Origin: an uncultured Candidatus Saccharibacteria bacterium
GTDB taxonomy: Bacteria > Patescibacteriota > Minisyncoccia > UBA6257 > WO2-44-18
Length of the DNA stretch: 64,000 nucleotides
Assembly (NCBI GenBank): GCA_964637575.1
Contig: CAZWVU010000004.1
Span: forward strand, 14,788-78,787
Direction of reading: 5' to 3'
A model generated the notes under the pieces. The model was not told the origin of the DNA. It saw only the letters and a program-made list of their open reading frames with translations, and ran no database searches. How positions within the stretch are numbered: the first letter of the stretch is position 1; every line of letters starts with the position of its first letter. A program made the translations under genes and the position numbers. Of the stretch, positions 1-64,000 are shown one piece after another.

Positions 1-81
1 CAGCTGATGCAGGACCTGGACTGGGTGAACCAGTATATCGAAAAAGAAGTGCGGGATATCGACCGCCTGCTCGGGGCGTAA
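1..81 (+). CDS. 3' end of an upstream gene (partial); product unknown
   Basis: Open frame from the window edge to TAA at 79-81. Only 26 codons are visible. Confidence 0.3.
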   Translation, partial: QLMQDLDWVNQYIEKEVRDIDRLLGA

Positions 82-82
82 C

Positions 83-2446
83 ATGCCAAAACGAGAAACA
101 GCCCTGAAATACATCATCCGGGGGATCATCTTCCTCGCGGTGTATTTCGCCGCGGGAAAATTCGGGCTGTCGCTCGCCGTCGCGACCAAGCAGGTGACGA
201 CGGTGTGGCCGCCGACGGGGATCGCCCTCGCATTCCTCCTGCTGTTCGGCGAATGGCACTGGCCGGCGGTTTTTATCGGGGCGTTTCTGGTGAATATCAC
301 CGCGCACGAGCCGGCGCTCGCGGCGCTCGGCATCGCCATCGGCAACACGCTGGAAGCGCTGCTCGGCGCCTATCTCGCGCGGAAGGTGGCCGGGTTGGAA
401 AAATCGATCCGGCGGCTGAAGGACGCGGTGGGATTCACGGCATTCGGCGTGCTCTTCGGGCCGGCGGTGAGTGCCACCTTCGGGGCACTGACGCTGGCAT
501 GGGCAGGGCTGGCGGACTGGCAGGCGCTCGGCTCAGTCTGGATTACCTGGCTGGTCGGGGACGCGATGGGCGCCCTCGTGGTGGCACCGCTGATCCTTTC
601 GTTCGCGGACGAGAAGAATCAGAATCTCTTCCGGAAAAAGCCGGTGGAAACCTTCGCGCTGTTCGGCCTGCTGGTGCTCGCCAGCCTGTTTGTGTTCACC
701 ACGCGGACGGGCGATTCGCTGATCACCGGCCAGCTGAAATTCCTCGTGTTTCCGTTTCTCCTCTGGGCGGCGCTGGCCTTCAGCCAGCTGGGGGTGTCCA
801 TCGCCCTCCTGCTGATTACCGGCATTGCGATCACCGGCACTATTTTCGGACTGGGTCCCTTTATGGGAACGGCGGCGGTGGTTGAGCAGAACCTGATCCT
901 GCTCCAGATTTTCATGTTCACGGCCGGCGTGTCCGGATTGCTGCTCGCCGCGGCGGTGGAGGAGCGTGACGCGGCGCGGGGGGAGGCGGTGGAAGGCGAA
1001 CGCCGTTACCGCCAGCTCGTGGAGCTTTCTCCGGACGCGATGTTCATTGAACGCGCCGGCCGGTTCGTGTTCGTGAACAGCGCCACGCTGAAACTGTTCG
1101 GCGCCCGGCATCAGGACGATCTGCTGGGGCAGAATGTGGCCGACTTCATCCATCCGGATTACCTCCAGCCCAAGATGGAACGGCTGCGCGCGCTGGCTGA
1201 ACGCAAAAGACCCGTGCCGCTGGTGGAGGAAAAAATTCTCCGGCTGGACGGCCTGCCGGTGGACGTGGAAACGGCCTCAACCTGGCTTATATATAAGGGA
1301 AATCCGGCGGTGCAGGTGATCATGCGGGACATCCGCGAACGGAAAGATGCGGAGCGGAGACTGCGCATTTCCATGGAGAGCGTGGAGCGGGAGCGGGCGA
1401 AAGACGAAGCGCTCCTGGAGAGTATTGCCGAAGGCGTGGTGGCGATCGATACGGTCGGCCGCGTCATTTATATCAACGATCAGGCGGAGGAACTTTTCGG
1501 TTTCACGGAGCGCGAACTGCTGGGGAAGGTGTTTAATGAAATCGTTCCCGCCGAGGATGAAAAAGGTGTCCTTATTCCGATCAGCCGGCGCGCGCTTTCG
1601 CTCGCGGTGGCGACGAAGAAGCGCTCGCCGCTCGCCGCCGATTTCATTATCCGGAAGGACCGGACGAAGGTGCCGGTTCACGCCACCGCGTCGCCAGTGA
1701 TCCTCGAGGGCCGGGTGGTGGGCGCAATCGGCACGTACCGCGATATCACCAAAGAAAAAGAAATTGAGCGGGCCAAGAGCGAGTTTGTCTCAGTCGCGTC
1801 GCACCAGCTCCGCTCGCCGCTCACCGCCTTCAAGTGGGTGATTGAACTTTTGCGCAAAGAAAAAGTGAACCGGAGCGTGCGGACGAAAATTGAGTATCTC
1901 TACAAGTCCAACGATCGCCTGATCACGCTCGTGAACGATCTTTTAAGCGTGTCCCGCATCGAGGTCGGCACGGCGATGGTGAACAAGCAGCCATCCGACG
2001 TGAAGGGGCTGATCGGAAACGTGATCGGAGTGCTCACCCCGGACGCCGAAGCCAAAAAAGTGACGGTGCGCGTCCAGGCGAAGATTGACGTGATCAAGAG
2101 CGTGATCGATCCCAACCTTTTTTCCGAAGCGTTCAAAAATATCCTGGATAACGCGATCTGGTACGGCCCGCCGTCGTCGGAAGTGAAAGTGATGATCGAC
2201 CAGCGCGGCAAGGAATATCTGATCAGCGTCCACAATGCCGGCCCGTCCATTCTGGAAAAAGACAAGCCGAAGCTGTTTACGAAATTTTACCGCGGCACGG
2301 GTGCCGCCGATCAGAAGCCGACCGGCAGCGGACTCGGGCTTTTCATTGCGAAATCAGCCATCGAATCCAACGGAGGGAAAATCTGGTTTGAATCGGCCGC
2401 CGGGCGGGGGACGACGTTTTATTTTACGGTACCGATCACCGCCTGA
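83..2446 (+). CDS. Sensor histidine kinase: N-terminal polytopic MASE1-like membrane domain, two PAS domains, HisKA, HATPase_c
   Basis: 787-aa ORF. Hydrophobic N-terminal ~290 aa. PAS-like segments. H-box SHQLRSPL. C-terminal GSGLGL ATP-lid motif. TGA stop. Confidence 0.85.
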   Translation: MPKRETALKYIIRGIIFLAVYFAAGKFGLSLAVATKQVTTVWPPTGIALAFLLLFGEWHWPAVFIGAFLVNITAHEPALAALGIAIGNTLEALLGAYLARKVAGLEKSIRRLKDAVGFTAFGVLFGPAVSATFGALTLAWAGLADWQALGSVWITWLVGDAMGALVVAPLILSFADEKNQNLFRKKPVETFALFGLLVLASLFVFTTRTGDSLITGQLKFLVFPFLLWAALAFSQLGVSIALLLITGIAITGTIFGLGPFMGTAAVVEQNLILLQIFMFTAGVSGLLLAAAVEERDAARGEAVEGERRYRQLVELSPDAMFIERAGRFVFVNSATLKLFGARHQDDLLGQNVADFIHPDYLQPKMERLRALAERKRPVPLVEEKILRLDGLPVDVETASTWLIYKGNPAVQVIMRDIRERKDAERRLRISMESVERERAKDEALLESIAEGVVAIDTVGRVIYINDQAEELFGFTERELLGKVFNEIVPAEDEKGVLIPISRRALSLAVATKKRSPLAADFIIRKDRTKVPVHATASPVILEGRVVGAIGTYRDITKEKEIERAKSEFVSVASHQLRSPLTAFKWVIELLRKEKVNRSVRTKIEYLYKSNDRLITLVNDLLSVSRIEVGTAMVNKQPSDVKGLIGNVIGVLTPDAEAKKVTVRVQAKIDVIKSVIDPNLFSEAFKNILDNAIWYGPPSSEVKVMIDQRGKEYLISVHNAGPSILEKDKPKLFTKFYRGTGAADQKPTGSGLGLFIAKSAIESNGGKIWFESAAGRGTTFYFTVPITA

Positions 2447-2464
2447 TGTGCTACTATTAAACCC

Positions 2465-2848
2465 ATGACCAAGAAACAGACAATATTTGTGGTGGAAGAC
2501 GAGGAAATTCTCGCCAATTCGATCCGGGAATATTTACAGGGCAAGGGCTATCTCGTGGAAGTGGCGAACAACGGCGCCGAGGCGATCAAAATGATGCCCT
2601 CCGTCCGCCCCGACCTGATTGTGCTCGACATCGTCCTGCCCGAAGTGAATGGGGTGACGTTTCTGAAAGAAATCCAGAAGGCGGATTCGGAATTCAAGGA
2701 TGTCCACGTGCTCGTGCTCACCAACCTGCCGGGCGATCTGGAAAGTTTCCGCGCGATGGGCGTGAATGCCGACGGGTATTTCGTGAAGGCGAATACCAAG
2801 CTGGAAGAACTCGCGAAGAATATTAAAGCGACGTTAGGTAAGAAATAG
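2465..2848 (+). CDS. Stand-alone response regulator receiver (CheY-like)
   Basis: 127 aa with VVEDEE...DLIVLDIVLPEVNG...KA receiver motifs. Immediately downstream of the kinase. Confidence 0.85.
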   Translation: MTKKQTIFVVEDEEILANSIREYLQGKGYLVEVANNGAEAIKMMPSVRPDLIVLDIVLPEVNGVTFLKEIQKADSEFKDVHVLVLTNLPGDLESFRAMGVNADGYFVKANTKLEELAKNIKATLGKK

Positions 2849-3632
2849 CGTTTCCCACGTTCCGCGGTTTTTTCCCTTCGTACTGAATCGTTTCCGCGTC
2901 CAGCATTTTTATCCTTTTCCCGCCGATGACGGTGTAGACTCCCGGCTCCGGATTGAGCGCCCGGATCTTCCGCGCCAGCGTTCCGGGATCTTCTTTGGCA
3001 ATATCCACGAATCCGTCCGCGCTTTTAAATTTTTTCGTGAAGGTGGCTTCCGCTTCGTTTTGCGTGAGGGGATCCACGCTTCCCGCGGCGAATTTCGGCA
3101 GAATCTCCGCCAGCAGGTCGCCGGACACGTCTGCCAATTTTTCCATCAGGGTTTCATAGGTATCGCGGTTCACGATCGCCGTCACGCGCTGCGCGAGGAT
3201 GGCGCCGTGATCCACCTGCTCATCCAGCAGGAAAAGCGTGGTGCCGGTCTCGGCTTCGCCGGCGAGGATCGCGCTCTGGATCGGCGTGGTACCGCGGTAT
3301 TTGGGAAGCAGGGAAGGGTGGACGCCGACCATTCCCAGCCGCGGAAGTTTCAAGATCTCATTGGGAAGGATCTTGGCGTAAGCGGCGACGACAGCGAAAT
3401 CCATTCCGGCAATTTTCAATTTAAAATTTTCAATTTTCAGGTCATCCGGCTGGAGCACTTCAATCTTGTGCTTTTCTGCGACCACTTTTGCCGGCGGGGG
3501 AGTTATCACCTGCCTGCGTCCGACCGGCTTGTCGGGATTACAGACCACCAGCGCGGGAGGCGTGCCGGCTTTGATCAACTTTCCCAGAATGATGGCGGCG
3601 AACTTGGGGGTGCCGAAGAAAGCGTAATGCAT
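2823..3632 (-). CDS. fmt: Methionyl-tRNA formyltransferase
   Basis: 269 aa with formyltransferase N-terminal and C-terminal domain motifs (FFGTP...VVCNPDKP, HPSLLPKYRG). Adjacent to def. Confidence 0.9.
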   Translation of the reverse strand: MHYAFFGTPKFAAIILGKLIKAGTPPALVVCNPDKPVGRRQVITPPPAKVVAEKHKIEVLQPDDLKIENFKLKIAGMDFAVVAAYAKILPNEILKLPRLGMVGVHPSLLPKYRGTTPIQSAILAGEAETGTTLFLLDEQVDHGAILAQRVTAIVNRDTYETLMEKLADVSGDLLAEILPKFAAGSVDPLTQNEAEATFTKKFKSADGFVDIAKEDPGTLARKIRALNPEPGVYTVIGGKRIKMLDAETIQYEGKKPRNVGNAISYLTSL

Positions 3633-3749
3633 AATTTTAAATTCTAAATTTTAAATTTGAAATGAATAACCTAATTCTTAAATGTTTTAAAAAACATTGA
3701 GTCATTTAAAATTGATTGAAAATTAAAAATTGTAAATTTCAAATTCGTT

Positions 3750-4229
3750 TTATTTAACTACTGGCACCCGCTCCACCTGCCTTGCTTTATCGATAAAAAG
3801 CTTCCCGTTCAGATGGTCGACTTCATGCTGGAAGACGCGGGCGAGCAAGCCCCAGGCTTTGATTTTCAGCGCCTTGCCGTTCTGATCCTGTCCTTTCAGC
3901 ACGAGGCGCGCGGGACGGTCGACCGCGCCGTACACGCCCGGAATGCTCAAGCAGCCTTCATCCATCGACGCGGTTTCTTTGGAAAGCTGGGTGAGTTCGG
4001 GATTGAACACCGCGTAAAATTTATTCTCCACTTTGGCGACAAACACCTTGATATTCAATCCGATTTGGTTCGCGGAGAGACCGATGCCGTCCGCCTGCTG
4101 CATCATCTGGCGCATGGTTTTCACCAGCTCGCGGATTTCTTTTTTGCCGTACGTTGAAAAATCAAAATGCGCAGTGGGCGTGCGCAGGAATTTCTCATCT
4201 TTTTTCTCCGCGGTGGTAACTATTTTCAT
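3750..4229 (-). CDS. def: Peptide deformylase
   Basis: GIGLSANQIG, EGCLS and HEVDHLNG motifs. The true start is probably the internal MKIV, because the upstream ATG lies inside the ATGTGTGGGAT repeat. Confidence 0.9.
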   Translation of the reverse strand: MKIVTTAEKKDEKFLRTPTAHFDFSTYGKKEIRELVKTMRQMMQQADGIGLSANQIGLNIKVFVAKVENKFYAVFNPELTQLSKETASMDEGCLSIPGVYGAVDRPARLVLKGQDQNGKALKIKAWGLLARVFQHEVDHLNGKLFIDKARQVERVPVVK

Positions 4230-4524
4230 CCCACACATAACTTACGCCTGAAGGCTATCGCGAAGACGTTCTTTTAATCTTCGCAATCCCTGGGCGTGAA
4301 GTTTTAATGATTTCTCTCGACTATAGGCATCGCTTTTGGAGCGATAGCCTTCAAAGTATACCAGCTTCCAAGGTAGATATTTTGAGGTGAATTCTGAATC
4401 ACCCTCATTATGTTGAGTTAACCGCTTAGGTAGATCATTGGTGCATCCAATGTAAGTAATGCCGTGCTTCACTGATTTGAGGAGATAGACGTAATGCATG
4501 ATTAGCGTAAGTTATGTGTGGGAT
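4228..4524. repeat. Perfect 20-bp inverted repeat pair (ATCCCACACATAACTTACGC at 4228-4247, GCGTAAGTTATGTGTGGGAT at 4505-4524) enclosing the GIY-YIG gene
   Basis: The sequences are exact reverse complements. The left copy contains the GIY-YIG stop codon. The right copy abuts its start codon. Confidence 0.9.
4242..4499 (-). CDS. Small GIY-YIG nuclease-family protein (YhbQ/URI-like)
   Basis: 85 aa: YVYLLKS...YIGCTNDLPKRLTQHN...YFE matches the GIY-YIG fold. The ORF is exactly bracketed by a 20-bp perfect inverted repeat. Confidence 0.8.
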   Translation of the reverse strand: MHYVYLLKSVKHGITYIGCTNDLPKRLTQHNEGDSEFTSKYLPWKLVYFEGYRSKSDAYSREKSLKLHAQGLRRLKERLRDSLQA

Positions 4525-4527
4525 TCA

Positions 4528-4821
4528 TTATTTCTTCGTTTTTTTCGTTTTGGCCTTCCGCCTGCCTTTCAGGACTCTCATAAAATAGGCGCCCTTGCGG
4601 GTGATGTCCTTTTTTTCGGCGACCGATTTGGCGATGGTCATTACCGTGTGGTCGCCGAGCTGTTTCGCGAGCTTCATATAAAGCCCCTTGTGCTCCTGGT
4701 CATCTAAAATAGAAGCAATTTCGAGCCCTGTCAATTGATACGATTTGGTGATCTTTGATTTGTTTCCCCGGCGTTTCAGTTCATCAAAGTATTCCTTACT
4801 GGATTTAGGAAGCGGACGCAT
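4528..4821 (-). CDS. Hypothetical small basic protein
   Basis: 97-aa ORF with a Lys-rich C-terminus. No recognisable motif. An alternative + strand ORF overlaps it. Confidence 0.35.
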   Translation of the reverse strand: MRPLPKSSKEYFDELKRRGNKSKITKSYQLTGLEIASILDDQEHKGLYMKLAKQLGDHTVMTIAKSVAEKKDITRKGAYFMRVLKGRRKAKTKKTKK

Positions 4822-4837
4822 ATTATCATTGTATCAA

Positions 4838-5404
4838 ATGACGAAAAAGCGCCTTTTCATCGCCATCAATCTTCCCGAACGGATCACGCGCCCGCTTCAA
4901 AAAGAAATCGAGACAATTCAGGAAACCATTGATCCGGGCATCCGGTTTTTGAGCCGGCACACCTGGCACATCACGGTAGCGTTCCTCGGGCAGCAGTCGG
5001 CGGACGATATCAATGCCATTAATAATGTGGTTGCCGACGTCGCGTCACGCTTCGAACCGCCCTCCATCCAGTTCGACAGGATTACCTACGGGCCGGTCGG
5101 ACGCACGCCCCGGATGATCTGGCTCGTAGCCGACCGCGCCACCTCGGAGCGGATTGCCGCGATGAAATCGGAACTGGAGCGCGGGCTGTTTGAAGCGGGG
5201 ATCCAATTTGAGCAGGAGCACCGGCAGTTCCATGCCCACCTGACGCTGGCGCGTTTTGCCGCATTCAACCGCGAATCGCTTGCGCCGCTGGACGTTCCGT
5301 TCCGGCACAGTTATGAGGCGCCGGCGCTTGAGGTGATGGAGTCGCATTCGCAGCGGGGAGACGCCGAGTATGAAATCCTTGCCTCGTATAATTTTTCCGA
5401 GTAA
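4838..5404 (+). CDS. thpR: RNA 2',3'-cyclic phosphodiesterase / 2'-5' RNA ligase family (LigT/ThpR)
   Basis: Two H-x-T/S-x motifs (HITVAF, HLTLAR). ~188 aa from the ATG at 4838. Confidence 0.75.
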   Translation: MTKKRLFIAINLPERITRPLQKEIETIQETIDPGIRFLSRHTWHITVAFLGQQSADDINAINNVVADVASRFEPPSIQFDRITYGPVGRTPRMIWLVADRATSERIAAMKSELERGLFEAGIQFEQEHRQFHAHLTLARFAAFNRESLAPLDVPFRHSYEAPALEVMESHSQRGDAEYEILASYNFSE

Positions 5405-5414
5405 GATTAAGAAA

Positions 5415-6650
5415 ATGTTTCTTAAGAAGCCCATTACCATATGGATCAGCGGCGCGCTTGTCTCGCTGTTGCTAATCGGCGGTTCGCTTTTCGCCGGCTA
5501 CCGGCTGGGCGAGCAGCATCCCGAGGTGGTCACGGTGAAAAACGTCACCAACACCGACGACCCGTCCGTCAGCGCGGATTTCGGTTTGTTCTGGCAGGTG
5601 TGGCACAAACTCAAGGATTATCATATCGACGGCAACAGCATTCCCGACAAGCAGATGGTCTATGGCGCGGTGGCCGGGCTGGTGGATTCGCTCAAGGATC
5701 CTTACACGGTGTTTTTCCCGCCGGCAGAAGCGAAAAAATTCGAGCAGGACGTGAAAGGAAACTTCGGCGGCATCGGCGCCGAAATCGGCATCCGCGACGA
5801 TGTGGTGACCGTGATCGCGCCGCTCAAGGATTCCCCGGCGGAAAAAGCGGGCTTGCGGGCGAAGGACAAAGTCCTCGCCATTGACGGAGCGCCGACCGAC
5901 GGGCTGGGCGTGAATGACGCGGTGGGCAGGATCCGCGGCGAGATCGGCACGAAAGTGACGCTTACCATCTTCCGCGCCGGCTGGGACAAACCGAAGGATT
6001 TTGTGATTGTCCGCGACGAGATCCGCGTGCCGACGATTGATTCGGACGTGAAGGACGGCATCCTCGACGTGAAGTTCTACGCATTTAACCAGAACGCGCC
6101 CCAGCAGTTCTATAACGCGATCGTCAACGGGGCCAACAAGGGCGCCCGGGGGATGGTGCTGGATATGCGTAACAATCCGGGCGGCTATCTGGACGTCGCG
6201 GTGTATCTCGCCGGCTGGTTCCTGCAGAAAGGCGCCACGGTGGTTACCGAGCACGTCCGCAGCGGGCAGGACACCGTCTATACCGCCGACGGCAACGCCG
6301 CGCTCAAGGATTTTCCGGTGGTGCTGCTGCTCAACGGCGGATCCGCGTCCGCGTCTGAAATTCTCGCCGGCGCGCTCCGTGACGACCGCAGCATCAAGAT
6401 CGTGGGCGAAAAATCGTTCGGAAAGGGGACGGTGCAGGAGGTCCAGGACCTCAAGGACGGCTCCACGCTGAAGATCACCATCGCCAAATGGCTGACGCCG
6501 AGCGGCCTCACGATCGACAAGAACGGCCTTGTGCCGGACTATGAAGTAAAGCTGACCGATGACGACGTGAAGAATGACCGGGATCCCCAGCTGGACCGGG
6601 CGATGCAGGTGATCCAGTCGATTGTGGCGAGCAGCACGCCTTCCCAGTAG
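5415..6650 (+). CDS. ctpA: C-terminal processing peptidase (S41) with PDZ domain
   Basis: N-terminal TM segment. PDZ-like GIGAEIG...VIAPLKDSPAEKAGL. S41 core GGSASASEILAGAL...KGTVQ. Confidence 0.85.
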   Translation: MFLKKPITIWISGALVSLLLIGGSLFAGYRLGEQHPEVVTVKNVTNTDDPSVSADFGLFWQVWHKLKDYHIDGNSIPDKQMVYGAVAGLVDSLKDPYTVFFPPAEAKKFEQDVKGNFGGIGAEIGIRDDVVTVIAPLKDSPAEKAGLRAKDKVLAIDGAPTDGLGVNDAVGRIRGEIGTKVTLTIFRAGWDKPKDFVIVRDEIRVPTIDSDVKDGILDVKFYAFNQNAPQQFYNAIVNGANKGARGMVLDMRNNPGGYLDVAVYLAGWFLQKGATVVTEHVRSGQDTVYTADGNAALKDFPVVLLLNGGSASASEILAGALRDDRSIKIVGEKSFGKGTVQEVQDLKDGSTLKITIAKWLTPSGLTIDKNGLVPDYEVKLTDDDVKNDRDPQLDRAMQVIQSIVASSTPSQ

Positions 6651-6660
6651 TCTCCTCCTT

Positions 6661-6763
6661 CGCCAGGACGTCGGGCTACAATCCTGTCTGCGGGAAGAAG
6701 GTATGCTCGTCTTCTGTTCTTCTCCTCGCCAGGACGTCGGGCTACAATCCTGTCTGCGGGAAG
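6661..6763 (+). repeat. Two copies of a 37-nt dispersed repeat (CGCCAGGACGTCGGGCTACAATCCTGTCTGCGGGAAG at 6661-6697 and 6727-6763) separated by 29 nt
   Basis: Exact 37-nt duplication. The same unit recurs at 14038-14074 and 25635-25671. A terminator hairpin follows at ~6796-6826. Confidence 0.85.
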
Positions 6764-6821
6764 AACAGAAGACTTCGCTTTTATTTTTTTTGTGTGGAAA
6801 AAACCGCCGGCATGGGCGGTT

Positions 6822-7148
6822 TTAGTTTTGGGAGGGTTTGGCAAGATCGTTGACCACGTTTTCCTTGCGCTTCTGTTCGGATTTGTACTGCAGCGCGAAG
6901 AGACGGAGCGGCCGGATTTCTTCCTCGCTTCCTTCCAGCGCATGACAATCAATCCGTCCTTCCGAATCGTCGGCGTAGGCGAGCAGAATCACTCCCGGTT
7001 TGGAAATGTCCATGAACGAGCGGCGCGCGCCGCGGTGGTCAATGCAGGCGATAATCGCGGCCCGGGCGGCATCCGCGTCCAGCGGGCGCTTTTCCAGATC
7101 CTTGGTGGTGTCGTCCTTTTCTATTGAAAACGTACGGAGAATGATCAT
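6822..7148 (-). CDS. Hypothetical acidic protein
   Basis: 108-aa ORF divergent from rpmA. Weak resemblance to small regulatory proteins. No firm motif. Confidence 0.4.
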   Translation of the reverse strand: MIILRTFSIEKDDTTKDLEKRPLDADAARAAIIACIDHRGARRSFMDISKPGVILLAYADDSEGRIDCHALEGSEEEIRPLRLFALQYKSEQKRKENVVNDLAKPSQN

Positions 7149-7161
7149 AGCAGTCCTTTCG

Positions 7162-7191
7162 TTGACAATGAGCGTATTCCTGTACTATACT
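7162..7191 (+). promoter_or_regulatory. Sigma70-like promoter upstream of rpmA
   Basis: TTGACA (7162-7167), 18-bp spacer, TATACT (7186-7191). ~25 nt before the rpmA start. Confidence 0.45.
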
Positions 7192-7214
7192 CTTTTTATT
7201 AAATTTTTTAAGCT

Positions 7215-7499
7215 ATGGCACACACTAAATCAGGCGGTTCGACCCGGTTAGGACGCGATTCGGAGTCCAAACGCCTCGGCATAAAAGTAAACGAGAAAGA
7301 AGCCGTAAAAACCGGCGAAATTATTGTCCGCCAGCGCGGCAGCCATGTCCTTCCGGGCGCCAATGTCGCCCAGGGCGGCGATGACACGCTCTACGCGATT
7401 AAAACCGGCGTAGTGAAATTCACGGACGTGAAAAAAACACGTTTTGACGGCACCCGCCGTTACGTCAAGAAAGTCCACGTCATTACTCCGCAGAAATAG
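7215..7499 (+). CDS. rpmA: 50S ribosomal protein L27
   Basis: [16 protein letters not shown]...QRG is the typical L27 N-terminus. Confidence 0.95.
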
Positions 7500-7908
7500 A
7501 AATTTTCGCGATTCCCCTCACTCCCTTCCCGAAATCAACCGGCACCTCATGCGTGCCGGTTTTTCGCAGCGGTTTTTCCAGGCCGATCCTCACTTCGCCA
7601 TATCCTTTGGCGGCCAGCGTTTTCCGGATATCTTCGGCGGTTACCGATCCGAACACTTCGCCCTTAGCACCTGCCTTCACGCGGAATTCCAGGACGTCTT
7701 TCTTGAGCTGCGCGGCGCGCTTGGCATAGCCGTCGATCAGCGCTTTCTCTCCGGCGTCGATGTGCGCTTTCATTTTCATCGCTCCCTCGTCCGCGGGCAC
7801 CGCCAGCTTCCGCGCGAAAAGAAAATTCCGCGCGTAGCCGTCGGCGACTTCCTTCACCTCATTTTTCTTTCCTATTTTTTTAACATCCTGCAATAACAGA
7901 ACTTTCAT
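7483..7908 (-). CDS. rplI: 50S ribosomal protein L9
   Basis: [30 protein letters not shown] is the L9 N-domain signature. 141 aa. Confidence 0.9.
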
Positions 7909-7920
7909 AAGAATAATTGT

Positions 7921-9183
7921 CTATCCGAGACGGTCATTTTGTATGAAGGTAAGGAGTGCCTTGAACCAGAGCCGGATTGCCCGCCAGAACGGCATGATGG
8001 AAAGCAGATAGTTGAGCTCCACCAGTCCTTTGAGCGCCCATCCGGCGAATCCGGAAATAATAAACGGCCCCAGTTTCGCCACCGCCCACTTTCCGCCCAC
8101 CGGCACCACGTAGGGATACTCCGACGCCCGGTACTCGCGGTGGCGGGGATCGCCGGTAATATCGCACCAGACATTGTGAGCCGCCACGTCCGCCTGGGAG
8201 ATGGCCGCGCGCGCCACGCCGGGGACCGGCCGGCCGGTTGTGGGATCGGTGAAACAGATCGCGTCGCCGATGCCGTAGACTTTGCCGTAAAGATTGAGAT
8301 CCGGCGTTTGGGGAAGGCAGCGCATTTGATTTTCCACCTCCACGCGCCCGCGTTTCTCCAGCCTCAACGGCAGGTTGGCCATGAGCGAAGCCGCCTTCAC
8401 GCCGCCGGTCCAGATCAGCAGGTCATACGGCAATTCGCTGCCGCCGGCGAGCAGTATTTTTTCGGGGGCGACTTTGGCAATCGCCTGATCGGTGATGATT
8501 TCCGTGCCGAGCCCTTTCAGGCGGCCCTGGATTTTTTCAACAATAAGTCCGGGAAAGCCGAGCATCAGCGACGGTCCCGCTTCCACGAGCGTGACCCTTA
8601 CCCGGCAGCCGGGAAACTGGTCCGCCAGCTCCGCGAACCATTCCTGGATCTCCCCCGCGAGCTCCACGCCGGTCGAGCCGCCGCCGCCCACCACGATCCG
8701 GACGTCTTTTTTTTGCTGGACCGCCTCCAGCACCGCGTCGCGGATTTTCAGCGAGTCGACGAAGGTTTTGAGTGTGAGCGAATGTTCTTTCAGTCCGGGA
8801 ATATCAAAATAATTCGTTTCGGAACCGAGTGCCAGAATGAGATGGTCGGGGCGGAGCACCCGGCCGTTCACTAGATTCACGTAGCCGTCCTGGAGATCGA
8901 GCGACTGCACTTCCGACTGGATAAATTCCACGCCCATCGGCGCCACAATCGTTTCCACCGGAAAGGTGACCAAGCTTTTGATGTCGGAGTAATTCGCCGT
9001 TTCCTTCGAGGTGGTGGCCGATTCGTACAGCGTCGGCGTGTAGGTGTGATAGGCGTTGCGGTCAACTAGCACCAGTTCGCAGTGTTCCATGCCGCTCCGG
9101 CGGATTTTTTTCGCGAGCACAATGGCCGCGCGGAGACCGCCGAATCCGGCGCCGAGAATGACAATGGTGTTCTTCCGGTTCAT
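7921..9183 (-). CDS. ndh: Type II NADH dehydrogenase / FAD-dependent pyridine nucleotide-disulfide oxidoreductase
   Basis: N-terminal GAGFGG Rossmann motif and a second VVGGGGSTGVE motif. 420 aa. Confidence 0.8.
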   Translation of the reverse strand: MNRKNTIVILGAGFGGLRAAIVLAKKIRRSGMEHCELVLVDRNAYHTYTPTLYESATTSKETANYSDIKSLVTFPVETIVAPMGVEFIQSEVQSLDLQDGYVNLVNGRVLRPDHLILALGSETNYFDIPGLKEHSLTLKTFVDSLKIRDAVLEAVQQKKDVRIVVGGGGSTGVELAGEIQEWFAELADQFPGCRVRVTLVEAGPSLMLGFPGLIVEKIQGRLKGLGTEIITDQAIAKVAPEKILLAGGSELPYDLLIWTGGVKAASLMANLPLRLEKRGRVEVENQMRCLPQTPDLNLYGKVYGIGDAICFTDPTTGRPVPGVARAAISQADVAAHNVWCDITGDPRHREYRASEYPYVVPVGGKWAVAKLGPFIISGFAGWALKGLVELNYLLSIMPFWRAIRLWFKALLTFIQNDRLG

Positions 9184-9249
9184 TATTCATTAGTTTATCA
9201 TCTCCGCCGGAAGTTTGCTTCACGCGGTCGGCAATGAGATAATAAGAAC

Positions 9250-10254
9250 ATGAAATTCCTCGCGGATTGCCCGAAAAAAGATCTGGCGGGAAAAACCTGT
9301 CTCCTGCGGGTGGATTTTAACGTGGAAAGCGACAAGGACGCGCTCCGGCTTGAGGCCTCCCTGCCGACGATCAAATTTCTGCTGAAGCATGGCGCGCGCG
9401 TGCTGATGCTGAGCCACCGAGGCCGGCCCAAAGGCGCGGAGAAAACACTTTCGCTCCGGCCATTCCTCCCGTTCCTCAAGAAGCATCTCAAAAAAGAAGT
9501 TCATTTTCTGGAGACGCTGCCGGCGCGTCTGCCGGAAGGCGACGTCTTTCTGATGGAAAATCTCCGGTTCTGGCCGGAAGAAGAAGCCGATGACACCGGT
9601 TTCGCGAAGCGGCTGGCGAGGCTTGGTGATCTCTACGTGAATGACGCGTTTGCCGTCTGCCACCGCGCCAACGCTTCCGTCACCCAACTGCCGAAACTTC
9701 TGCCATCCTACGCCGGACTTCTTTTGCAGAAAGAAATCGAAACATTGTCGGAAGCGATGAAGAAACCGGAAAAGCCGCTCGTGCTTATCTTCGGAGGGAG
9801 CAAGGTGGAGGATAAGGCGCCGGTGATCAAGTATCTTTTGCCGAAGGCGGCGAAGGTGCTGCTCGGAAGCAGTGCGCTCAACAATTCTTACTCTCTGCCG
9901 AAATCGCCGAAGATTGAAAAGCCGGTGGACTGGATGGCGGAGGGCAACCTGGCGATGGATATCGGTTCCATTACCGCCGAACGGTACGCGGAAGAAATCA
10001 AACACGCGAAGACAGTCATCTGGAACGGCCCGGTCGGAAAGTTTGAAGACGCGCAGTACCGCGGCGGCTCGGTGGCGCTCGCGAAGGCGGTGGCGAAGAG
10101 CGGGGCGTTTTCCATCATCGGCGGCGGTGAGACGACCCAGCTGATCCTTTCCCTTAAGCTTCGCAACAAAATCGGTTTTCTTTCCACCGGCGGCGGCGCC
10201 ATGCTGGAATTCCTCGCCGGGAAAAAACTGCCGGGCATAGAAGCGCTCCGCTAA
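9250..10254 (+). CDS. pgk: Phosphoglycerate kinase
   Basis: LLRVDFNV, MLSHRGRPKG, VNDAFAVCHRANAS, IIGGGETT. 334 aa. Confidence 0.9.
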   Translation: MKFLADCPKKDLAGKTCLLRVDFNVESDKDALRLEASLPTIKFLLKHGARVLMLSHRGRPKGAEKTLSLRPFLPFLKKHLKKEVHFLETLPARLPEGDVFLMENLRFWPEEEADDTGFAKRLARLGDLYVNDAFAVCHRANASVTQLPKLLPSYAGLLLQKEIETLSEAMKKPEKPLVLIFGGSKVEDKAPVIKYLLPKAAKVLLGSSALNNSYSLPKSPKIEKPVDWMAEGNLAMDIGSITAERYAEEIKHAKTVIWNGPVGKFEDAQYRGGSVALAKAVAKSGAFSIIGGGETTQLILSLKLRNKIGFLSTGGGAMLEFLAGKKLPGIEALR

Positions 10255-10274
10255 AAAATTTTAAATTTAAAATT

Positions 10275-11132
10275 ATGAAACCCATTGTGATCTTCCACGG
10301 TGAATGTTGGGACGGGTTCGGGGGCGGGTACGCCGCCTGGAAAAAGTTCGGCGATGACGCCGAATATGTTCCGATGAAGCATGGCTTCGCGGCGCCGGAC
10401 GTCGCCGGCCGGGACGTGTACATCATTGATTTCTCGTTTCACCATGACGTGATGGAGGAAATTATAAAAAAGGCGCGCCGCGTCGTGGCGCTGGATCATC
10501 ACGTGAGCGCCGAACAGGCAACGAAGATGGCGCATGAATTCGTCTACGAACTGGATCATTCCGGCGCAGTGATCGCCTGGAAATATTTCCATCCGGACGA
10601 AAAAGTGCCGGAATTGCTGCTTCATATCGAAGACGTGGATATCTGGAAGTGGAACCTTCCGCATACCGCGGAATTGATGGCGTATATGGGTCTGGCGGAG
10701 TACGACTTCAAACTGTGGGATCAGATCGCCGCAGATTGGGAGGATCCAAAAAAATTGGCGGCGTACGTGGAAAAAGGATCGTATCTTTTGAAATACGAGG
10801 ACGCGATGGTGAAACGGCTGATTGACGGCGCGATGCTGGTAGAGTTTGAGGGATACAACACGCTCGTCGTGAATTCGCCGGTGCTTCATTCGGAGATTGG
10901 AATGCGGCTGACCAAACTGGTGCCGCCGATTGCGATCGTCTGGAGCGAAAAGACGGGCATCCGACGCGTCTCGCTGCGTTCCGACGGCACCGTGGATACC
11001 ACGAAGCTGGCGGCGAAATACGGCGGGGGCGGACACAGGGCCGCATCCGGCTTTGCTGTTCCATTGGACAAGCCTCTGCCCTGGAAGATTATAGACAAGA
11101 ATCCATTTAAAAAAGATGGCGAGCAAAGCTAA
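10275..11132 (+). CDS. DHH/DHHA1 phosphoesterase (NrnA-like nanoRNase / pAp phosphatase)
   Basis: HGECWDGFGGGYA, LDHHV and C-terminal GGGHRAASGF (DHHA1) motifs. Confidence 0.8.
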   Translation: MKPIVIFHGECWDGFGGGYAAWKKFGDDAEYVPMKHGFAAPDVAGRDVYIIDFSFHHDVMEEIIKKARRVVALDHHVSAEQATKMAHEFVYELDHSGAVIAWKYFHPDEKVPELLLHIEDVDIWKWNLPHTAELMAYMGLAEYDFKLWDQIAADWEDPKKLAAYVEKGSYLLKYEDAMVKRLIDGAMLVEFEGYNTLVVNSPVLHSEIGMRLTKLVPPIAIVWSEKTGIRRVSLRSDGTVDTTKLAAKYGGGGHRAASGFAVPLDKPLPWKIIDKNPFKKDGEQS

Positions 11133-11760
11133 AAAGCAAAAGTATTACGCGTGCTACATTCCGGAGACGCAAAAAAAGCTGGTGACGGATATATGGGCGG
11201 AATGCGAATCCCTCGTGAAGGGTGTGCGAGGGGCGCGGTACAAGTCGTTTGATTCCAAAGAAGAAGCCGAGCGGTGGCTGAGGGCCGGTGCCAGTTACGG
11301 GCCGCCGAAAGCGCGCGTGAAAAAAGAGAAGCAAAAAGCGCTGGAGCCGGGAATTTATTTTGACGCGGGGACGGGGAGAGGCGACGGCGTGGAGATCAGC
11401 GTCACTGATGAGAAGGGCAAGAATCTGCTGGATAAAATCCTTCTGCCGGAAGAGCTGAATAAATACGGCAAGCATCTGCTGGAAAGCGAAGAGGCGACGA
11501 ATAATTTTGGCGAACTGCTGGCCTGCCGGTACGCGCTGATGATCGCGATAGACAGCGATATCAAAAAAGTTTTCGGCGACAGCAAGCTCGTCATCGATTA
11601 CTGGTCCAAAGGATTCATCAAAAAGAAGGACGTGGCGCCGGAGACGGTGAAACTGGCGGAAGAAGTGATGAAAATCCGCAACGAATTTGAACTCGCCGGC
11701 GGCTCCCTCGGCCGTGTTTCCGGGGATATTAATCCGGCTGACCTGGGGTTTCATCGCTAG
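11116..11760 (+). CDS. rnhA: Ribonuclease H1 with N-terminal hybrid-binding (caulimovirus VI-like) domain
   Basis: HBD: KYYACY...ECESLVKGVRGARYKSFDSKEEAERWL. RNase H core: YFDAGTGRGDG, TNNFGELLACRYAL, GDSKLVIDYW. Confidence 0.8.
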   Translation: MASKAKKQKYYACYIPETQKKLVTDIWAECESLVKGVRGARYKSFDSKEEAERWLRAGASYGPPKARVKKEKQKALEPGIYFDAGTGRGDGVEISVTDEKGKNLLDKILLPEELNKYGKHLLESEEATNNFGELLACRYALMIAIDSDIKKVFGDSKLVIDYWSKGFIKKKDVAPETVKLAEEVMKIRNEFELAGGSLGRVSGDINPADLGFHR

Positions 11761-11764
11761 GACT

Positions 11765-11894
11765 GTTGGAAAGTTCCCCGGGAACCGGGTGTCCGTCGCG
11801 CTCCTGCGGCGCGACGGCACCACTAAAAACTCGGCAATTTGCAGGGCGCCAAGCCAAATTGCCTCCGTTATTTTCCCTACGGGAACTTTCCAAC
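11765..11894 (+). ncRNA. Copy 1 of an unassigned structured RNA-like element (GGGAACCGGGUGUCC family)
   Basis: 14-bp closing stem (GTTGGAAAGTTCCC / GGGAACTTTCCAAC). Conserved core with two internal hairpins. Covariation with copies at 28057, 41705 and 26268 (minus). Confidence 0.6.
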
Positions 11895-12181
11895 ATCCTT
11901 TTCCATCAATCCCGAACATATTAGGTTGCTGGCGAGGAGAAAGAGGGTGGGCTTGAGCGGCGCGGTTGGAAATAAAAAACCCGGTCAACATTTCTGTTGC
12001 CGGGTTTTGGATACTAACCTTTGCAAATGGAGCTGACGCGGATGATGCTTCCGGGAGCCGGCTTTCCGACGGTTTCCCGAAGGAGCTTGAAAAGGCCGAT
12101 ACGGAGTTTGGTCTTCGCCTTCTTCTCCAGAACCTTTTCAACCCGGACTCGGACGTGCCATTTGATGTGCATGCGGTCTCC

Positions 12182-12679
12182 TCATTTCAAAACTTTCACG
12201 TCCAGCCACTTCACACCGAAGCGACGGGCTTCGGAGTGCGACGCCATACGGACATCGATGTGAGTGATGCCGCGCTTGGCGTCCTGGCGCATCGCGCCGC
12301 CGGTGTCGTCCACCTCGCGGAGGCCGACGCCGGGGATGTCCAGGCGGGTGTGATAGGGGAGCAGCTTTGGATCCGCTGCCACCCCGTCATACCGGCGCCC
12401 GTCCTTGCCGGTCGCCGTTCTCGCGAACTTCGACCAGCTGCCGCAGCAGATGTCGCAGGTGCAGTATGCCGTTACCAGCATTCTTACCGCGACATGTTCC
12501 GCGCGGTGTTCCGGAGCTTCCGGAGCAGCGATTTTTCCCGCCGCTGGAGTCGCCGATTGCGCCACCAGGCGCGGAGCCACTTCCATGCGTTGAATCTCAT
12601 GGTTCGCTTCCCTCCGTGCAACCCAGATGACCCCTGCTCCCATCATCAACACCAGGCCGATGACAGGAGAAGTCTTCAC
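12182..12679 (-). CDS. 3D-domain (MltA/YocH-like) cell-wall-associated protein
   Basis: N-terminal TM. CTCDICCGSW...TATG...VAADP...VDDTGGAM is a 3D domain. Confidence 0.7.
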   Translation of the reverse strand: MKTSPVIGLVLMMGAGVIWVARREANHEIQRMEVAPRLVAQSATPAAGKIAAPEAPEHRAEHVAVRMLVTAYCTCDICCGSWSKFARTATGKDGRRYDGVAADPKLLPYHTRLDIPGVGLREVDDTGGAMRQDAKRGITHIDVRMASHSEARRFGVKWLDVKVLK

Positions 12680-13101
12680 CGCTCATCCTCCAACACAATG
12701 ATCTGCATCTTCGTCCGCTTGAACGCCGTCACTTCCTCGTGCGTGCGCACGCGGAAGCACAACAGAAGTTCGCCGCGCTGCGCCAGCGCCTCTTGCAGGC
12801 GCCTGCCCGTGTCGTCGACGATTTTCTCGCCGATGCCGGGAAGATACACGCGCTTGCCGAAGGGGATCGCCTTCGGGTCGGCGGCGGCGCCGTCGAAGTG
12901 TTTTGCCCCGTCCTTTCCCGTGGCGGTTTTTCCGCCGGGATTGGAGTCGCCGCAGCACTTCGCGCACATGCAGTACGCGAACACCGTCGCTTCGCGGGCA
13001 TCTTCCTTCTTCTGTTTCTGCTGGGCCATTACCGTTCCGGAATAGCCGAAGCCGAACAGGAAACTCGGAACCAGAAGCACTACGAACGCAAATTTGGTCA
13101 C
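12676..13101 (-). CDS. 3D-domain protein (paralog of the preceding gene)
   Basis: Signal/TM N-terminus. CMCAKCCGDS...TATG...AAADP...VDDTG. Confidence 0.7.
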   Translation of the reverse strand: MTKFAFVVLLVPSFLFGFGYSGTVMAQQKQKKEDAREATVFAYCMCAKCCGDSNPGGKTATGKDGAKHFDGAAADPKAIPFGKRVYLPGIGEKIVDDTGRRLQEALAQRGELLLCFRVRTHEEVTAFKRTKMQIIVLEDER

Positions 13102-13199
13102 ATTCCCTCCTCTTTTCAGTTCTCAAAGACCACAAAAATACCAGTATTTTATACCATTAAATAAGCCTACTTGTCAAGTATGACGCGGTATGGTATGGT

Positions 13200-13558
13200 G
13201 CAGGTGGCTGGCAATCCAGACAACCGCGCTCCGGTCCGCAAGGATCACGGGTGAGGAAAGTCGGAGCTCCCGTCCCGGTCGCAAGACCGAAGACAAAGGT
13301 AGCAGTTAACAACTGCCGGCAGTAATGCAGAGGTGCGAACAGTGACGTCCCGAAGCGAAAGCTGAAGGAGAGCCCCATCCCAACGTAGAAGGCTCAACCC
13401 GATTATAGGGATACAAGATCGGGGTGAAACGGCTAAATTCCTTACCGGGTGCAAGGCCGTACTCCGCAAGGAGAGTGCCGCTCGAGGTCTGCCGCGAGGT
13501 AGATCCCAGATAAATGGTTGTCCACGACAAAACTCCGCTTACGGATTGCCAGCCTTCA
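13200..13558 (+). ncRNA. rnpB: RNase P RNA (bacterial type A)
   Basis: P1 pairing GGCTGGCAATCC (13206-13217) with GGATTGCCAGCC (13543-13554). GAGGAAAGTCGGAGCTCC and GGGGTGAAACGG conserved blocks. Followed by a terminator. Confidence 0.85.
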
Positions 13559-13561
13559 AAA

Positions 13562-13583
13562 CCCCCGATTCGTCGGGGTTTTT
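13562..13583 (+). terminator. Rho-independent terminator after rnpB
   Basis: CCCCGA-TTCG-TCGGGG hairpin followed by TTTTT. Confidence 0.7.
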
Positions 13584-13656
13584 GATTTCAGATGGGGGAT
13601 TGACAAATAATAATAAATTTGTCATAGTTTCAGCAGTTCATATGGGAGGAGGCGAT

Positions 13657-13992
13657 ATGGCGAAGATTCAAACCGAGGTGGGCGAGGTGAAGCGTGTATG
13701 CGCGCCGAGCTGCAAGAAGAATCTGAAGCATGAGCCGTGCGCATGCACCGAAAAAACGAAGGTGGTAACCAAGGTGGAGATTTTCGCGGTCTTCGAAGGA
13801 GTGCGGCGGTACCGGGCCTATTTCTCCCCGAATCCCAGAAATCCCGGAAGTCTGCCGAGGATTTCCAACAAGGAGCGCTTCAATGAGCAGGGCCAGCCGG
13901 AGGAAGTGAACGTCCAGATTCCGGACACCATCTACGTGGTCATGGCCCGCCGCGCCCTTGCCATCATCAACAGCGGAGCCCCTCAACTATGA
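13657..13992 (+). CDS. Hypothetical Cys-rich small protein
   Basis: GGAGGAGG RBS before the ATG at 13657. CAPSC...CAC cluster. No known domain. Confidence 0.45.
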   Translation: MAKIQTEVGEVKRVCAPSCKKNLKHEPCACTEKTKVVTKVEIFAVFEGVRRYRAYFSPNPRNPGSLPRISNKERFNEQGQPEEVNVQIPDTIYVVMARRALAIINSGAPQL

Positions 13993-14037
13993 GGGGCTTT
14001 TTCTTTCGCAACGCCCGACGCCGGCGCTCCTTCTCCT

Positions 14038-14074
14038 CGGCAGGACGTCGGGCTACAATCCTGCCTGCGGGAAG
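14038..14074 (+). repeat. Solitary copy of the 37-nt dispersed repeat (variant CGGCAGGACGTCGGGCTACAATCCTGCCTGCGGGAAG) with complementary flanks
   Basis: 35/37 identity to the 6661 unit. Flanks GCCGGCGCTCCTT / AAGGAGTGCCGGC can pair. Confidence 0.8.
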
Positions 14075-14156
14075 GAGTGCCGGCTCATTGAGAGAAAGAG
14101 GTAAGTTTGTGTGGATTAGTTTCAAGCGCAAGTGTGTTAAAATTAGACCATACGTT

Positions 14157-15434
14157 ATGCCGGCTAAAACGGTTAAAAAACCGACGGAAAATAAGGTGGA
14201 AGAAAAGCCCGCGAAGTCAGGCGGCGCTGACGCGGTAAAAGGCGAACTTTCCAAATCACCGAGCGAACTTTCCATCATCAAGCTGGTGGACAGCCTGGTG
14301 CAGGCGGCGTTTCTGGCGCGCTCTTCCGATATCCACATCGATCCCGGCGAAAAACAGATCGCGGTGCGTTTCCGGATCGACGGAGTTCTTCATGATTTTT
14401 ATGTCTTCCCGAAAGAAATTCAGTCCGAGGTAATCAGCCGCATCAAAGTCCTCTCAGGGCTTCGGACCGACGAACACCAGGCGGCCCAGGACGGACGTTT
14501 CCGGCTCACCTTCGACACGGTCAACGTGGATGTCCGCGTCTCCATCGCGCCGACCTACTATGGGGAAAATTGCGTGATGCGTCTGCTTGCCGATCAGGCG
14601 GCGTCATTCACGCTGGAGTCGCTGGGATTTGAAGGCCGCGACCTGGAAGTAGTGAAACGGAATATCAAAAAACCGTACGGCATGATTCTCGCCACCGGCC
14701 CGACCGGCTCCGGCAAGACCACCACGCTCTATACGATTTTGAAAATGCTCAACACGAAAGATGTTTCCATCATCACCATCGAAGATCCGGTGGAATATTC
14801 CATCGACGGACTGGAACAGATCCAGGTGAACTCGCGCACCGGACTGAGCTTCGCGAGCGGGCTCCGCTCCATTCTCCGCCAGGATCCGAACATCGTCATG
14901 GTGGGCGAGATCCGCGACGAGGAGACTGCCGGCATTGCGGTAAACGCGGCGCTGACCGGCCACCTGCTTCTTTCCACGCTTCACACGAACGACGCGGCAA
15001 CCACCCTGCCGCGCCTGCTGGATATGAAAATCGAGCCGTTCCTGATCGCTTCCACCGTTAACGTGGCGGTCGGCCAGCGGCTGGTAAGAAAAATCTGCCC
15101 CGACTGCAAAGTGAAAAAACCGGTCGGCCCGGATGAATTGAAGAGTCTCGCGAGCGTGATTCCCGCCAAAGTGCTGGACGCGGCGAAGACGTTTTACCAT
15201 GGCGAAGGATGCGCCAAATGCGACCACAGCGGCTACAAGGGGCGCATCGGCATCCATGAGGTGATGGAGATCGACGACGAGGTCCGGGTGGCCTTGATGA
15301 AGAGCGCCGACGCGGGAGAAATTAAAAAGATCGCTGTGAAAAACGGCATGACGACCATGGTGGAAGACGGATTCCGCAAAGCGGTGGACGGCGTTACCAC
15401 CATCGAAGAAGTATTGCGCGTCATTCATGAATAA
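14157..15434 (+). CDS. pilB: Type IV pilus assembly ATPase PilB/GspE family (short form)
   Basis: Walker A GPTGSGKTT. Asp box, His box and tetracysteine motif (CPDC...CAKC). ~425 aa. Confidence 0.85.
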   Translation: MPAKTVKKPTENKVEEKPAKSGGADAVKGELSKSPSELSIIKLVDSLVQAAFLARSSDIHIDPGEKQIAVRFRIDGVLHDFYVFPKEIQSEVISRIKVLSGLRTDEHQAAQDGRFRLTFDTVNVDVRVSIAPTYYGENCVMRLLADQAASFTLESLGFEGRDLEVVKRNIKKPYGMILATGPTGSGKTTTLYTILKMLNTKDVSIITIEDPVEYSIDGLEQIQVNSRTGLSFASGLRSILRQDPNIVMVGEIRDEETAGIAVNAALTGHLLLSTLHTNDAATTLPRLLDMKIEPFLIASTVNVAVGQRLVRKICPDCKVKKPVGPDELKSLASVIPAKVLDAAKTFYHGEGCAKCDHSGYKGRIGIHEVMEIDDEVRVALMKSADAGEIKKIAVKNGMTTMVEDGFRKAVDGVTTIEEVLRVIHE

Positions 15435-16506
15435 AACCTCGTTTCTTTCCGGCATCTTCACCCGCGTGCCGATCGAGGATCAGGTGCTTTTGGCGCGCCA
15501 CCTTGCCGTGATGGCGAAGGCCGGGCTGCCGCTCCTGGAAAGCGTGAAGATGATCCAGAAGGAGACGAAGAGCAAGAGTCTGAAAAAAATCCTTGATCAG
15601 GTGGTGGTGGACGTGAGCAACGGCCAGTTTCTTTCCGCGAGCCTGGAAAAGCATAAAAACGTGTTCGGCAATCTTTTCATCAACATTATCCGGGTGGGCG
15701 AGTCGGCGGGCATTCTCGCGGAAAACCTTAATTACCTCGCGGACGAGCTGAAAAAGAAGCGGGAACTGAAGAAAAAAGTGACCGGCGCGCTTATTTATCC
15801 GGCGGTGATTTTTGTGGCCACCTTCGGCATCACCGGATTGCTCACCGTGTTTATCTTCCCGAAAATCCTGCCGATTTTTAAAAGTCTGAACGTCGAATTA
15901 CCGATTACCACGCGGATCCTGATCTGGCTGAGCAACGCGCTCACGAATTACGGCCTGTATCTGATCCTGGGCCTACTGGCATTGCTTCTCGGAATTTATG
16001 GCATCTCGCTGATCCAGAAAGTCCGCTATTTTCTGCACTGGGTATTGCTGAAGCTTCCCATTTTCGGCAACATTTCCCGCAGCGTCAACCTGGCTAATGC
16101 CAGCCGCACGCTCGGCCTCACGCTCAAAAGCGGCGTCCGGGTGGTGGAGGCGGCGACGATCACCGCCGAGTCCCTCACCAACCTTGTCTACCAGCGGGAA
16201 TTACTGAAGGCGGCGGATCTGGTTCAGCGGGGAGAAGCGCTCGGACCGATTCTGGAAAAGCACCCCAAACTTTTTCCCTCGATTGTCACGCAGATGGTCG
16301 CGGTGGGCGAGGCGTCCGGCAATCTAAGCGAAACGCTGCTGTATCTTTCCGACTTCTACGAAGGCGAGGTGAATGAAATTACCAAAAATCTTTCCAACGT
16401 GCTTGAGCCGATTCTGATGGTAACGATGGGCATCGTGGTGGGATTTGTCGCGATTTCCATCATTACGCCGATTTATGAAATCACTTCAAGCATCAGCCCG
16501 CGCTAA
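15427..16506 (+). CDS. pilC: Type IV pilus inner-membrane platform protein PilC/GspF
   Basis: Two GspF repeats. TM segments. Overlaps the pilB stop by 8 nt. Confidence 0.85.
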   Translation: MNKTSFLSGIFTRVPIEDQVLLARHLAVMAKAGLPLLESVKMIQKETKSKSLKKILDQVVVDVSNGQFLSASLEKHKNVFGNLFINIIRVGESAGILAENLNYLADELKKKRELKKKVTGALIYPAVIFVATFGITGLLTVFIFPKILPIFKSLNVELPITTRILIWLSNALTNYGLYLILGLLALLLGIYGISLIQKVRYFLHWVLLKLPIFGNISRSVNLANASRTLGLTLKSGVRVVEAATITAESLTNLVYQRELLKAADLVQRGEALGPILEKHPKLFPSIVTQMVAVGEASGNLSETLLYLSDFYEGEVNEITKNLSNVLEPILMVTMGIVVGFVAISIITPIYEITSSISPR

Positions 16507-16939
16507 GGGGAAGGGCGCGGGGTTCACCCTGCTGGAAACGCTGCTCGTCGTGTCCATTCTGGCGCTGCTGTTCGCGATCGGGTTGCCGGTGGCGTTCAAT
16601 TTCTATCAGGCCTACCAGTTTGATTCGGAATACGAACTCCTTTTTTCCCTACTGGAACAGGCGCGCAATCAGGCGCTGACGAATTATCATGAGGCAAGCC
16701 ACGGTCTTTCCATTAACAGCGTGAACTTCGTGCTGTTTCAGGGTTCCAGTTTCGCCGCGCGCACCGCGGCGCAGGACAAAACCTTTCCCCGCAATTCCGC
16801 CATTACCATCGCCGGCCCCTCGGAAGTGGTCTTCAGCCAGCTGGACGGTACCGTGGCGTCGAGTACGTTTACGGTGAGCAACAGCTACAAAAGCCACGAT
16901 CTTTATTTGAATTCGGAGGGATCGGTGTATTCAAAATAA
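16475..16939 (+). CDS. Prepilin-type (pseudopilin/minor pilin) protein
   Basis: Class III signal KGAGFTLLETLLVVSILAL with Glu at +5. Confidence 0.7.
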   Translation: MKSLQASARAKGKGAGFTLLETLLVVSILALLFAIGLPVAFNFYQAYQFDSEYELLFSLLEQARNQALTNYHEASHGLSINSVNFVLFQGSSFAARTAAQDKTFPRNSAITIAGPSEVVFSQLDGTVASSTFTVSNSYKSHDLYLNSEGSVYSK

Positions 16940-18408
16940 TGAAAATTTTGAATTTAAAATTTACAATTTTAAAAAAAGAAGAAGGGCAGTCGCTTGTTGA
17001 GCTCCTGGTCGCGATCGGCATTTTCAGCATCGCGACGGCCGCCGGCTTCAGTTTATTTTTCGGCGGGCAGATCATCTCCACCGACAGCTCCAATATCAAT
17101 CTGGCCACGGATTACGTCCGGGAGGCGCAGGACGCGCTCCGCGCGATCCGCAACCGCAATTTTACCGAACTGCTCACCGACGGGCCGCACGGCTTTACCT
17201 TCAACGGATCGGAGTGGCTCCTGTCGTCCAGTACCTCTGACACGAAAGATGTGTTTACGCGGCAGGTGAACATCGCCAAGGGGGATTCGGATAACATCAA
17301 GATCGCCACCACCACCGTCACCTGGTCCAGCGCCGATCCCAGCCGGACCGAAAGCCTTACCTTCGTCGAGCAGTTTACCGACTGGGAAACGCCGCTCCAG
17401 AGCAGCTGCAAGTCGCAGGCGCTGACCGGCGACTGGACGAATCCGGTTACGCTTGGTTCGGCGGATATCGGTTCGGGAAATTCCGGGACGGACGTCGTCG
17501 CCAAAGGCAGTTACGCCTACGTGAGCGGTACCGCTTCTTCCGCGAGCAAGCCGGATATTTTTGTGTTTGACGTGAGCGCGCCCGCGGCGCCGGTGCAAAA
17601 GGCTTCACTCAACGTTACCAACGGAGGAATCAACGCGCTTTTCCTGAATGGCAATTACCTCTACGCGGCTTCGCCCGACAACAGCAAGGAATTTCTGGTC
17701 TTTGACGTGACTACCCCGACCAGCATCACTCTCAAGGGTTCGCTGGATTTAACCGGCAACGATGACGCGCTTTCGGTAGTGACGATCGGCACCACTGCGA
17801 TCGTCGGACGGCAAGGAAGTGCCGCCAAACAGATCTCGTTTATTGACGTGAGCGACCCGGCCAATCCGAGCGTGATCAAAGAATTCACCAGTCCCAATGG
17901 CGGCGATATTACCGATCTCGCCTACACGGACAACCGGCTCTACGCGACGAATTATCTTGCCAACGGCACCGCCGACATCCTGACATTCGATATCACCGAT
18001 CCCAGAAACCCCACCTATATCAGCAGTTACGATGTTCCCGCCACGGACAAGCCGCTTTCCGCGTACGTGGAAATCAAAGCGGGCGGCACCAATCTTCTGC
18101 TGGGCGACGGCGACAATGAACTGGTGGCGGTGGGGGCGACAACCACGAGCGGCATGTACGTCCGGAGCCGGGTGAACGTCGGGGGCAAGGTGAATGATAC
18201 CGTCTGCGTGCTGGGCAATCTCGCGTTTCTCGCCACCGATAACCAGAACGCCGAATTTACCGTGGTGAATGTGAATAATCTCAACAGCCTTTCCGTGTAC
18301 TCAACTCTGAATTACCCGAATTTCGCGACCGGAATCGATTTCGACAGCAACAAGGTCTACATGGCGGTGCGAAGCAACGACGCGCTGCGCATTATCACGT
18401 CGCAATAA
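16939..18408 (+). CDS. Large pilin-like protein: prepilin N-terminus fused to LVIVD-repeat beta-propeller (putative pilus tip adhesin)
   Basis: Leader ...EEGQSLVELLVAIGIF with E at +5. Four or more LVIVD-type repeats (IFVFDVSAPAAP, LVFDVTTPTS, ISFIDVSDPANPS, LTFDITDPRNPT). Confidence 0.65.
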   Translation: MKILNLKFTILKKEEGQSLVELLVAIGIFSIATAAGFSLFFGGQIISTDSSNINLATDYVREAQDALRAIRNRNFTELLTDGPHGFTFNGSEWLLSSSTSDTKDVFTRQVNIAKGDSDNIKIATTTVTWSSADPSRTESLTFVEQFTDWETPLQSSCKSQALTGDWTNPVTLGSADIGSGNSGTDVVAKGSYAYVSGTASSASKPDIFVFDVSAPAAPVQKASLNVTNGGINALFLNGNYLYAASPDNSKEFLVFDVTTPTSITLKGSLDLTGNDDALSVVTIGTTAIVGRQGSAAKQISFIDVSDPANPSVIKEFTSPNGGDITDLAYTDNRLYATNYLANGTADILTFDITDPRNPTYISSYDVPATDKPLSAYVEIKAGGTNLLLGDGDNELVAVGATTTSGMYVRSRVNVGGKVNDTVCVLGNLAFLATDNQNAEFTVVNVNNLNSLSVYSTLNYPNFATGIDFDSNKVYMAVRSNDALRIITSQ

Positions 18409-18413
18409 AACTT

Positions 18414-18908
18414 ATGCAGCCAAATTTAAAATTCCGGAACAGGGGGTTCACGCTTATCGAAACGCTTATCTATTCGGCGATCACCACGCTGTTCCTGACC
18501 GCCGCCCTCCTGATGATCTATCAGATGATCAGCAGTCTCCAGCGCGGGAAGAATGAACGGGAACTCGTGGAAAATCAGAAAGTGCTTGAGCAAAAAATTT
18601 ACTGGGCGCTTCAGAGCGTGTCCGCCATCAATTCGCCGGCGGCGAACGCCACTACCACCAGCCTGTCGGTCAACCGATTGAACTACGGCTCGAATCCCAT
18701 CCTGATTGACATGAACGGCGGCGTGGCGCGGATTACGAAAGGAGCGGGAGCGGCCACCCCGGTCACCAATACGTACTCGGATCTCCAGTCCATGACTTTT
18801 CACCAGTACAGCTGGGACGGCCGGCCGGCGATCCGCGTCCAGGCCACACTGGTGAACCACGTCGCGTCCACATCCGTGAGCATCGACACCACCATCATCA
18901 CCAAATGA
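18414..18908 (+). CDS. Prepilin-type minor pilin/pseudopilin
   Basis: RGFTLIETLIYSAITTLFL class III signal. Confidence 0.7.
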   Translation: MQPNLKFRNRGFTLIETLIYSAITTLFLTAALLMIYQMISSLQRGKNERELVENQKVLEQKIYWALQSVSAINSPAANATTTSLSVNRLNYGSNPILIDMNGGVARITKGAGAATPVTNTYSDLQSMTFHQYSWDGRPAIRVQATLVNHVASTSVSIDTTIITK

Positions 18909-19300
18909 CCATTTTAAATTTCCGGGGCGGCTATATCGCCATCACCACTTCCATAATATTATCCATCGTCATTTTGGCGATCGCGGCGGCGCTCGGCAGC
19001 AATCATCTGTTTACCCGGATGAACGTTTCCGATTTTGACGACAAGCAGATGAGCCTGAGTGACGCCCGGTCCTGTCTGGACGAAGCCCGCCTGAAACTTT
19101 CGGATGATTCCAGCTATGCCGGCAATGAAACATTCAGCGTCGGGAGCGACCAGTGCACGATTGTATCCGTCAGCACCTCCGGCTCCAACAAAGTAATTGA
19201 GGCGCAGGCGGCAGTAAGCGGCGCTACCACCGATCTCCAGCTTACGGTGAAGACAGTTGATTTATCCACAGTTTCCTTAGAAGAGCTTCCCAATTTTTGA
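18905..19300 (+). CDS. Putative minor pilin-like protein (no canonical GFxxxE)
   Basis: Hydrophobic N-terminal helix. Located within the pilin gene run. Confidence 0.4.
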   Translation: MTILNFRGGYIAITTSIILSIVILAIAAALGSNHLFTRMNVSDFDDKQMSLSDARSCLDEARLKLSDDSSYAGNETFSVGSDQCTIVSVSTSGSNKVIEAQAAVSGATTDLQLTVKTVDLSTVSLEELPNF

Positions 19301-19306
19301 TATAAT
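19298..19306 (+). promoter_or_regulatory. Extended -10 element (TGATATAAT) upstream of pilA
   Basis: TGnTATAAT match ~45 nt before the pilA start. Confidence 0.4.
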
Positions 19307-19349
19307 TGGATTATTCGCTATTTGAAGCGGGAAAGGTCGTGTAACAATA

Positions 19350-19826
19350 ATGAACAACAACATGAAAAAGAACTCAGGTTTTACCCTCATTGAATTGCTC
19401 GTGGTAATCGGAATTATCGCGATTTTGGCAGGTGTGGTAATCGTAGCGTTGAACCCGGCCCGGCAATTCGCCCAGGCTCGGAACACCCAGCGCTCGGCAA
19501 ACGTGAACGCCATCTTGAACGCAGTCGGTCAGCGTCTGGCTGACAACCGCGGCACATGGCCCGTAGTTGCCGGCGATTGCGCCGCCCTCCCGACCGCGAC
19601 GACGACGATCTCCAGTTCGCAGTACAACATCTACAAGTGCATTGTGCCGAACTACATGAGCAGCCTCCCCGTAGATCCTTCGAACGGTACTCTTACCGAT
19701 GCGACGGATTACGACAGCGGCTATGAGATCGTGAAGGACACGACGACCGGACGGGTTACCGTGAACGCCAAGTACGCGGAAGCCATTGCCGGACTTGCCT
19801 CCACGACGATTTCCGTTTCACGCTAA
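19350..19826 (+). CDS. pilA: Type IV major pilin (copy 1)
   Basis: SGFTLIELLVVIGIIAILAGVV prepilin signal. 158 aa. Confidence 0.85.
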   Translation: MNNNMKKNSGFTLIELLVVIGIIAILAGVVIVALNPARQFAQARNTQRSANVNAILNAVGQRLADNRGTWPVVAGDCAALPTATTTISSSQYNIYKCIVPNYMSSLPVDPSNGTLTDATDYDSGYEIVKDTTTGRVTVNAKYAEAIAGLASTTISVSR

Positions 19827-19832
19827 ATTCCC

Positions 19833-20297
19833 ATGAATAAACAATCAGGTTTTACCCTCATTGAATTGCTCGTGGTAATCGGAATTATCGCGATTTTGGC
19901 AGGTGTGGTAATCGTAGCGTTGAACCCGGCCCGGCAATTCGCCCAGGCTCGGAACACCCAGCGCTCGGCAAACGTGAACGCCATCTTGAACGCAGTCGGT
20001 CAGCGTCTGGCTGACAACCGCGGCACATGGCCCGTAGTTGCCGGCGATTGCGCCGCCCTCCCGACCGCGACGACGACGATCTCCAGTTCGCAGTACAACA
20101 TCTACAAGTGCATTGTGCCGAACTACATGAGCAGCCTCCCCGTAGATCCTTCGAACGGTACTCTTACCGATGCGACGGATTACGACAGCGGCTATGAGAT
20201 CGTGAAGGACACGACGACCGGACGGGTTACCGTGAACGCCAAGTACGCGGAAGCCATTGCCGGACTTGCCTCCACGACGATTTCCGTAAGCAGATAG
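19833..20297 (+). CDS. pilA: Type IV major pilin (copy 2, identical mature protein)
   Basis: ~440 nt identical to copy 1. Differs only in the leader and in synonymous codons of the last 3 residues. Confidence 0.85.
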   Translation: MNKQSGFTLIELLVVIGIIAILAGVVIVALNPARQFAQARNTQRSANVNAILNAVGQRLADNRGTWPVVAGDCAALPTATTTISSSQYNIYKCIVPNYMSSLPVDPSNGTLTDATDYDSGYEIVKDTTTGRVTVNAKYAEAIAGLASTTISVSR

Positions 20298-20310
20298 TCT
20301 GCGAGAAACC

Positions 20311-20336
20311 AAAAAACCGCTTAGGCGGTTTTTTGG
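20311..20336. terminator. Bidirectional Rho-independent terminator between pilA2 and the GT2 gene
   Basis: AAAAAACCGC-TTAG-GCGGTTTTTT. Confidence 0.75.
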
Positions 20337-20338
20337 TT

Positions 20339-21019
20339 TTAGGAGAAAAGTCCGTGCTTCACTATGACCCAGAGCGCCCGGAGGCCGTCAGTCCAGCGGA
20401 TTTTTTTGCCCTCTTCAAACGTGCGCCCATAGTACGAGACGCCGATTTCATAAAACCGCCAGCGTTTTTTACCGAGCTTAATCGTCACTTCCGGTTCGAA
20501 TCCAAAATCTTCTTCAACGAGCCGGACCGACCGGATTGCCTCGCGGCGGAATACTTTATAGCAGGTTTCGATATCGGTAAGGTTGAGGTTGGCAAAAAGA
20601 TTGGTGAGAAAAGTGATGAACCGGTTGGCGAGATAATGGCCGAAGAGCATCACGCGGTGCGGCGAAGACCCGACAAAGCGGGAGCCGTACACCACGTCCG
20701 CCTTTCCTTCCGCGATCGGCTGGATCAGGCGGGGATAATCCGCCGGGTCATATTCCAGATCGGCATCCTGGATAAGGATGATATCGCCGGTCGCCGCGGC
20801 GAGTCCGGTGTGAAGCGCCGCGCCCTTGCCGCGGTTCATTTCGTGACGGAGGACGGTAGCGTTGGGCGCCTGGTAGCCGCGGAGAAACCCGCGCGTGCCG
20901 TCGGTGGAGCAGTCATCCACAATAATAATTTCATCCGGTTTCTGTTCCTGCACTTTTTTCAGGATGAGGGGCAGGGTTTTTTCCTCGTTATAGACGGGAA
21001 TGATTATGGAAAGCTTCAT
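20339..21019 (-). CDS. GT2 glycosyltransferase (polyprenyl-phosphate sugar synthase, DPM1-like)
   Basis: LSIIIPVYNEE, IIIVDDCSTDGT and DADLEYDP (DxD) motifs. Confidence 0.85.
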   Translation of the reverse strand: MKLSIIIPVYNEEKTLPLILKKVQEQKPDEIIIVDDCSTDGTRGFLRGYQAPNATVLRHEMNRGKGAALHTGLAAATGDIILIQDADLEYDPADYPRLIQPIAEGKADVVYGSRFVGSSPHRVMLFGHYLANRFITFLTNLFANLNLTDIETCYKVFRREAIRSVRLVEEDFGFEPEVTIKLGKKRWRFYEIGVSYYGRTFEEGKKIRWTDGLRALWVIVKHGLFS

Positions 21020-21140
21020 CCCGCACATAACAAAGAGTGCGTTTCACGCAATCTTTGCATAAGATCATGCCGCGACTTTTCCTTGGGTTGATTTTGCATA
21101 AATGATTATAAGGTTAATTGCTCTTTGTTATGTGTGGGAT
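21018..21140. repeat. Imperfect 20-bp inverted repeat pair (ATCCCGCACATAACAAAGAG at 21018-21037 and CTCTTTGTTATGTGTGGGAT at 21121-21140) with an 83-bp non-coding spacer
   Basis: 19/20 reverse complement. Shares the core ATCCCRCACATAAC with the GIY-YIG-flanking repeat at 4228/4505. Confidence 0.85.
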
Positions 21141-21143
21141 TCA

Positions 21144-22703
21144 TTACAGTATTTTGTATACCACCGTGTCCGGATTTTCAAACACGTTCCGGAAGGCCGG
21201 CGCGGTGGAAAGGTATTTGTTGAGCGAAGGATTCCGTGATTTTTCCAGCACGATATAAGAAGCATGGAAGTCATTTTTGAGCGCCTGATAGGTGCTTTCC
21301 ACCTGGCCGGCGGTGCAGCGCACTTCGGCGCAGGTGTAGCCGGTAGCCGCGTCTATCGAGTAGAAATGGGTCTTCCAATACAGCTGGGGATTGAAGTCAT
21401 ATTCAAAGATCGGATCCATGCCGTTGATGTAGTAGTTGTTCGGATCCCAGAAAAACAGTTCGCCAAACCGGTCCCAGTGGATGTTGAAAACGATTTCGCC
21501 GGGTTTCGTGTGCTGGCCAAGCCATTCGCCGGCTGGCTGCATCAGGAGGGGATGGAAGGCGTTGGTAACATAGGTATCAAAACGGTAGATATTCTTGAAC
21601 GGCGCGATAATCAGGGCGATTATGGCGGCGAGGACCGCCAGCGTGTGGGAAGCCGAGCGGCTGTTTTTTTGCTGATAGAAAAGAGTGGCCAGCAGCGCGA
21701 TAAAGATACTACCGAATCCGACGAAGAGTTCGTTGGAACGCCGGGCGATTCCGAAGGTCATCGCCGCGAAGATCAGGGTAAGGAGTCCGCTGCTCCAGAC
21801 GGCAACCCGGATTTCCGGGCGCAATTCCCTGAACCTTCTGCTTTTAATCAAAAACAAGAGAAACCCGGCGGCCAGTATCAGAAGGATGGTAATAGGAATA
21901 AGCTGATCGACGAAATTTTCCCAGACAAAAGGCGTCAATTCCCTGCCGAAACGGAGTGGCAGCATCTGTTGTTTCACCGACATCAGCTTTACCACCTGAA
22001 TGACCGCAAGTTTCAGCGTGCCGACGGGGTTGGGACGGGCGAGCCAGCCGGCCAGTACGCCTGTGCCGGCCGCGAGCAGCGACCGCCAGCCGGCGCCGCG
22101 CCGCGAAAGAACATGAAAGAGCGCCACGGCCAACGCCACAATCCCCGCGACCCAGATAAGCGAAATATGAATCCAGGCGAAGACCGCTGAAATCGCCGCG
22201 ATTGGCCAGAGTCCGCGGAGTGAGACGGGATTTTCCACCAGGAAAGAAAAGAGCAGCAGGGTAAGTCCGAGCGACAGGGGATGCGGACGGAGCATGGCCA
22301 GCCGGTACATCAGATCGGCGGTGATGACGGCGAAGATCATTGTCCAGAACAGCGGCCAGCGGACGCGGAGGCGCTTGAATGCCCAGAAGGCGAGAAGGAG
22401 CGAGGCGATCGTCACGGCAAAGGTGCCCCAGTAGATCCCGTATATCAGAAGATGGAACAGCGTGAAGGGGATCAGGAGGATATGGAATCCATACCAGATA
22501 TCGGAAGCATAGGTTTTGATTGAAGAATCCTGCGTCCAGGGAAAGGCAGTCTGGAACGGGCCGTTGACGCGGTATTCCCAGGCGTGCCGAATATGGTAAA
22601 ACCCGTCCGTGTCGGCGATATTCGGGAAGAGCTGGGTATGAAGCAGCAGCGCGAACAGGGTGATGACGGCAAAGGCGGCGAGCCATTCATACTTTTTAAA
22701 CAT
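21144..22703 (-). CDS. Polytopic membrane protein, putative GT-C-fold glycosyltransferase (paralog A)
   Basis: 519 aa with >10 TM segments. Conserved blocks DGFYHIRHA, FPWTQ, DIWYGFHILLIPFT and C-terminal YYINGMDPIFEY, all shared with 23177..24727. Confidence 0.55.
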   Translation of the reverse strand: MFKKYEWLAAFAVITLFALLLHTQLFPNIADTDGFYHIRHAWEYRVNGPFQTAFPWTQDSSIKTYASDIWYGFHILLIPFTLFHLLIYGIYWGTFAVTIASLLLAFWAFKRLRVRWPLFWTMIFAVITADLMYRLAMLRPHPLSLGLTLLLFSFLVENPVSLRGLWPIAAISAVFAWIHISLIWVAGIVALAVALFHVLSRRGAGWRSLLAAGTGVLAGWLARPNPVGTLKLAVIQVVKLMSVKQQMLPLRFGRELTPFVWENFVDQLIPITILLILAAGFLLFLIKSRRFRELRPEIRVAVWSSGLLTLIFAAMTFGIARRSNELFVGFGSIFIALLATLFYQQKNSRSASHTLAVLAAIIALIIAPFKNIYRFDTYVTNAFHPLLMQPAGEWLGQHTKPGEIVFNIHWDRFGELFFWDPNNYYINGMDPIFEYDFNPQLYWKTHFYSIDAATGYTCAEVRCTAGQVESTYQALKNDFHASYIVLEKSRNPSLNKYLSTAPAFRNVFENPDTVVYKIL

Positions 22704-22753
22704 TTATTGATTGTAGCAAATAAAATTCCCCGACGTATATCGGGGAATTCCGG

Positions 22754-23128
22754 TCAGACTTTCGCGGCGAGATGGAACTCCACCTTGAAGGGTCCGGGAG
22801 TCTGGCGCTCTTCTTCGTAGGCGGGCAGTTCCAGCGCTTTGCCGAAGTTTTCGTACTGCACGAAGATGACGCTGCACTCTTTCTTTCCGCTGACGGCGTA
22901 CACGCGCACGGATTCGATGAGGCCGCGGGCCTGTTCCGCCCAGATGCCGAGCGCCATAGCCTGCATCGCTCCCACGGAGGCAGCCAGGATTGCCGTTCTC
23001 CAGTCGCCGAAAGCTTCCTGCTCGATCAGCTCGAGCTCCTGAAAAATCGCCGCCATTTCCCGGGAAGCCGCTTCCGCCGAAACGTCCACGGTTTTGCCAT
23101 TTTCCTTCCGCTTCACTACGCACCTCAC
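22754..23128 (-). CDS. Hypothetical soluble protein between the two membrane paralogs
   Basis: 124-aa ORF co-directional with its neighbours. Competing ORFs overlap in this GC-rich region. Confidence 0.3.
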   Translation of the reverse strand: MRCVVKRKENGKTVDVSAEAASREMAAIFQELELIEQEAFGDWRTAILAASVGAMQAMALGIWAEQARGLIESVRVYAVSGKKECSVIFVQYENFGKALELPAYEEERQTPGPFKVEFHLAAKV

Positions 23129-23176
23129 TCAAATTTCTACCATCAAATTACTAAAAAAATGGCAAAAAGTCAAATT

Positions 23177-24727
23177 TTATTTTACTCGGTACACAAGTTC
23201 ATTTTCAGTGGCGAACACTTTTTCAAAATGCGGATCGGCGGCGAGATTCGCGGCAAAACCGGCATTGCGGTCCAGCTCCACCATCACGTATTTCGCGCGA
23301 AAGTCGCCGGCGATGGCTTCATACAGCGATTTCCCGTCTTGGGGCGTACAGGGGAGCGCCGGGCAGGTGTACGGCTTGCCGCCGACGGCAAGGAAAAAAT
23401 TCTCAAAATAAAGTTTCGGATTGTAGGCGTATTCAAAGATCGGATCAGCGCCGTTGATGTAATAATCGCGATCATTCCAGAAGAAGAGCATCGGGAAGGA
23501 ATCCCAGGAAGTGTGAAATACAGTATCGCCGGGGCGGGAATGATCCTTCAGCCACAATGAAGCAGTTCTCAACTGGTCAGCGCCGCCCGCCGGCTCGGCG
23601 GCGTAGGTGGTATAGAGATAGGAATGCCAGGTCAGCATCACCAACAAAAGGCAGCCGAACACCAGCGACACCGCCGGTTTTTTAGAATGGTGCCACCATG
23701 AAAAAAGCGACGCGGCGAGTATCACCGCGAAAAGGGCGAAAAAATCGGTGGCGCGGCGGCCGAGCGTGAAGCCGAGCGCCAGAAAGACAATCGACAGGCA
23801 GGAGGCAGACCAGACAAGACGTTTCATTTCGGAAGGAGCGGCGGAGAATTTTTTGGATTTGAGCGCGAATGCCAGAATCCCGATGGCGATCAGCCAAACG
23901 GCAAGGATGGGAATGAGTTGGGTGAGGATGACGGTGCCGTTCAGCGGCCGGAGTTCGTCGCCGGAAAGAAGCGGGACGCCAGCCCGCTTCGCGGCGATCA
24001 GCTCAAAGAGCTGAATCCACAGGATCTTCGCGGCGCCGAACGGGTTGGGGCGGGAGAGCCAGCCAAGCAGCGTGCCCGCGATCACGGACGCCGGCATCTG
24101 CCAGAAATGTTTTTTCTCCACCCGCGCAGTAACGATTGCGACCACTGCGGTAACGAGCGGGGCAATCCAAAAAAAAGCGAGGTGCAGAAAAGGGATCGCG
24201 AACGCGAGCGCCGCAAGCAGGAGCCAGGATTTTTTAGTGGCCGGCTTGGCCTGAACGGAGCCGAATGGCCTGATAAGGAAAGAAAAAATCAGGGCGAGAA
24301 ACGCGATGGTCAGTGTGTTCGGCCGGAGCTGGTTCAACCGGAAGAGCAGATTCGGCGTGGCGAAATAAAAAAGAAGCGTCCAGAAAAACGGCCAGCGGAT
24401 TTCGTGGCGTTTCAGGACGAAATAAAATCCGAGCAGGGCCAGTGCCGCGAAGAGTGTCGCCGCCATTTTTACGCCAAGCGTGAGATCGGAAAAGACCGTG
24501 AAAGGGATCAGCAAAAGATGAAAGCCGTACCAGATATCGGCCTGATATGTCTTCCAGACGGAGAATTGCGTCCATGGGAAATCGGTACGGAATATCCCGT
24601 TCTGCGCGTAAACTGCCGCGTGCGTGATGTGATAAAACTGGTCCGGTTCAATCAATTGTCCCGGACCGAACACAAACACCGCGGCAAGCGCCAGGAAAAG
24701 TAAAAACACCGGCAGCCAGAATTTCAT
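23177..24727 (-). CDS. Polytopic membrane protein, putative GT-C-fold glycosyltransferase (paralog B)
   Basis: 516 aa. DQFYHITHA, FPWTQ, DIWYGFHLLLIPFT, YYINGADPIFEY. Confidence 0.55.
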   Translation of the reverse strand: MKFWLPVFLLFLALAAVFVFGPGQLIEPDQFYHITHAAVYAQNGIFRTDFPWTQFSVWKTYQADIWYGFHLLLIPFTVFSDLTLGVKMAATLFAALALLGFYFVLKRHEIRWPFFWTLLFYFATPNLLFRLNQLRPNTLTIAFLALIFSFLIRPFGSVQAKPATKKSWLLLAALAFAIPFLHLAFFWIAPLVTAVVAIVTARVEKKHFWQMPASVIAGTLLGWLSRPNPFGAAKILWIQLFELIAAKRAGVPLLSGDELRPLNGTVILTQLIPILAVWLIAIGILAFALKSKKFSAAPSEMKRLVWSASCLSIVFLALGFTLGRRATDFFALFAVILAASLFSWWHHSKKPAVSLVFGCLLLVMLTWHSYLYTTYAAEPAGGADQLRTASLWLKDHSRPGDTVFHTSWDSFPMLFFWNDRDYYINGADPIFEYAYNPKLYFENFFLAVGGKPYTCPALPCTPQDGKSLYEAIAGDFRAKYVMVELDRNAGFAANLAADPHFEKVFATENELVYRVK

Positions 24728-24819
24728 ACATAAAAGTATATATCATGTAAGGAAAAAGCGGGTCGGGCGTCTTCTACAGTGAGCCAAAGGTCGAAACCGA
24801 AGCTCATAATTACAAAATA

Positions 24820-25566
24820 ATGAACACAAATATGAAAAATCTTCTCATGGCGTTCGCGTTTAGCGTGGCGGTAACGGCGGTAGTCGCAGTCGGTTTGCCG
24901 GTGGCATTTGCCGAGGCGGACTCGGCGACGAGCACGCCGGCAACCCATCAGCTGGCGCAGATGTCGGTGAATGTCGAACGGAACGGTAATATAAAACTGG
25001 TCGGACAATTGACCGCCGTCAGCGGCACTAATCTTACGGTGCAGAGCTGGGGAGGCGCCTGGGCGGTGGATGCTTCGGCCGCGAAGATCGTCCGCCGGTT
25101 TAACGGCGAATCCAATTTTGCCGAGTATCAGGTCGGTGACACGGTGACGGTCTGGGGTGACGCTTCCGCGAGCGGCCTTACCGTCAAGGCGAAGATGGTC
25201 AAGGATGAATCCATCCAGAAGCGGGGCGCTGACTTCATCGGAGTTATTTCCGGAGTCAATGCATCCAGCACGACCAGCTTCACGCTGACTGTGAAGAACC
25301 GCGGCGCGCTGGCGATTACGGTGAATGCGGATACCAAAATCACCATCAACGGCCAGTCCGCGTCTTCTACTGCGGGTTTGACGAACGGCATGTACGCGAG
25401 CGTTACCGGAGTTTGGGATACCACCAACTCCACGGTCATCGCGGCCACGGTGAACGCCAGGACCGCGGCGAGCGTGCTTGATGACGCGAATCCGAGCTTC
25501 CTGCAAAAGATATTCCGCTTCTTCGGAGGCAGGGGCAAGGGAGAAGGCAAGGGAAATCAGGAATAG
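24820..25566 (+). CDS. Secreted repeat protein (DUF5666-like beta repeats)
   Basis: Signal peptide MKNLLMAFAFSVAVTAVVAVGLPVAFA. Repeated VGDTVTVWGD / TVKNRGALAITVNADTKITING segments. Confidence 0.55.
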   Translation: MNTNMKNLLMAFAFSVAVTAVVAVGLPVAFAEADSATSTPATHQLAQMSVNVERNGNIKLVGQLTAVSGTNLTVQSWGGAWAVDASAAKIVRRFNGESNFAEYQVGDTVTVWGDASASGLTVKAKMVKDESIQKRGADFIGVISGVNASSTTSFTLTVKNRGALAITVNADTKITINGQSASSTAGLTNGMYASVTGVWDTTNSTVIAATVNARTAASVLDDANPSFLQKIFRFFGGRGKGEGKGNQE

Positions 25567-25634
25567 TTCACGCAAAACATCCGCTTCGGCGGATGTTTTT
25601 GGTTTCTTTGGTTTCGCGAACTCCTCCTTCTCCT

Positions 25635-25671
25635 CGCCAGGACGTCGGGCTACAATCCTGTCTGCGGGAAG
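25635..25671 (+). repeat. Solitary exact copy of the 37-nt dispersed repeat with 13-bp complementary flanks
   Basis: Identical to the 6661 unit. Flanks CGAACTCCTCCTT / AAGGAGGAGTTCG are perfect reverse complements. Preceded by a terminator hairpin at ~25571-25603. Confidence 0.85.
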
Positions 25672-25753
25672 GAGGAGTTCGCTGCCGTCTCGCAGAATGG
25701 TTTTTCAAGGGAAATCATGCTAAATTAGGAATAGTTTTTTTAGGAAAAAACGT

Positions 25754-26113
25754 ATGGACAAGCAGGGCTTGCCGGCGAATGTGAACCCGTTTTGTGTCGT
25801 GGATGATCACTGCCTGTGCGACGGCTTGCATGCGTATCACTGGCCCGGATACTTCGCTGAAATTCCGCGGTCAGAACCGAACCGCAATCCGTGTGGTGTT
25901 ACCGCGCGTGCGGATGTGCAGATGCCGGCGCTTTCCCAGCAGGAGGCGGAGGCATTTGTGCGCGACGTGCATGACCACGATTGTCTGAGTCGCGTATTTG
26001 CCGTAAAGGAAGAATGGAAGCACCTTATCCCCGCTGATTTGAGGAAATCCGTGCTGGTGGCAAAGACTACCGAAGGCCACTGCCTTTCCGACGCAACGTA
26101 TTATCTGGAATAA
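25754..26113 (+). CDS. Hypothetical Cys/His-rich protein
   Basis: 119-aa ORF. No recognised domain. Confidence 0.35.
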   Translation: MDKQGLPANVNPFCVVDDHCLCDGLHAYHWPGYFAEIPRSEPNRNPCGVTARADVQMPALSQQEAEAFVRDVHDHDCLSRVFAVKEEWKHLIPADLRKSVLVAKTTEGHCLSDATYYLE

Positions 26114-26267
26114 TCCCCGCGCCCTCTCTAGGGCGCTTTTTCCTTCCGCGCTGCTCAAATTACCTAAGGCGTACTGGTAATACTTATAAAAACGGTCTTC
26201 CTACGCCAAACATCGCGGATTTTCTTCTTTTAAAAATAACTGCGAAGTCTTCCGTTCTTCTCTGTAG

Positions 26268-26432
26268 CCAGCCGGAATATTTTCGAGGGAATATCTCGGA
26301 GCCGATTCGGCTGGCCTGGCGCATGGTTGCGCCAGGGCCAAGGGTGCCTTGCGAATCGGCGAGAGCTAAGTGGTGCCGTTGCGCCGCCGGAGCGCAACGG
26401 ACACCCGGTTCCCGAGAAGATGTTCCGGCTGG
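26268..26432 (-). ncRNA. Copy 4 (minus strand) of the GGGAACCGGGUGUCC structured element, with an expanded second hairpin
   Basis: Reverse complement reads GGGAACCGGGTGTCCGTTGCGCTCCGGCGGCGCAACGGCACCAC...GCCGATTCG[insert]CGAATCGGCTCCGAG. Closing stem TTCCCGAGAAGATGTTCCGGCTGG / CCAGCCGGAATATTTTCGAGGGAA. Confidence 0.55.
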
Positions 26433-26500
26433 TTGAGGTGGCAGGAGAAGAATGGAAGACAAGCCCACCTTGTAAGAAATATGCTATTATATCGTCGTAT

Positions 26501-27031
26501 ATGAGGGACTTGGAAAAAGAATTTTTAAAATCCTATGACCAGTACGCCGACCCGATCTTCCGCCACTGCTACTTCCGGGTTTTTAACCGTGAACGGGCGA
26601 AGGACCTGATGCAGGAAACGTTCATGAAAACCTGGGAATACATGCAGAAAGGAGAGGTAAAAAATGTCCGGGCGTTTCTCTACCGGGTGGCGAATAACCT
26701 CATCATCGACAATTCCCGCCGTAAGCAGGAGCAGTCGCTCGACCGGCTGCAGGAGGAAGGATTCGATCCGGGACAAGACACGAGAGACAGGCTGACCAAT
26801 TTTCTGGAAGGAGGCGAGGTGATCAAAGTTCTCAATAAACTGAATCCGAAATACCGGGAAGTGATCCAGCTGCGGTATATCGACGATCTCTCGCCGAAAG
26901 AAATCGCGGAGACGATCGGGGAGACCGAGAACAACGTTTCCGTGCGACTTCATCGCGGTATCAAGGAGCTCCGGGATATCCTGGAGTATGCGGAAAATCC
27001 GCTTCGGGAGCGCAATCAAAAACATGGATAA
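26501..27031 (+). CDS. ECF-type RNA polymerase sigma factor (sigma-70 family regions 2 and 4)
   Basis: Region 2 YRVANNLIIDNSRRK. Region 4 LNPKYREVIQLRYIDDLSPKEIAETIGETENNVSVRLHRG. Confidence 0.8.
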   Translation: MRDLEKEFLKSYDQYADPIFRHCYFRVFNRERAKDLMQETFMKTWEYMQKGEVKNVRAFLYRVANNLIIDNSRRKQEQSLDRLQEEGFDPGQDTRDRLTNFLEGGEVIKVLNKLNPKYREVIQLRYIDDLSPKEIAETIGETENNVSVRLHRGIKELRDILEYAENPLRERNQKHG

Positions 27032-28049
27032 TCTTATCAAAAATTTAATCAAACGGGCGAAAGGAATTTCGTTGAACGGTGTTGAGAGGGCGGAAATCCG
27101 CCATCGTCTTTCTGCGTTCGCGCGCGGGCATGAGGCCCTGGGCGCCGCATCCCGGACTCCGTGGCTGATCCGCATACTGAAGCCGGCGCTGGCCGGAGTG
27201 ATTCTTGCCGGCCTGGCGGGCGGCGGAGTTTCCTTTGCGGCTGAAAATTCTTTGCCGGGCGATCCGCTCTATCCTGTGAAGATCAATGTTATCGAACCAG
27301 TACAGGGATGGTTCGCCGTTTCTTCTGAAGCCAGAGCCGATTGGGAGGCGAAGCTGGCGGAACGGCGGCTGGAAGAAGCCGAGAAGCTCGCGGCCGAGAA
27401 CCGCCTGGACGATGAGAAGCGCGCCGAAGCCGAGTCGGAGTTCCAGAAACACGCGGAAAAAGCCAAAGAGCATATCGCCGCGCTGGAAGCCGGCGCCGAT
27501 CTCAATGCTGCCTCCAATATCAGCTCGCGCATCGAGGCGTCGTTCAAGGCGCACGGAAAAATTTTGCAGAAACTGATGCGCGGCGGGGAAGTCGGCGCCA
27601 AAGCTGACGCAGAGGCGGACATTGCTTCCACCACCCGGGCGGCGATAGAAGCGAGAATTTCCGCCGAGGAAGGTCCGGACGAGCAGTCGGCCGCCGAAGG
27701 GAAGGAGGGAGCGGCGCAGAGCAAGATCCAGGAAGTGCAGCAGTTCCTGTCCGGACTGGACGCGAGTACGACCGCGCAGGCGAACGCGCGTCTGACCGAG
27801 GCGGATACCGTATTCGCGCAGGGACAGGCGGAGCTTTCGGCCGGGCATTCTGGCGCGGCCTTCGTGCTCTTCCAGCAGGCGATGCGGATCGCCCAGGAAG
27901 CGAAATTACTGATCGAAGCGCATAAAAATTTTGAGATTGAATTGAAGCTCAACGGCAATTTCCATCTCAAAGGCGACCATGAAGATCAGCGCGCATCCGA
28001 AGGGGAGGGCAGTGCCAAAACCGAGGCGGAACTTGACTTGAATTTGTAG
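27025..28049 (+). CDS. Putative anti-sigma factor with DUF5667 domain and coiled-coil C-terminus
   Basis: Overlaps the sigma gene stop. Single TM. PGDPLYPVK motif. Long Ala/Glu-rich helical region. Confidence 0.55.
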
Positions 28050-28056
28050 TGGCTCC

Positions 28057-28194
28057 GGCCACCACCCCACTTCCTCGGGAACCGGGTGTCCGTTGCGCTC
28101 CAGCGGCGCAATGGCACCACTAAACGCTCGGCGATTTGCAGGGCACCAAGCCAAATCGCCTCCGCGATTTTCCCTGTGGAGTGTGGTGGTGGCC
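28057..28194 (+). ncRNA. Copy 2 of the GGGAACCGGGUGUCC structured element
   Basis: Closing stem GGCCACCACCCCACTTCC / GTGGAGTGTGGTGGTGGCC. Core ~90% identical to copy 1, with compensatory changes in both hairpins. Confidence 0.6.
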
Positions 28195-28252
28195 TCTTAC
28201 TTATTTTAGGAATCAAAAATCCGCCTCTTCGGCGGGTTTTTGATTTAAGAAC

Positions 28253-28570
28253 CTAGCAGCAGCGGCCTTGGCTGCCATCGCAGCACTTGCACTTTCCCTT
28301 GAACATTTTCTTCAAGCCGATGAGCGCAAGCAGAACCGGCCAGGCCATATCAACAAAATCCGATCCCAAGACGCCAAGCGCTTTCAATAAAAACGCGAGA
28401 CCGATCAGAAAAATGAAGAACCCGGTCGCTTTGTGGTGCGGGCACTTGCACATCATCCCGCCCTCTTTCATCATTCCTTCTCCTTCCATAGTGTGTAGAT
28501 TTAAAAAAATTATATCGACCTTGCGAGATTTTCTAAGTATACCACACTCTTCAATCTGACGTTTGCCCAA
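28253..28570 (-). CDS. Small Cys-rich membrane protein (hypothetical)
   Basis: Hydrophobic core FFIFLIGLAFLL...WPVLLALIGL flanked by CKCPHH and CKCCDGSQGRCC. Confidence 0.4.
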   Translation of the reverse strand: MGKRQIEECGILRKSRKVDIIFLNLHTMEGEGMMKEGGMMCKCPHHKATGFFIFLIGLAFLLKALGVLGSDFVDMAWPVLLALIGLKKMFKGKCKCCDGSQGRCC

Positions 28571-28603
28571 GATAATAAAAAATCCCCCTGTTTTCAGGGG
28601 ATT

Positions 28604-28730
28604 TGGTTGGCCCGGGAGGGATTGCCTACAACTCTCGGCTCGCCGTCGCTCGCCTCGGTCGCAGGCCGCCCCTCGTCCACGATTTTCTACTGAAAATCGG
28701 GACTGCGGGCTTCAATCCCTCCGAAACGAT
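28604..28730 (-). ncRNA. tRNA-Met-linked conserved element ending in a copy of the tRNA-Met T-arm/acceptor 3' segment
   Basis: Minus-strand read GGAGGGATTGAAGCCCGCAG...GAGGGGCGGCCTGCGA...GTTGTAGGCAATCCCTCCCGGGCCAACC(A). The 3' 21 nt equal the tRNA-Met 3' end. Duplicated terminator at 28576-28603. Confidence 0.55.
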
Positions 28731-28752
28731 AAATCCCCTGAAACAGGGGATT

Positions 28753-28829
28753 TGGTTGGCCCGGGAGGGATTGAACCTCCAACCTCGCGGATTATGAGTC
28801 CGGCGCTCTACCAGTTGAGCTACGGGCCA
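28753..28829 (-). tRNA. tRNA-Met (anticodon CAT; could also be lysidine-type Ile2), CCA encoded
   Basis: Cloverleaf: acceptor TGGCCCG/CGGGCCA, D arm GCTC/GAGC, anticodon loop CTCATAA, T arm GGAGG-TTCAATC-CCTCC. 77 nt. Confidence 0.85.
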
Positions 28830-28896
28830 CCGCTCGAATTTGCTTTTCATAATATGCCATACAACCAGATGCTTGTCAATTCTTATCAACGCTGGT

Positions 28897-29457
28897 ATGA
28901 TGTTCCCAATGAAACTGATCCTGGTCCGGCACTGTGAAACCGATTGGAATGCGGCGGGGCGCATGCAAGGACAGACGGATACGAGCCTCAACGAAACGGG
29001 CCGCCAGCAGGCTCTGGATCTTTGCGATCAGCTCTCACCCCTCGGCATTTCCCGCATCTACAGCTCCGATCTGAAACGGGCGGCGCAAACCGGATATATT
29101 ATCGGCCTCCGACTTGGAATGCCGGTGCTGGCCGAGCCGCGCCTGCGCGAGTGCCGTTTCGGAATGCTTGAGGGAATGACTTTCGCGGAAGCCGTCGGCC
29201 ATTATCCGCATCCCCACCTTTATCCGTTCAATGCCCAATTTTATACCAGCGAAAAGCAGCCGTACGATTTTACCGCGTATGGCGGGGAAAGCCGCGGGCA
29301 GGTGCTGAAGCGCCATCTGGAGTTTATTGCGGAGCTCAAAAAAAATTTCCCCGACGAAACGGTGCTACTGATCGGGCACGGAACGGCGCTGAACACGCTC
29401 CTTGCCGAATTCGGACAGGAACCGAACCTGAAACGCGGCGAAATCCGTTTTCTCTAG
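28897..29457 (+). CDS. Histidine phosphatase (phosphoglycerate mutase family)
   Basis: LVRHCETDWN (RHG-type catalytic motif) and C-terminal IGHGTA. Confidence 0.75.
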   Translation: MMFPMKLILVRHCETDWNAAGRMQGQTDTSLNETGRQQALDLCDQLSPLGISRIYSSDLKRAAQTGYIIGLRLGMPVLAEPRLRECRFGMLEGMTFAEAVGHYPHPHLYPFNAQFYTSEKQPYDFTAYGGESRGQVLKRHLEFIAELKKNFPDETVLLIGHGTALNTLLAEFGQEPNLKRGEIRFL

Positions 29458-29460
29458 TGT

Positions 29461-30171
29461 TTATTTGGTAAACGGTTTGTCGAACGCGAGCACCCAGATG
29501 AAATTCATGACGTACCGGGAAATAGTCCGGACATAGCCGTGTTTGCGGAAACGGCGGGAAGAGGAATAGACCAGAAGTCCGGGAGCAAAGATTACTTTGC
29601 CGATTTTCCGGAGCTGTTTGCCGATCTTCACGTCATCGCCGAAAAATTTGTAACTCACGTCCAGACCGCCGATTTTTTCCAGCGCTTCGCGCCGAGCCGC
29701 CACATTTCCGCCGAAGACGACGCTGCCGATGCGGAGAATGTAGTGCACCAGAAAATAGGCCGGATAGGCATATACAAGGAAGCCGTAAAACGTGATGAAT
29801 TTTCCCAGCCCGTGCTGGTCGTGATAGGCATACGGGCCGCTGACCCCGACCACGCCGGGTTTGGAAAGATGGCGGATGGCGGTCTCGCTCCAGTCGGCGG
29901 CGAGCCAGTTATCGGCGTCAATAAAGGCGATGATGTCTCCCGTGGCGATTTTCCGTCCCGCTTCACGGGCAATATTGGTGCCCGGCGTCGTTTCTACGAT
30001 CACTTTTGTCTTCGGATAAGCAGCGGCGATTTCCCGTGTCCGGTCGGAGCTGCCGTTGTCGGCAATAATAATCTCTTTGACCAGTTCCGCTGGTTGTTTT
30101 AGGATATATTCTATTGTCCGACCGATGCCTTCTTCCTCATTGCGGGCCGGGATGACAAACGAAATCTGCAT
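29461..30171 (-). CDS. GT2 glycosyltransferase
   Basis: ISFVIPARNEE, IIIADNGSSDRT, IAFIDADN. Confidence 0.85.
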   Translation of the reverse strand: MQISFVIPARNEEEGIGRTIEYILKQPAELVKEIIIADNGSSDRTREIAAAYPKTKVIVETTPGTNIAREAGRKIATGDIIAFIDADNWLAADWSETAIRHLSKPGVVGVSGPYAYHDQHGLGKFITFYGFLVYAYPAYFLVHYILRIGSVVFGGNVAARREALEKIGGLDVSYKFFGDDVKIGKQLRKIGKVIFAPGLLVYSSSRRFRKHGYVRTISRYVMNFIWVLAFDKPFTK

Positions 30172-30498
30172 ATGAATTCTTTACTTGTAAAATCTGTGTT
30201 TGCGGCAAGCGCGGCGATCCTGATCCTTGCTTCTGTATTATTCTACCTGCAACTTGCGCCAATCCGCAACGTGATTGTGGTGGGTTTTGACGGTTTCCGC
30301 GACCTGAATATACTCGGCACGAGTGCCGATATTTCCGCGATTCTGGTGTCCGGAGGGCTGCTTCTTCTGATGAACATGGGTTTGGCGGCCGTCTGGGCTC
30401 CGCGGGAACGGTTTTATGCGGCGGTACTGCCGTTTGTCTCGCTTTTTATCTCGATATTGATTTTAATTTCGGTCGGTGTTACGATTGCTAGCAATTAG
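30172..30498 (+). CDS. Hypothetical small membrane protein
   Basis: 108-aa ORF with three hydrophobic segments. Divergent from the GT2 gene. Confidence 0.4.
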   Translation: MNSLLVKSVFAASAAILILASVLFYLQLAPIRNVIVVGFDGFRDLNILGTSADISAILVSGGLLLLMNMGLAAVWAPRERFYAAVLPFVSLFISILILISVGVTIASN

Positions 30499-30504
30499 TT
30501 TCAT

Positions 30505-30831
30505 ATGTTTGCAATCATCGAAACCGGCGGCAAGCAGTACAAAGTAGCCCCCGGGCAAAAACTGAAAATTGAAAAGCTGTCCGACAAAGACGGAGCGCTT
30601 ATTAAAGTCGGCGACGCGGTGTCTTTTGACAAGGTACTTTTGCTCGCCGACGGAGAGGACGTGAAAGTCGGCATGCCGAATGTGTCCGGCGCCAAGGTGG
30701 ACGCGAAGGTGCTCCGCCAAGGACACGCCAAGACTGTGATTGTCTTTAAGTATCACTCCAAGACCCGCTATCGGAAAAAGAAAGGCCACCGGCAGCTGTT
30801 TACCGAGGTGGAAATCACCAGCGTGAAATAA
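30505..30831 (+). CDS. rplU: 50S ribosomal protein L21
   Basis: MFAIIETGGKQYKV...GHRQ. Followed by a terminator. Confidence 0.95.
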   Translation: MFAIIETGGKQYKVAPGQKLKIEKLSDKDGALIKVGDAVSFDKVLLLADGEDVKVGMPNVSGAKVDAKVLRQGHAKTVIVFKYHSKTRYRKKKGHRQLFTEVEITSVK

Positions 30832-30857
30832 AAAGAGGCTCATTGAGCCTCTTTTTA
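30831..30857 (+). terminator. Rho-independent terminator after rplU
   Basis: AAAAGAGGCTC-ATT-GAGCCTCTTTTT. Confidence 0.8.
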
Positions 30858-30900
30858 TGTAACCGTAACAATCGTCCAGAGTTCCCGCAAACGGGAATAT

Positions 30901-31470
30901 CTAGCTGCGGTTGTCCAACGCGCCGGAAAGCGTTTCTTCGTCGGCGAATTCAATTTCACCACCCGTGGGGATGCCGCGGCCGAGACGAGTAATTGTTTTC
31001 GTTGAATCCTTCAGTTCCTGGGCGATGATGGTGGAGTTGAGATCGCCGTAGGTGGTCGGGCTGATGGCGAGGATGACCTCTTCGGCATTGCTGATTGTTT
31101 TCAATCGGAGTTTTTGCATTGCGTTGAGCACGCCGTCTTTTTTAAGATCACCGAGGACGAGGTAGCGCCCGTTGAATTTTTTGGTCTTCTCCAATGAGAG
31201 GAGATCGGTTTCTTTTTCCACGATCGCGATCACATCCTTGCGGCGGCCCGGATCGGAGCAGATGGCGCAGAGATCTTTGTTGGGCGTGGTGAGAAAACAC
31301 TGGCGGCAGCCGCTCAACTCGCCGAGGCCGTTGACCGACCGGGCGATTTCAAACACTTCGCCCTTGCCGAGCGAGGCTATGTAATATGCGAGCCGGGTGG
31401 CCTGACGTGGTCCAATGCCGGGAAGTTTCGCGAAATAATCCACAAATTTTTTTATGGGCTCGGGAAGCAT
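30901..31470 (-). CDS. recR: Recombination protein RecR
   Basis: HhH LPGIGPRQA. C4 zinc finger CRQC...CAIC. Toprim region. Confidence 0.9.
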   Translation of the reverse strand: MLPEPIKKFVDYFAKLPGIGPRQATRLAYYIASLGKGEVFEIARSVNGLGELSGCRQCFLTTPNKDLCAICSDPGRRKDVIAIVEKETDLLSLEKTKKFNGRYLVLGDLKKDGVLNAMQKLRLKTISNAEEVILAISPTTYGDLNSTIIAQELKDSTKTITRLGRGIPTGGEIEFADEETLSGALDNRS

Positions 31471-31471
31471 A

Positions 31472-32824
31472 TTAATGCATGGTATCCAAATCCTTGAAGC
31501 TGGCCTTTTCCGCGTCGAAGAACAGTTCGAATTCTCCGAGCGGGCCGTTGCGGTGCTTGGCGACGTTTACCATGGCGAGGTTGCGCGCCGGATCGTTCAT
31601 GTCGTTTTTGTCGCGGGGTTCCTTGCGGGACATTAAGATTACCACGTCTGCATCCTGTTCAATAGAGCCGGATTCGCGGAGATCGGAGAGCCGGGGAGCC
31701 CGGCTGTCGCGCTGTTCGACGGCGCGGGAAAGCTGGGAGAGGGCGATGACCGGGACATTGAGTTCGCGGCCCAACGCCTTCAACTGGCGGGAGATTTCCG
31801 TGATCTGCTGGACGACGTTGTCGTTATTGAGACGCGGTTGGATGAGCTGAAGGTAGTCCACCACGATCGCGCTCAGGCCGTGTTCGGCCTGGAGACGGCG
31901 CGCCATGGAGCGCATCTGGATGATATTGGGCGACGGCGTGTCGTCCACGAAGATCGGCGCCGTGGAGAGCCGATCATAGGCGACCTGAAGCAGAGGCATA
32001 TGCTCCTCCTCATTCAGGCGGCCGCTGCGGAGCTGCCAGAGCGGCACGCCCGCTTCCGCCGACACGAGGCGGTCCAGAATCTGATCCTTGCTCATTTCCA
32101 GCGAGAAGACGCCGACGGGCTGTTTCTCGCGGACGCCGATGTGGCGGGCAATGTCCAGCGCGAAGGAAGTCTTACCGACAGAAGGACGGGCGCCGATGAC
32201 GATGAAGTCGGAGGGCCGGAGGCCGGAGAGAATGGCGTCCAGTTTCTTGAATCCGGTCGGCAGACCGCCGGGGCCGAGCTCGCCGCGCTGGAGCTTGTCG
32301 ATGCGCTCGATGGTTTTCGGAAGTTCGTCGCGCACGAGTGTGAACTTCTGGGATACGGAACGCTGGGAGATGGAAAAAATCCGCTGCTCGATTTCGTCGA
32401 GCGCCGCTTCGAGGTCGCCGCCGACGTTGAAGGCTTTTTCAGTGATCTCCGCCGAGGCGGTGATCAGATCGCGGAGCACTTTTTTCTCCTTGACGATCTT
32501 CGCGTAGTTGGCGACATGGGACGCGGTCGGCACGGCGTCCATCAGCTGGCTTAAATAGGTGGAGCCGCCGATATCTTTGAGGATGCCGCGCTCTTTCAGC
32601 TCGTTGGAAACCGTCACCAGGTCCACCGGTTGGTGTTTGGTGAAAATTTTTAAAATGGAGTCGTAAATTTCGCCGTTCTGCGGATGATAAAAATCCTGCG
32701 GCTGCAAAATATCCGCGACCTGGATGATGGCGTTCTTATCGATCAGCAGCGCGCCGAGCACGGAGTTCTCGGCTTCCAGATTCTGCGGCGGAAGTTTCAA
32801 TCCTGTTTTCTTCATGCCTGCCAT
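31472..32824 (-). CDS. dnaB: Replicative DNA helicase DnaB
   Basis: N-terminal DnaB domain. Walker A GARPSVGKTSF. RecA-like core. 450 aa. Confidence 0.9.
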   Translation of the reverse strand: MAGMKKTGLKLPPQNLEAENSVLGALLIDKNAIIQVADILQPQDFYHPQNGEIYDSILKIFTKHQPVDLVTVSNELKERGILKDIGGSTYLSQLMDAVPTASHVANYAKIVKEKKVLRDLITASAEITEKAFNVGGDLEAALDEIEQRIFSISQRSVSQKFTLVRDELPKTIERIDKLQRGELGPGGLPTGFKKLDAILSGLRPSDFIVIGARPSVGKTSFALDIARHIGVREKQPVGVFSLEMSKDQILDRLVSAEAGVPLWQLRSGRLNEEEHMPLLQVAYDRLSTAPIFVDDTPSPNIIQMRSMARRLQAEHGLSAIVVDYLQLIQPRLNNDNVVQQITEISRQLKALGRELNVPVIALSQLSRAVEQRDSRAPRLSDLRESGSIEQDADVVILMSRKEPRDKNDMNDPARNLAMVNVAKHRNGPLGEFELFFDAEKASFKDLDTMH

Positions 32825-32882
32825 TACCCTTCATACTACCCGCTTCGGAAGACCGAAAACAATAGGAAAGGGGGAGAACTTG

Positions 32883-34268
32883 TTAAGAAGTTTTTTTCGG
32901 CCAGAGAAACGGGCCGGCGGGCGTGTCTTCGAGGATGTATCCGAGCGTTTCAATCTCTTTCCGGAGCCGGTCGGAGTCGGCAAACTGCCTGGCGGCTCTG
33001 AATTTTTCCCGTGCGTTCGCCAGCTTTTCAGCTTTGGAGGGAATTTCCGGCATGTCCGGCGTGATGCCAAACAAATCCAGCTTCGCTATCAGCCATTTCC
33101 GGATTACTCCGGCTGTTTTTTTATCGAAATTCCAGATCTTCGGGTTGGCGGCGGCGATCAGCCCGAACAGCCCGGCCAGGGCGCCCGGCGTATTGAAGTC
33201 GTCTTCCAATGCCTCACGGAACTTCGTTTCGTAATTTTCAATTTCCAATTTAGGGTCTTCAATCCCGGAAGATTTTTTAGGAAACGCTAATTTAGCGAGA
33301 AACTGGGCGATGCCGTCCAGCGCCGCGGCCGACTGGCGCACCAGTTCGTCGGAGTAATCGAGCGGGGAACGGTAGTGATGGCTCAAGGTGACAAACCGGA
33401 GCAATGCCGCGGAATGATCTTTGAGAAAATCGCGGATGGTAATAAAATTGCCGAGACTTTTGGACATTTTCTGGCCGTTCACGAGGAGGTGGCCGGCGTG
33501 CATCCAGATCGCGGCCAGCGGCGCTTTTCCCGAGGCGGCTTCCTGCTGGGCGATTTCGGCTTCGTGGTGGGGGAACTTCAGGTCGATGCCGCCGCCATGG
33601 ATATCGTATTGCGGGCCGAAAAATTTTTCGGTGATGGCGGTATCCTCGATGTGCCAGCCGGGCCGGCCTTCTCCGAGCGGCGTGTTCCAGGACGGTTCTC
33701 CCGGTTTGGAGAATTTCCAAAGCGCGAAGTCGCCCTTATTTTTTTTGCCTATGCTCTCATCGATGCGCGTTACCGAGTCTTCCGCCTGTTGGACGGTGCG
33801 TTTGGCGAGTTTCCCGTATTCGGGAAAAGTGGCGATATCGAAATACCAGCCGTCGTCCTCTATTTTATAGGCATGGCCTTTGTCGATAAGCGTCTGAATC
33901 TGGGCGGTGATTTCCTTTATGTATTTGGTCGCCGGCGCGTATTTCGTGACGGAATCTATGCCGAGCGCCTTCTCGTCTTCGTGGTAGGCTTTTTCGAATT
34001 TCTTGGCGACGTCCGCGGCGCGCACCCCCTCTTCGCGGGCGCGGCGGATAATTTTATCGTCGACGTCGGTGACGTTCTGGAGATAAAACACTTTCAGGCC
34101 GCGGGAGCGGAGATAGGTTGCGAATGCGTCAAAGACAATATAGGTGCGGGCGTTGCCGATATGGGCGTAATCATATGGCGTGAGGCCGCAGACGAAAAGT
34201 TTAAGAGGGCCGCGCGCAGGCGGTACAAGAGGTTCTTTATGGCCGGAGAGAGTGTTATAGATAAACAT
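32883..34268 (-). CDS. cysS: Cysteinyl-tRNA synthetase
   Basis: HIGNART (HIGH) and KMSKSLGN motifs. 461 aa. Confidence 0.9.
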   Translation of the reverse strand: MFIYNTLSGHKEPLVPPARGPLKLFVCGLTPYDYAHIGNARTYIVFDAFATYLRSRGLKVFYLQNVTDVDDKIIRRAREEGVRAADVAKKFEKAYHEDEKALGIDSVTKYAPATKYIKEITAQIQTLIDKGHAYKIEDDGWYFDIATFPEYGKLAKRTVQQAEDSVTRIDESIGKKNKGDFALWKFSKPGEPSWNTPLGEGRPGWHIEDTAITEKFFGPQYDIHGGGIDLKFPHHEAEIAQQEAASGKAPLAAIWMHAGHLLVNGQKMSKSLGNFITIRDFLKDHSAALLRFVTLSHHYRSPLDYSDELVRQSAAALDGIAQFLAKLAFPKKSSGIEDPKLEIENYETKFREALEDDFNTPGALAGLFGLIAAANPKIWNFDKKTAGVIRKWLIAKLDLFGITPDMPEIPSKAEKLANAREKFRAARQFADSDRLRKEIETLGYILEDTPAGPFLWPKKTS

Positions 34269-34302
34269 TCAATAATTTTAAATTTCAAATTTAAAATTTG
34301 GG

Positions 34303-35211
34303 TTACAGCCACTTTTTCTTTTTGAAGAAAATGATCAGGCCGATCACGGTGATGCCGAGCACAATAAAGATCGTCCAGAACCGGAGCGGCGTCGCGGTAA
34401 TGAAGTTTCCGATAAAGCTGACGGAGAGGAGCGACGTGAACAGCCCGAGGGGAATGGCGAGAAACGCGAGGATGGTAAATCTTTGCATGACCTTGTTGGT
34501 TTTGGCACTCAAGAGCTGGCCGTTGGTCTCCTCGAGGGCCTCGATCGTGGCCTGGTAGTTTTCCACGTGCTGGGTGACTTTGGAATAATCGCCGGCGAGA
34601 TCGGAAAGATAAATCTGATTATTCTCCCCCCAGAACTTTCTTCCTGTTTCCACAAGCGATTCCAGGAGAATTTCCTGGGGCGCGCTGATGACGCTGAAGT
34701 CCAGGACGTCGCGTTTTGCGTAGGAAATCTTTTCCAGCATCTCGTCCTCCTTACCCTTGAAAATTTCCTCGGAGATGGTGCGGATGTTGTCTTCCACGTG
34801 GCGAAGCTGGCGGAGGGAAAAATGGATGATCTCCTGGATCAGGAAATAGACGCACTGGGCGGTGTCATCCAGCGCTTTGGTTTTGAAATGAACATTGTTG
34901 TTGAGCGAACGCATGAAGGCGTCGATCGGTTCGAGGTCTTCGTAGTGCACGGTGATTACCTGCTTCTTCGTGATCAGAAAATCTATTTCCGCCCGCCGGG
35001 AAGTTTTCAGGGTCTTGTCGTAGACGGGCAGATGGTAGGTGAGGAAAAGGTAGGTGGGATAAAATTCGACGCGGGAGCGGTTGGAAAGATGAAGAAGCTC
35101 GTCGAGAATGATCGGGTGGAACTTATGCTGTTTTTTTAAAAAATCAATGTCCGACTTGGTCGGTTTGAGAATATCAATCCAGGCGGCGTTGTCAGATTTG
35201 GTTATCCACAT
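34303..35211 (-). CDS. corA: CorA-family divalent cation transporter
   Basis: Cytoplasmic alpha/beta domain and two C-terminal TM helices with a GNF (GMN-like) loop. 302 aa. Confidence 0.7.
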   Translation of the reverse strand: MWITKSDNAAWIDILKPTKSDIDFLKKQHKFHPIILDELLHLSNRSRVEFYPTYLFLTYHLPVYDKTLKTSRRAEIDFLITKKQVITVHYEDLEPIDAFMRSLNNNVHFKTKALDDTAQCVYFLIQEIIHFSLRQLRHVEDNIRTISEEIFKGKEDEMLEKISYAKRDVLDFSVISAPQEILLESLVETGRKFWGENNQIYLSDLAGDYSKVTQHVENYQATIEALEETNGQLLSAKTNKVMQRFTILAFLAIPLGLFTSLLSVSFIGNFITATPLRFWTIFIVLGITVIGLIIFFKKKKWL

Positions 35212-35231
35212 CTATGTCATGATTATAATAT

Positions 35232-35882
35232 ATGAAGGAAATATTACGAAAACCGCTGGTCTGGCTGAATATTATTTCCCTTACATTTGTGGGCATTTTG
35301 ATCGCGGGTCTGGCGTTCGGCTGGAATAATCCGGTCGCGGCGCCGGCGGGGGGAAGCGGGGCGATCAGTGTAAGTCCGGCCGGAAACGTGGGCATCGGCA
35401 ACAGTGTGCCGGGCGCGAAACTGGATATTGCCGGCAACGTGCAATGGAGCGGCACGCTTCTGAACGGAGCGGTGCCATGGGCAAGGCTGTCGGCGTTTCC
35501 GGCCGCCTGTCCCGCCGGGCAGTTTGTCAGTCAGATCGGAGCCGGCCTTGTCTGCGGGGTGCCGCCATCTTCGAGCGGCGTCACCGGCAGCGGCACCATA
35601 GGAAATATTGCTGCGTGGACGGGAGTGTCATCGCTCGGGAATCTGACTGGAACCGTCACGTTTCCCGGAGATATCAATGTCCCCGGTCTTATCACGGGAT
35701 CCCAGACCACCGTTTCCGGACCTCAAGCCTTCAATTCTTCCGGCTACTGGGGAGGCGCGGCCTTTGGCACTACCGGCGGAGCCTGGTCCAAAGTCTGCCC
35801 GGCCGGGCAAATTATGGTGGGCATAGGCCAGGCAACCAACGGAAGTCTCCCGACGCCGTACATCATTTGCGCGCCTCTGTAA
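35232..35882 (+). CDS. Membrane-anchored surface protein, tail-fibre-like N-terminal motif (paralog 1)
   Basis: N-terminal TM followed by GWNNP...APAGGSGAI...GNVGIG...KLDIAGN. Gly/Thr-rich C-terminus. Confidence 0.55.
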   Translation: MKEILRKPLVWLNIISLTFVGILIAGLAFGWNNPVAAPAGGSGAISVSPAGNVGIGNSVPGAKLDIAGNVQWSGTLLNGAVPWARLSAFPAACPAGQFVSQIGAGLVCGVPPSSSGVTGSGTIGNIAAWTGVSSLGNLTGTVTFPGDINVPGLITGSQTTVSGPQAFNSSGYWGGAAFGTTGGAWSKVCPAGQIMVGIGQATNGSLPTPYIICAPL

Positions 35883-35909
35883 TACTCGATTTGCTATAAT
35901 AAAAAGCAA

Positions 35910-36539
35910 ATGAACAATCTATTGAAAAAGCCGTTATTTTGGACCAACGTCGCTGCAGTAACGTTAACCGGACTGGTAATCGCCGGGGTGGCGTTCGGGT
36001 GGAACAGTCCTCTGGCGGCTCCGACGGGCGGAAGCGGGGCGATTGTGACGGACCTATCCGGTAACGTGGGAATCGGTATTGCGGCGCCAACTCAGAAGCT
36101 GGATGTCGCGGGCAATGTCAAAGGAACCGGGCTGTGCATCGGATCCGACTGCCGCGCAGCGTGGCCGACATTTTCCGGCATCACCGGCCTGGGGACGGCA
36201 AATTATCTTCCAAAGTTTACCAGCGGCAATGCAATTGGCAATTCGCAGGTATTTGATAATGGTACGAACGTTGGTATCGGTAATGCCGCTCCAACGCAGA
36301 AGCTGGACGTGACCGGTAATGCCAACATTAGTGGCACGATCCGCGGTGCCACATACGGCTTTGGCGGAATCTACGTGAACCACGTCGGCGTTGGTGGATT
36401 TACCACGTGCTCGGTGGCCAATCCGTTCACGAATGCCTGTAACTGTCCGACAGGTTTTACGGCGAAGCTTTTTTCCTATACGGGTAGCGCTTTGAACGGC
36501 AGCATTAACGATAATCCTACTTACTTTTGCTGGAAATAA
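35910..36539 (+). CDS. Membrane-anchored surface protein (paralog 2)
   Basis: Same N-terminus (KKPLFWTNVAAVTLTGLVIAGVAFGW...GGSGAI...GNVGIG...KLDVAGN). Second NVGIGNAAPTQKLDVTGN repeat. Different C-terminus. Confidence 0.55.
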   Translation: MNNLLKKPLFWTNVAAVTLTGLVIAGVAFGWNSPLAAPTGGSGAIVTDLSGNVGIGIAAPTQKLDVAGNVKGTGLCIGSDCRAAWPTFSGITGLGTANYLPKFTSGNAIGNSQVFDNGTNVGIGNAAPTQKLDVTGNANISGTIRGATYGFGGIYVNHVGVGGFTTCSVANPFTNACNCPTGFTAKLFSYTGSALNGSINDNPTYFCWK

Positions 36540-36543
36540 TTTA

Positions 36544-37263
36544 ATGAACAATCTTTTTAAGAAACCTTTATTTTGGACCAACGTCGCCGCGGTAACCTTG
36601 ACCGGGCTGGTGATCGCCGGGGTAGCGTTCGGGTGGACCAATCCGAATGTGACGCCCGCCGGCGGCGGGGGAGCGATAACTGTTGATGCCAGTGGCAACG
36701 TGGGAATTGGCGGCCTGCCGAACGCGCTGGCCAAGCTTCGTGTGGCCGGCAACCTGCTGGTTGATAGCGGTTTTGGAATCACGCTTGGCGGAATAACCAG
36801 GACGACCTGGCCTTACGGCGGCTCGGGAGTCTTCTGTTCCACTGCGACAGGTTATCTGGATTGCTATATCGCGGGAGTGGACAAGGTCTACACCTTGACC
36901 GCCACTGCCAGTGGCGGTCCCATCACCCCATCGGTCACCTCGGTCAGCACTCCCGGCGTCATGCCGTATTCCAATATGGGTTGCAGTACTTCTACCGGAT
37001 ACCTCGACTGCTACGTTAACGCGACAGACAAGGTATACACCTTAACTGCCATTACCAGCGGCGGCCCGACCACTCCGTCAGTCACTTCTGTCAGCACCGT
37101 GGGCGTGCGACCGCTCTCCGGAAGTAAATGCACCTCCGCCACATACCTTGCGTGTTACATTACCGCCCCCGATAAAGTGTACACGTTGTCCGCTACCAGC
37201 AGCGGCGGCCCGATCACTCCGTCAGTTACTTCCGTCAGCACGGTGGGCGTGATGGTTTATTAG
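36544..37263 (+). CDS. Membrane-anchored surface protein (paralog 3) with three ~45-aa tandem repeats
   Basis: N-terminus nearly identical to paralog 2. C-terminus holds 3x repeats (TGYLDCY...DKVYTLTA..SGGP.TPSVTSVST.GV). Confidence 0.55.
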   Translation: MNNLFKKPLFWTNVAAVTLTGLVIAGVAFGWTNPNVTPAGGGGAITVDASGNVGIGGLPNALAKLRVAGNLLVDSGFGITLGGITRTTWPYGGSGVFCSTATGYLDCYIAGVDKVYTLTATASGGPITPSVTSVSTPGVMPYSNMGCSTSTGYLDCYVNATDKVYTLTAITSGGPTTPSVTSVSTVGVRPLSGSKCTSATYLACYITAPDKVYTLSATSSGGPITPSVTSVSTVGVMVY

Positions 37264-37278
37264 GTGGGCGATCGGCAG

Positions 37279-37307
37279 TTGACTCCCGGGCTTTTATTAA
37301 TTAAAAT
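37279..37307 (+). promoter_or_regulatory. Sigma70-like promoter of the grpE-dnaK-dnaJ operon
   Basis: TTGACT (37279-37284), 17-bp spacer, TAAAAT (37302-37307). ~10 nt before the grpE ATG. Confidence 0.5.
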
Positions 37308-37316
37308 TTCCCTGCA

Positions 37317-37778
37317 ATGGATGAATCACCTGTAGGAGAACTCGAACAACTGAAAAAGGAACGTGACGAATACCTCAACGGCTGGAAACGCGCCAAGGCC
37401 GATCTGATAAATTATCAGAAGGAAGAAGCGGCCCGGCTGGAAGATGTTATCCGGTATGCCAAAGCGGGAATGGTAAAAGATCTGATCGCCGTGCTGGATA
37501 GTTTTGAACTCGCGCTGTCCGTAATGGAAAAAGATGGCAGGAGTGAAAAAGGAATATTTATGATAAAGGGACAGCTGGAGGAGGCGCTCAAGCGGGCGGG
37601 AGTGGAGAAGATATCCGTCGCGGTCGGCAATCCGTTCGACGCTAATTTCCAGGAAACAGTTGCCGAGAGGGAATCCGACCAGCCGGCAGGCACTATAATG
37701 GAAGTGGCGGAACAGGGATACATGCTTCAGGGTCGCGTCATTCGTCCGGCGCGGGTAATATTAAGCAAAGAAAAATAA
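37317..37778 (+). CDS. grpE: Nucleotide exchange factor GrpE
   Basis: Coiled-coil N-terminus and GrpE C-terminal beta domain. 153 aa. Upstream of dnaK. Confidence 0.9.
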   Translation: MDESPVGELEQLKKERDEYLNGWKRAKADLINYQKEEAARLEDVIRYAKAGMVKDLIAVLDSFELALSVMEKDGRSEKGIFMIKGQLEEALKRAGVEKISVAVGNPFDANFQETVAERESDQPAGTIMEVAEQGYMLQGRVIRPARVILSKEK

Positions 37779-37790
37779 TATAATTACATC

Positions 37791-39668
37791 ATGGCAAAAA
37801 TAATCGGTATTGATCTCGGCACCACCTATTCGGAGGTCGCAGTCATGGATACGGCCGGTCCGCGCATTCTGGAAAACGCCGAAGGCATGCGGATCACGCC
37901 GTCCATGGCGGCGATCAGCAAGTCCGGCGAGCGGCTGGTCGGCCTTTTGGCGAAGCGCCAGGCGGTGACCAACCCCAAGAACACGATCTTTTCCGTGAAG
38001 CGGCTGATCGGCCGGAAATTTACCGATGCCGAGGTTCAGCGCGACAAGCAATGGCTGCCGTACGACATCCGCCAGTCCGAGAGCGGCGGCTGCGAAGTGA
38101 AAATGGGCGACCGGTGGTACAAGCCGGAGGAAATTTCGGCGATGGTGCTCGCAAAACTGAAAGCCGATGCCGAAGCGAAGCTTGGCGAGAAAGTAACGGA
38201 AGCGGTAATCACCGTGCCGGCGTATTTTGACGACAGCCAGCGCCAGGCAACCAAAAATGCCGGCGAGATCGCAGGCCTGAACGTGCGCCGCATTCTCAAC
38301 GAGCCGACCGCCGCGGCGCTCGCGTATGGTTTGAATAAACAAAAGAACGAAAAGATCGTTGTCTACGATTTCGGCGGCGGCACCTTCGACGTTTCCGTGC
38401 TGGAGGTAGGGGACGATACGGTGGAAGTGAAGGCGACCGGCGGCGACACCCATCTCGGCGGCGATGATCTGGACAAGCGGATCATTGAATATCTGGTCAA
38501 CGAATATAAAAAACTGGAGGGCGTGGACCTTTCCAAGGATGCGCTCGCGATCCAGCGTCTAAAGGAGGCCGCGGAGCGCGCCAAGCATGAGCTTTCCACC
38601 GCGTTTGAAACGGAGATCAATCTTCCCTATGTCACTTCCGACGCGTCCGGCCCCCGCCATTTCCTGATGAAACTTTCCCGGAGCAAACTGGAGGAGCTGG
38701 TCCGCGATCTGATCGACAAATCGGTGCAGATCCTTGACGCGACCATCAAAGAAGCCGGGTTCGCCACGGCGACTATCAACGAGATCGTCCTGGTCGGCGG
38801 CCAGACGCGCATGCCGGCGATGCAGGAGGCGGTCAAAAAATATTTCGGCCGCGAACCGCACAAAGATTTGAACCCCGACGAGGTAGTAGCGCTTGGCGCG
38901 GCGGTGCAGGCGGAAATTCTCGCGGCGAAAGACGAGGGCCGCAAGCCGGAGGGCGACGTGAAGGATATTCTTTTGCTCGACGTCACTCCGCTCTCCCTCG
39001 GTATTGAGACCCTGGGCGGCGTCTTCACGAAATTGATTGAGAAGAACACGACCATTCCGACCGCGAAATCACAGGTATTTTCCACCGCGGCCGACAACCA
39101 GACGTCCGTGGAAATCCATGTGTTGCAGGGAGAGCGGCCGATGTCCGCCGACAACAAAACGCTCGCCCGGTTCATTCTGGACGGCATCCCGCCGGCGGCG
39201 CGCGGCACTCCGCAGGTGGAAGTAACCTTCGATATCGACGCCAACGGTATTTTAAGTGTGTCGGCCAAGGACAAAGGCAGCGGCAAGACTCAGTCCGTGC
39301 GCATTGAAGCAAACACCAGTCTTTCCAAGGATCAGATTGAGAAGTTGAAGAACGAGGCGGCGCAGTATGCCGAACAGGACCGGCAGAAACAGTCGCTGGC
39401 GGAAGCCCGGAACAATGCCGAAAATCTCGTCTACGTCTCCGAAAAAGCGGTGAAGGACGCGGGCGACAAGATTTCCGCGGAGATAAAGGATGCCATTAAT
39501 AAAAAAATAGAAGCGCTCAAAGCGGTGAAGGACGGACAGGATGCCGGCGCGATTAAGAATGCGGCGAATGATCTTTCCTCCGAGATCCAGAAGATCGGCG
39601 CCCAGATGTACGGGAATCCTCCGGCGGGTTCGGGAAATGCCGGCGAACCGCCGAAGCAAGAACAGTAA
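37791..39668 (+). CDS. dnaK: Chaperone DnaK (Hsp70)
   Basis: [20 protein letters not shown] and full NBD plus SBD. 625 aa. Confidence 0.95.
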
Positions 39669-40594
39669 TGACCAGAGTTTCCAGTAAGAAAATCGCGCTG
39701 GGTATCGCCGGAGTATGCGCGGCGCTGCTTTTCGGATACTGCTTCAGCGGATTCATCGCCGCGGCGACCGCGGTGAGTTTCCTCGGCGTGTGCGCGAGCG
39801 CGGCGCTGTTTCTCTCCCTTTTCCTGATTCAGGTGATGGTGGCCGCGGACGTGAAAACCACCATGCTCTTTGTCGTGCTGGAAATCGCCGCGATAAGCGT
39901 GTTTCAGATCGGGAATTTTTCCCCGGTGCTGGGCGCCGGAATTCTCGCAGGTGCCGGATTCCTGATCATGGCCTACTACGGCGGAGTCTCAGAAATTAAA
40001 AGCCGCCTGGATATTGAATTCACGAAAACCTCCCGCGTCATTATGGGATCGGCCACGCTCGCGCTTGCCCTGTTTGCCAGCTTTGCCTACGTCAATTCAT
40101 TCGATCTGAAGAATCCCGCCGCGGCGCGGAAGAATCTTGAGGTGATCATCAAGCCCGCTGAGCCGATCGTGAGCCGGTACATCCCGAATTTTTCCACGCA
40201 GAACACGCTCCGCGAGATCGCGGCAAAAATGCTGCCCGCGAGCGAGCGCCTCTCCTCTCCCGCCGACCAGGCCAACACCATCTCGCAGATTTCCGTCAAT
40301 CTCACCGACGCGCTCGCCAAACTCACCGGGGCCAGAATTGCGCCGACGGACCGGGTTATTGATGTCGTGTACAAAGCCACCCTTGGGAAGGTCGTATCCC
40401 TGCCGCCGTTGACGCAGACAATCGTCCTGATTGCCTTCGGGGTGATCTTTTTCTTTTTTATCAAATTCATCCTGTTCTTCGTGGACTGGGCGGCCGTGGG
40501 GATAGGCTACGGCTGGTACCGGCTTCTGAAAGCCGCCGGCTTTTTTGCCATCGAGATGCAGAACGTTCCGAAGCGTGTTATAGTAATTCAATAG
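39668..40594 (+). CDS. Hypothetical polytopic membrane protein inside the dnaK operon
   Basis: 308 aa with several TM segments. Lies between dnaK and dnaJ. Confidence 0.5.
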
Positions 40595-40598
40595 AATC

Positions 40599-41684
40599 TT
40601 GATGAAGGACTATTACAAGATTTTGGGAGTGGAAAAAAGCGCTTCCGAGGAAGATATCAAAAAGGCCTACCGGAAGCTCGCGCACCAGTACCATCCGGAT
40701 AAATCGGGCGGCAGTACCGAGAAGTTTAAGGAAATCAGCGAGGCGTACCAGATCTTGTCGAACAAGGACAAGCGTGCCCAGTACGACCGTTTCGGCCGCG
40801 TATTCGAGGGAGGACAGCCGGGCGGGACACCGTTCGGGAACGGGTTTGAATTTGGGTTCGGATTCGATCCGAACAACCTCGATGATCTCGGGAACATCAG
40901 CGATATTTTCGAAACCTTTTTTGAAGGAATGGGAGTCAAGAAACGGAAAAGCTACCATCGCGGTTCCGACGTGGAATATATCCAAGCTATCACCCTCGAA
41001 GAAGCGTTCCGCGGCATTGAGAAAAAATTAAAGGTGAAGCTCCACATCCAGTGTGCCGCCTGCAAATCGCTCGGTTATTTTGCCGATGCGGGATTGACCG
41101 AGTGCGCGACCTGCAGCGGCCGGGGAGAAATAAAAGAGTCCCGCAGCACATTCTTCGGAAGCTTTTCCCAGGTGCGGGCGTGCCCGAAGTGCCAGGGTGT
41201 CGGCCAGATTCCCAATAAAACCTGCGGCGACTGCAAGGGCAGCGGACGCACCGCGGCGAGCAAGGAAATCGTCATCCAGATCGCGCCGGGCGTAAGCAAC
41301 GACCAGTTGATCAAACTGGTGGGCGCGGGGGAAGCGGGAGAGCGGGGAGCGGAACCGGGAGATCTTTATATCCGCGTGAAAATCGAACCGCACAAAATAT
41401 TCGAACGGCACGGCGACGACCTGCTGGTGAAAAAAGAAGTGCAGATGGTGGACGTTCTGCTGGGAACTAAAATTGAAGTGCCGACGATCGGCGGCAATGT
41501 TCTGCGGGTGGAGATTCCTTCCAATTTCAATCTGAAGGATAAATTAAGGATTCCCGGCGAGGGTATGACGAAGTTTGGCGGGTACGGCCGCGGCGATTTA
41601 TACGTCGATTGGGATGTAAAAACCCCGAAACGCGTCAGCTCCAAAGCCAAAAAGATATTGGACGACCTTAAAAAAGAATTTTAG
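40599..41684 (+). CDS. dnaJ: Chaperone DnaJ
   Basis: J domain DYYKILGV...HPDK. G/F-rich linker. Cys-rich zinc-finger region. C-terminal domains. Confidence 0.9.
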
Positions 41685-41704
41685 GAATTATTCGGGTCCC
41701 TCTT

Positions 41705-41868
41705 GGGCGATTGCTTTCGGGAACCAGCGTCCGTCTGCTCCAGCGGCAGGCGGCGCTTCAGCTCTCGGCGGTTTGCTCCGCCTTCGGCGGAGACCCAGGG
41801 GCTCTCGCCCGGTAATGGGCGAGGCAAGCCAAACCGCCTCCGAGATGTTCCCGAGAAGCAATGCGCCC
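41705..41868 (+). ncRNA. Copy 3 of the GGGAACCGGGUGUCC structured element, with a ~50-nt insertion in hairpin 2
   Basis: Closing stem GGGCGATTGCTTTCGGGAAC / GTTCCCGAGAAGCAATGCGCCC. Hairpin 2 stem GGCGGTTTG / CAAACCGCC. Confidence 0.55.
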
Positions 41869-42124
41869 TACGATCCCGAATTATTTATAGAGGAGCAACC
41901 TCCTTCTTTGAGCCAGTATTTAGCGGAGGTAACAGTTACAAATTAAGGAGCCGGGACGACAGGAAAGCCGGAACTGGTGTCTTTGAGGAATTCCGGAAGG
42001 ACTTCCGGAGTCCGGGCGACTATAATTTGTCTGAACCGCAGCGTACTGGCGAGGAGAAGGAGGTTACTCGGAGAAGACAAACCGCGGCCGTGGAGTTGCT
42101 GAAGGTTTTTGTTATAATGAATGA

Positions 42125-42487
42125 GTGTTTAAGATCATAGTTGCGCTGGTTTCTAACTTTGCCGCGATACTGGTGACGGAATACTTTGTTACCGGCTTTC
42201 ATGTGACTCATGATCCGGTCGGCCTGGCCACGGTGGTGGTGCTTTTTGCGCTGGCGAACTCGGTAGTCCTCCCGGTCCTCCGGGTTATTCTGAAGCCGTT
42301 TATCTGGCTTACCGCCGGTATTTTGGGGGTGGTGCTCAATGGCATCCTGCTCTATGTCGTTGACAAATTATCCGATGGGCTTACAATAAATGGACTCAAG
42401 GCGCTTCTGATTTCCACGCTGATTATCGGAATGGTGAACGCGACCATTTCTTACGGAGCGAAGGTGTTCAGGACCGGCCAAGGCTAA
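42125..42487 (+). CDS. Small 4-TM membrane protein (holin-like; hypothetical)
   Basis: 120 aa with four hydrophobic helices. Confidence 0.45.
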   Translation: MFKIIVALVSNFAAILVTEYFVTGFHVTHDPVGLATVVVLFALANSVVLPVLRVILKPFIWLTAGILGVVLNGILLYVVDKLSDGLTINGLKALLISTLIIGMVNATISYGAKVFRTGQG

Positions 42488-42489
42488 TT

Positions 42490-42720
42490 ATGACGCATAA
42501 CCTTATTTCCATTATTCAGGCAGTCGTTTCAATTTTGATCATCGCCCTGATTCTAATGCAGGAGCGTTCTTCCGCCGGCGGTTTGGGCGGCCTTCTTGGC
42601 GGTGGCGGTGACAGCGGTTTTTACCAGACCCGCCGCGGCCTCGAAAAGTTTTTGTTTATCGCCACTATTCTTTTGATCGTGGTATTTGCCGGGCTGGCGC
42701 TGTTGAACCTGGTAGTCTAG
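42490..42720 (+). CDS. secG: Preprotein translocase subunit SecG
   Basis: Two TM helices flanking a Gly-rich GGLGGLLGGGGD loop. 76 aa. Confidence 0.8.
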   Translation: MTHNLISIIQAVVSILIIALILMQERSSAGGLGGLLGGGGDSGFYQTRRGLEKFLFIATILLIVVFAGLALLNLVV

Positions 42721-42766
42721 CGGGTTGTCCTTTGTCCGCGCGTGAGAAAACGCTATAATTAACTAC

Positions 42767-44425
42767 ATGCTTTTTAAATTTCTCCAGCTGTTAAAAAGCC
42801 TGACCAAAAAAGAGCGCTATGTATTAGCCGGCTCCGCGTTAATCTTCCTTATTTCCGGAATCTTCTTCGGTTTACGGACGTTTTATGACCAGACGGTGCC
42901 GCAGCCGGTGGAGGGCGGCAGTTATGTGGAGGGCGTGGTCGGTCAGCCGATCGCCATCAATCCGTTGATCGCGGGCGACAACGATCCGGACCGGGATCTG
43001 ATCCAGCTTCTTTTCGCGAGCCTTTCCGATATCAGCTCTTCGATTAAGTCCGACGATTCGCAAAAGGTCTGGACCGTCACTATCAAACCCGACCTCCAAT
43101 GGACCGACGGCCAGCCGCTTACCAGCGATGATGTGCTCTTTACTATCAGTGTCATTCAGGACCCGGACGCGCATTCGCCGTTTTTTGCCACCTGGCAGGG
43201 AGTAGTCGCGGAGAAAAGCACCGAGCACGAACTGAAACTCACGCTGAAAGACCCTTATGCTTTTTTTGAGGAAAATATTAAAAATCTGAAAATAGCGCCC
43301 CAGCATATTTTTGACAATATTCCGCCGCAAAATTTCCGCCTTTCCGACTACAACCTCAAGCCGGTGGGCAGCGGCCCGTATCAATTCATGGGATACACGA
43401 AGCGCCCGGACGGATTTATCGAGCAATATGAATTGCTGGCCAACCCGAAGTATGCGGCGCAAAAAGCGTACATCCGGAATTTCACTGTCCGGTTCTTCGC
43501 GAATAAAAATGACGCGATTGCCGCCTTCAATAATAAGGAAATTGACGGGGTTGGTGGACTGGAAAAGACCGATCTGGATGCGATCACTATCAATCATCAT
43601 GTTATGAATGTAAGCCGTCCCCGGTATTACGCTATCTTTCTTAATCAGAGTACCAGTCTGCCGCTCAAGGAGCAGGCGGTGCGGCTTGCGCTCAGCTACG
43701 CGACCAACCGTGACGGTCTGCTCGCCGGCGTGCTCAACGGACAGGGTTCCGTGGAAAAAGGGCCGATCCCGCCGTCGGTGGCCGGGTATGACGATTCGGT
43801 ATTTGCCGACAGCAAGTTTGATCTGGCACTTGCCTCCACCACGCTCGACAAAGCCGGCTGGAAGATCGATGCGGACGGTATCCGTTTCAAAATGATCCAA
43901 AAAAATAAAATAAAACTGGAATTCGACCTGATTGTTCCCGAAGTCCGTTTTCTTGTGGATACCGCGAAACAGCTCCAGCAGGACTGGCATACGGCCGGCA
44001 TCAGCCTGAACCCCGTCGTGGTAAAGCCTTCGGACGTCATCACCAGCGCCATCAAGCCCCGTAATTACCAGATGGTGCTGTTCGGCAATACGCTCAACAG
44101 CAATCCCGATATTTTTTCCTTCTGGCATTCTTCCCAGCGTTTCGATCCCGGACTGAACCTTTCCCTCTTCAGCGATAAAACAGTTGACGGACTTCTGGAA
44201 TCGGTCCGGCAGGATACCAAGGAGGACAGTCGCGATCAGTCCCTTTCCAAAATCCAGAAGCTGATCAACGATCAGAAACCGGCGGTCTTTCTCTATTCGC
44301 CGGATTATCTGTACGTTACTTCCAAGAATCTTGGCGGTTTTGCCGCCACGTCCATCGCCATTTCCGCGAACCGTTTTGACGGTGTCGCCGGATGGTACCT
44401 CAAGACTGCCCGCGTATTTAAGTAA
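42767..44425 (+). CDS. ABC transporter substrate-binding protein, family 5 (OppA/DppA-like)
   Basis: N-terminal anchor and SBP_bac_5-type core. 552 aa. Confidence 0.75.
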   Translation: MLFKFLQLLKSLTKKERYVLAGSALIFLISGIFFGLRTFYDQTVPQPVEGGSYVEGVVGQPIAINPLIAGDNDPDRDLIQLLFASLSDISSSIKSDDSQKVWTVTIKPDLQWTDGQPLTSDDVLFTISVIQDPDAHSPFFATWQGVVAEKSTEHELKLTLKDPYAFFEENIKNLKIAPQHIFDNIPPQNFRLSDYNLKPVGSGPYQFMGYTKRPDGFIEQYELLANPKYAAQKAYIRNFTVRFFANKNDAIAAFNNKEIDGVGGLEKTDLDAITINHHVMNVSRPRYYAIFLNQSTSLPLKEQAVRLALSYATNRDGLLAGVLNGQGSVEKGPIPPSVAGYDDSVFADSKFDLALASTTLDKAGWKIDADGIRFKMIQKNKIKLEFDLIVPEVRFLVDTAKQLQQDWHTAGISLNPVVVKPSDVITSAIKPRNYQMVLFGNTLNSNPDIFSFWHSSQRFDPGLNLSLFSDKTVDGLLESVRQDTKEDSRDQSLSKIQKLINDQKPAVFLYSPDYLYVTSKNLGGFAATSIAISANRFDGVAGWYLKTARVFK

Positions 44426-44486
44426 GCTTGCCGGCCGGCCGGTAGTGTGATATTTTCCCCGTAGAACATTACAGAGAGGAGTAACG

Positions 44487-44840
44487 ATGGCAATCACCCT
44501 GTTTTCGGGAGTGCTCTGCGTGTATCTGGTCGCACTGGTTATCCTGATGGTGGTTCTGAATCATGCCCTGAACCGCGAAGTGCCACCGGCGGAAACGATC
44601 GCGGTCACGCTTCCCACGCGGCACTTCCGCGTCGCATTTCACGCCTTTTCCAACGGCCACGTAGAGGCGGTGTTTGTCGAGGCAGCCGCCAAAGAAGACG
44701 CGGTTCAGGCGGTCCAGTTAGTATTGGGAGATGCAGCTAAAAACTATTCTGACTTTTCTGCGGTTGAGATCTGCCGCCACTGCCACAATATGCTCGAAAA
44801 AGAAGAGATCCATCCCAGCCCCCGTGCTTCGGAAGTATAA
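44487..44840 (+). CDS. Hypothetical protein with N-terminal TM
   Basis: 117-aa ORF. No motif. Confidence 0.35.
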   Translation: MAITLFSGVLCVYLVALVILMVVLNHALNREVPPAETIAVTLPTRHFRVAFHAFSNGHVEAVFVEAAAKEDAVQAVQLVLGDAAKNYSDFSAVEICRHCHNMLEKEEIHPSPRASEV

Positions 44841-44872
44841 AACGGCCCGTCCCGCATCCAACGCGGGACTTT

Positions 44873-46120
44873 TTATTCCGCGGGAATAAACGCGCGGTTG
44901 CGGACCTGGCGGTGATAGCGGATGACGAAATTATGCGTCTGATAAATGGCGCGCTCGATCACTTCCTGCAGTTCTTTTGGAAGTTCGAGGAATGGCGTGG
45001 AGATATCGTTCGGCCGGAGTCCGTAGACCAGTTTGTGCGGTTTCGCGAATGAGATCAGGCGCACTTTTTTCGCTTCGGAAAAGCCGTCCAGCATTTTTTT
45101 GGCGGCCCGATATTGCGTAATGCCGCCGTCGATGATAATCAGGTCCGGATACGGCCATTCGGGATGATTCAGGCGGCGGGCGATCAACTCGCCGATCATG
45201 CGCGGATCATCGCGGGTCGGCGTCCAGCGGATGCGGAACTTCCGGTATCGATTCTTATCCGATTCCCAGCCGGTTTCCGTTTTGACGAGCGCGGTCATTG
45301 CGCCTACTGCCTCCTTCCCCGCGAAGTTCGAATTATCGTAGCACTCCACCCGCATGCCTGCCGGCAGCTGTTCGGCGGTGTATGCGGTAGGGACAAGCGC
45401 ATAGTTTTTCCGTTCCAGAGTTTCCGTATAGACATACGGTTTATGGGCGAAGATGGATTCCAGCGCCATCCGCTGATCCTTGTCCTGTATCGAGTTCAGT
45501 AATTTCTGGCTCTGGCCCTTCAGAATCATTTTGATCCTCCGGATTACGTTCCGGTATTCGCTGATCTTCGCAGCGTCATCGGAGAAATTTTTATTGCAGC
45601 AAAAACCGGCGCATTTTCCGATTTGCGCGTTGAGGCAGTCGCGGAGATGTTTTATGGCGCAGCTGCAGTAGGGGAGCTGGCGCCGGATCAGTTTCATTGC
45701 CGTGTACAGCGCGCCGCTGTCCGTGAAGGGCCCGATCATTTCCCGTTTCATTTTCATATCTTTCACCTTCGGTTTCTTGTGCCCAATAAAGACCCGCGGG
45801 TAATTCTCCTTGGTGAATGACACATATAAATAGCTTGTATCATCCCGGAGAACGACGTTGTAGCGCGGCCGCAGAGATTTGATCAGCTTTGCTTCCTCGA
45901 TTAGCGCTTCGATGTCCGAGCGGAGCGGAATATATTCGAGCCGGTCAGCCTCTTCGTGGAGCGACTGCGTCTTGATATCGGTGATCTTCAGATACGACTT
46001 CAGTCGCGCACGCAAATCCACCGCTTTGCCGACGTACAATACTTTTTCGCCGTTGCGGAATATGTACACGCCCGGTTCTTTCGGCGCCGTTTTTATTTTT
46101 TGGATCAGGTCCGCATTCAT
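44873..46120 (-). CDS. uvrC: UvrC-like excinuclease (GIY-YIG N-domain, Cys-rich, truncated C-terminus)
   Basis: GVYIFRNGEKVLYVGKAVDLRARL (GIY-YIG) and Cys cluster CSC...C...CAGFCC. 415 aa, lacking the HhH tail. Confidence 0.7.
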   Translation of the reverse strand: MNADLIQKIKTAPKEPGVYIFRNGEKVLYVGKAVDLRARLKSYLKITDIKTQSLHEEADRLEYIPLRSDIEALIEEAKLIKSLRPRYNVVLRDDTSYLYVSFTKENYPRVFIGHKKPKVKDMKMKREMIGPFTDSGALYTAMKLIRRQLPYCSCAIKHLRDCLNAQIGKCAGFCCNKNFSDDAAKISEYRNVIRRIKMILKGQSQKLLNSIQDKDQRMALESIFAHKPYVYTETLERKNYALVPTAYTAEQLPAGMRVECYDNSNFAGKEAVGAMTALVKTETGWESDKNRYRKFRIRWTPTRDDPRMIGELIARRLNHPEWPYPDLIIIDGGITQYRAAKKMLDGFSEAKKVRLISFAKPHKLVYGLRPNDISTPFLELPKELQEVIERAIYQTHNFVIRYHRQVRNRAFIPAE

Positions 46121-46227
46121 GCGCCAATAGTATATTGCACGAACGGGTAATTCGCAAGGAAAGGCGGCTTCCTCGGAAAAATTACTGTGAATACGATATA
46201 AGATTGAAGTGTATTATACTGTATTGT

Positions 46228-47907
46228 ATGAAATGGAAGGTTCTCTTTGTAAGCATTGCGGCGCTGAATATGGCATTATTTGCGGCCCCGGCCGAAGCGG
46301 CTGGCGCGAAGCGACTTTTGTATCATGGGTTTTTCACCGGCCCGACGCCAACACCTTCCTATATTGCCGCCAACAAGGCCTACATAGACACCCTGCCCTT
46401 TGACGGACTGGCCGTGTATATGCGGAATCCGGATCTTACCTGGAATATTTCCGATCTGACGATGAAAAGCGGCAGTATTACTTACAGTAATATCTACAGC
46501 GTCCTTCAGCCGCTTGCCGGCCTGACCTTCGCGACGGTGAAGAATAATTACGCCCTGGTGTTCGCCCACAAGCCGGGAGATTTCTTTGATGACGCGCCCT
46601 GGACGACGGTTGCCCAGAATTTTGCCAACCTTGCCAAAGCCGTGATGGACGCGGGGTTGAAAGGTATCATATTTGATAATGAGCAGTATGACAGCTGGGG
46701 CAACTATCCCGATTCAGTCAATTACGCGAATCTTTACACGTTGAGCCAGTATCAGGATAAGGCCCGACAGCGTGGCCAGCAGGTAATGGCCGCCATGGTC
46801 ACCCAATTTCCGGATATTTCCGTGATCACCTTACACGGTCCGTATGTTTCTGTGGGCAGCTCGCCCAGTCCCTGGTTCAACGGCGGCCTCGCCGCCTACA
46901 ATGAATTGCTCGGCCCGTTTTTCACCGGCTTCGTACTCGGCCGCGGCTCATCCGCGCTGGTGGAAGATGGTGGGGAATTGTACACGCTCCGGACGGCAAA
47001 TGATTTTTCCTCCGCCTACCAGTGGCAAAAATATAACATCGCCAACGCTACCGATGCCACCTTTATTCCTTCCACGCTTAAGCCCGTCTGGTCTTCCAAT
47101 GTGAGCGTAGGCTATGGCGTCTACGACAAAGATTCTCTGAACAACTATGCCGTGGATTCTCCCGCGCTCATGCAATCCAACATCACGAACGCGCTCACCC
47201 GCGCCGACGACAACGCCTGGCTTTATACGGAAAGCATGAGCTTCCTCGCCCAACCGGGACAGCCCTACTATCCGGGAGACACGTATATCGCCGCGGTCAG
47301 GAACGGCCGGGCCGCCGCTCTGCCGGCTACCGATATCCTGCCACCTTCGGCGCCCGCGAATCTTTCCGCGGCGGCGGTTTCGCCAAGCCAGATTAATCTT
47401 TCATGGACGGCGTCCACCGATAACGTGGGTGTCACGGGCTACCGCGTCTTCCGCGGCGGCGTCCAGATCGCTGTCGTGACAGCGACTTCTTATCAGGACG
47501 CGGGACTTACCTCCGCCACTTCCTATACCTATACCGTGAACGCGTTTGACGCGGCAGGAAACGTGTCACCATCCGCCGGTCCGGTAACGGCAGCAACTCT
47601 CAACGCCGCGTTTGCCCGCGGCCAGCGGGTGCAGACGGCCACCCCCCTTAATGTCCGCTCAAAACCCAACGTAAAGGGAAAAATACTCTGTGTTCAGCCA
47701 GCGGGCGCGCTCGGCACAATTACCGGCGGCCCATCCAATAGCGGCGGCTATACCTGGTGGAGCATCAATTACGACACGGGTTGCGACGGCTGGAGCGCGC
47801 AGAATTATCTGGTTCTCATAGTGTCGCAGACTGCTGACCTGGAAATGCAAATACAGCGCCTTCAGCAGGAGCTAAGCGATTTACTGGAACAGCTCCATAA
47901 AAAATAA
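46228..47907 (+). CDS. Secreted multi-domain protein with FN3 and SH3b-like domains and C-terminal coiled coil
   Basis: Signal peptide. FN3 (PSAPANLSAAAVSPSQINLSWTASTDNVGVTGYRVFRGG). SH3b-like (NVRSKPNVKGKILCVQPAG...WWSINYD). Confidence 0.55.
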   Translation: MKWKVLFVSIAALNMALFAAPAEAAGAKRLLYHGFFTGPTPTPSYIAANKAYIDTLPFDGLAVYMRNPDLTWNISDLTMKSGSITYSNIYSVLQPLAGLTFATVKNNYALVFAHKPGDFFDDAPWTTVAQNFANLAKAVMDAGLKGIIFDNEQYDSWGNYPDSVNYANLYTLSQYQDKARQRGQQVMAAMVTQFPDISVITLHGPYVSVGSSPSPWFNGGLAAYNELLGPFFTGFVLGRGSSALVEDGGELYTLRTANDFSSAYQWQKYNIANATDATFIPSTLKPVWSSNVSVGYGVYDKDSLNNYAVDSPALMQSNITNALTRADDNAWLYTESMSFLAQPGQPYYPGDTYIAAVRNGRAAALPATDILPPSAPANLSAAAVSPSQINLSWTASTDNVGVTGYRVFRGGVQIAVVTATSYQDAGLTSATSYTYTVNAFDAAGNVSPSAGPVTAATLNAAFARGQRVQTATPLNVRSKPNVKGKILCVQPAGALGTITGGPSNSGGYTWWSINYDTGCDGWSAQNYLVLIVSQTADLEMQIQRLQQELSDLLEQLHKK

Positions 47908-47940
47908 CGCCCCGGTTCTTTCGGTCATTTTGCCCCGAAC

Positions 47941-47969
47941 TTGTCAAATGGTCGCCCATGTTCTATTAT
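47941..47969 (+). promoter_or_regulatory. Sigma70-like promoter of the methyltransferase-like gene
   Basis: TTGTCA (47941-47946), 17-bp spacer, TATTAT (47964-47969). RBS AAAGGAG before the ATG at 47999. Confidence 0.55.
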
Positions 47970-47998
47970 GACCGCAGTTATTTTGAGAAAGGAGCTTT

Positions 47999-48604
47999 AT
48001 GCCCTATGACAAAAAGTTTTTCGAAAGTTATCGAAGGTATCTTGCGGAGGAATCTGTCCGGCAGAGTCACGATCTGGTGTTCAGGAATTTCGCCAGATTT
48101 GTAAAAGAGCATCAAAACAATTCCGAGATGCTCTGGGTGGTCGATCTTGGCTGCGGCCTTTGCGAGTATGATGTCTACGACCGTTGTCATTGGGGGTACG
48201 TCGGAATCGATAGGGAGCCAAGGACCCGCGCCACCAACGTGCTGAAGGCAGACTACACCGCATTTGAATTCATGGATCGCCTTCCATTCGAAGCGAATGC
48301 GTTTACCAGCCTGTTCTCGATCGAGTGTTGTTATCCGCCCGCCCGGCGCTACGAGCTTTATCATCAGATCTTCAAAAAGATCCCCTCGATCAGGTTCGGG
48401 CTTTCCGGCGGCTTCTACTACGAATCAAGACGGCATCAGCAAACCGTGAGAGAGGCCGGAGGTAATATCAGTCATCAGACGATTGAAAATCCCACGCAGT
48501 GGGTATCGAGATATTTTTCCGAAGAACGCTTCAAGATCCACACCCCCTCGAAAATGTTTGGCCCGGATGTCGTGGAGATCTGGAAATTCTTCGCGAGAAA
48601 GTAA
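47999..48604 (+). CDS. Putative class I SAM-dependent methyltransferase
   Basis: VVDLGCGLCEY glycine-rich motif I. 201 aa. Confidence 0.5.
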   Translation: MPYDKKFFESYRRYLAEESVRQSHDLVFRNFARFVKEHQNNSEMLWVVDLGCGLCEYDVYDRCHWGYVGIDREPRTRATNVLKADYTAFEFMDRLPFEANAFTSLFSIECCYPPARRYELYHQIFKKIPSIRFGLSGGFYYESRRHQQTVREAGGNISHQTIENPTQWVSRYFSEERFKIHTPSKMFGPDVVEIWKFFARK

Positions 48605-48607
48605 CAA

Positions 48608-48636
48608 CGCCGCCATCAGGCATGATGGCGGTTTTT
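48608..48636 (+). terminator. Rho-independent terminator
   Basis: CGCCGCCATCAGGCATGATGGCGGTTTTT. Confidence 0.75.
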
Positions 48637-48811
48637 ATTTCTGGTGCTTGAAAAACTGGATCTGCCGTTCGCGCTTCAGCGCTTCGGCTTTTGTCTTATA
48701 CGTACCCAGATTTTTTCCGGTCGTTTTCGAAAGCAATCGGTATCCTCCTTTTATTTTCCGGATCGTCATCTCTTATCAGTATAAAATAAATTAATCCCGT
48801 TGATTTCATGA

Positions 48812-49159
48812 TCACAATCGTTTTTTGGATAGTCTGCCAAGCACAAATCTTTGCGAAGGACTTATAGCCTTATCGGTGCGATGCGTGCAGCCATACCAGC
48901 AGCACGGGCGGCGCATTCCCTCCTTGAGCTCCGAAACGACTCTGTCGATATGTTCTTTCCTCTTCCCGGGCGTCTTAACGGAGATAGCCCAACAGATCCA
49001 TTCATTGCGGGCGAGCGGCGTGATATCTTCCCATGCCGCCCGTGCTTTAGGGCTGGACGTAAGAGCTTTTCGCAAATCTGCCGGCAGCTCATGAGTGGTG
49101 CCACCGGAAATCTTTTTTGCCATATGTTCACAGTATACAAATTTGTCGCACTCTAACAA
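48812..49159 (-). CDS. YdeI/OmpD-associated family protein (DUF1801-like)
   Basis: ITPLARNEWICWAISVKTPGKRKEHIDRV matches this small family. Confidence 0.5.
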   Translation of the reverse strand: MLECDKFVYCEHMAKKISGGTTHELPADLRKALTSSPKARAAWEDITPLARNEWICWAISVKTPGKRKEHIDRVVSELKEGMRRPCCWYGCTHRTDKAISPSQRFVLGRLSKKRL

Positions 49160-49195
49160 ATTAAAATACCCGCTTGGGATATTTTATTTCTGATG

Positions 49196-49330
49196 CGGAG
49201 GCGAAGGATTCGGCTACAAGTCCGGCCGCCGCAGCGGCCGGCTCGCAGCCCGCCCCTCGCTCATTCGCCTGCTGGCGAATTTCGCTGCGGGCTTCTCACC
49301 TTCCCCGAAATCCGTAAGCCGAAAAGCAAA
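49196..49330 (-). ncRNA. tRNA-Ser-linked conserved element ending in a copy of the tRNA-Ser T-arm/acceptor 3' segment
   Basis: Minus-strand read GGAAGGTGAGAAGCCCGCAG...GAGGGGCGGGCTGCGA...CTTGTAGCCGAATCCTTCGCCTCCGCA. Homologous blocks with the tRNA-Met-linked element. Confidence 0.55.
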
Positions 49331-49362
49331 AGCCGCCGCAAGGGCGGTTTTGTTTTCTGTTG

Positions 49363-49449
49363 CGGAGGCGGAAGGATTCGAACCTTCGGACCGGTTTCCC
49401 GGTCAACAACTTAGCAGGTTGCTGCTTTAGGCCACTCAGCCACGCCTCC
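49363..49449 (-). tRNA. tRNA-Ser (anticodon GCT), long variable arm, no encoded CCA
   Basis: GGAGGCG acceptor. Anticodon loop CTGCTAA. Variable arm TGACCGGGAAACCGGTC. T arm GAAGG-TTCGAAT-CCTTC. 87 nt. Confidence 0.85.
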
Positions 49450-49555
49450 AGAATTTAAACTTCTCGGCAGAGCCTCGATCAAAAAACTCTTATTTACTTC
49501 TCACACAATATCACTGATTAGTTTTTTTGCATATATACTGTAAAGAGAGGCATAT

Positions 49556-49909
49556 ATGAATAAAACTGCATACATAATTCTAAGAGTCGGGTTGGCGGTG
49601 ACCTTTATTTGGATAGGCATACTGATTCTGATGAACCCGGAAGCGTGGGGAAGTAATATCCAACCGTGGGCCGCCAATCTTTTGCCGGTACCGTTGATCC
49701 AAATAATGACCGTGACGGCGATTCTGGATATCGCGGTGGGCGTTGGTTTTCTTATCAATCCGCTGGTCTGGCTCGCCGCATTGCTGGGCGCACTCCACGT
49801 TGCGAGCGTGCTTCTGGTGAGCGGCGTGACTGACATTACCGTGCGGGACATCGCTATTCTCGCGGCGACTGTCGCCTTGACGATTGAAAGGTGGCCGGGA
49901 AGACGGTAA
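49556..49909 (+). CDS. Hypothetical 4-TM membrane protein
   Basis: 117 aa, hydrophobic throughout. Confidence 0.45.
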   Translation: MNKTAYIILRVGLAVTFIWIGILILMNPEAWGSNIQPWAANLLPVPLIQIMTVTAILDIAVGVGFLINPLVWLAALLGALHVASVLLVSGVTDITVRDIAILAATVALTIERWPGRR

Positions 49910-49925
49910 AAGCATGGCACGGCTA

Positions 49926-50942
49926 TCAGGAATCCTGCTGGTGCTCCTCTTCCTGATAATCTGCGCGTTGCTAGTGTATGCCGGCACGTCCCCGATCCTT
50001 CGTCCGGTTGCCGACGGCGTTTCCGACAGCGCGTCGTGGACAAGCAGCAACGGCAAGAAGTGCAACAAGACCGACTGCTCTGCTGCGGTGAAGGAGGCCC
50101 GCGGAAGTTTCTGTGATGGCAGTGATGGCGATGCTTCTTATATAGAAAGCAGGACGAAGAACGCGCGGCAGACGTTCAAATTGAATCTCTCCACGATTCC
50201 CGCCACTTCGACCATCACCAAAGTGGCCGTGACGGTCTGCGCGAAGAAGCGCGGCGCCAAGGATGCCGTCAACGCATTCCGGACATCGCTGTGCGTCAAT
50301 GGCACATGCGCCAACGGGGGAGCGGACCTTATGGCTACGACTACGTACGCGTCTTTTACGCAGGTGTTTAATGTGAGTGTGGCGAAAACCGCGACCACCA
50401 CTATCGAAATTGGCGCCGCGATCACCGGCACGAAAAACACCTTCATCCGCATCAGCAAGTTTGCCGCGCTCGCTACGTTCGGCGCTACCACCCCCGTCAT
50501 TCCGCCATCGGGAACCACCTCGCCGCCGACCGGAACCACTACGCCCCCCATGGGTACGAGCACTCCGCCGACCGGGACCACGACGCCTCCCGTCGCCACC
50601 ACCATGTCCGCTCCGGTCCGCGTTTCGTTCGGAGGAGCCGTCATCCCGACGCAGGCGTTATTTTCCGGACAGGCGTATCCCGGCGGAATAATTGAGGCGA
50701 CCTGGGCAAGTCCGGTCGCGGAACAGTACGGGATCGTGCCGGAAGAAAGAACGGACATCGCGCCGGACGGTTCATTCCGGCTGCTGCTGAAAAATTTACT
50801 GCAAGCGCCCTATACGTTTATCCTGCGGGCGTTCGATTCTGACGGACGGCCGAGCGGCCCGGTTGTATTTACGGCGGACTTTGAATCGCAGGGCCTTTTC
50901 ATGCGGGATGGATTGGTGTTTCCGCCGCGCGAAGCAGATTGA
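49926..50942 (+). CDS. Secreted/anchored protein with Thr/Pro-rich linker
   Basis: N-terminal hydrophobic segment. Cys-containing domain. PSGTTSPPTGTTTPPMGTSTPPTGTTTPP linker. Confidence 0.5.
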   Translation, partial: SGILLVLLFLIICALLVYAGTSPILRPVADGVSDSASWTSSNGKKCNKTDCSAAVKEARGSFCDGSDGDASYIESRTKNARQTFKLNLSTIPATSTITKVAVTVCAKKRGAKDAVNAFRTSLCVNGTCANGGADLMATTTYASFTQVFNVSVAKTATTTIEIGAAITGTKNTFIRISKFAALATFGATTPVIPPSGTTSPPTGTTTPPMGTSTPPTGTTTPPVATTMSAPVRVSFGGAVIPTQALFSGQAYPGGIIEATWASPVAEQYGIVPEERTDIAPDGSFRLLLKNLLQAPYTFILRAFDSDGRPSGPVVFTADFESQGLFMRDGLVFPPREAD

Positions 50943-50995
50943 CAATCGCTTCTTTCTATTTTATAATCTCGTTAGTTTTTTGAGAAAGGGTGAGC

Positions 50996-51583
50996 ATGAT
51001 CGAGGAGCTTGCGTACGAAGCGCTGCGGACACTGCCGAAGCGGCCGATTGTCCATCCCAACGGATTTATCCAGCTGTATCTGAATGAACGGCGCCGTCTG
51101 CACGTTTGGCCGGCAGCACCGATGAAAACCTCCGAGCCGATGCTCAACATCCATGATCACGTCTACGGTTTTACGAGCCGGATTCTGATCGGCCGCCTCC
51201 GGAATATCACGTACGAAGCGGTGGAGCACAGTGCGGGCAGCAATTATCTCTACAGCGTGCTGTCCTATGCCGCGACGGGTACCGAAACTCCCTTCGAGCG
51301 GTTGGATGGACGGTACAAGATGAAATACCTGGGGTGTCAGACACTGGCGGCCGGCGGTTCTTATCGGATGGAGCCGTTCGTGCTGCACGACACGGTGGCC
51401 TCCGGGCTGACCGCGACGCTGGTCGAAATCAACGATTTCGACACGAGTCTGCGCGCCCGGGTAGTCTGTCCCGTCGGGCAGGAGCCGGACGCCGGATTCC
51501 GCCGGGACGCGGAAGATCCGGAGGCGCTTTGGGGTATTATCCAGGAAGCGGTGGCCAGGATTTGTGGACAGGAGGAAGCGTGA
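50996..51583 (+). CDS. Hypothetical protein
   Basis: ~196-aa ORF. No motif recognised. Confidence 0.35.
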   Translation: MIEELAYEALRTLPKRPIVHPNGFIQLYLNERRRLHVWPAAPMKTSEPMLNIHDHVYGFTSRILIGRLRNITYEAVEHSAGSNYLYSVLSYAATGTETPFERLDGRYKMKYLGCQTLAAGGSYRMEPFVLHDTVASGLTATLVEINDFDTSLRARVVCPVGQEPDAGFRRDAEDPEALWGIIQEAVARICGQEEA

Positions 51584-51591
51584 TTCATAAG

Positions 51592-51957
51592 ATGCTCGCG
51601 GATTCGGAAACCGAATGTCGGAACATCCAGAGAGGCGAGGTGACGGCGCGGATTTTTCTCGCGAACTTCTGTCCGAAGGAATTCCAGGCGGGCGACAAGA
51701 TCATCATCTGCTTTCCGGCGCTTGACGATCCGGTCGGCGTGGTGGAAATCAGCGAGGTTCACACCTGCGATTTCCTCGGACTGGATTTTCCGCGGGACGC
51801 GGCGCCGGCCGGATTTTCCGGATTCGGCGATCTGTCCCAGCATTTCCGGGGGATATATTCCGGGGTGCAGCTGACCGACATGCTCATCGTCGTGAAGTGG
51901 AGGCAGTTCGAACCGGCGCGGCCCTGCACGGAATGCGATGACCGCGATCAGACCTGA
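51592..51957 (+). CDS. Hypothetical small protein
   Basis: GGAGG RBS before the ATG at 51592. GTG at 51580 is an alternative start overlapping the upstream stop. Confidence 0.35.
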   Translation: MLADSETECRNIQRGEVTARIFLANFCPKEFQAGDKIIICFPALDDPVGVVEISEVHTCDFLGLDFPRDAAPAGFSGFGDLSQHFRGIYSGVQLTDMLIVVKWRQFEPARPCTECDDRDQT

Positions 51958-51974
51958 CACTCAATCCTCCTTGA

Positions 51975-52092
51975 GCCCCATGCCAAACTGTTTTGGCGTG
52001 GGGCTTTTTAATTAAGACCGTTATGCTCGCACCCGGATTCCTGTCCGCGGAATCCGGGTGGGCTTTTTAATTAGGACTTTTATGACGGGCTT
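51975..52092 (+). terminator. Two tandem terminator-like hairpin modules
   Basis: GCCCCATGCC..GGCGTGGGGCTTTTTAATTAAGAC, then CACCCGGATTCC..GGAATCCGGGTGGGCTTTTTAATTAGGAC. Confidence 0.55.
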
Positions 52093-52146
52093 TTTCTTTT
52101 TCCGGGACGTGGTATAGTGGGGGCAGAAATTTGAAAGGACGAAACT

Positions 52147-52596
52147 GTGCTTGAATATCACAGAAAGATTCTCAAACGTTGCCGCGACTACGAGATCGTG
52201 GAAATCACCTGGCCGCCGGGCGCCAAAAGCCGTCCGCACGATCATGGCGACTCATTCGGATCGATTATTGTGGTGCAGGGCGTGATTTACCAGGAAGTAT
52301 TTGAAAAAACCAGCAAGCGATTCAATTTTTTTTCAACATACGGCGCGCAGAAGGTCGTTGAGGAAACCCCCGACGTGATCCACGTGATGGGCAATTACTC
52401 CCGGGAGGCGCCGGCAGTTTCCATCCACACCTATGTGCCGCGTCTGAAAATGACGTATTACGACCGGGCGATTTTCCTGCAAGCGTGCCGGCGCTGTTGC
52501 GGAACCGGCCGGGCTTTCCGGGAGCTTGAAGGCATTGAATCAAACTGCATCTATTGTCTGGGCCATGGCGAAGTCAAATACTACGCTCCGATGTAA
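52147..52596 (+). CDS. Cupin-domain protein with C-terminal Cys4 cluster
   Basis: Cupin motif PHDHGDSFGSIIVVQG. CRRCCGTG...CIYCLGHG. Confidence 0.55.
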   Translation: MLEYHRKILKRCRDYEIVEITWPPGAKSRPHDHGDSFGSIIVVQGVIYQEVFEKTSKRFNFFSTYGAQKVVEETPDVIHVMGNYSREAPAVSIHTYVPRLKMTYYDRAIFLQACRRCCGTGRAFRELEGIESNCIYCLGHGEVKYYAPM

Positions 52597-52617
52597 TTCG
52601 GAGCGTTTTATTTTATA

Positions 52618-53562
52618 ATGAATCCAACGTTACTTATGAGACAGAACAGCAAGATCCGGGTCGCGGTGCTGATGGGCGGCCCTTCTTCGGAGCATGACAT
52701 TTCCCTCAAAAGCGGCCGGATGGTCCTGGCACATCTGGACCGGAAGCAATACGCGCCGAAAGCCGTGCGCATTTCCAGAAAAGGGAAGTGGCCGATTATT
52801 CCGAGCGAACTGAAAAAGAAATTTGATGTCGTGTTTGTGGCGATGCACGGGGAATACGGGGAAGACGGCACCGTCCAGCGGATTTTGAGCAAATATAATA
52901 TTCCTTTCACCGGTTCCGGCACGAAGGCGAGCCAGATCGGCATCGATAAAGTGCGGTCTTCCGTGCTGTTTGAGGAAAGGGGACTGGCCGTACCGGATTT
53001 CGCGGTAATGGGCGGCGCCAAAAAATTCATGTTTGATTTCCCCATCGTGGTGAAGCCGGCTGACCGCGGCTCCAGCGTCGGCGTGAGCATTGTCCGCGAT
53101 ATCCGGGAACTGCCCGCGGCGCTCAAGGAAGCCGAGAAATTTTCCACGCGGGTCATGGTACAGAAATTTATCAGAGGCCGGGAACTGACCTGCGGCGTCC
53201 TGGAAATCAACGGCAAACCGCAGGCGCTTCCGCCCACGGAGATCATCACGAAAGGGAGCGCCTTTTTTGATTACCGGGCGAAATACACCGCCGGCGCCAC
53301 CCACGAAATTACTCCCGCGCGGCTTACCGGGGATGAGGTCCGCAACGTCCAGGAGCAGGCGGTGAAAGCGCATAAAATTATCGGCGCCCGGGGCATGTCG
53401 CGCAGCGATTTCATACTGGGCGATGACGGCCGGGTCTATATCCTGGAAATAAACACGATCCCGGGAATGACGAAGACCAGTCTTTTGCCCCAGCAGGCGA
53501 AAGCCGAAGGGATCAGTTTCCCGGAGCTGCTGGATCGTATTATCCAGGCGGCGTTACGGTAG
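52618..53562 (+). CDS. ddl: D-alanine--D-alanine ligase
   Basis: VLMGGPSSEHDISL, FVAMHGEYGEDGT and ATP-grasp C-terminus with EINTIPGMT. Confidence 0.9.
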   Translation: MNPTLLMRQNSKIRVAVLMGGPSSEHDISLKSGRMVLAHLDRKQYAPKAVRISRKGKWPIIPSELKKKFDVVFVAMHGEYGEDGTVQRILSKYNIPFTGSGTKASQIGIDKVRSSVLFEERGLAVPDFAVMGGAKKFMFDFPIVVKPADRGSSVGVSIVRDIRELPAALKEAEKFSTRVMVQKFIRGRELTCGVLEINGKPQALPPTEIITKGSAFFDYRAKYTAGATHEITPARLTGDEVRNVQEQAVKAHKIIGARGMSRSDFILGDDGRVYILEINTIPGMTKTSLLPQQAKAEGISFPELLDRIIQAALR

Positions 53563-53580
53563 TTTTGGTACACTAAAACA

Positions 53581-54057
53581 ATGCCTTTCAATGAAATCAG
53601 CTGGACGGGGCCGGAATTTGAACATTGGCACAAGCCCCGTCTCTGGTATCTCATACTCATCCTGATAAGCCTGCTCTTGATCATCACTGCGTTGTGGCAG
53701 GGAAATTTTCTTTTCTCGGTGTTTGTCGCGATCGCCGCGGCGCTGGTCGGCGTAACCGGAGGAAGGGCTCCGCGGATGGTGGAATACCGGCTGACCGACG
53801 AATCGCTGATCGTGGATCGCATCCGCGCCTATCTGTATGAACAGCTGGCCGGTTTCGCGACGCACCGCGTCGACGCGCTCGATGACGGATTTTCCCAGCT
53901 GGTGTTTCAGCGGAAGCAGCGGCTCGGAAGTTTTATCAAAATTTTATTTCCTACCAGCCGCACCCAGGAAATCCGCCATTTTCTTAACCGGTATCTGCAT
54001 GAAATTGAATATCAGGAATCCCTGACGGACCATCTCTTCCGCTGGATCCGATTTTAA
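53581..54057 (+). CDS. Hypothetical membrane protein
   Basis: 158 aa with two TM helices after a short N-terminus. Confidence 0.4.
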   Translation: MPFNEISWTGPEFEHWHKPRLWYLILILISLLLIITALWQGNFLFSVFVAIAAALVGVTGGRAPRMVEYRLTDESLIVDRIRAYLYEQLAGFATHRVDALDDGFSQLVFQRKQRLGSFIKILFPTSRTQEIRHFLNRYLHEIEYQESLTDHLFRWIRF

Positions 54058-54076
54058 GATAGAGTATTCGGCAATT

Positions 54077-54454
54077 ATGAAATTCACCACAAAAACTATT
54101 ATTATCGGAGTAATCGGACTGGTCGTGCTCGCGGTCGGCCTCACTTTATTCGCGAAAAGCCAGCCGGGAAAATATGACGGCCTTGCAACCTTTTTGTCAG
54201 AGAAGGGCGTCAAGTTTTATGGCGCGTTCTGGTGCCCGCACTGCCAGCGCCAGAAGGAAATGTTTGGCAATTCGGCGAGACTTTTACCCTACGTGGAATG
54301 TTCCACGCCGGACGGGCAGGGTCAGACGCAGATTTGCATTGATAATAAGATTACCGGCTATCCGACCTGGGTGTTTCCCGATGGCTCGCGCATAAGCGGT
54401 GAGACTTCACCGGAAGATCTGGCGGCGAAAATTGGGTACACGTTTCCCAAATAG
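54077..54454 (+). CDS. Membrane-anchored thioredoxin-fold protein (DsbA/VKOR-partner-like)
   Basis: N-terminal TM and WCPHC active site. Confidence 0.7.
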   Translation: MKFTTKTIIIGVIGLVVLAVGLTLFAKSQPGKYDGLATFLSEKGVKFYGAFWCPHCQRQKEMFGNSARLLPYVECSTPDGQGQTQICIDNKITGYPTWVFPDGSRISGETSPEDLAAKIGYTFPK

Positions 54455-54973
54455 ATGACGCCCCTTGTCTCTCTGATCAGTGAATGCCTTTCCGCGTGCA
54501 CGGTTCTCGCGGGGTTCCTGTTCCTCGCGCTGATCTTTATTCCGGCAGTAAGGGCCTGGTTTGGCCGGCGGGCGCTCCTCGTTTCCTTTTTGCTGGCGCT
54601 GGGGGGCGTGGCCGGCAGCCTTTTTTATTCAGAGATCGCGGGGTTCGCTCCCTGTCTCCTGTGCTGGTGGCAGAGAATTTTTCTTTATCCGCAGGCGGTC
54701 ATTTTCCTGATCGGGTTTCTGAAAAAGGATTCCCGGGCGCTGCTCTACGGCGTCTGGCTTTCCGTCCTGGCATTGCCGTTCGCGCTCTACAGCGCGTATC
54801 TGCAATTCGGCGGATTGCCGCTGGGAAATTGTTCCGCTGCGGGCGTGTCCTGCTCCATCCGTTATTTCCTGGAATTCGGTTACGTCACCATCCCGACCAT
54901 GTCGCTGACGCTGTTCGCGCTTCTCATCGCGCTTTTCTTCGCAGGCCGGCGACTTGATGGAGAGATGAAATAA
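54455..54973 (+). CDS. Disulfide bond formation protein B (DsbB/BdbC family)
   Basis: Four TM helices. CLLCWWQR loop-1 pair and CSAAGVSC loop-2 pair. Confidence 0.7.
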   Translation: MTPLVSLISECLSACTVLAGFLFLALIFIPAVRAWFGRRALLVSFLLALGGVAGSLFYSEIAGFAPCLLCWWQRIFLYPQAVIFLIGFLKKDSRALLYGVWLSVLALPFALYSAYLQFGGLPLGNCSAAGVSCSIRYFLEFGYVTIPTMSLTLFALLIALFFAGRRLDGEMK

Positions 54974-54990
54974 TTGTATAAATAGTCCAC

Positions 54991-55062
54991 GCCCTCGTCG
55001 TTCAATGGACAGGACACAAGATTGCGGATCTTGTAATGTTGGTTCGATTCCAACCGAGGGCA
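54991..55062 (+). tRNA. tRNA-Arg with anticodon GCG (by my manual fold)
   Basis: Acceptor GCCCTCG/CGAGGGC. D arm GTTC/GGAC. Anticodon stem CAAGA/TCTTG with loop TTGCGGA. T arm GTTGG-TTCGATT-CCAAC. 72 nt. Confidence 0.6.
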
Positions 55063-55078
55063 CAATAAAAAGGAGCCC

Positions 55079-55942
55079 TTAGCGGGCTCCGGGGACGCCA
55101 ACAAACGGCGTTTTGAGAAGTTGCATTCCATTTTCTCGGATGAAGGAATAGGCGGCAGGAAGCGCGATCATTCCGATAATGCTCAGCAGCGTGATATAGG
55201 CTGCGCGGTCACGTTGGCGGAGCTGGCGGGATAGCTCTTCATTATATTCCCGGTCAAGCGCCAGTATTTGTGACTTGAACATTTCGGATAGTGCGCCGCC
55301 GACGTGCTCTTCATAGGCGCGGCAGATCGCCTGCCTGGAGTCGTCTTCGAGTTCAATGCCGCGCCAGATAAGCAATTTTCTGGCAGCATGGACGGGGATC
55401 TCCAGCGTTTTCTGAAGAATGCGGCATTCCTCGAATTCAGTCGCCGGTTTTTGCTCCATCCGGATCAGCGCTTTTGCAAACCAATTGATTTTATTCCGGA
55501 AGTAGCTGCAAATGTCTTCGCGGGTCTGGTCCGGATTGAGCGCAATACGCCGCAGGGGATTTTCTTTGATGAGGCCCCCCTTTTCAACCGCAGCGGCGAG
55601 GTGGAAGGCGAAGGTCGGACTGATGGTGTGAAGCGGAGTGTTCGCGGTTTCCCAATCGAGCGGAATATACGCGAGTGGCACGTTTCGTATTCGCGCTTCC
55701 ATGCATGAATTCCGGAGCCCGCGCAGAAGTTTCTCCGACGATGCATGCCGGTGAAGCACCAAACAATCGACGTCACTGCGCGGGGTATGGGTCTTTGTGG
55801 TTACGGAACCGCAGATAATGGCGCCGACGATCGCGCGGTCGGCTTCGACATCTTTTTCAATCGCGCAGAGTACTTCGGTAAAGCGTTCCAGCTTCGGGAC
55901 CTGTTCCAGGCGGATTTCATCCCAGGTGAAAATTTTTCCCAA
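55079..55942 (-). CDS. Nucleotidyltransferase-domain protein (Pol-beta superfamily) with C-terminal TM
   Basis: GAIICGSVTTKTHTPRSDVDCLVL matches the GS...DxD NTase motif. The stop is embedded in a terminator hairpin (55072-55090). Confidence 0.55.
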   Translation of the reverse strand: MGKIFTWDEIRLEQVPKLERFTEVLCAIEKDVEADRAIVGAIICGSVTTKTHTPRSDVDCLVLHRHASSEKLLRGLRNSCMEARIRNVPLAYIPLDWETANTPLHTISPTFAFHLAAAVEKGGLIKENPLRRIALNPDQTREDICSYFRNKINWFAKALIRMEQKPATEFEECRILQKTLEIPVHAARKLLIWRGIELEDDSRQAICRAYEEHVGGALSEMFKSQILALDREYNEELSRQLRQRDRAAYITLLSIIGMIALPAAYSFIRENGMQLLKTPFVGVPGAR

Positions 55943-55996
55943 GAAGCACCTCTTGTTTGTAAATTAACTACACCAATAATCCCACGAACCCATCCC

Positions 55997-56845
55997 TTAT
56001 TTCAACTGCAGGTTCTGAAGCCGCTTGATGCGCTCTTCAATCGGCGGATGAGTGGAGAAGAGCTGGAGCAGGATGGATGGCTTGAACGGATTGACGATAA
56101 AAAGATGGGCGGCCGCTTCCTGCCGCGGCTGGCCGGAGAGCGGGTACATTCTGGAATACTGACCCAGCTTCGCGAGCGCGCTCGCGAGTCCGTTGGGATC
56201 GCCGAGGGTTGTGGCGCCGGTTTCGTCGGCGAGGTATTCGCGTGAACGGGAAATCGCGAGATGGAGGAGTGTTGCGATGATCGGCGTAAGCACTACCAGC
56301 AGGATCGCGCCGATCGGGTTGCCGCGGCGATTGCGGTCACCGGAGCCGCCGAAGATCATCCCGTAGTAGGCGAAATGGGCGACATAGGAAAGCGTGCCGG
56401 CGAGGAGTGCGGCAATGCTGGAGATCAGGATATCGCGGTTTTCAATATGGGAAAGCTCATGGGCGAGCACGCCTTCGAGTTCCCGCTCATCAAGAAGCTG
56501 GAGGATGGAGGGAGACACGGCGACTGCCGCGTGCTGTTTGTTCCGGCCGGTGGCAAAGGCATTCGGCACCGGGAGATTTACTATATACAGCCTCGGCATG
56601 GGAATATTCATTTTTCCGGCAATGCGGGCGACAATCGCGCGCAGTTCCGGGTGGACTTCTTCCGGCATCGGCTGCGCCCGGTACATCGCGAGCACGAATT
56701 TGTCCGAAAACCAGTAGCTGGCAAAGTTCATAGCCGCCGAAATTACCAGCGCGTATACCACCCCCTGCTGGCCGCCGAAGTAATAGCCGATGGCGAGTAC
56801 CAGGCCGGTTAAAATTGACAAAAATAAGAAAGTCTTGAATCGCAT
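55997..56845 (-). CDS. htpX: Heat-shock protease HtpX (M48)
   Basis: HELSH zinc motif and N-terminal TM helices. 282 aa. Confidence 0.85.
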   Translation of the reverse strand: MRFKTFLFLSILTGLVLAIGYYFGGQQGVVYALVISAAMNFASYWFSDKFVLAMYRAQPMPEEVHPELRAIVARIAGKMNIPMPRLYIVNLPVPNAFATGRNKQHAAVAVSPSILQLLDERELEGVLAHELSHIENRDILISSIAALLAGTLSYVAHFAYYGMIFGGSGDRNRRGNPIGAILLVVLTPIIATLLHLAISRSREYLADETGATTLGDPNGLASALAKLGQYSRMYPLSGQPRQEAAAHLFIVNPFKPSILLQLFSTHPPIEERIKRLQNLQLK

Positions 56846-56892
56846 ATCAACCTATTATATAGTATAGCCAGAACATTGGAAATGGAGGACAG

Positions 56893-57564
56893 GTGATCAA
56901 GAGATTTCCATCATATCGCGCGACCAACAGCCGGGTGCTCTTCAATTTTTTAGCACTTCCGGATGTCGACAGAGATGACGTCGAAGATATCCTGCTGGCA
57001 CTCGGATTCAGCTGGTCGCAACGGAATCCGGACGACATTCTGGGAATATTTTCCAAGAGCCGGCTGGGCGGGAAATCGATCTATTTCCGGACCGCCAAAC
57101 CGGCCGAAGCGCCGGATCTGGTGAATTGTTCAACGTTTACCCAGTGGTGTTACGCGCGGATCGGCATCGAGCTTCCTCTGCGCGCGATCCAGCAATACCA
57201 GATGGGGGAGCCCTTGCCCGACATGAACACAATTAAGGTCGGCGATCTTCTCTTCAAGTCCGGCGAGAAAAACTATTGGGATTATCAGGAACCAAAAATC
57301 AAAATAGGGCATGTGGCGCTGGTCCGGGATGTTGCCAGCAGGGATGGCGCGGTGATCCATGCCAGCAATAACGCCGGGGGCGTGGTGGAGATACCGGTCA
57401 ACGAGTTTCTGAAGAAGAACAGTCCCTGCATTGCCGCCTGCCGGATCGTAACCGATCTGAAGCACTGGACCACGCTCAACATTCCCCCGGAACTGTCCTG
57501 GCGGATCCAGTCTTCGGACGACGTGAAATGGCTGATTTTGGAGCACATTAAGCCGGGAGGGTAG
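56893..57564 (+). CDS. NlpC/P60-family (C40) cell-wall peptidase-like protein
   Basis: VNCSTFTQWCYARIGIELP (catalytic Cys) and IGHVALV (His). Confidence 0.6.
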   Translation: MIKRFPSYRATNSRVLFNFLALPDVDRDDVEDILLALGFSWSQRNPDDILGIFSKSRLGGKSIYFRTAKPAEAPDLVNCSTFTQWCYARIGIELPLRAIQQYQMGEPLPDMNTIKVGDLLFKSGEKNYWDYQEPKIKIGHVALVRDVASRDGAVIHASNNAGGVVEIPVNEFLKKNSPCIAACRIVTDLKHWTTLNIPPELSWRIQSSDDVKWLILEHIKPGG

Positions 57565-57862
57565 GGGTTGACCCCCGCTCTGATACCCACTGTATCGGGA
57601 TAGATTTTCACTACGCAAACTGGTCATTATGCGCGGCCCTGAAGCTGCAATCAAGGTTCCAGAGCGGGGGTTGACAAAACTACATTCATATGGCATATTG
57701 TCCGTGTACCTTTGATAGCAAAGATTTTGATTGAGGGGACTCCAACTCTCCTCAATTAAATGTTTTTCGGGGTGGCCTCAGCCACCCCGCTCTAAATCAG
57801 CTCATTACATGTGTAGCGGGCTGATATCGGAGTCTTTTGAAAATGTGAAGGGGAGGATTTGT

Positions 57863-58243
57863 ATGGACGGAACCACGCTCTTCGTTCTGCTCGGAGCGCT
57901 CGCGCTCGTGACGATCGGCCTCGTGTGGTATTCCAAGAAGCGGAGGATTCTCAAGGTGAACCTGCCCCCGTACCACGCCAGCGCCGCCCGGCTCTTTCCG
58001 GAGCTGTACTCGCAGGAAGGCATCACCGATGAGGAGATGCCCAGGCAGGCGACCTGGCTGGACGGTCCGAACGGACGCGCCCGCCGGATCTTCGGAGTCA
58101 TCGTGGCGGCGACCAAAACCCGCTTCTGGCTGATGCCCTACGGCATCCAGAGGAAAGATGGCGGCGTTGCCTCGTATGGCAACCAGAACAGGCGGGACCT
58201 GGTGCGCCGGAAGCGCAGCATCGTCCGGATCATCGGCAACTAA
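57863..58243 (+). CDS. Hypothetical membrane-anchored basic protein
   Basis: GGGAGGA RBS. N-terminal TM LFVLLGALALVTIGLVWY. Confidence 0.4.
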   Translation: MDGTTLFVLLGALALVTIGLVWYSKKRRILKVNLPPYHASAARLFPELYSQEGITDEEMPRQATWLDGPNGRARRIFGVIVAATKTRFWLMPYGIQRKDGGVASYGNQNRRDLVRRKRSIVRIIGN

Positions 58244-58411
58244 CCTGACCTCCCCGTCCGTCGCAAGACGGACAAGAACCCCCAGCCCCGGCCCTGCTGC
58301 AGATCACACGATGTGCAGCAGGGCTTTTTTATTTTCGGCGGGGGAAATTCGTTGACCGGCCTGTTAGTTTCTGGTACTCTTTTTTCCAGAACTTTTGCAA
58401 AGGAGCGAGGC

Positions 58412-58993
58412 ATGAGCGACGACGTGCGTCCCGGCGGGACGGAAGACCCGGAAATCCATCTGAGCGGGCCGGTGCCGCTGGCGGATCTTTCCACGGCGAA
58501 CGCGGTGATTGACCAGGAGCGACAGAAAGTCCACTATCTTGAACAGAAGCTCGCGGAGTCCAACCGCGCCTACGGGATTTTGGAACAGGTCAATGGCAAT
58601 CTTCGGTCTGAGATCGGCAGTTGGCGCATCAGACGGAACAGCGCCTTTGGGTTGGCCGCGTTCATGGCTTTTTTGTTTGTTGTGGCTCTGGTTGGCTTGA
58701 CGCGTGTCGCTATCCAGCGCGATGAGCACAAGGACGCGGCTGGCATGCCCATGCCGGTTCAGCAGGTCTCCACTCCAGAAATGCTTCCATCCAGCCGTTG
58801 TCAGTTTGCCGGCGAGCTGGTGGTAGCAAGCGTGTGGTGCCTGCCAAACCATCCGATCAAGGCCCTGCGTCAATGGAATTGCGATTGCGGCGAAACTCAT
58901 TATCTCACGCAGTTTGAAGATGGTAGTGAAGGATATCGGATGATCACCGCGGGCATCTACCGCGAACTACTCGCAAAACGCAGCGACGAATAA
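58412..58993 (+). CDS. Hypothetical protein with central TM
   Basis: ORF from ATG at 58412. Coiled-coil segment then TM FGLAAFMAFLFVVALVGL. Confidence 0.4.
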   Translation: MSDDVRPGGTEDPEIHLSGPVPLADLSTANAVIDQERQKVHYLEQKLAESNRAYGILEQVNGNLRSEIGSWRIRRNSAFGLAAFMAFLFVVALVGLTRVAIQRDEHKDAAGMPMPVQQVSTPEMLPSSRCQFAGELVVASVWCLPNHPIKALRQWNCDCGETHYLTQFEDGSEGYRMITAGIYRELLAKRSDE

Positions 58994-58998
58994 AACTT

Positions 58999-59023
58999 CA
59001 AAACCCCGGGAATTCCGGGGTTT
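58999..59023 (+). terminator. Rho-independent terminator
   Basis: AAAACCCCGG-GAAT-TCCGGGGTTTT. Confidence 0.8.
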
Positions 59024-59060
59024 TCTATTTCATAAAATCGTGCTAACGTATACCCAGTAT

Positions 59061-59135
59061 GGTGCCTATAGTTTAGTGGTAAAACACCGCTCTGTGGCAG
59101 CGGATTCGAGGGTTCGATTCCCTCTAGGCACCCCA
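59061..59135 (+). tRNA. tRNA-His (GTG) with encoded G-1 and CCA
   Basis: G-1 pairs with C73. Acceptor GTGCCTA/TAGGCAC. Anticodon loop CTGTGGC. T arm GAGGG-TTCGATT-CCCTC. Confidence 0.85.
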
Positions 59136-60803
59136 GACGGTATCTAATATAACCGCAGAAGGTTCGTTAGATATCATCACAGGAATCTCGGCATTACGTC
59201 GGGATTTTTGTGTTTTAGGGGCGACTAAGGCTTTTGATTTACCAGCGATCACTGGTGTGAACTCCACCGCCATGTCAGTCACGATCCGTGGTTTCTGGCA
59301 CTCTTTGTATTTCTCAGTGAAGATCAGACCTTCGGCTTGCATCAAGGCTCTTATAATCGGGCTTGGTATGACCGTCACCACTTTCTTATCCGTCACCTCA
59401 AACCGTTCCCAGTAAAGGCCTAGGAATAGTCGCTTCATTTCGTCCGGAGCTTTCATGTATGCCTCGTATGCGTTTCTCACAAAGAGCAGGATGTCTTGGA
59501 GCTCATCAATCCGCATATTAAGCTTCTTATCTTGGGCGTAGAGTTCGTCCTGTATGCTCTCGACCTGTTCTTTTATTTTCACTTTGATTCGAGTGAAGTC
59601 ATCATCTGAAATCAATCCACCGAATAATTTCTCCTCGGCAGTGTCACGCTTCTTTTCAAGTATCATCTTTTGCGTATTTAGTCCTTTCTTATCTTTATTT
59701 ATGACTTCCTTCCGACCGCTGTATATTTTCTCAATCTTGGCGACCATTCGTCCCACAAATGTCGGAGTGAATTCAATCAGTTTGAAAAGGTCAGCGATCT
59801 GCTGTTCCAAATCCCAGACTTCCACATATTTGTCCGAGCATTTGATCTGATCGCCGGAACGGTTGCAATGATAGTAAGATTTATTTTTCTTTGGGTGATG
59901 TTCGGCTGTGTATCTTTGTCCGCAGACGGCGCAGTAGGTCAGACCTCGCAGTATGAAGTTAAACTTTTGCCTACGACAGGCATAGCGGTTATGTTCGGCC
60001 ATGACCAGCTGGGTGCGTTCCCATATTTCTTTTGTGATGAGTGGTTTGTGTTTACCAACACCCACCAGTCCTCGCCAACGCATCTCCCCGTAGTAAAACT
60101 GATTCTTAAGTATCTCAATCATCTTGCTGTGAGCTAGTCGCTTACCGGCATGAGTCCTGAACCCTTTCTTATACAAAGCATCACGGACTTCGTAGACTGA
60201 ATAATCTCCAGTCACATACATGTTGAATGCTTCCTGGATAAGCGGCGCACGTTCTTCGTCTACAACAATGATCCTCTTTTTCTCATCGCTTGGATCACCG
60301 GCATTCAAGTAGCCGGAAGCCACACCTGTCGGCCACCAGCCATCTCGGAATTTCTGTTCAAGGCTCTTCAAAGTTTTTCTCGATGTGATTTGCGACTGGA
60401 GTTGGTTCACGCCAGCTATCACTAAGTCCATAAAGTTTCCTTCCGGAGAGTCAGTTATGCCGGGTTGCGATACGGAAAACAATTCAACCTCATGTTTTTT
60501 GAGGATCGCTTTGATTTGCATATGGTCGAGGGCATTTCTCGCCAGTCGGTCGGTGTCTTGAATAAATACTGCGCGGATAGCTTTATCATCTTGGACTCGA
60601 AGCAACATGTCTTGGAGCCCGGGACGATTCATATTGGTGGCGGATCGTCCTGGGTCTTCGAAGACTCCTTCGTTTGCCAGTTTGTATTTGTTGCTTTCCT
60701 CGATCGCTCGTTTACAGAGTTTGAGCTGTGTGGTGAGGGAATGGTGGCCGTCCTCGGCCTGTTCTTCAGTCGAGACTCGGCAGTAGATTAATGCATGTTC
60801 CAT
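59124..60803 (-). CDS. Large serine recombinase (resolvase N-domain, recombinase domain, zinc ribbon, coiled coil)
   Basis: LIYCRVSTEEQ catalytic Ser motif. CAVCGQRY...HCNRS zinc ribbon. 559 aa. Its last 4 codons overlap the tRNA-His 3' end. Confidence 0.85.
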   Translation of the reverse strand: MEHALIYCRVSTEEQAEDGHHSLTTQLKLCKRAIEESNKYKLANEGVFEDPGRSATNMNRPGLQDMLLRVQDDKAIRAVFIQDTDRLARNALDHMQIKAILKKHEVELFSVSQPGITDSPEGNFMDLVIAGVNQLQSQITSRKTLKSLEQKFRDGWWPTGVASGYLNAGDPSDEKKRIIVVDEERAPLIQEAFNMYVTGDYSVYEVRDALYKKGFRTHAGKRLAHSKMIEILKNQFYYGEMRWRGLVGVGKHKPLITKEIWERTQLVMAEHNRYACRRQKFNFILRGLTYCAVCGQRYTAEHHPKKNKSYYHCNRSGDQIKCSDKYVEVWDLEQQIADLFKLIEFTPTFVGRMVAKIEKIYSGRKEVINKDKKGLNTQKMILEKKRDTAEEKLFGGLISDDDFTRIKVKIKEQVESIQDELYAQDKKLNMRIDELQDILLFVRNAYEAYMKAPDEMKRLFLGLYWERFEVTDKKVVTVIPSPIIRALMQAEGLIFTEKYKECQKPRIVTDMAVEFTPVIAGKSKALVAPKTQKSRRNAEIPVMISNEPSAVILDTVWGA

Positions 60804-61100
60804 AGTATTTTCATATTAATTTTGATTAAGTTTTTGTAAGAGACCTTTCACGAACACCCTATACTAATTCGCTCGACACGCTAAGCTCTGTTGCCCACAA
60901 TCGCAACATACACCGCCCCAGTCATAAATTTTTCTGGAAATTGCTGTTTTGTGCCTATTTGGTTGGGTTTTACCGGGTTTTGTTGGGTTTATCTTTTTCA
61001 TTTTTGGTGTTATTTAGTGTTAGTTAGTGTGAGTTGGTGTAAGTCATAATTTTCGCCTTTTTGCTCAAAATGTTGCCGTTAGTTGCCGATTGTTGCTGAT
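60804..61100. repeat. Iteron-like short direct repeats (GTTGGGTTTT x2; TAGTGT/TTAGTGT x3; GTTGCCG(A/T)T x3) upstream of the rep-like gene
   Basis: Direct inspection shows clustered 6-10-bp direct repeats in a non-coding AT-rich stretch. Confidence 0.6.
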
Positions 61101-61898
61101 TTAGCCACTTTCACCGGCTATTGATAGAAGGGAGTTAAAATACGCACCTTTGTTTTTGATCGTTCCGGACGGCATTTGTTTCAATTTCTCATAGGCATTT
61201 TCTATTCTGGCCAGTCCATGAGTCTTGAGAGCTGAAAGCATAAAGTTCATATCCGGCTCCTCGAGATATCGAGCAATCTCTAAACATCTTTCTTCCTCAA
61301 ATGTTTTAGGATTGAAACTTCTTACCACACAGCGATTCGATCGATTGTTTTTATTTTCTTTTTCGTTATCGTTCTTCTGACTTCTGCCGAGTGAACTATC
61401 GGAAGTGAAAGAAAACCTTGCTACCAGCTTCTTCTTCTCGCTTTCCAACTTCTGCGAAATGTCATCGACTTCTGCCGGTGCTTCTGCTGGTGTTTGCTCT
61501 GGAGTAGTATCATCACTTCTGCCAGACTTCTGTTCAAAGTGATGTTCAATGTACTTAAATGTGCCGTCAGATAAGGGATAATTGCCGATATCCACATTGA
61601 ATGAACTTCTGCGACCTTGTTGTCTAGCAAACCATACCCACCTCTTCCGCTTTAGCTCGAGCATAATTTTATTCACCCTGTTCTTGTCATATTTTTCTTT
61701 GAAATCTTTTGAGAGTCCGGCATAACTTACATGAGCTCTTCCAGATCGGGGATTGGCAGTGAGCCAAAGCCACACCAAAATGGCATATTCCTCAAACTTC
61801 AAGTGACCGTCGATAAGGGCGGTTTTAATACTCCGTGGGAGTTTTACATAATCATTATTGTCTATTTTGAATGGCAGATTTTCCATGTTCATATTCAT
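61101..61898 (-). CDS. Hypothetical element protein (possible replication initiator)
   Basis: 265 aa. Basic/aromatic N-domain, acidic linker, C-terminal helical domain. Adjacent to the iteron-like repeats. Confidence 0.35.
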   Translation of the reverse strand: MNMNMENLPFKIDNNDYVKLPRSIKTALIDGHLKFEEYAILVWLWLTANPRSGRAHVSYAGLSKDFKEKYDKNRVNKIMLELKRKRWVWFARQQGRRSSFNVDIGNYPLSDGTFKYIEHHFEQKSGRSDDTTPEQTPAEAPAEVDDISQKLESEKKKLVARFSFTSDSSLGRSQKNDNEKENKNNRSNRCVVRSFNPKTFEEERCLEIARYLEEPDMNFMLSALKTHGLARIENAYEKLKQMPSGTIKNKGAYFNSLLSIAGESG

Positions 61899-61912
61899 TC
61901 GATTTGACCGAC

Positions 61913-62176
61913 TTAATCCATTGCATCGTTATACATGAGCGATTTAAGTTCCTTGATCGCCGAGACAAATTCTTTGGCATTCACTTCGACCAAGCCCGCA
62001 AAGAAAGCGCTTACCAGTTGGGGACGATCTGGCTCATCGGGGAAAATAAAACGAAACCGGCGTGAGTCGGCTTTGTTTATACCAAGCAACCTATATCCCT
62101 TAGCCACGAGAAAGGCGGCCACGTAGAAGTCGCTTGTTATAAAATTATTGCTGTCCAGTTGATTTCTCATTTTCAT
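61913..62176 (-). CDS. Hypothetical small element protein
   Basis: 87-aa ORF. Confidence 0.35.
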   Translation of the reverse strand: MKMRNQLDSNNFITSDFYVAAFLVAKGYRLLGINKADSRRFRFIFPDEPDRPQLVSAFFAGLVEVNAKEFVSAIKELKSLMYNDAMD

Positions 62177-62401
62177 TCTTTTTAGCTTTTTCTTTTTCTA
62201 AATATTGATGATCCAAAAGACGGACGATTAAGTCGGCTAGTCTGTCCATGAAAATTTCCTCCATCTGTTCGATAGTGAGGGTAGGGATTTTCTTTGTTGG
62301 CACCGGCTTTGGCATATTGTTTGCCAGTCCGCAAATAAAAAGCAGACTGTTTGTTCCAGTCTGTGCGCTCGCCTGTGATTCACCTTTGACTCACCAAAGT
62401 C

Positions 62402-63058
62402 TCACTTTTGTTCGTAGTCAATCCGGACCCGACCGGTACGCCAGCTTATAAAATTACTGATGCCGAAAGCATCTTTGATCCTTTTGTTAACGGCAATCTT
62501 GGCGTCATAAACGCTTCGCTTCGTGTCTTTTGCCCAGTCTGCCATATCCACGATGTCAGTTTCAGTTACCGGAGTGCCAAACGGAAGTGCGAATAAGACT
62601 TTGCAGAGAAAATACTGATTAGTGTTTATTGGGACCGGGCAAACCTTACTTCCCATAGTTATATTGCCGGTTTTCTCGTTAAATCTGATCTTGGTATCGA
62701 TTGGCGCTTCTTCTTGCAGTGCCGGCCTATTTTTAAGTTTGAAATAATAATTGTTGAGCATTGACCTGCTCGGTTTGGAAATTACAAAATCGTCACCATC
62801 CAGCTTGAAGCTAGAAACAATCTTTTTCTTTTTCAGCTCGGCAAGGACGGCTTTCTGATCGGAAATATCAAAAGTAGAGACAGGGTAATTAAAGTAGACC
62901 TTGGCAGGGAGTTTATGCGTGACATCAGTTACGGACTCAATGCTCCCCAGCAACGTCTGAATAAAGGCTAGTTTTGGATACTCATTTTTCATATTCATTT
63001 GTGAAATGGAGCCAGTTTCTTCAAAAACCAGTGAATGGGAGCTATTTTCCAGCTCCAT
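62402..63058 (-). CDS. Hypothetical element protein
   Basis: 218-aa ORF in the AT-rich region. Confidence 0.35.
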   Translation of the reverse strand: MELENSSHSLVFEETGSISQMNMKNEYPKLAFIQTLLGSIESVTDVTHKLPAKVYFNYPVSTFDISDQKAVLAELKKKKIVSSFKLDGDDFVISKPSRSMLNNYYFKLKNRPALQEEAPIDTKIRFNEKTGNITMGSKVCPVPINTNQYFLCKVLFALPFGTPVTETDIVDMADWAKDTKRSVYDAKIAVNKRIKDAFGISNFISWRTGRVRIDYEQK

Positions 63059-63204
63059 TCACCACTTTTTCTTACTACACAGCGTAATTGATGTAGTAAA
63101 AGTATTCCAAACCACAAAGTCATTATGACAAAATATGCCATCTTTGACAACGAAAATCTGAAGCGGTAAAATACAAATAAGTAATTTTATCGGGTACGAC
63201 TTTT

Positions 63205-63399
63205 ATGAATTCCAACATCGAGAAACTTTTCAGTATTGAGGAAGCCGCTAAAATTCTAAGGGTCAGTGGTCGATCTGTTACTCGTTATATTGAATCCGGA
63301 AAGCTTAAAGCATCCAAGATTGGAGTATGGCGCATCAAAGAATCTGATTTAAACGCTTTCTTGGAGGAGACAAGTAATGTTAAGTCGAAGAAAAAGTAA
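63205..63399 (+). CDS. Excisionase-family / MerR-like HTH DNA-binding protein
   Basis: LFSIEEAAKILRVSGRSVTRYIESGKLKASKIG matches the Xis/AlpA-type HTH. 64 aa. Confidence 0.6.
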   Translation: MNSNIEKLFSIEEAAKILRVSGRSVTRYIESGKLKASKIGVWRIKESDLNAFLEETSNVKSKKK

Positions 63400-63407
63400 A
63401 AAAGATT

Positions 63408-64000
63408 ATGACCACAAAACAAGCAATCCAAGACATTCAAAAGACTTTCGATATTAATGCCATCTTTGCTCATAAGGTATTTTTACTGGCTGACAAAACG
63501 AATCTCCTTGAGGATGCCGCTCGGATTATTGCTGAAAAACCAAAGCCATTTGTTAAATGGGTTGGTGGTAAGCGACAGCTACTCGCACAGTTTCGAAGAT
63601 TGAATCTCTATCCACCGGAAAAATTTGATATTAGGACAGGAAGATACTTCGAGCCTTTTGTTGGAGGTGGTGCCGTATTCTTTGATCTACTCCCAGAGAA
63701 AGGTTTTCTCTCTGATTTAAATAAAGAACTCGTTACTACTTATAACGTTATAAAAAATGGCGTTGAAGGGTTGATCGCTTCTTTGAAGAAGCATAAAACA
63801 GACAAAGAATATTTTTTAAACATACGTGCAAAGGACTCCAAATCCCTTAGTGACCTTGATGTTGCATCTCGCTTTATCTTTTTGAACCGCACCTGCTTCA
63901 ATGGTTTGTACAGAGTAAATAGTAAAGGAGGTTTCAATGTACCCTATGGTAAATATGCTAACCCACTTATTTGTGATGAGAGTAATTTGAGAAAGGTATC
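63408..64000 (+). CDS. DNA adenine methyltransferase (Dam-like, partial at window end)
   Basis: KWVGGKRQL, FVGGGAVFFD (FxGxG) and NRTCFNGLYRVN motifs. No adjacent restriction gene visible. Confidence 0.75.
   Translation, partial: MTTKQAIQDIQKTFDINAIFAHKVFLLADKTNLLEDAARIIAEKPKPFVKWVGGKRQLLAQFRRLNLYPPEKFDIRTGRYFEPFVGGGAVFFDLLPEKGFLSDLNKELVTTYNVIKNGVEGLIASLKKHKTDKEYFLNIRAKDSKSLSDLDVASRFIFLNRTCFNGLYRVNSKGGFNVPYGKYANPLICDESNLRKV

Follow-up and report, generated by a model that had tools for sequence, protein, structure and literature searches.

A type IV pilus operon of a Parcubacteria-type bacterium encoding a minor pilin with a seven-bladed LVIVD β-propeller, a candidate tip adhesin

Introduction

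Can a β-propeller be presented by a type IV pilus through direct fusion to one of its pilins, and what would it do there? The question is raised by a locus in a 64,000-nucleotide stretch of DNA (the window), in which a first-pass annotation had recognized pilB, pilC, four prepilin-type genes and two pilA genes and had proposed one product of 489 amino acids, a pilin leader followed by LVIVD-type repeats, as a candidate tip adhesin. In type IVa pili (FimU-PilV-PilW-PilX) and in type II secretion systems (T2SS; GspH-I-J-K), sets of four minor pilins, one of which lacks Glu5, prime and cap the fibre. To our knowledge, no LVIVD-propeller pilin has been studied so far.

Results

The region 14157–20297 forms a single tightly coupled operon, in which pilB and pilC are followed by the genes of four minor pilins and by two copies of pilA. 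Their open reading frames are all present on the plus strand at the coordinates given below. Neighbouring genes overlap or abut each other, and predicted terminators are found on both flanks. Upstream, a terminator-like plus-strand hairpin at the end of the preceding gene (13975–14000; 11-bp stem containing 6 GC pairs and a downstream T-run) appears to mark the 5′ boundary of the operon. Downstream, the hairpin AAAAAACCGC-TTAG-GCGGTTTTTT (20311–20334, unstranded), read from the sequence, is a putative bidirectional terminator between pilA2 and a convergent GT2 gene. The gene pilB (14157–15434) encodes an extension ATPase of 425 amino acids (T2SSE, E = 5.5e-125), which is devoid of the N-terminal GspE-N domain and contains a CxxC...CxxC motif. 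It scores 519 bits with the GspE, 488 bits with the PilB and 249 bits with the ComGA model, the first two values lying below the equivalog cut-offs with the match beginning at model position 96/168. The pilB start at 14157 agrees with the gene call in L001. The platform protein PilC (359 amino acids; 15427–16506) contains two T2SSF domains (E = 5.3e-54), and its gene overlaps pilB by 8 nt according to the junction sequence.

The first minor pilin (16475–16939; leader ...GAG/FTLLE, the slash denoting the predicted cleavage site) is assigned to the H-class (GspH/ComGD-like) on the basis of weak, consistently sub-threshold HMM matches (ComGD 1.9e-7, GspH 4.3e-4, Pfam GspH 0.048) and of its position, which is the same in related loci. 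It is followed by the 489-residue modular minor pilin (16939–18408), characterized by LVIVD and N_methyl HMMs, AlphaFold2 and a family alignment, and by a J-position minor pilin (18414–18908; leader RNRG/FTLIE) with an N_methyl score of 25.8 bits, weak ComGE, ComGF and GspJ matches and a position kept in related loci. The fourth minor pilin (131 amino acids; 18905–19300; G/YIAIT), whose gene is linked to the J gene by an ATGA overlap, has no Glu5 and no N_methyl match and contains two invariant cysteines and a YxGNE motif. Glu5 is missing from the corresponding protein in all related loci, and PilX_N was matched by 1 of 21 family members (1.9e-5); the K-class is assigned mainly from the absent Glu5 and the gene position. 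Of the four genes previously listed as prepilin-type, the fourth thus differs in lacking Glu5 (GspK/PilX-like).

The major pilin gene pilA1 (19350–19826; leader MNNNMKKNSG/FTLIE) encodes a protein with two cysteines, an N_methyl score of 36.8 bits and a GspG-like match below threshold. An extended −10-like element, TGATATAAT (19298–19306, plus strand), read from the sequence 44 nt upstream of pilA1, may be an internal promoter driving the major pilin gene. The tandem copy pilA2 (19833–20297; leader MNKQSG/FTLIE) encodes a mature pilin identical to that of pilA1. An assembly artefact was considered for this duplication and rejected, since the ends of the copies differ and their codons are synonymous but different.

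Pfam searches of about 55 window ORFs, all but a few short ones, detected no Peptidase_A24, PilM, PilN, PilO or PilQ, as had been stated at first pass, and tblastn revealed no second T2SSE ATPase (including PilT) in the window. None of the canonical diderm type IVa pilus set PilM/N/O/P/Q, PilT and PilD was found in the window, and a regex scan located class III leaders in the pilus locus only. The system is thus compact and monoderm-like, and the absence of a secretin and of PilMNO from the locus is consistent with a monoderm envelope. We interpret the locus as a self-contained type IV pilus operon of the monoderm type, belonging to a bacterium of the Parcubacteria/Paceibacteria (CPR) type. 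The genes around the operon (PGK, DHH, RNase H, 3D-domain proteins, GT2 and large membrane proteins) are shared with the closest genomes only and were therefore rejected as further components.

The N-terminal region of the 489-residue protein is that of a class III prepilin. Its leader (residues 1–16; 16939–16986) reads MKILNLKFTILKKEEG/QSLVELLVAIGIFSIATAAGF with the Gly−1 and Glu+5 reported earlier, and the motif KKEEG/QSLVE is conserved in the family (Gly−1 in 36/38, Glu+5 in 41/42 members), including a Gln at position +1 (34/39) that is atypical for a pilin. According to AlphaFold2, the leader is followed by an α1 helix of 55 residues (segment 17–73; 16987–17157) and a β-sheet head (residues 74–150; 17158–17388), the isolated N-module being predicted with a pLDDT of 90.5. 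This arrangement may correspond to the pilin "lollipop", in which a helix of about 53 residues packs on an antiparallel β-sheet. The N_methyl model (PF07963) matches with 22.3 bits compared to a gathering cut-off of 21.2, and 30 of 43 family members match it at E ≤ 0.1. When this module alone was compared with the PDB by Foldseek, no solved pilin was recovered and no match was significant (best E 0.27). The models most often matched by the N-modules are those of the I-class, namely ComGE (15/28), GspI (8), XpsI (7; best match 4.9e-7) and PilV (7), while none of the GspI, PilV, ComGE and XpsI matches reached the cut-off (GspI 17.9 bits versus 44.35). Profile searches of PDB sequences, started from alignments of H, J, K and the I-module, recovered nothing beyond generic N-terminal helices of pilins, and the minor pilins are therefore not classifiable by this route. 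Judged from sub-threshold HMM matches and gene order, the pilin module resembles the GspI/PilV/ComGE class. With an I-class module and a Glu5-less K-like gene next but one, the propeller would sit on a core subunit of the tip complex.

The remainder of the protein (residues 157–489; 17407–18405) is a predicted seven-bladed LVIVD β-propeller. The LVIVD model (PF08309), for which we take IPR013211 to be the corresponding entry, scores 33.1 bits against a gathering cut-off of 20.2 and matches 43/43 family members (best E 1.4e-33). Both HMMs thus exceed their curated thresholds, in agreement with the postulated fusion of a pilin N-terminus to a propeller. In the AlphaFold2 model of the protein (pLDDT 88.3), a seven-bladed propeller is predicted with confidence and joined to the pilin module, with 29 strands corresponding to 7 × 4 plus a closing strand; the LVIVD repeats noted earlier are present, the four then listed being replaced by seven blades in the model. 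The best Foldseek matches are seven-bladed WD40 propellers (E about 1e-10), with Ciao1 among the top matches (TM-score normalised to the target, 0.78). Cys157 and Cys423 covary perfectly, both being present in 28 members and neither in 15, and genes for a DsbA-like protein and DsbB are present in the window, which fits an extracytoplasmic protein. All 43 members have an acidic propeller (pI 4.05–4.89, net charge −10 to −40), a property that speaks against DNA binding.

Conservation is unevenly distributed over the propeller. Strong conservation is seen in blades 1, 2 and 7 and in the C-terminal RSNDALRIITSQ strand. Compared with the window protein, identity amounts to 52–85% in blades 1–2 and the C-terminal strand and to 32–34% in blades 4–5, the most variable ones. 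Such an asymmetry is compatible with a propeller that docks by a conserved side and exposes a variable one. The mean pairwise identity is 41% for the propeller versus 37.5% for the pilin head; as a whole, the propeller does not exceed the head in variability, and there is accordingly no global sign of host-driven diversification.

More than 250 homologues were found, nearly all of them from Patescibacteria and 460–495 amino acids in length. The relatives by which the bacterium is placed are Harrison-, Brenner-, Colwell-, Lipton- and Uhrbacteria and Paceibacterota. Related loci, collected with a profile from 13 closer sequences, stem from 41 GTDB species-representative genomes and show, in the comparison with CPR pilus loci proposed at first pass, that the same locus recurs in CPR/Parcubacteria genomes. 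The order pilB-pilC-H-I(propeller)-J-K is preserved in the 41 loci wherever the positions are present on the contig, usually followed by pilA, and the propeller pilin is the only I-class pilin of the conserved cassette. A second T2SSE paralogue lies nearby in only 3 of the 41 loci. In some relatives the same pilin module bears several propellers in tandem, from two to more than five. A 5.4-kb Logan contig also carries the locus and breaks at pilA.

Discussion

On the basis of gene content, fold and synteny we consider it probable that the operon specifies a PilB/PilC/PilA pilus primed by H-I-J-K minor pilins, whose I-class member carries the LVIVD propeller as a tip-displayed binding module. 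PilA filaments would be assembled by PilB and PilC, and assembly would be primed by the four minor pilins in the order H-I-J-K, the 489-residue protein acting as the GspI/PilV/ComGE-like member with the propeller grafted onto its C-terminus. Its leader would be cut after Gly16 by a prepilin peptidase encoded elsewhere, and the α1 helix with its Glu5 may then dock in the tip complex below the K subunit, which lacks Glu5. The propeller of roughly 330 residues, too bulky for the filament body, would be exposed at the pilus tip, where it would most likely bind a protein or glycan as its host-cell or surface ligand. The earlier suggestion of a tip adhesin is supported by the GspI/PilV-class module, the Glu5-less K pilin two genes downstream and published precedents.

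The closest conceptual precedent are the modular pilins, which have been argued to be tip-exposed, ligand-binding adhesins, such as PilB (pilin plus vWA) and PilC (pilin plus lectin) of S. sanguinis (Raynaud et al. 2021, PNAS, PMC8179133). With its N_methyl and LVIVD modules, the 489-residue protein is a modular pilin as defined in that work, and like the others it combines a class III pilin module with a bulky module that is not pilus-specific. Dataset S1 of the same study lists IPR012902-IPR013211 proteins whose IPR013211 repeat matches number one, two, five or as many as twelve, among them one from a Candidatus Falkowbacteria (CPR) member. The pilin-LVIVD architecture is therefore already catalogued, and the window protein is not new in kind. 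In contrast, the characterized examples carry vWA or lectin modules and belong to Firmicutes, and the H-I-J-K cassette and the I-class carrier of the window locus do not appear in the paper (PMC8179133).

A second precedent is PilX2 of the Saccharibacteria T4P-2 of Nanosynbacter lyticus TM7x, a proposed tip adhesin whose deletion halves host binding while filaments persist (PMC11623550). Both proteins are minor pilins of Patescibacteria with a C-terminal seven-bladed β-propeller. However, PilX2 is built from RCC1 repeats and has no predicted PilD-type signal peptide, whereas the window protein has LVIVD repeats and a canonical Gly−1/Glu+5 leader; RCC1 was matched neither in it (E ≤ 1) nor among the 43 members. 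TM7x loci moreover encode PilM/N/O, which the window cassette lacks. Compared by the published description of PilX2, the two proteins are best regarded as analogues and not as demonstrated orthologues.

The type IVa pilus tip with PilY1/PilC likewise unites a four-minor-pilin set and a seven-bladed propeller presented at the tip, and the order of the T2SS genes gspH-I-J-K is that of the window. PilY1, however, is not a pilin and has a PF05567 propeller, while the window protein has a pilin leader and a propeller fused to an I-class pilin. PF05567 gave no match in the 489-residue protein (E ≤ 1) or among the 43 members, and PilY1 was not among its best 50 Foldseek matches. The protein does not belong to the PilY1 family but may work like PilY1, in that its propeller would do covalently what PilY1 does non-covalently in type IVa pili.

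In an alternative reading, the propeller would be a PilY1-like cap, required for starting or stabilizing assembly or for blocking retraction, and would bind the other minor pilins and the machinery instead of an external ligand. A mainly structural or priming role is possible for a strongly conserved core subunit, and it would agree with the status of the propeller pilin as sole I-class pilin in 41 loci, with the conservation of blades 1, 2 and 7 and the C-terminal strand, with a variability not above that of the pilin head and with the absence of PilT from the window. Nevertheless, we regard it as rather unlikely, because blades 4–5 are markedly variable, two to more than five tandem propellers in relatives are hard to explain by priming, and PilX2 of TM7x is dispensable for filament extrusion.

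Less probable still is a membrane-anchored surface protein, in which a pilin-like helix, either not cleaved at all or cleaved without being assembled, would hold the propeller on the envelope and not on a filament. The definition of the LVIVD family comes from surface proteins of archaea and bacteria (Adindla et al. 2004, PMC2447325), with which the window protein shares the repeat family, the extracellular location and the predicted propeller with four strands per repeat. The family profile matches 14,123 representative proteins (E ≤ 1e-30), many of the best-scoring ones being giant multi-propeller proteins, and the Gln at +1 is atypical for a pilin. LVIVD surface proteins, however, rely on Sec signals or on anchoring of the S-layer type and frequently are giants with many propellers, in contrast to the single propeller on a pilin found here. 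Moreover, Gly−1 and Glu+5 are conserved, Glu5 serving filament assembly and not anchoring, and the gene is always embedded among minor-pilin genes and translationally coupled.

A DNA receptor of a competence-type pilus, capturing extracellular DNA for uptake as the first-pass annotation had envisaged for such pili, is very improbable. Although CPR bacteria rely on scavenged nucleotides, several minor pilins weakly match ComG-family models and PilB lacks the N-terminal domain like ComGA, the propeller is uniformly acidic, PilB scores about twice as high with the GspE and PilB models as with ComGA, the final position of the major pilin sets the gene order apart from that of comG, and neither comEA nor comEC is nearby. 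Equally improbable is a pilus-displayed enzyme, a hydrolase or oxidase with substrates in the host envelope or the environment. In its favour are the weak similarity to the Sphingobium phosphotriesterase 5hrm, a propeller enzyme (Foldseek rank 5; HMM E 0.047), the SBP56 matches in 16/43 members (best E 4.7e-5) and the peptidase-bearing modular pilins listed by Raynaud et al. The similarities are, however, all below threshold and generic to propellers, and the invariant columns show no conserved set of His or Cys metal ligands.

Returning to the tip-displayed binding module, a more far-reaching scenario is put forward only tentatively. Parcubacteria may have built the PilY1 function into the pilus itself, such that the propeller on the GspI/PilV-class pilin both primes assembly and determines host recognition in episymbiosis, with blades 1, 2 and 7 docking on J/K and the variable blades 4–5 setting host specificity. 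If so, the relatives whose pilin module bears several propellers in tandem would represent longer-reach or multivalent versions of the same device. The gain in knowledge is incremental, because pilins with a grafted binding module, including LVIVD modules and propellers in CPR bacteria, have already been published; the modular-pilin idea is extended here to a module grafted on a core tip-complex subunit instead of an accessory pilin. The conserved seven-gene cassette could serve as a marker for comparisons between lineages, and the propeller is a small soluble domain amenable to expression and ligand tests. As most Parcubacteria are uncultured, the propeller-pilin family offers a concrete and widely conserved candidate for a host-contact molecule of these bacteria.

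Organization of the pilus operon

The type IV pilus locus described in the first-pass annotation was recovered as eight co-directional ORFs on the plus strand, spanning positions 14157–20297. According to Pfam and NCBIfam, they start with a PilB/GspE-type ATPase (14157–15434, +; T2SSE E = 5.5e-125, GspE 519 bits, PilB 488 bits) and a PilC/GspF platform protein (15427–16506, +; T2SSF E = 5.3e-54), and class III leaders are present in five ORFs. Of the four prepilin-type genes annotated besides the two pilA genes, the fourth (K gene, 18905–19300, +) departs from this description, its product having a Gly and then a hydrophobic helix but no Glu5; the leaders in the others were confirmed. An 8-nt overlap joins pilB to pilC, and one of 32 nt joins pilC to the H gene (16475–16939). 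TAATG is common to the H and I genes and ATGA to the J (18414–18908) and K genes, and gaps of 49 and 6 nt precede pilA1 and pilA2, respectively. Together with a terminator-like hairpin 5' of the operon (13975–14000) and a clear hairpin, AAAAAACCGC-TTAG-GCGGTTTTTT, 3' of pilA2 (20311–20334), the overlapping and abutting genes indicate that 14157–20297 constitutes a single operon.

Class III leaders are confined to the pilus locus, as judged by regex scanning of the window in all six frames. No second T2SSE ATPase was found in the window by tblastn with PilB and, in agreement with the annotation, neither a prepilin peptidase nor PilM, PilN, PilO or PilQ was detected in Pfam scans of ca. 55 window ORFs. 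Just upstream of the operon lie two adjoining small paralogues with Cys-rich motifs (12182–13101, −), the first of which gives a weak, sub-threshold match to an MltA-like 3D domain (E = 5.8e-4). The pair is kept at that place only in the two closest genomes.

The tandem pilA genes (19350–20297) contain ca. 445 nt of identical DNA. Because their leader peptides (MNNNMKKNSG↓ in pilA1, MNKQSG↓ in pilA2) and their synonymous final three sense codons and stop (GTT TCA CGC TAA versus GTA AGC AGA TAG) differ around this identical DNA, they look like true paralogues under gene conversion that would encode an identical mature pilin. Two adjacent pilA copies occur in none of 41 related loci, and the Logan contig L001, which encodes the locus, ends exactly at the tandem pilA.

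Conservation of the cassette and genomic surroundings

The 41 related loci were obtained by scanning one genome per GTDB species and are labelled as Harrison-, Brenner-, Colwell-, Lipton- and Uhrbacteria and Paceibacterota, apart from some apparently mislabelled bins. Comparison of these CPR pilus loci by tblastn with the eight proteins of the window revealed the same order, pilB-pilC-H-I(propeller)-J-K, in every locus having those positions on its contig, which bears out the annotated arrangement. The pilA gene usually follows next after K; in one subclade it is located upstream on the opposite strand. A second, PilT-like ATPase is encoded downstream in 3 of the 41 loci. As the flanking genes are common to the closest genomes only, the conserved unit corresponds to a seven-gene cassette.

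A GT2 glycosyltransferase gene (20339–21028, −) is convergent with pilA2, and beyond it two paralogous polytopic membrane proteins of ca. 517 aa, both without Pfam match, are encoded on the minus strand (21144–22703 and 23177–24727). These neighbours adjoin pilA only in the 7–8 closest genomes; the 20339–24727 genes may have a role in the glycosylation of pilin or of the envelope. Close together follow genes for a DUF5666 protein (24820–25566), an ECF-type sigma factor (26327–27031) and, overlapping the latter, a DUF5667 protein (26988–28049), which may form a sigma/anti-sigma module beside envelope genes. Three tandem paralogous genes (35232–35882, 35910–36539 and 36544–37263, +) may encode surface proteins; their products are without Pfam family and have in common an N-terminal membrane anchor, KPLxWxNxxxxTxxGxxIAGxAFGW, and GNVGIG...KLDxAGN motifs. 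Towards the window end, a large serine recombinase gene (59124–60803, −; Resolvase, Recombinase and Zn_ribbon_recom domains) adjoins tRNA-His (59062–59135), with a slight overlap. The GC content drops there from ca. 0.55 to 0.40–0.43 (59062–64000) and a DUF5659 gene is present; the region probably represents a mobile element or a prophage that has integrated here.

Predicted structure of the propeller pilin

The I gene (16939–18408, +) encodes a 489-aa protein previously annotated as a prepilin leader fused to an LVIVD beta-propeller, and both the N_methyl (22.3 bits, cut-off 21.2) and the LVIVD model (33.1 bits, cut-off 20.2) score above their cut-offs. A database search yielded more than 250 homologues, nearly all of 460–495 aa and from Patescibacteria metagenome-assembled genomes, which are named, if at all, "hypothetical", "prepilin-type N-terminal cleavage/methylation domain", "PilV" or "outer membrane adhesin-like". 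The leader features hold on an alignment of 43 family sequences, with a consensus of G↓QSLxE and conservation of G-1 in 36/38, E+5 in 41/42 and Gln+1 in 34/39 sequences.

The AlphaFold2 model calculated from this alignment (mean pLDDT 88.3) is composed of a helix (19–73), a beta-sheet (82–147), a short low-confidence linker (151–153) and 29 strands over residues 157–487, which build up seven four-stranded blades and a closing C-terminal strand. The annotated propeller fold is thus predicted, with seven blades where at least four repeats had been listed. Foldseek against the PDB likewise retrieved seven-bladed propellers, such as beta-TrCP (E = 7e-11) and Ciao1 (TM-score 0.78, normalised to the target). 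LVIVD, which corresponds to InterPro entry IPR013211, is matched by all 43 family members, and the PilY1/PilC propeller and RCC1 by none of them. Cys157 of the linker and Cys423 of blade 6 covary perfectly (both in 28 members, neither in 15), which would imply a disulfide. A DsbA-like thioredoxin gene and an adjoining DsbB gene are located elsewhere in the window (54077–54973, +); such a disulfide-forming system fits the predicted conserved Cys pairs of PilA, the K-class pilin and the propeller pilin.

Probable position and role in the pilus

In family members, the first 152 residues match I-class models most often, always below threshold (ComGE 15/28, GspI 8, XpsI 7 with a best value of 4.9e-7, PilV 7). 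Structural comparison gave no confirmation, and the I-class assignment is supported in part. The upstream gene matches ComGD and GspH. The next gene but one downstream invariably encodes G↓Y/F-I-A/L-I-T/S, without Glu5; the protein at this K position contains two invariant Cys, and one member matches PilX_N. In T2SS and T4aP, a GspK/PilX-type subunit without Glu5 joins the I and J subunits in a tip complex and caps it. The combination of an I-class module and a Glu5-less K-type protein therefore suggests that the propeller sits on a core tip subunit.

With E <= 1e-30 as limit, an exhaustive profile search matched 14,123 representative proteins, many of the best-scoring being giant multi-propeller surface proteins; the propeller profile matches thousands of such giants (2–7 kaa). 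The same pilin module also carries two to more than five tandem propellers in the longer relatives P0160 (792 aa), P0181 (939 aa) and P0124 (1998 aa), whose leaders each read G↓F/S-x-L-V-E. We regard it as rather probable that the I-class minor pilin with its propeller serves as a tip-displayed binding module of the pilus encoded by the compact operon, and the earlier reading of the 489-aa protein as a candidate adhesin at the tip of such a CPR pilus is supported. The main rival, a purely structural propeller acting as PilY1-like priming cap, appears unlikely; multiplied propeller modules are easier explained by binding. Non-specific DNA binding is argued against by the acidity of the propeller in every family member (pI 4.05–4.89, net charge −10 to −40).

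Blades 1–2 are on average 52–53% identical to the window protein and the terminal strand (RSNDALRIITSQ) 85%, versus only 32–34% for blades 4–5, a pattern which may reflect a side conserved for docking and another, variable one that is exposed. Taken as a whole, the propeller does not exceed the pilin head in variability (mean pairwise identity 41% versus 37.5%), so that global diversifying selection is not evident.

Modular pilins have been defined and argued to be tip-exposed adhesins by Raynaud et al. 2021 (PMC8179133), whose Dataset S1 already includes IPR012902-IPR013211 architectures, among them a Falkowbacteria protein with 12 copies. LVIVD itself was defined in cell-surface proteins (PMC2447325). 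In TM7x, the minor pilin PilX2 lacks a canonical signal peptide and bears a propeller of seven blades with RCC1 repeats, and its deletion halved host binding without preventing filament extrusion (2024 bioRxiv preprint on Saccharibacteria type IV pili, PMC11623550). Literature searches (LVIVD and pilin; Parcubacteria, pilin and beta-propeller) retrieved no study of the LVIVD-pilin family. The propeller pilin is well supported and of an already known pilin-plus-LVIVD kind, to which the present analysis adds that the H-I-J-K cassette is conserved, that an I-class module carries the propeller, that two covarying Cys predict a disulfide, that the surface is acidic and that conservation differs from blade to blade.

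Follow-up and report, generated by a model that had tools for sequence, protein, structure and literature searches.

Bacterial systems that modify molecules outside the cytoplasmic membrane can pair a synthase of lipid-linked sugars with membrane glycosyltransferases of the GT-C superfamily. In the streptococcal Pgf (PgfS with PgfM1 and PgfM2) and GtrB/PgtC2 systems, a GT-A/GT2 synthase and GT-C enzymes, two of them in Pgf, act together on surface proteins, glycosylating their Ser/Thr-rich parts outside the cytoplasm (bioRxiv 10.1101/2024.05.05.592596; PMC5856776). The GT-C enzyme TfpW decorates the group IV pilins of Pseudomonas aeruginosa with alpha-1,5-linked D-arabinofuranose oligomers (bioRxiv 10.1101/2020.04.19.049825). 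Additionally, three-component systems have been described, i.e. GtrB/GtrA/Gtr*, CsbB/GtcA/YfhO, C. youngae ORF15/14/12 (the founding GT136 system) and mycobacterial PpgS/Rv3779 (PMC11127046; PMC5836110). Here, we describe a locus of an ultra-small (CPR) bacterium in which a pair of predicted GT-C enzymes and a putative sugar-lipid synthase adjoin pilus genes.

Organization of the locus

The window, i.e. the whole 64-kb stretch of DNA that was analysed, carries on its minus strand two polytopic paralogs with a small open reading frame (ORF) between them and a GT2 glycosyltransferase gene downstream, a layout already described in an earlier note made from the sequence alone and found here unchanged. 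Paralog B (516 aa, 23177..24727) and paralog A (519 aa, 21144..22703) are predicted GT-C-fold membrane glycosyltransferases of an unclassified family. The small ORF (124 aa, or 120 aa as called elsewhere; 22754..23128) is also called as a gene on other contigs, and has neither a family match in Pfam or NCBIfam nor a clear transmembrane (TM) bundle. Its single detectable homologue elsewhere (locus L008; 27.7% identity, E 2e-13) likewise lies upstream of an A-type gene, and since most syntenic loci are devoid of it, this ORF is probably a lineage-specific rather than a core component. The GT2 gene (226-229 aa) occupies 20339..21028, and its true start is probably M4, giving the 226 aa that match the gene calls on other contigs.

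Pilins, which the earlier note had placed nearby, are encoded directly beside GT2 on the other strand. A tandem pair of genes for major type IV pilins (158 and 154 aa; 19350..20297, plus strand), recognized by their N_methyl motif and 98.7% identical to each other, follow the remaining type IV pilus (T4P) operon (13989..19300, plus strand; Pfam matches and synteny), which encodes the PilB ATPase, the PilC platform, minor pilins, a 489-aa LVIVD/beta-propeller pilin and a 131-aa ORF. Between the stop codons of pilin and GT2, direct reading of the sequence reveals a hairpin (aaaaaaccgc-ttag-gcggtttttt, 20311..20334) that resembles a bidirectional intrinsic terminator, was recognized by eye and is unlisted by a consensus terminator scan. 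This terminator-like element between converging stops suggests that the pilin and GT2 genes are separate transcription units and, together with the convergent orientation, that the pilus and glycosylation genes are not co-transcribed.

GT2 belongs to PF00535 (E 5.6e-40), and its best PDB sequence matches are the Pyrococcus Dol-P-Man synthase (DPMS, 5mlz), ArnC and GtrB. Because these are its closest solved relatives, the label 'DPM1-like' given to it in the earlier note is fair. The best NCBIfam matches, all below cut-off, are AglJ (the top match, 110 bits against a cut-off of 325), PpgS (E 3e-19), ArnC, PgfS (E 1.7e-17) and a Dol-P-hexose transferase; the PpgS model describes a polyprenyl-phospho-N-acetylgalactosaminyl synthase, and its 226 positions correspond approximately to the size of GT2 here. 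Judged by sequence, the enzyme is closest to the polyprenyl-phosphate sugar synthases. It has no TM tail or anchor, as it is not among the window ORFs with at least two TM-like segments. No flippase of the GtrA, SMR or MATE type is encoded in the operon or in the 64-kb window, whose small multi-TM ORFs are holin-like, DoxX-like or without assignment, or encode a DsbB homologue.

The pairing of the GT-C genes with a lipid-linked sugar synthase, proposed from this one locus, is strengthened by comparison between genomes. Each of the 15 non-redundant orthologous loci has a GT2 gene beside its A-type gene, and in two GT2-GT-C fusion proteins, collinear though mutually only 24% identical, GT2 forms the N-terminal part and thus lies on the cytoplasmic side, in agreement with the demands of the topology. 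This adjacency and fusion suggest, indirectly, that the GT-C paralogs may use a lipid-phosphate-linked sugar donor.

The GT-C paralogs and their family

Paralogs A and B share 36% identity over about 499 aa (E 9e-108), far beyond chance. Neither has a match in Pfam (checked at E<=1), NCBIfam or PDB sequences; a Pfam match is also absent from all 82 aligned family members, and the family profile finds no PDB sequence. The AlphaFold (AF2) model of A (pLDDT 95.9, pTM 0.94) comprises 11 TM helices, in line with the more than 10 predicted earlier, with the N terminus inside and a C-terminal extracytoplasmic alpha/beta domain at about aa 381-519. Searched against the PDB with Foldseek, this model has GT-C enzymes as its sole confident matches, the top 16 at a probability of 1.00 and including STT3, DPY19, PglB, ALG9, ArnT, AftA, Pmt4, EmbA and AftB. 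Query-normalised TM-scores (TMq) are 0.53-0.66 for STT3, DPY19, PglB, ALG9 and ArnT, and Pmt4 is matched less well (E 2.2e-3, TMq 0.43). In the AF2 model and by Foldseek, A possesses the polytopic bundle (7-13 TM helices) superposing on solved GT-C enzymes that is expected of this superfamily. Paralog B has all 28 invariant family residues and falls into a clade other than that of the A-type gene. A, as modelled, and its paralog B are members of an uncatalogued, largely Patescibacteria GT-C family with a predicted outward-facing active site, represented by about 3,100 cluster representatives. The suspicion of an uncharacterised GT-C-like family, voiced from the sequence and with a structural search suggested as its check, was well founded.

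Conservation was counted over the 82-member family alignment. The four blocks that had been noticed earlier, D(G/Q)FYHI.HA, FPWTQ, DIWYGFH.LLIPFT and FW(D/N)..(N/D)YYING.DPIFEY, are all present in both A and B and correspond to invariant or near-invariant columns, and the 77 positions conserved in at least 90% of members fall nearly all in predicted external loops or in the C-terminal domain. In the first external-loop motif of A (D31-T-D33-G-F-Y-H-I-R-H-A; 22581..22613, minus strand, as are all the motifs below), D33, Y36, H37 and H40 are invariant and D31 is kept in 98% of members; D31 and D33 stand 6-8 residues past TM1 in the AF2 model and are candidate catalytic acids. The long external loop that precedes TM8 contains G253-R-E255-L (21936..21947), the E255 of which is kept by 99% of members. 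R321-R322 (21738..21743), situated at the outer end of TM9/TM10 and with R322 invariant, is a candidate phosphate ligand. At the start of the C-terminal domain, H-W410-D411-R-F413 (21465..21479) is set in a strand-WD-helix-strand arrangement, with W410 and F413 invariant, D411 at 93% and the preceding position mostly H (otherwise R/N/Q). No D or E is conserved at any position of aa 80-254, and D154 and D156 of PglB therefore have no counterpart.

The conserved face is predicted to be the outer one because of the K/R of the N terminus and short loops (the short K/R-rich loops lie on the face opposite to the conserved loops), a Cys pair within the C-terminal domain (C458/C463, 98% conserved) and fold analogy. 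The DxFYH block, for which the earlier note had named a cytoplasmic location as contrary evidence, accordingly follows TM1 closely, on the face predicted to be external.

In architecture, the family is closest to the STT3/PglB/AglB oligosaccharyltransferases (OSTs). STT3 (7oci_F) is the top full-length structural match (E 2.3e-8, TMq 0.61), PglB (6gxc) was also matched, and acidic residues straight after TM1 are a common feature, although the register of the first-loop motif against STT3/PglB could not be fixed by profile alignment. For the isolated C-terminal domain (model pLDDT 89.1), AglB-S2 (3vu0) and STT3 chains are the top seven Foldseek matches, weak in terms of E-value (0.04-0.2), with probabilities of 0.63-0.92 and TM-scores of 0.49-0.56 against the C-terminal domains of AglB and STT3. 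An hhalign comparison of the family with PglB scores 36.1, whereas reversing the profile gives 15.0 and 20 block-shuffles give 14.8-26.5. This alignment, statistically weak (P 0.0017-0.0025, probability 12-15%), is collinear with PglB: E255 is placed on E319 (the catalytic Glu of the TIXE/SVSE motif), ARR320-322 on ALR375 with the phosphate-binding R375, and HWD on WWD, with IVFNIHWD of the family over YVVAWWD. The xWDxF motif might correspond, in degenerate form, to WWDYG of STT3/PglB/AglB, from which it differs by the loss of the first Trp (H/R/N/Q instead) and by a Tyr-Gly that is not conserved. Neither A, B nor any of the 82 members has a Pfam match to PMT or PMT_2 (GT39) or to MIR domains. 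The earlier statement that no obvious ArnT, PMT or OST motif is present gives way in part for OSTs, where faint landmarks exist in the fold of the C-terminal domain and in E255, R321/R322 and xWDxF as compared with PglB.

Proposed mechanism and candidate acceptors

Tentatively, we favour the reading that the run constitutes a polyprenyl-phosphate-sugar-dependent extracytoplasmic glycosylation module whose acceptor is a protein, specifically Ser/Thr residues of the adjacent type IV pilins. A soluble or peripheral GT2 would load a single sugar from a nucleotide sugar onto polyprenyl phosphate at the cytoplasmic face, a step suggested by its closest relatives, and the lipid-linked sugar would be flipped across the membrane by a protein encoded outside the operon and window. 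The two GT-C paralogs, the fold of which is modelled, would then work on the outer side of the membrane and attach the sugar to its acceptor there. Each active site would combine the His-rich first external loop with D31/D33, E255 of the long loop, the arginines R134, R139, R223 and R321/R322 on the outer face, and the C-terminal domain; the two paralogs may serve different sites, linkages or acceptors.

A protein acceptor is favoured because the structures nearest to the model, STT3, DPY19 and PglB, belong to GT-Cs that modify proteins, and because of the likenesses in the C-terminal domain and to PglB. Pilins are, in turn, a plausible leading acceptor because of the convergence of the A clade on the major pilin gene, a conserved Ser/Thr patch and the precedents cited above. 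In 13 of the 15 A-clade loci, the A-type GT-C and GT2 pair is convergent with a T4P operon and meets it at the major pilin gene, and the linkage is retained in one locus with rearranged order (L023). The Ser/Thr patch (ALPTATTTISSS) is located between two Cys, is common to the aligned syntenic major pilins and is accompanied by a conserved C terminus, (S/T)ISV(S/T)R; no N-X-S/T sequon is conserved among the 16 aligned sequences. Several points weigh against the favoured reading, namely the missing flippase, separate transcription, a T4P linkage mostly confined to one clade and a paralog B that groups with members not linked to T4P. As PilB proteins of the T4P-linked clade are 65-83% identical, the linkage could be inherited synteny. 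Outside the A clade, T4P genes are nearby in only about 5 of about 55 loci, a rough chance estimate (2-6%) being little lower; four loci of other clades (L047, L049, L067 and L068) have them within 10 kb.

The same enzymology could serve an envelope glycan or lipid, such as a wall or teichoic-like polymer, a lipoglycan or a peptidoglycan-linked polysaccharide, with pilus synteny being incidental, in parallel to Gtr-type O-antigen modification, CsbB/YfhO lipoteichoic acid glycosylation and mycobacterial arabinan/mannan assembly. We regard this as possible, if rather unlikely. Genomes with several paralogs, up to three of them in tandem (L070), recall polymer-building GT-C sets and also suit polysaccharide or lipoglycan assembly, which is a further counterpoint to a protein acceptor; beyond the A clade, T4P genes are missing from the vicinity of most members, and the commonest neighbours of such distant members are GT2 (7 of 97) and other GT-C families (PMT_2, 6; PMT, 4). 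The lack of co-transcription with the pilins and the confident structural matches to ArnT, ALG9 and AftA, which have lipid or glycan acceptors, point in the same direction. However, the best matches of both the full-length model and the C-terminal domain are peptide-binding GT-Cs, the invariant W410 and the 93% conserved D411 are placed, in the weak PglB alignment, where OSTs bind the acceptor peptide, the cluster is devoid of carbohydrate-binding module, polymer synthesis and export genes, and adjacency to the major pilin outlasts the rearrangement in L023. A protein acceptor of another kind is invoked by general Ser/Thr O-glycosylation of many exported proteins in the style of Pgf or GtrB/PgtC2, with pilins as one target class or none, which seems distinctly unlikely. 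One GT2 with two GT-Cs is the Pgf architecture (bioRxiv 10.1101/2024.05.05.592596), GT2 resembles PgfS at the sub-threshold level given above, the family is widespread in varying contexts, and the upstream gene for one such putative target, a secreted DUF5666 protein containing Ser/Thr-rich stretches, stays beside the cluster in the closest relatives; on the other hand, the GT-Cs lie outside the YfhO family, having no Pfam match, and the steadiest neighbour in the A clade is the major pilin gene rather than any other gene for a Ser/Thr-rich protein.

The structural matches to STT3 and AglB, the PglB alignment above shuffled controls and the AglJ match of GT2 would all suit a divergent OST of the STT3/PglB/AglB lineage that hands over a preassembled, lipid-linked oligosaccharide in one piece to surface proteins, at Asn or some other residue, GT2 adding the first sugar as haloarchaeal AglJ does. 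We consider this improbable, since the Pfam STT3 profile (PF02516, GT66) matches neither A, B nor any of the 82 members, the helices number 11 rather than the 13 of OSTs, the D154-x-D156 metal/pyrophosphate motif has no counterpart, the cluster holds a single GT2 without further glycan-assembly genes or a flippase, and the adjacent major pilins have no conserved sequon. That A and B are not glycosyltransferases at all, and that a polytopic transporter, polymerase or scaffold merely shares a GT-C-like helical bundle, would accommodate the absence of sequence-level matches to characterised enzymes, their activity being putative, but is hardly credible. Sixteen GT-C structures were matched at a probability of 1.00, whereas transporters, a confident match to which the earlier note had named as evidence to the contrary, reached probabilities of at most 0.21 and TM-scores of at most 0.17; conservation is centred on external loops and not on a transmembrane pore, and GT2 adjacency and fusion indicate a common sugar pathway.

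Comparison with known systems

DPY19 (7zli/7zlg), a tryptophan C-mannosyltransferase, has the highest TM-score of all matches (TMq 0.66) and is a protein-modifying GT-C with a monophosphate donor (7zli being the Dol25-P-Man complex), the donor type proposed for A and B; it differs in being eukaryotic, in its Trp C-mannosylation and in having no detectable sequence similarity to either paralog. Compared with OSTs, the family is without the second acidic motif, which fits a monophosphate-linked monosaccharide donor, and its partner is a monosaccharide-type polyprenyl-phosphate sugar synthase, adjacent or fused, instead of a multi-enzyme pathway for lipid-linked oligosaccharides.

GtrB has C-terminal TM helices, whereas the GT2 described here does not. 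The three-component systems share with this locus a polyprenyl-phosphate-sugar synthase and a GT-C working outside the membrane, and differ from it by their flippase gene and by acceptors that are glycans or lipids, not proteins. The likeness to TfpW is one of gene context, with a GT-C gene beside the major pilin gene both here and in 13 of 15 orthologous loci. The gene for TfpW is part of the pilin gene cluster and shares its strand with pilA, whereas the GT-C genes here are convergent with the pilins and separately terminated, and the window ORFs scanned show no sign of an arabinofuranose pathway, with neither DprE-like nor PRPP-transferase genes among them. Pgf and GtrB/PgtC2 follow the same gene logic, a lipid-sugar synthase with GT-C enzymes; their GT-Cs are annotated as YfhO-domain proteins, no epimerase is encoded in this cluster, and a structured patch on the pilin, as opposed to a disordered tail, is the candidate acceptor at this locus. 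The proposed working logic of this locus is already known from such systems, and its novelty lies in the GT-C family.

Gene run and protein family

Four open reading frames lie in a run on the minus strand: paralog B (23177..24727, 516 aa), a small ORF (22754..23128, 124 aa), paralog A (21144..22703, 519 aa) and the glycosyltransferase gene GT2 (20339..21028), whose product of 229 aa is probably 226 aa with a start at M4. The run had been described in an earlier note as a candidate GT-C-type glycosylation system with two paralogous polytopic membrane proteins. The observation is confirmed, since A and B are 36% identical across ~499 residues (E 9e-108), and all the signature blocks quoted in that note occur in both proteins as invariant or near-invariant columns of an alignment of 82 family members. 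The feature is real and its interpretation correct. The small ORF was rejected as a core component because just one other genome holds a homologue.

Searches of Pfam and NCBIfam with A, B and the small ORF gave no match. Similarly, A and B had no phmmer match in the PDB beyond chance, a hit of B to a Thermus competence pilin (E 0.01) being treated as such; with hmmsearch, the family profile matched no PDB chain, and three matches of a C-terminal-domain profile (E 0.34-1.7) were also treated as chance. When all 82 members were scanned against Pfam at E<=1, scattered TM-segment noise was all that emerged, with DUF6404 appearing in 10 members, EpsG in 5, and a best value of 1.8e-6. By profile, the paralogs belong to no curated family (not YfhO, PMT, STT3 or ArnT), and the literature searched yielded no relevant account of a CPR oligosaccharyltransferase or GT-C family. 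Among 1.84 billion cluster representatives (50% identity clusters), the family profile retrieved 3,103 at E<=1e-3 and 1,198 at E<=1e-30. Named members are nearly all labelled 'hypothetical protein' and come from Patescibacteria/Parcubacteria-type MAGs, and the family is largely confined to Patescibacteria. It is multi-copy even within small genomes: in several of them, members occupy two or three different loci (e.g. JACOXP010000005.1, loci L016 and L041), and one contig holds three in tandem (locus L070, 5682-10744). The GT-C family itself is new; the glycosylation logic is already known.

Fold, topology and likeness to oligosaccharyltransferases

From the family alignment, AlphaFold2 gave a model of A (pLDDT 95.9, pTM 0.94) in which 11 TM helices precede an alpha/beta domain (~aa 381-519; residue numbers are those of A). 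Confident Foldseek matches in the PDB were exclusively GT-C glycosyltransferases, including STT3 from yeast and human (E 2e-8 to 1e-7, TMq 0.61-0.62), DPY19 with a TMq as high as 0.66, PglB, ALG9, ArnT and AftA, then Pmt4, EmbA and AftB. Transporters reached prob <=0.21 and TM <=0.17; a transporter identity, which the earlier note had named as an outcome that would speak against a GT-C enzyme, is rejected on this structural ranking.

TM1 spans aa 6-25 with Lys/Arg just before it, and the short loops assigned to the cytoplasm are rich in K/R. In GT-C enzymes the catalytic acid is sited immediately outside TM1. On the predicted topology, the DxDxFYHxxHA block of A lies directly outside this helix, with D33 invariant and D31 98% conserved. 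Furthermore, 77 positions are conserved at >=90%, and almost all of them are placed in external loops or the C-terminal domain, for example FPWTQ, DIWYGFH, R134/R139, H179, RPNP, E255, R321/R322 and the C-terminal motifs. DxFYH is therefore predicted to be extracytoplasmic; a cytoplasmic block was the other outcome that, in the earlier note, would have spoken against the proposal. The C-terminal domain also contains a Cys pair, C458/C463, that is 98% conserved. A DsbB-family protein encoded at 54455-54973 (plus strand) fits extracytoplasmic disulfide formation in pilins and in this domain.

Three weak, concordant lines point toward the STT3/PglB/AglB branch of oligosaccharyltransferases (OSTs). 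STT3 is the top full-length structural match of the A model. When the C-terminal domain is modelled alone (pLDDT 89.1), its best seven matches are the AglB-S2 C-terminal domain (3vu0) and STT3 chains (prob 0.63-0.92 and TMq 0.49-0.56, though with E values of 0.04-0.18), with ArnT next. Finally, hhalign places aa 254-411 of the family on residues 318-465 of a 12-sequence PglB profile with a probability of 12-15% (P 0.0017-0.0025); the score was 36.1, against 15.0 when the PglB profile was reversed and 14.8-26.5 across 20 block shuffles. The query sequence of the PglB profile was checked against 3RCE, and profile depth is limited because the homologue search gave close Campylobacter relatives only. 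Signal above controls was confined to this 12-sequence profile, single-sequence hhalign against PglB or yeast STT3 (prob 0.2-2.5%) being too weak for use. In the weak, collinear hhalign alignment, E255 falls on PglB E319 (TIXE), A-R-R (320-322) on A-L-R375, and IVFNIHWD on YVVAWWD; the family motif x-W410-D411-x-F413 has a strand-motif-helix-strand setting, as does WWDYG of OSTs. The C-terminal domain may be OST-like, with a degenerate WWD motif.

In the first loop, the alignment register relative to OSTs is ambiguous. By eye, DxDSFYHIR resembles STT3 ExDPWFNYR. Within aa 54-74 of A (window ~22482-22544, minus strand), greedy, low-confidence hhalign pairs FPWTQYS with STT3 DPWFNYR, and ADIWYGFH with the invariant PglB segment RDMIAGFH, pairings that may be coincidence or a real first-loop correspondence. 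No STT3 profile match was found, the family has 11 TM helices compared with 13 in OSTs, and its 82-member alignment holds no conserved acidic residue between aa 80 and 254, and therefore no equivalent of PglB D154-x-D156. For these reasons, together with the first-loop ambiguity, we do not place the family in GT66: it is an unclassified GT-C family with OST-like architecture, set outside GT66.

Partner glycosyltransferase and pilus neighbourhood

GT2 belongs to PF00535 (E 5.6e-40) and is without a TM anchor. Its best NCBIfam matches (AglJ, PpgS, ArnC, PgfS and a Dol-P-hexose transferase), each below the equivalog cut-off, are all polyprenyl-phosphate glycosyltransferases, and among solved structures it is closest to Pyrococcus Dol-P-Man synthase (1.8e-15), ArnC and GtrB. 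GT2 adjoins the orthologue of A (the A-type gene) in all 15 non-redundant loci of the A clade, and it is the commonest neighbour of distant family members (7/97), followed by the GT-C families PMT_2 (6) and PMT (4). In two proteins, P0078 (locus L006, 3711-6020) and P0257, an N-terminal GT2 is even fused to a C-terminal family GT-C; these are just 24% identical yet collinear, and the fusion is either ancient or arose more than once. In both, GT2 sits on the cytoplasmic N-terminal side, matching the requirement of the predicted topology. A functional link between GT2 and the GT-C proteins is well supported. Elsewhere in the window, a second small GT2 (29461-30171, minus strand, 236 aa; PF00535 at 1.1e-28) is distant from the first (39.6% identity across 91 aa) and adjoins a 108-aa ORF (30172-30498, plus strand) with three TM-like segments and no family match.

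A complete type IV pilus (T4P) operon on the plus strand converges on GT2. It encodes PilB, PilC, minor pilins, a 489-aa LVIVD/beta-propeller pilin and two tandem major pilins (19350-19826 and 19833-20297). The two major pilins share 98.7% identity across 154 aa, with most of their differences in the N-terminal leader, and represent a recent duplication next to the glycosylation genes. A 24-nt A-tract/hairpin/T-tract between the two transcription units looks like a bidirectional terminator. The arrangement is kept in 13 of the 15 A-clade loci, in different MAG species, in the order (second GT-C)-A-type GT-C-GT2 and then, on the opposite strand, major pilin and the operon remainder to PilC and PilB; at locus L023 the operon lies on the opposite side with adjacency retained. 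This synteny may be inherited, since the A clade is one lineage, its PilB proteins being 65-83% identical. At loci L003, L011, L013, L014, L016, L017 and L023, a second family member sits immediately upstream of the A-type gene. A rough NJ tree places these copies and B in different clades; the 'second GT-C' slot is therefore filled by different paralog lineages.

Immediately upstream of B and divergent from it, the plus-strand region 24820-28049 first encodes a secreted DUF5666 protein that has stretches rich in Ser/Thr. Genes for an ECF-type sigma factor (26327-27031) and for a DUF5667 protein (26988-28049) come next, and DUF5666 also adjoins the cluster in its closest relatives (loci L007 and L008). 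A 308-aa protein (39668-40594, plus strand) with ~8 TM-like segments and no Pfam match lies between dnaK (37791-39668) and dnaJ (40599-41684). Further on, a large serine recombinase of 559 aa (59124-60803, minus strand) comes after tRNA-His (59062-59135), GC falls from ~0.54 to 0.40-0.43 across 60-64 kb, and a weak DUF5666-like match occurs at 62651-62830; the segment 59062-64000 probably represents an integrated mobile element or the remains of a prophage.

Proposed mechanism, acceptors and related systems

We propose that GT2 would make a polyprenyl-P-sugar at the cytoplasmic face, that a putative flippase would move the lipid-linked sugar outward, and that A and B would pass the sugar to extracytoplasmic acceptors. 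The flippase gene would lie elsewhere, a search within the window having found no GtrA, SMR or MATE gene. The enzymology, a GT-C enzyme using a lipid-monophosphate sugar donor, is very probable. Given that enzymology, the acceptor is probably a protein, since the nearest structures and the retained WD motif are those of peptide-binding GT-Cs, and pilins are the leading specific candidate: the syntenic major pilins have in common a conserved C terminus and, flanked by two cysteines, a patch rich in Ser/Thr, A-L-P-T-A-T-T-T-I-S-S. The full statement, lipid-P-sugar-dependent extracytoplasmic glycosylation by A and B with pilins as leading acceptor, is held tentatively, at somewhat below an even chance.

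Pilus linkage is largely a property of the A clade. Outside it, ~5 of ~55 loci are T4P-linked, barely over a rough chance estimate (T4P genes lie <=10 kb away at L047, L049, L067 and L068, from other clades), and the members with which B groups lie beside a GT2 but have no T4P linkage. As acceptor, an envelope glycan or lipid is conceivable on such grounds and rather doubtful, given the likeness to peptide-binding enzymes. Broad, Pgf-style glycosylation of Ser/Thr in proteins, which a GT2 gene with two GT-C genes would suit, we consider unlikely beside the kept pilin adjacency. OST-type en bloc transfer would accord with the overall architecture; the missing second acidic motif would fit a monophosphate-linked monosaccharide donor, no conserved N-X-S/T was found among the syntenic major pilins, and such transfer is most improbable. 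A role other than glycosyltransferase, for which the lack of profile matches might leave room, is scarcely credible beside the Foldseek ranking. A more specific proposal, to which we give little weight, is that A-type proteins are a Patescibacteria-specific OST offshoot that would have lost the pyrophosphate/metal motif, would take a polyprenyl-monophosphate monosaccharide from the partner (sometimes fused) GT2, and would have kept the peptide-binding WD motif for O-glycosylating (S/T)-x-(S/T) in the pilin Ser/Thr patch. If true, ultra-small episymbiotic bacteria would possess a glycosylation system dedicated to pilins, and it would form an evolutionary bridge from OSTs to PMT/DPY19-type protein glycosyltransferases.

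Among the surface machines of CPR/Patescibacteria, none is better conserved than the type IV pilus, which has been implicated in attaching to hosts, in motility and in taking up DNA; a study of the Saccharibacteria pilus predicts pilin O-glycosylation there and calls glycosylation unexplored (PMC11623550). Glycosylation by A and B, with pilins as leading acceptor, offers a testable candidate, in which a confident GT-C fold and candidate catalytic residues come together with a partner synthase for the donor and a candidate patch on the acceptor. Confirmation would establish a new GT-C family, likely a new CAZy family, document protein glycosylation in minimal-genome organisms and inform donor/acceptor diversification among OST-like enzymes. 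Should the acceptor be an envelope glycan, the genes would still identify builders of a CPR cell surface about which little is known. In its gene logic the system follows Gtr-type and related three-component systems (PMC11127046; PMC5836110). Closer still are streptococcal Pgf and GtrB/PgtC2, in which a GT2 and GT-C enzymes add sugars to surface proteins in regions rich in Ser/Thr (bioRxiv 10.1101/2024.05.05.592596), and TfpW provides a precedent for a GT-C enzyme glycosylating a pilin (bioRxiv 10.1101/2020.04.19.049825). What sets the present system apart from Gtr, Pgf, GtrB/PgtC2 and TfpW is the GT-C component itself.

Follow-up and report, generated by a model that had tools for sequence, protein, structure and literature searches.

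Short folded elements at the T-loop of tRNA and tmRNA genes, with two copies in a Saccharibacteria contig

Group II introns and R2 elements read their target by base pairing and are co-transcribed with a host structural RNA gene. MITEs carry terminal inverted repeats and are flanked by a short, fixed target-site duplication, and the attP(+) of the CTX phage is a folded single-strand site used by XerCD. In tRNA-like RNAs, such as the tRNA-like domain of tmRNA and the bacterial Y RNA, acceptor and T stem form a coaxial helix and another helix replaces the anticodon/D region. The attC sites of integrons are folded single-stranded recombination sites (PMC5027507, PMC4792948). Islands placed in tRNA and tmRNA genes by tyrosine integrases restore the gene on insertion and displace a 3' fragment of it (Islander database, PMC4383910), and the attB of mycobacteriophage Ms6 is found in the T-loop of tRNA-Ala (PMC1762012).

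The element described here is best placed among the tRNA-gene integrative elements. Like the islands, it lies in the 3' part of a tRNA or tmRNA gene, has a direct repeat with a boundary in the T-loop and a variable identity block, and can occupy its site in tandem. Unlike them, it measures about 150-180 bp and carries neither an integrase nor any other gene, it is found at no fewer than 20 tRNA classes and at tmRNA where an island family uses one or few tRNA targets, and its conserved, covarying body folds as a single strand and includes a complement of the arm. The family has no description in Rfam or in the literature searched, where no account of such an element was found; a paper on group I introns in CPR tRNA genes (PMC13011429) does not mention it.

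Two copies of the element in one window

The window, that is, the whole stretch of 64,000 nucleotides that was analysed, has four tRNA genes, two of which (tRNA-Met and tRNA-Ser) carry the element, with no copy at tRNA-Arg or tRNA-His. A serine recombinase adjoins tRNA-His, and no att repeat for this serine-recombinase element was found inside the window. The features at tRNA-Met are as follows; anti-arm denotes two segments together, complementary to arm positions 56-65 and 65-72, which a hairpin (P0) separates in the full unit.

28753..28829, minus strand: intact tRNA-Met (CAT) by ARAGORN and Rfam (tRNA, 64.8 bits), arm copy 1 being its 3' arm from C56 (28773)
28744..28773, minus strand: direct repeat copy 1, from T-loop C56 to the CCA and 9 nt of trailer (30-nt exact repeat, boundary analysis)
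28731..28752, minus strand: hairpin aatcccctg-ttt-caggggatt at the apical (Pa) position inside the arm:anti-arm helix, a near-copy of the native terminator
28713..28722, minus strand: anti-arm (5' strand of P1) GGAGGGATTG, exact complement of arm positions 56-65
28711-28712, minus strand: junction AA, 5' of P2
28668..28710, minus strand: P2, GCCC-GCAG ... CGAG-GGGC around the hairpin CGATTTTC-AGTA-GAAAATCG; P2a pairs invariant in 27/27 sequences
28625..28665, minus strand: P3, CCTGCGA ... GTTGTAGG, GC-rich in its apical hairpin and with two G.U pairs that are conserved, stopping exactly at the repeat boundary
28595..28624, minus strand: direct repeat copy 2, the displaced or duplicated tRNA-Met 3' arm with 9 nt
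28577..28604, minus strand: intrinsic terminator with full T-tract

An initial annotation of this DNA had proposed that an element is appended to tRNA-Met and ends in a copy of the tRNA's own 3' arm. This was borne out by a 30-nt exact direct repeat, caatccctcccgggccaaccaaatcccctg, at 28773-28744 and 28624-28595 (minus strand), which starts at C56 of the T-loop and ends 9 nt beyond the CCA, inside a hairpin. The second terminator that it had reported is a near-copy but not an exact one: the two hairpins differ in loop (TTT against AAAA) and by one extra G-C pair, and a full T-tract follows copy 2 only. The terminator at 28577..28604 is probably the native one of tRNA-Met, because relatives with an empty site carry a terminator directly 3' of this gene. 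The inverted loop between the two hairpins hints at template-switch events. The 5' segment of the element pairs with the arm over 10 bp (GGAGGGATTG / CAATCCCTCC), GAUUG standing opposite the T-loop bases CAAUC, and is not a copy of the tRNA's own T-stem/loop.

At tRNA-Ser the corresponding features are:

49362..49449, minus strand: intact tRNA-Ser (GCT) by ARAGORN and Rfam, with arm copy 1 at 49361-49380
49321..49347, minus strand: canonical terminator separating tRNA-Ser and the element
49293..49306, minus strand: anti-arm GGGGAAGG, pairing with CCTTCC..CC of the arm, and junction TGAGAA
49252..49292, minus strand: P2, GCCC-GCAG ... GCGAG-GGGC with the hairpin ATTCGCC-AGCA-GGCGAAT
49213..49249, minus strand: P3, GCTGCGAG ... 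CTTGTAGC
49194..49212, minus strand: arm copy 2 cgaatccttcgcctccgca, which lacks 1 nt of the tRNA-Ser arm
about 49160-49184, minus strand: a second, different terminator 3' of arm copy 2

The tRNA-Ser arm cgaatccttccgcctccgca (49380-49361) recurs as cgaatccttcgcctccgca (49212-49194) with one base missing, so that the downstream mimic described for this gene is indeed present; the 5' segment pairs with the arm over 6-8 bp. tRNA-Ser is neighboured by a protein of the YdeI family, which is widespread; homologous contigs with DNA at hand were not syntenic and yielded no empty tRNA-Ser site.

Homology of the two inserts, also claimed initially, is clear from an alignment of the core of ~100 nt (72% column identity) and from the family profile, which finds each with nhmmer at E about 1e-17 and has no other match in the window. 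The blocks GAAGCCCGCAG and GAGGGGCGGSCTGCGA occur exactly at the Met and Ser sites only in the 64-kb window, and both copies have in common the TTGTAG block and two invariant strings, GAAGCCCGCAG and CGAGGGGCGGSCTGCGA, of which exact matches are likewise confined to these sites, around perfect hairpins that differ as described before. Each block folds as a three-way junction of P1 (5' segment and arm copy), P2 (GCCC..hairpin..GGGC) and P3 (CUGCGA..hairpin..UUGUAG), far more stably than shuffled sequences (z = -6.9 for Met, -5.8 for Ser), and the basal pair of P3, G-C in the Ser copy and C-G in the Met copy, shows a compensatory change. Both window copies are reduced, with a weak acceptor complement and no canonical P0.

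Distribution and boundaries of the family

Relatives were searched by exact-pattern scans in one genome per species and in metagenome contigs, the output of which is a mixture of chance matches and true relatives. About 55 true relatives with the layout of the Met and Ser copies were recognised, and the observation made in the window therefore goes beyond chance. The hosts are mostly Patescibacteria/CPR (Paceibacterota, Nomurabacteria, Saccharibacteria, Colwellbacteria, Sungiibacteriota and Parcubacteria); the remaining copies are on contigs assigned to Acidobacteriota or closely resembling those, one of the latter being an unlabelled metagenome contig of 290 kb. Upstream sequence of at least 200 nt was available for 46 copies. 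In 43 of them a tRNA or tmRNA gene stands on the same strand no more than 260 nt 5' of the element, a proximity expected by chance at less than 1% of positions. The genes concerned belong to 20 tRNA anticodon classes and include tmRNA (loci L005 and L229). Three copies depart from this pattern: L212 stands behind a degenerate arm and a 1.4-kb insert, in L242 the tRNA is displaced beyond the contig end by a nested insert of 150 nt, and L234 is a solo copy.

Tandem arrays of units of 170-174 bp are found at five loci (L070, L250, L224, L225 and L003). In the L250 array the distal unit is the most diverged, and all displaced arms carry the non-functional T-loop CGTGTT. Copy number varies between related contigs (L241 against L070, L245 against L224). 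L224 and L245 have a common downstream flank with different tRNAs and upstream flanks, which indicates recombination or rearrangement between copies, and mosaic P3 bases, such as the G.G at the base of P3 in L226 and L252, point to gene conversion.

No gene was found to accompany the element. An all-against-all comparison of the ORFs of 50 loci gave no shared neighbouring gene, only spurious ORFs across repeats and local synteny, and no ORF lies within the 150-180-bp unit. None of the ORFs of these 50 loci encodes an integrase, no recombinase, HUH enzyme or reverse transcriptase linked to the element was found, and no tnpA or tnpB adjoins it in the loci. A 326-aa ORF at L212 was considered as a linked gene and set aside, having only a weak TIM-barrel match. 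On viral contigs no true copy was recognised among the matches listed; those to the loose pattern looked like chance, and a filtered pass recovered none.

The element core matched no Rfam 15 family (window at gathering thresholds, window copies at E<=10, full CPR unit at E<=1), in a comparison that took in twister, twister-sister, hammerhead, HDV-like, group I/II introns, tmRNA, Y RNA and HEARO. At gathering thresholds the whole window gave tRNA matches only. The top permissive scores were tRNA and antisense matches over the tRNA genes themselves (Plastid-ycf2 47.6 bits, Plastid-psbl-rps4 38.9 bits), and the few others were far below gathering thresholds and off the core. Two likenesses, one between GAAGCCCG...GAGGGGCGG and twister and one between CGAGGGGCGG and tmRNA PK1, were dropped for want of an Rfam match to the core.

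In all loci analysed the left boundary of the repeat is C56, where ..GGTT|CGAAT.. in the tRNA corresponds to ..TTGTAGG|CGAAT.. in the element. The right boundary varies: as a rule it falls 0-5 nt beyond the discriminator or CCA, for a repeat length of 18-23 nt, and is found further away at +9 (window Met, L046), +15 (L223) and +37 (L033, where the entire terminator is duplicated), so that repeats range from 18 to 55 bp across loci. The usual length is similar whether or not the CCA is encoded, and tRNA genes that lack the CCA have repeats that lack it too. The arm copy was therefore made from DNA or a precursor, and an origin from mature tRNA with its post-transcriptional CCA is ruled out.

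Empty sites, the second thing to look for according to the initial annotation, were found at the orthologous tRNA-Met of four syntenic relatives (L260, L258, L255 and L265), in which tRNA-Met is followed directly by its own terminator, with neither element nor island. They share the order histidine phosphatase / tRNA-Met / small Cys-rich membrane protein at 68-75% protein identity. The element is an insertion that moves or has moved. Two findings named in advance as speaking against the annotation, an integrase island in relatives and the loss of the internal blocks across loci, were not made.

In two loci tRNA fragments are fused at 55|56 to a foreign arm (fusion range 55|56-58): in L249 positions 44-55 of tRNA-Phe are followed by the arm of another tRNA, and in L231 tRNA-Glu is followed by a variant arm. 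In both the anti-arm fits the foreign arm, the resident arm comes after the core and an intact tRNA copy lies upstream.

The fold and its fit to the tRNA arm

Following the tRNA, a full unit consists of Pa, the acceptor complement, P0, the complement of positions 56-65, GAA, P2, GG, P3 and arm copy 2. The apical hairpin of Pa has the loop GAACGAAGUGA in many CPR copies, and elsewhere the tRNA's own terminator hairpin fills this position. The acceptor complement (5-8 nt) is complementary to the acceptor 3' strand at positions 65-72, P0 is the hairpin GCAAGCAAAYUGMUUUGCUUGC, and the T-arm complement (9-10 nt) is complementary to positions 56-65. The invariant part of P2 is GCCC-GCAG...CGAG-GGGC. 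P3, CCUGCGAG...ACUUGUAGG, has two invariant G.U pairs and frequently a GUCA loop, and arm copy 2 is immediately 3' of it. A helix like the top half of a tRNA (acceptor and T stem) is formed in L079, L046 and L034.

In 27 diverse copies, compensatory changes were observed in 23 of the 33 consensus pairs. Paired cells amounted to 92.8%, against 74% with shuffled partners and 41-52% with slid ones, and the covariation score was 0.486 with at most 0.123 in controls. Covariation is found in P0, P1 and upper P3; in P2a and at the P3 base the sequence does not vary. On the opposite strand the G.U pairs would turn into C.A mismatches, and the folding strand is therefore the tRNA-sense strand, on which the structure is well supported. 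Two other ideas about the fold were discarded: pairing of GCAG with CUGC of P3, since the variants L238 and L005 compensate within P3, and a role of the P3 stem as tRNA specifier, since identical P3 stems occur with different tRNAs.

The anti-arm is matched to the tRNA behind which it stands. Its mean binding to the arm of its own tRNA is -13.8 kcal/mol, compared with -8.5 for the arms of other loci (Wilcoxon p = 1.7e-5), and the own arm ranks best of all in 13 of 28 loci and in the top two in 17 of 28. It is a Watson-Crick complement and not a copy of the tRNA 5' strands, having A opposite U64 or U65 where the tRNA has G in L070, L079 and L003. The initial annotation had the 5' part of the element pair with the downstream arm mimic. 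Such pairing can be formed (10 bp in Met, 6-8 bp in Ser), and the anti-arm is able to pair with either copy, but the maintained partner is the upstream tRNA arm: the anti-arm fits this arm and not the downstream copy in 8 of the 9 loci whose two copies differ by at least 2 bases, and in nearly all loci the stretch from C56 to the anti-arm folds into a long arm:anti-arm helix with the P0 branch, even across an intervening terminator. In L005, an old and diverged tmRNA copy, the anti-arm is still perfect while arm copy 2 has drifted, and the tmRNA 5' strand GGGGAUG fits arm copy 1, not copy 2. Terminators lie between tRNA and element or anti-arm at tRNA-Ser here and in L005, L239 and L033; being strong, they argue against an obligatory co-transcribed RNA.

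Within one subfamily of near-identical core, arms and anti-arms differ (Arg-TCG, Leu-TAA, Leu-GAG, Leu-TAG and Phe). As these CPR tRNA arms are similar, few steps may suffice for a re-match. None of the models discussed below accounts for the re-matching of the anti-arm when a new tRNA is colonised; stepwise mutation, or template-switch correction of quasi-palindromes, is our conjecture for the route.

Explanations and related systems

The initial annotation had offered two readings, an att duplication and a tRNA-associated structured RNA, each of which is partly right and neither complete. The explanation we favour, with confidence evenly divided, is a family of non-coding, non-autonomous, T-loop-specific mobile elements of about 150-180 bp that would act as a folded single strand. 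The attachment point, between T55 and C56-A58, is in the T-loop of the tRNA or tmRNA gene. On either side of the integrated element stands a copy of the tRNA 3' arm, which starts at C56 and stops about 2-5 nt beyond the discriminator or CCA, or in some cases takes in the terminator. With two flanking arm copies the tRNA stays intact, as it does with tRNA-gene islands. Of the att reading, the regenerated tRNA with its displaced 3' fragment, the T-loop boundary, the use of tmRNA as well and the empty sites are retained. Its other half, a remnant decayed from a larger island, is abandoned because of the nearly invariant covarying core, the multiple and tandem copies, the 20 tRNA classes and the empty sites without an integrase island.

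What the data show is a conserved, multi-copy, non-coding and structured element inserted at the T-loop of many tRNA and tmRNA genes, with arm repeats at its flanks and a cognate anti-arm within. We infer single-stranded DNA as the active form, an enzyme acting in trans and the direction in which the arm is transferred. The tRNA-sense strand would fold when single-stranded, most likely as DNA exposed in replication or recombination and less likely as RNA. If tRNA genes run with replication, this strand would be the lagging-strand template; we favour DNA over RNA for this reason and because terminators separate tRNA and anti-arm in several loci. In the folded strand, arm and anti-arm would recreate a duplex copy of the target beside the invariant junction (GAA, P2, GG, P3), a putative substrate on which an enzyme encoded at another locus would carry out strand exchange at 55|56. 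Tandem arrays, precise loss and chimeras could then result when the arm repeats slip or recombine. The cognate ends would have two causes: insertions with a misfit arm destroy the tRNA, and the fold needs an anti-arm that matches the arm.

Some observations count against this account. No excised form of the element was seen, nor any linked recombinase, HUH enzyme or reverse transcriptase. The repeats of L033 and of tRNA-Met include locus-specific trailer or terminator, which fits a target-derived duplication better than an arm borne by the element. The CGTGTT arms of L250 and the displaced arm of L005, which does not fit the 5' strand of the resident tmRNA, could be explained only by decay after insertion or by unequal crossing-over. 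A junction that does not vary and G.U pairs that are conserved would be expected of RNA sooner than of DNA sites and speak against the DNA form, and the missing canonical P0 and weak acceptor complement of the window copies also weigh against the favoured explanation.

The main rival explanation, which we consider unlikely, is guide-directed insertion with a target-derived duplication, the element being RNA or single-stranded DNA. The anti-arm would base-pair with the sense strand of the tRNA arm (56-77), P2/P3 would set the 3' end (..GUAGG-OH) against C56, and strand transfer at 55|56 would be ribozyme-like or the work of a protein guided by RNA; the paired segment would be duplicated by fill-in after another cut, some 20 nt from the first, or by target-primed synthesis. 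Group II introns and R2 insert by a similar logic. The duplicated segment does coincide with the one that the anti-arm pairs, the anti-arm tracks the real tRNA arm, and the invariant 3' end abuts C56 in an architecture of scaffold and variable guide. Trailers or terminators specific to the locus inside the repeats (L033, Met, L046), a usual repeat of 19-23 nt irrespective of an encoded CCA, and arrays with the most diverged unit distal also agree with this explanation. It has against it that neither a reverse transcriptase or nuclease partner nor a likeness to a known ribozyme (Rfam) was found, that the foreign-arm chimeras of L249 and L231 need extra recombination, that terminators 5' of the element limit transcription in several loci, and that retargeting still requires mutation of the guide. 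A programmable mobile element that is protein-free or guided by RNA or single-stranded DNA, in which the junction of ~100 nt and the variable anti-arm guides recognise the 3' arm of any tRNA or tmRNA gene by base pairing, the element inserts itself at T55|C56 and the paired segment is duplicated, is something we find rather doubtful.

We regard as improbable that the element is a structured RNA linked to tRNA genes, useful to the host and spread by duplication without being selfish, whether as a processing or decoy module, as a switch in which the anti-arm alternates between the tRNA arm and the mimic, or as a small tRNA-like RNA that RNase P and RNase Z would release. Strong covariation with an invariant core, an orientation that is always that of the tRNA, the top-half tRNA-like helix of L079, L046 and L034 and the perfect anti-arm of the old tmRNA copy L005 despite the drift of arm copy 2 speak in favour of such a role. 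Opposed to it are close relatives without the element, its presence at only 2 of the 4 window tRNAs, and the occurrence of tandem arrays, of units that are truncated, of chimeric fusions disrupting tRNAs and of polymorphic copy numbers. From the structured-RNA reading of the initial annotation the structure on the tRNA-sense strand is thus kept, but the downstream mimic is not maintained as the partner and terminators stand between element and tRNA in several loci.

Ordinary attL/attR scars of integrase-bearing islands or prophages deleted down to about 110 bp are very improbable: the regenerated gene and displaced fragment are as in tRNA-gene islands (PMC4383910), T-loop attB sites are known (PMC1762012) and a serine recombinase is at hand beside tRNA-His, but scars are already contradicted by some 55 copies that occur in different phyla and at 20 tRNA classes with one near-invariant, covarying core, by the want of an integrase in any locus and by array units uniform at 170-174 bp. 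Independent deletions would not be expected to end in one common sequence.

Outside the tRNA-gene islands, the element is like attC and attP(+) in being a strand-specific imperfect hairpin with conserved pairing and in forming small promoterless units in arrays; recreation of a duplex site by the fold and an enzyme in trans would be further likenesses. Unlike attC and Xer sites, it has no R/L boxes (RYYYAAC / GTTRRRY) and no dif-like Xer site, its target is the T-loop and not attI or dif, and its core is invariant. At the boundary there is no GTTRRRY, the junction being ..CTTGTAGG|CGAAT.. and the base of P3 GCCTGCGAG / CTTGTAGGC.

With MITEs and the palindrome-associated elements derived from IS200/IS605 it has in common that it is small, non-autonomous, structured and multi-copy, with terminal inverted complementarity. 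Unlike in MITEs, the repeat is of 18-55 bp with one fixed end, and the inverted repeat is formed by arm and anti-arm out of the target's own sequence, not by the termini of the element; we know of no parent insertion sequence. In the omega-RNA of TnpB a scaffold is followed by a free guide, whereas the putative guide here, arm copy 2, is sequestered by the anti-arm.

With group II introns and R2 the element shares internal complementarity to the bases immediately 5' of the insertion point and a place, without a promoter of its own, in a conserved, highly expressed RNA gene; it differs from them in its core of about 100 nt, the lack of domain V/VI, of a reverse transcriptase ORF and of an RF00029 match, and its long target duplication. 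The coaxial helix of acceptor and T stem, with another helix in place of the anticodon/D region, is that of tRNA-like RNAs, in contrast to which a three-way junction replaces the T-loop, the arm is copied from the neighbouring gene and Rfam gives no match.

If the favoured explanation is right, this geneless element with an internal complement of its target would be the smallest site-specific element known at tRNA and tmRNA genes, and a new case of folded-strand or guide recognition beside attC, CTX phage, bridge RNAs and group II introns; it might also be reprogrammable. Should the protein-free or guide-directed reading be true instead, it would be a new class of mobile element, possibly ribozyme-like and the smallest known. 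In the invariant junction we see a candidate for a new RNA or DNA motif, one whose activity can be tested. As dispersed repeats, copies of the element rearrange the small CPR genomes, and the tRNA fragments and chimeric tRNAs to which they give rise can mislead annotation. They also break short-read assemblies, and contigs of the source organism end inside the element.

Broken tRNA genes and differing flanks

In two of the loci outside the window that carry relatives of the element, the small structured insertion found downstream of tRNA genes, the tRNA genes themselves are broken.

L249 about 1450-1800, minus strand: broken tRNA gene(s)
L231 1-450: broken tRNA gene(s)

L249 has a 5' fragment of tRNA-Phe, next a second tRNA-Phe that differs from it and is intact, and then Phe positions 44-55 joined to a foreign arm (the tRNA 3' arm from the T-loop onwards) and the element, the fusion point being the T-loop. 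The same arrangement was observed in L231 for tRNA-Glu, with an intact copy of tRNA-Glu upstream. A solo copy of the element was also identified.

L234 587-690: solo element copy

No recognisable tRNA was found across the 586 nt of sequence upstream of this copy, and the arm copy downstream of it is degenerate.

L224 (5700-6328) and L245 (14000-14829) share an identical flank 3' of their last element unit, whereas the tRNAs (Leu-TAA and Leu-GAG, respectively) and the upstream flanks differ. The terminal arm of these two loci, CGAGTTTCTTCCGAGATA, matches neither tRNA. Copies of the element appear to mediate rearrangement of the genome.

Nested and possibly stacked insertions

In L212 tRNA-Leu(TAA) is separated from a degenerate arm with its element by a 1.4-kb segment, a layout which resembles that of a second insert stacked on the same attachment site. 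The segment contains an ORF, for which only weak, sub-threshold Pfam matches were obtained, one of them to a xylose-isomerase-like TIM barrel.

L212 3534-4514, minus strand: ORF of 326 aa

The same locus also harbours a nested insertion of about 150 nt (L212 3190-3335) within the loop of P0, the hairpin that splits the element's complement of the arm. This insertion has 10-bp inverted termini (GTCCCGAAAW...WTTTCGGGAC), is likewise present in L226, L242 and L252 and in the second unit of L214, and might represent another small module, either mobile or structured.

Copies in the window organism

Both arm copies at tRNA-Met are followed by terminator-like hairpins (window 28731-28752 and 28580-28604, minus strand) with the same stem and complementary loops (TTT versus AAAA), which looks like a loop inversion via intrastrand template switching. 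Short-read contigs of this organism (L261-L264), which carry an identical phosphatase gene, end within P3, the element helix at the repeat boundary, or right at tRNA-Met. The element acts as an assembly breakpoint in this organism, whose genome probably contains further copies with the same P3.

A serine recombinase at tRNA-His

Towards the end of the window, the stop codon of a large serine recombinase gene overlaps the 3' end of tRNA-His.

59062-59135, plus strand: tRNA-His, adjoining the recombinase gene
59124-60803, minus strand: large serine recombinase, 559 aa (Pfam Resolvase, Recombinase, Zn_ribbon_recom)

The recombinase is a probable sign of an integrated element or prophage that reaches the window end, and no att repeat was found within the window. 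Unannotated ORFs lie past this gene, among them 61101-61898, which gave no match in a Pfam search. The ORF at 63408-64001, judged by eye, looks like a putative Dam-type methylase.
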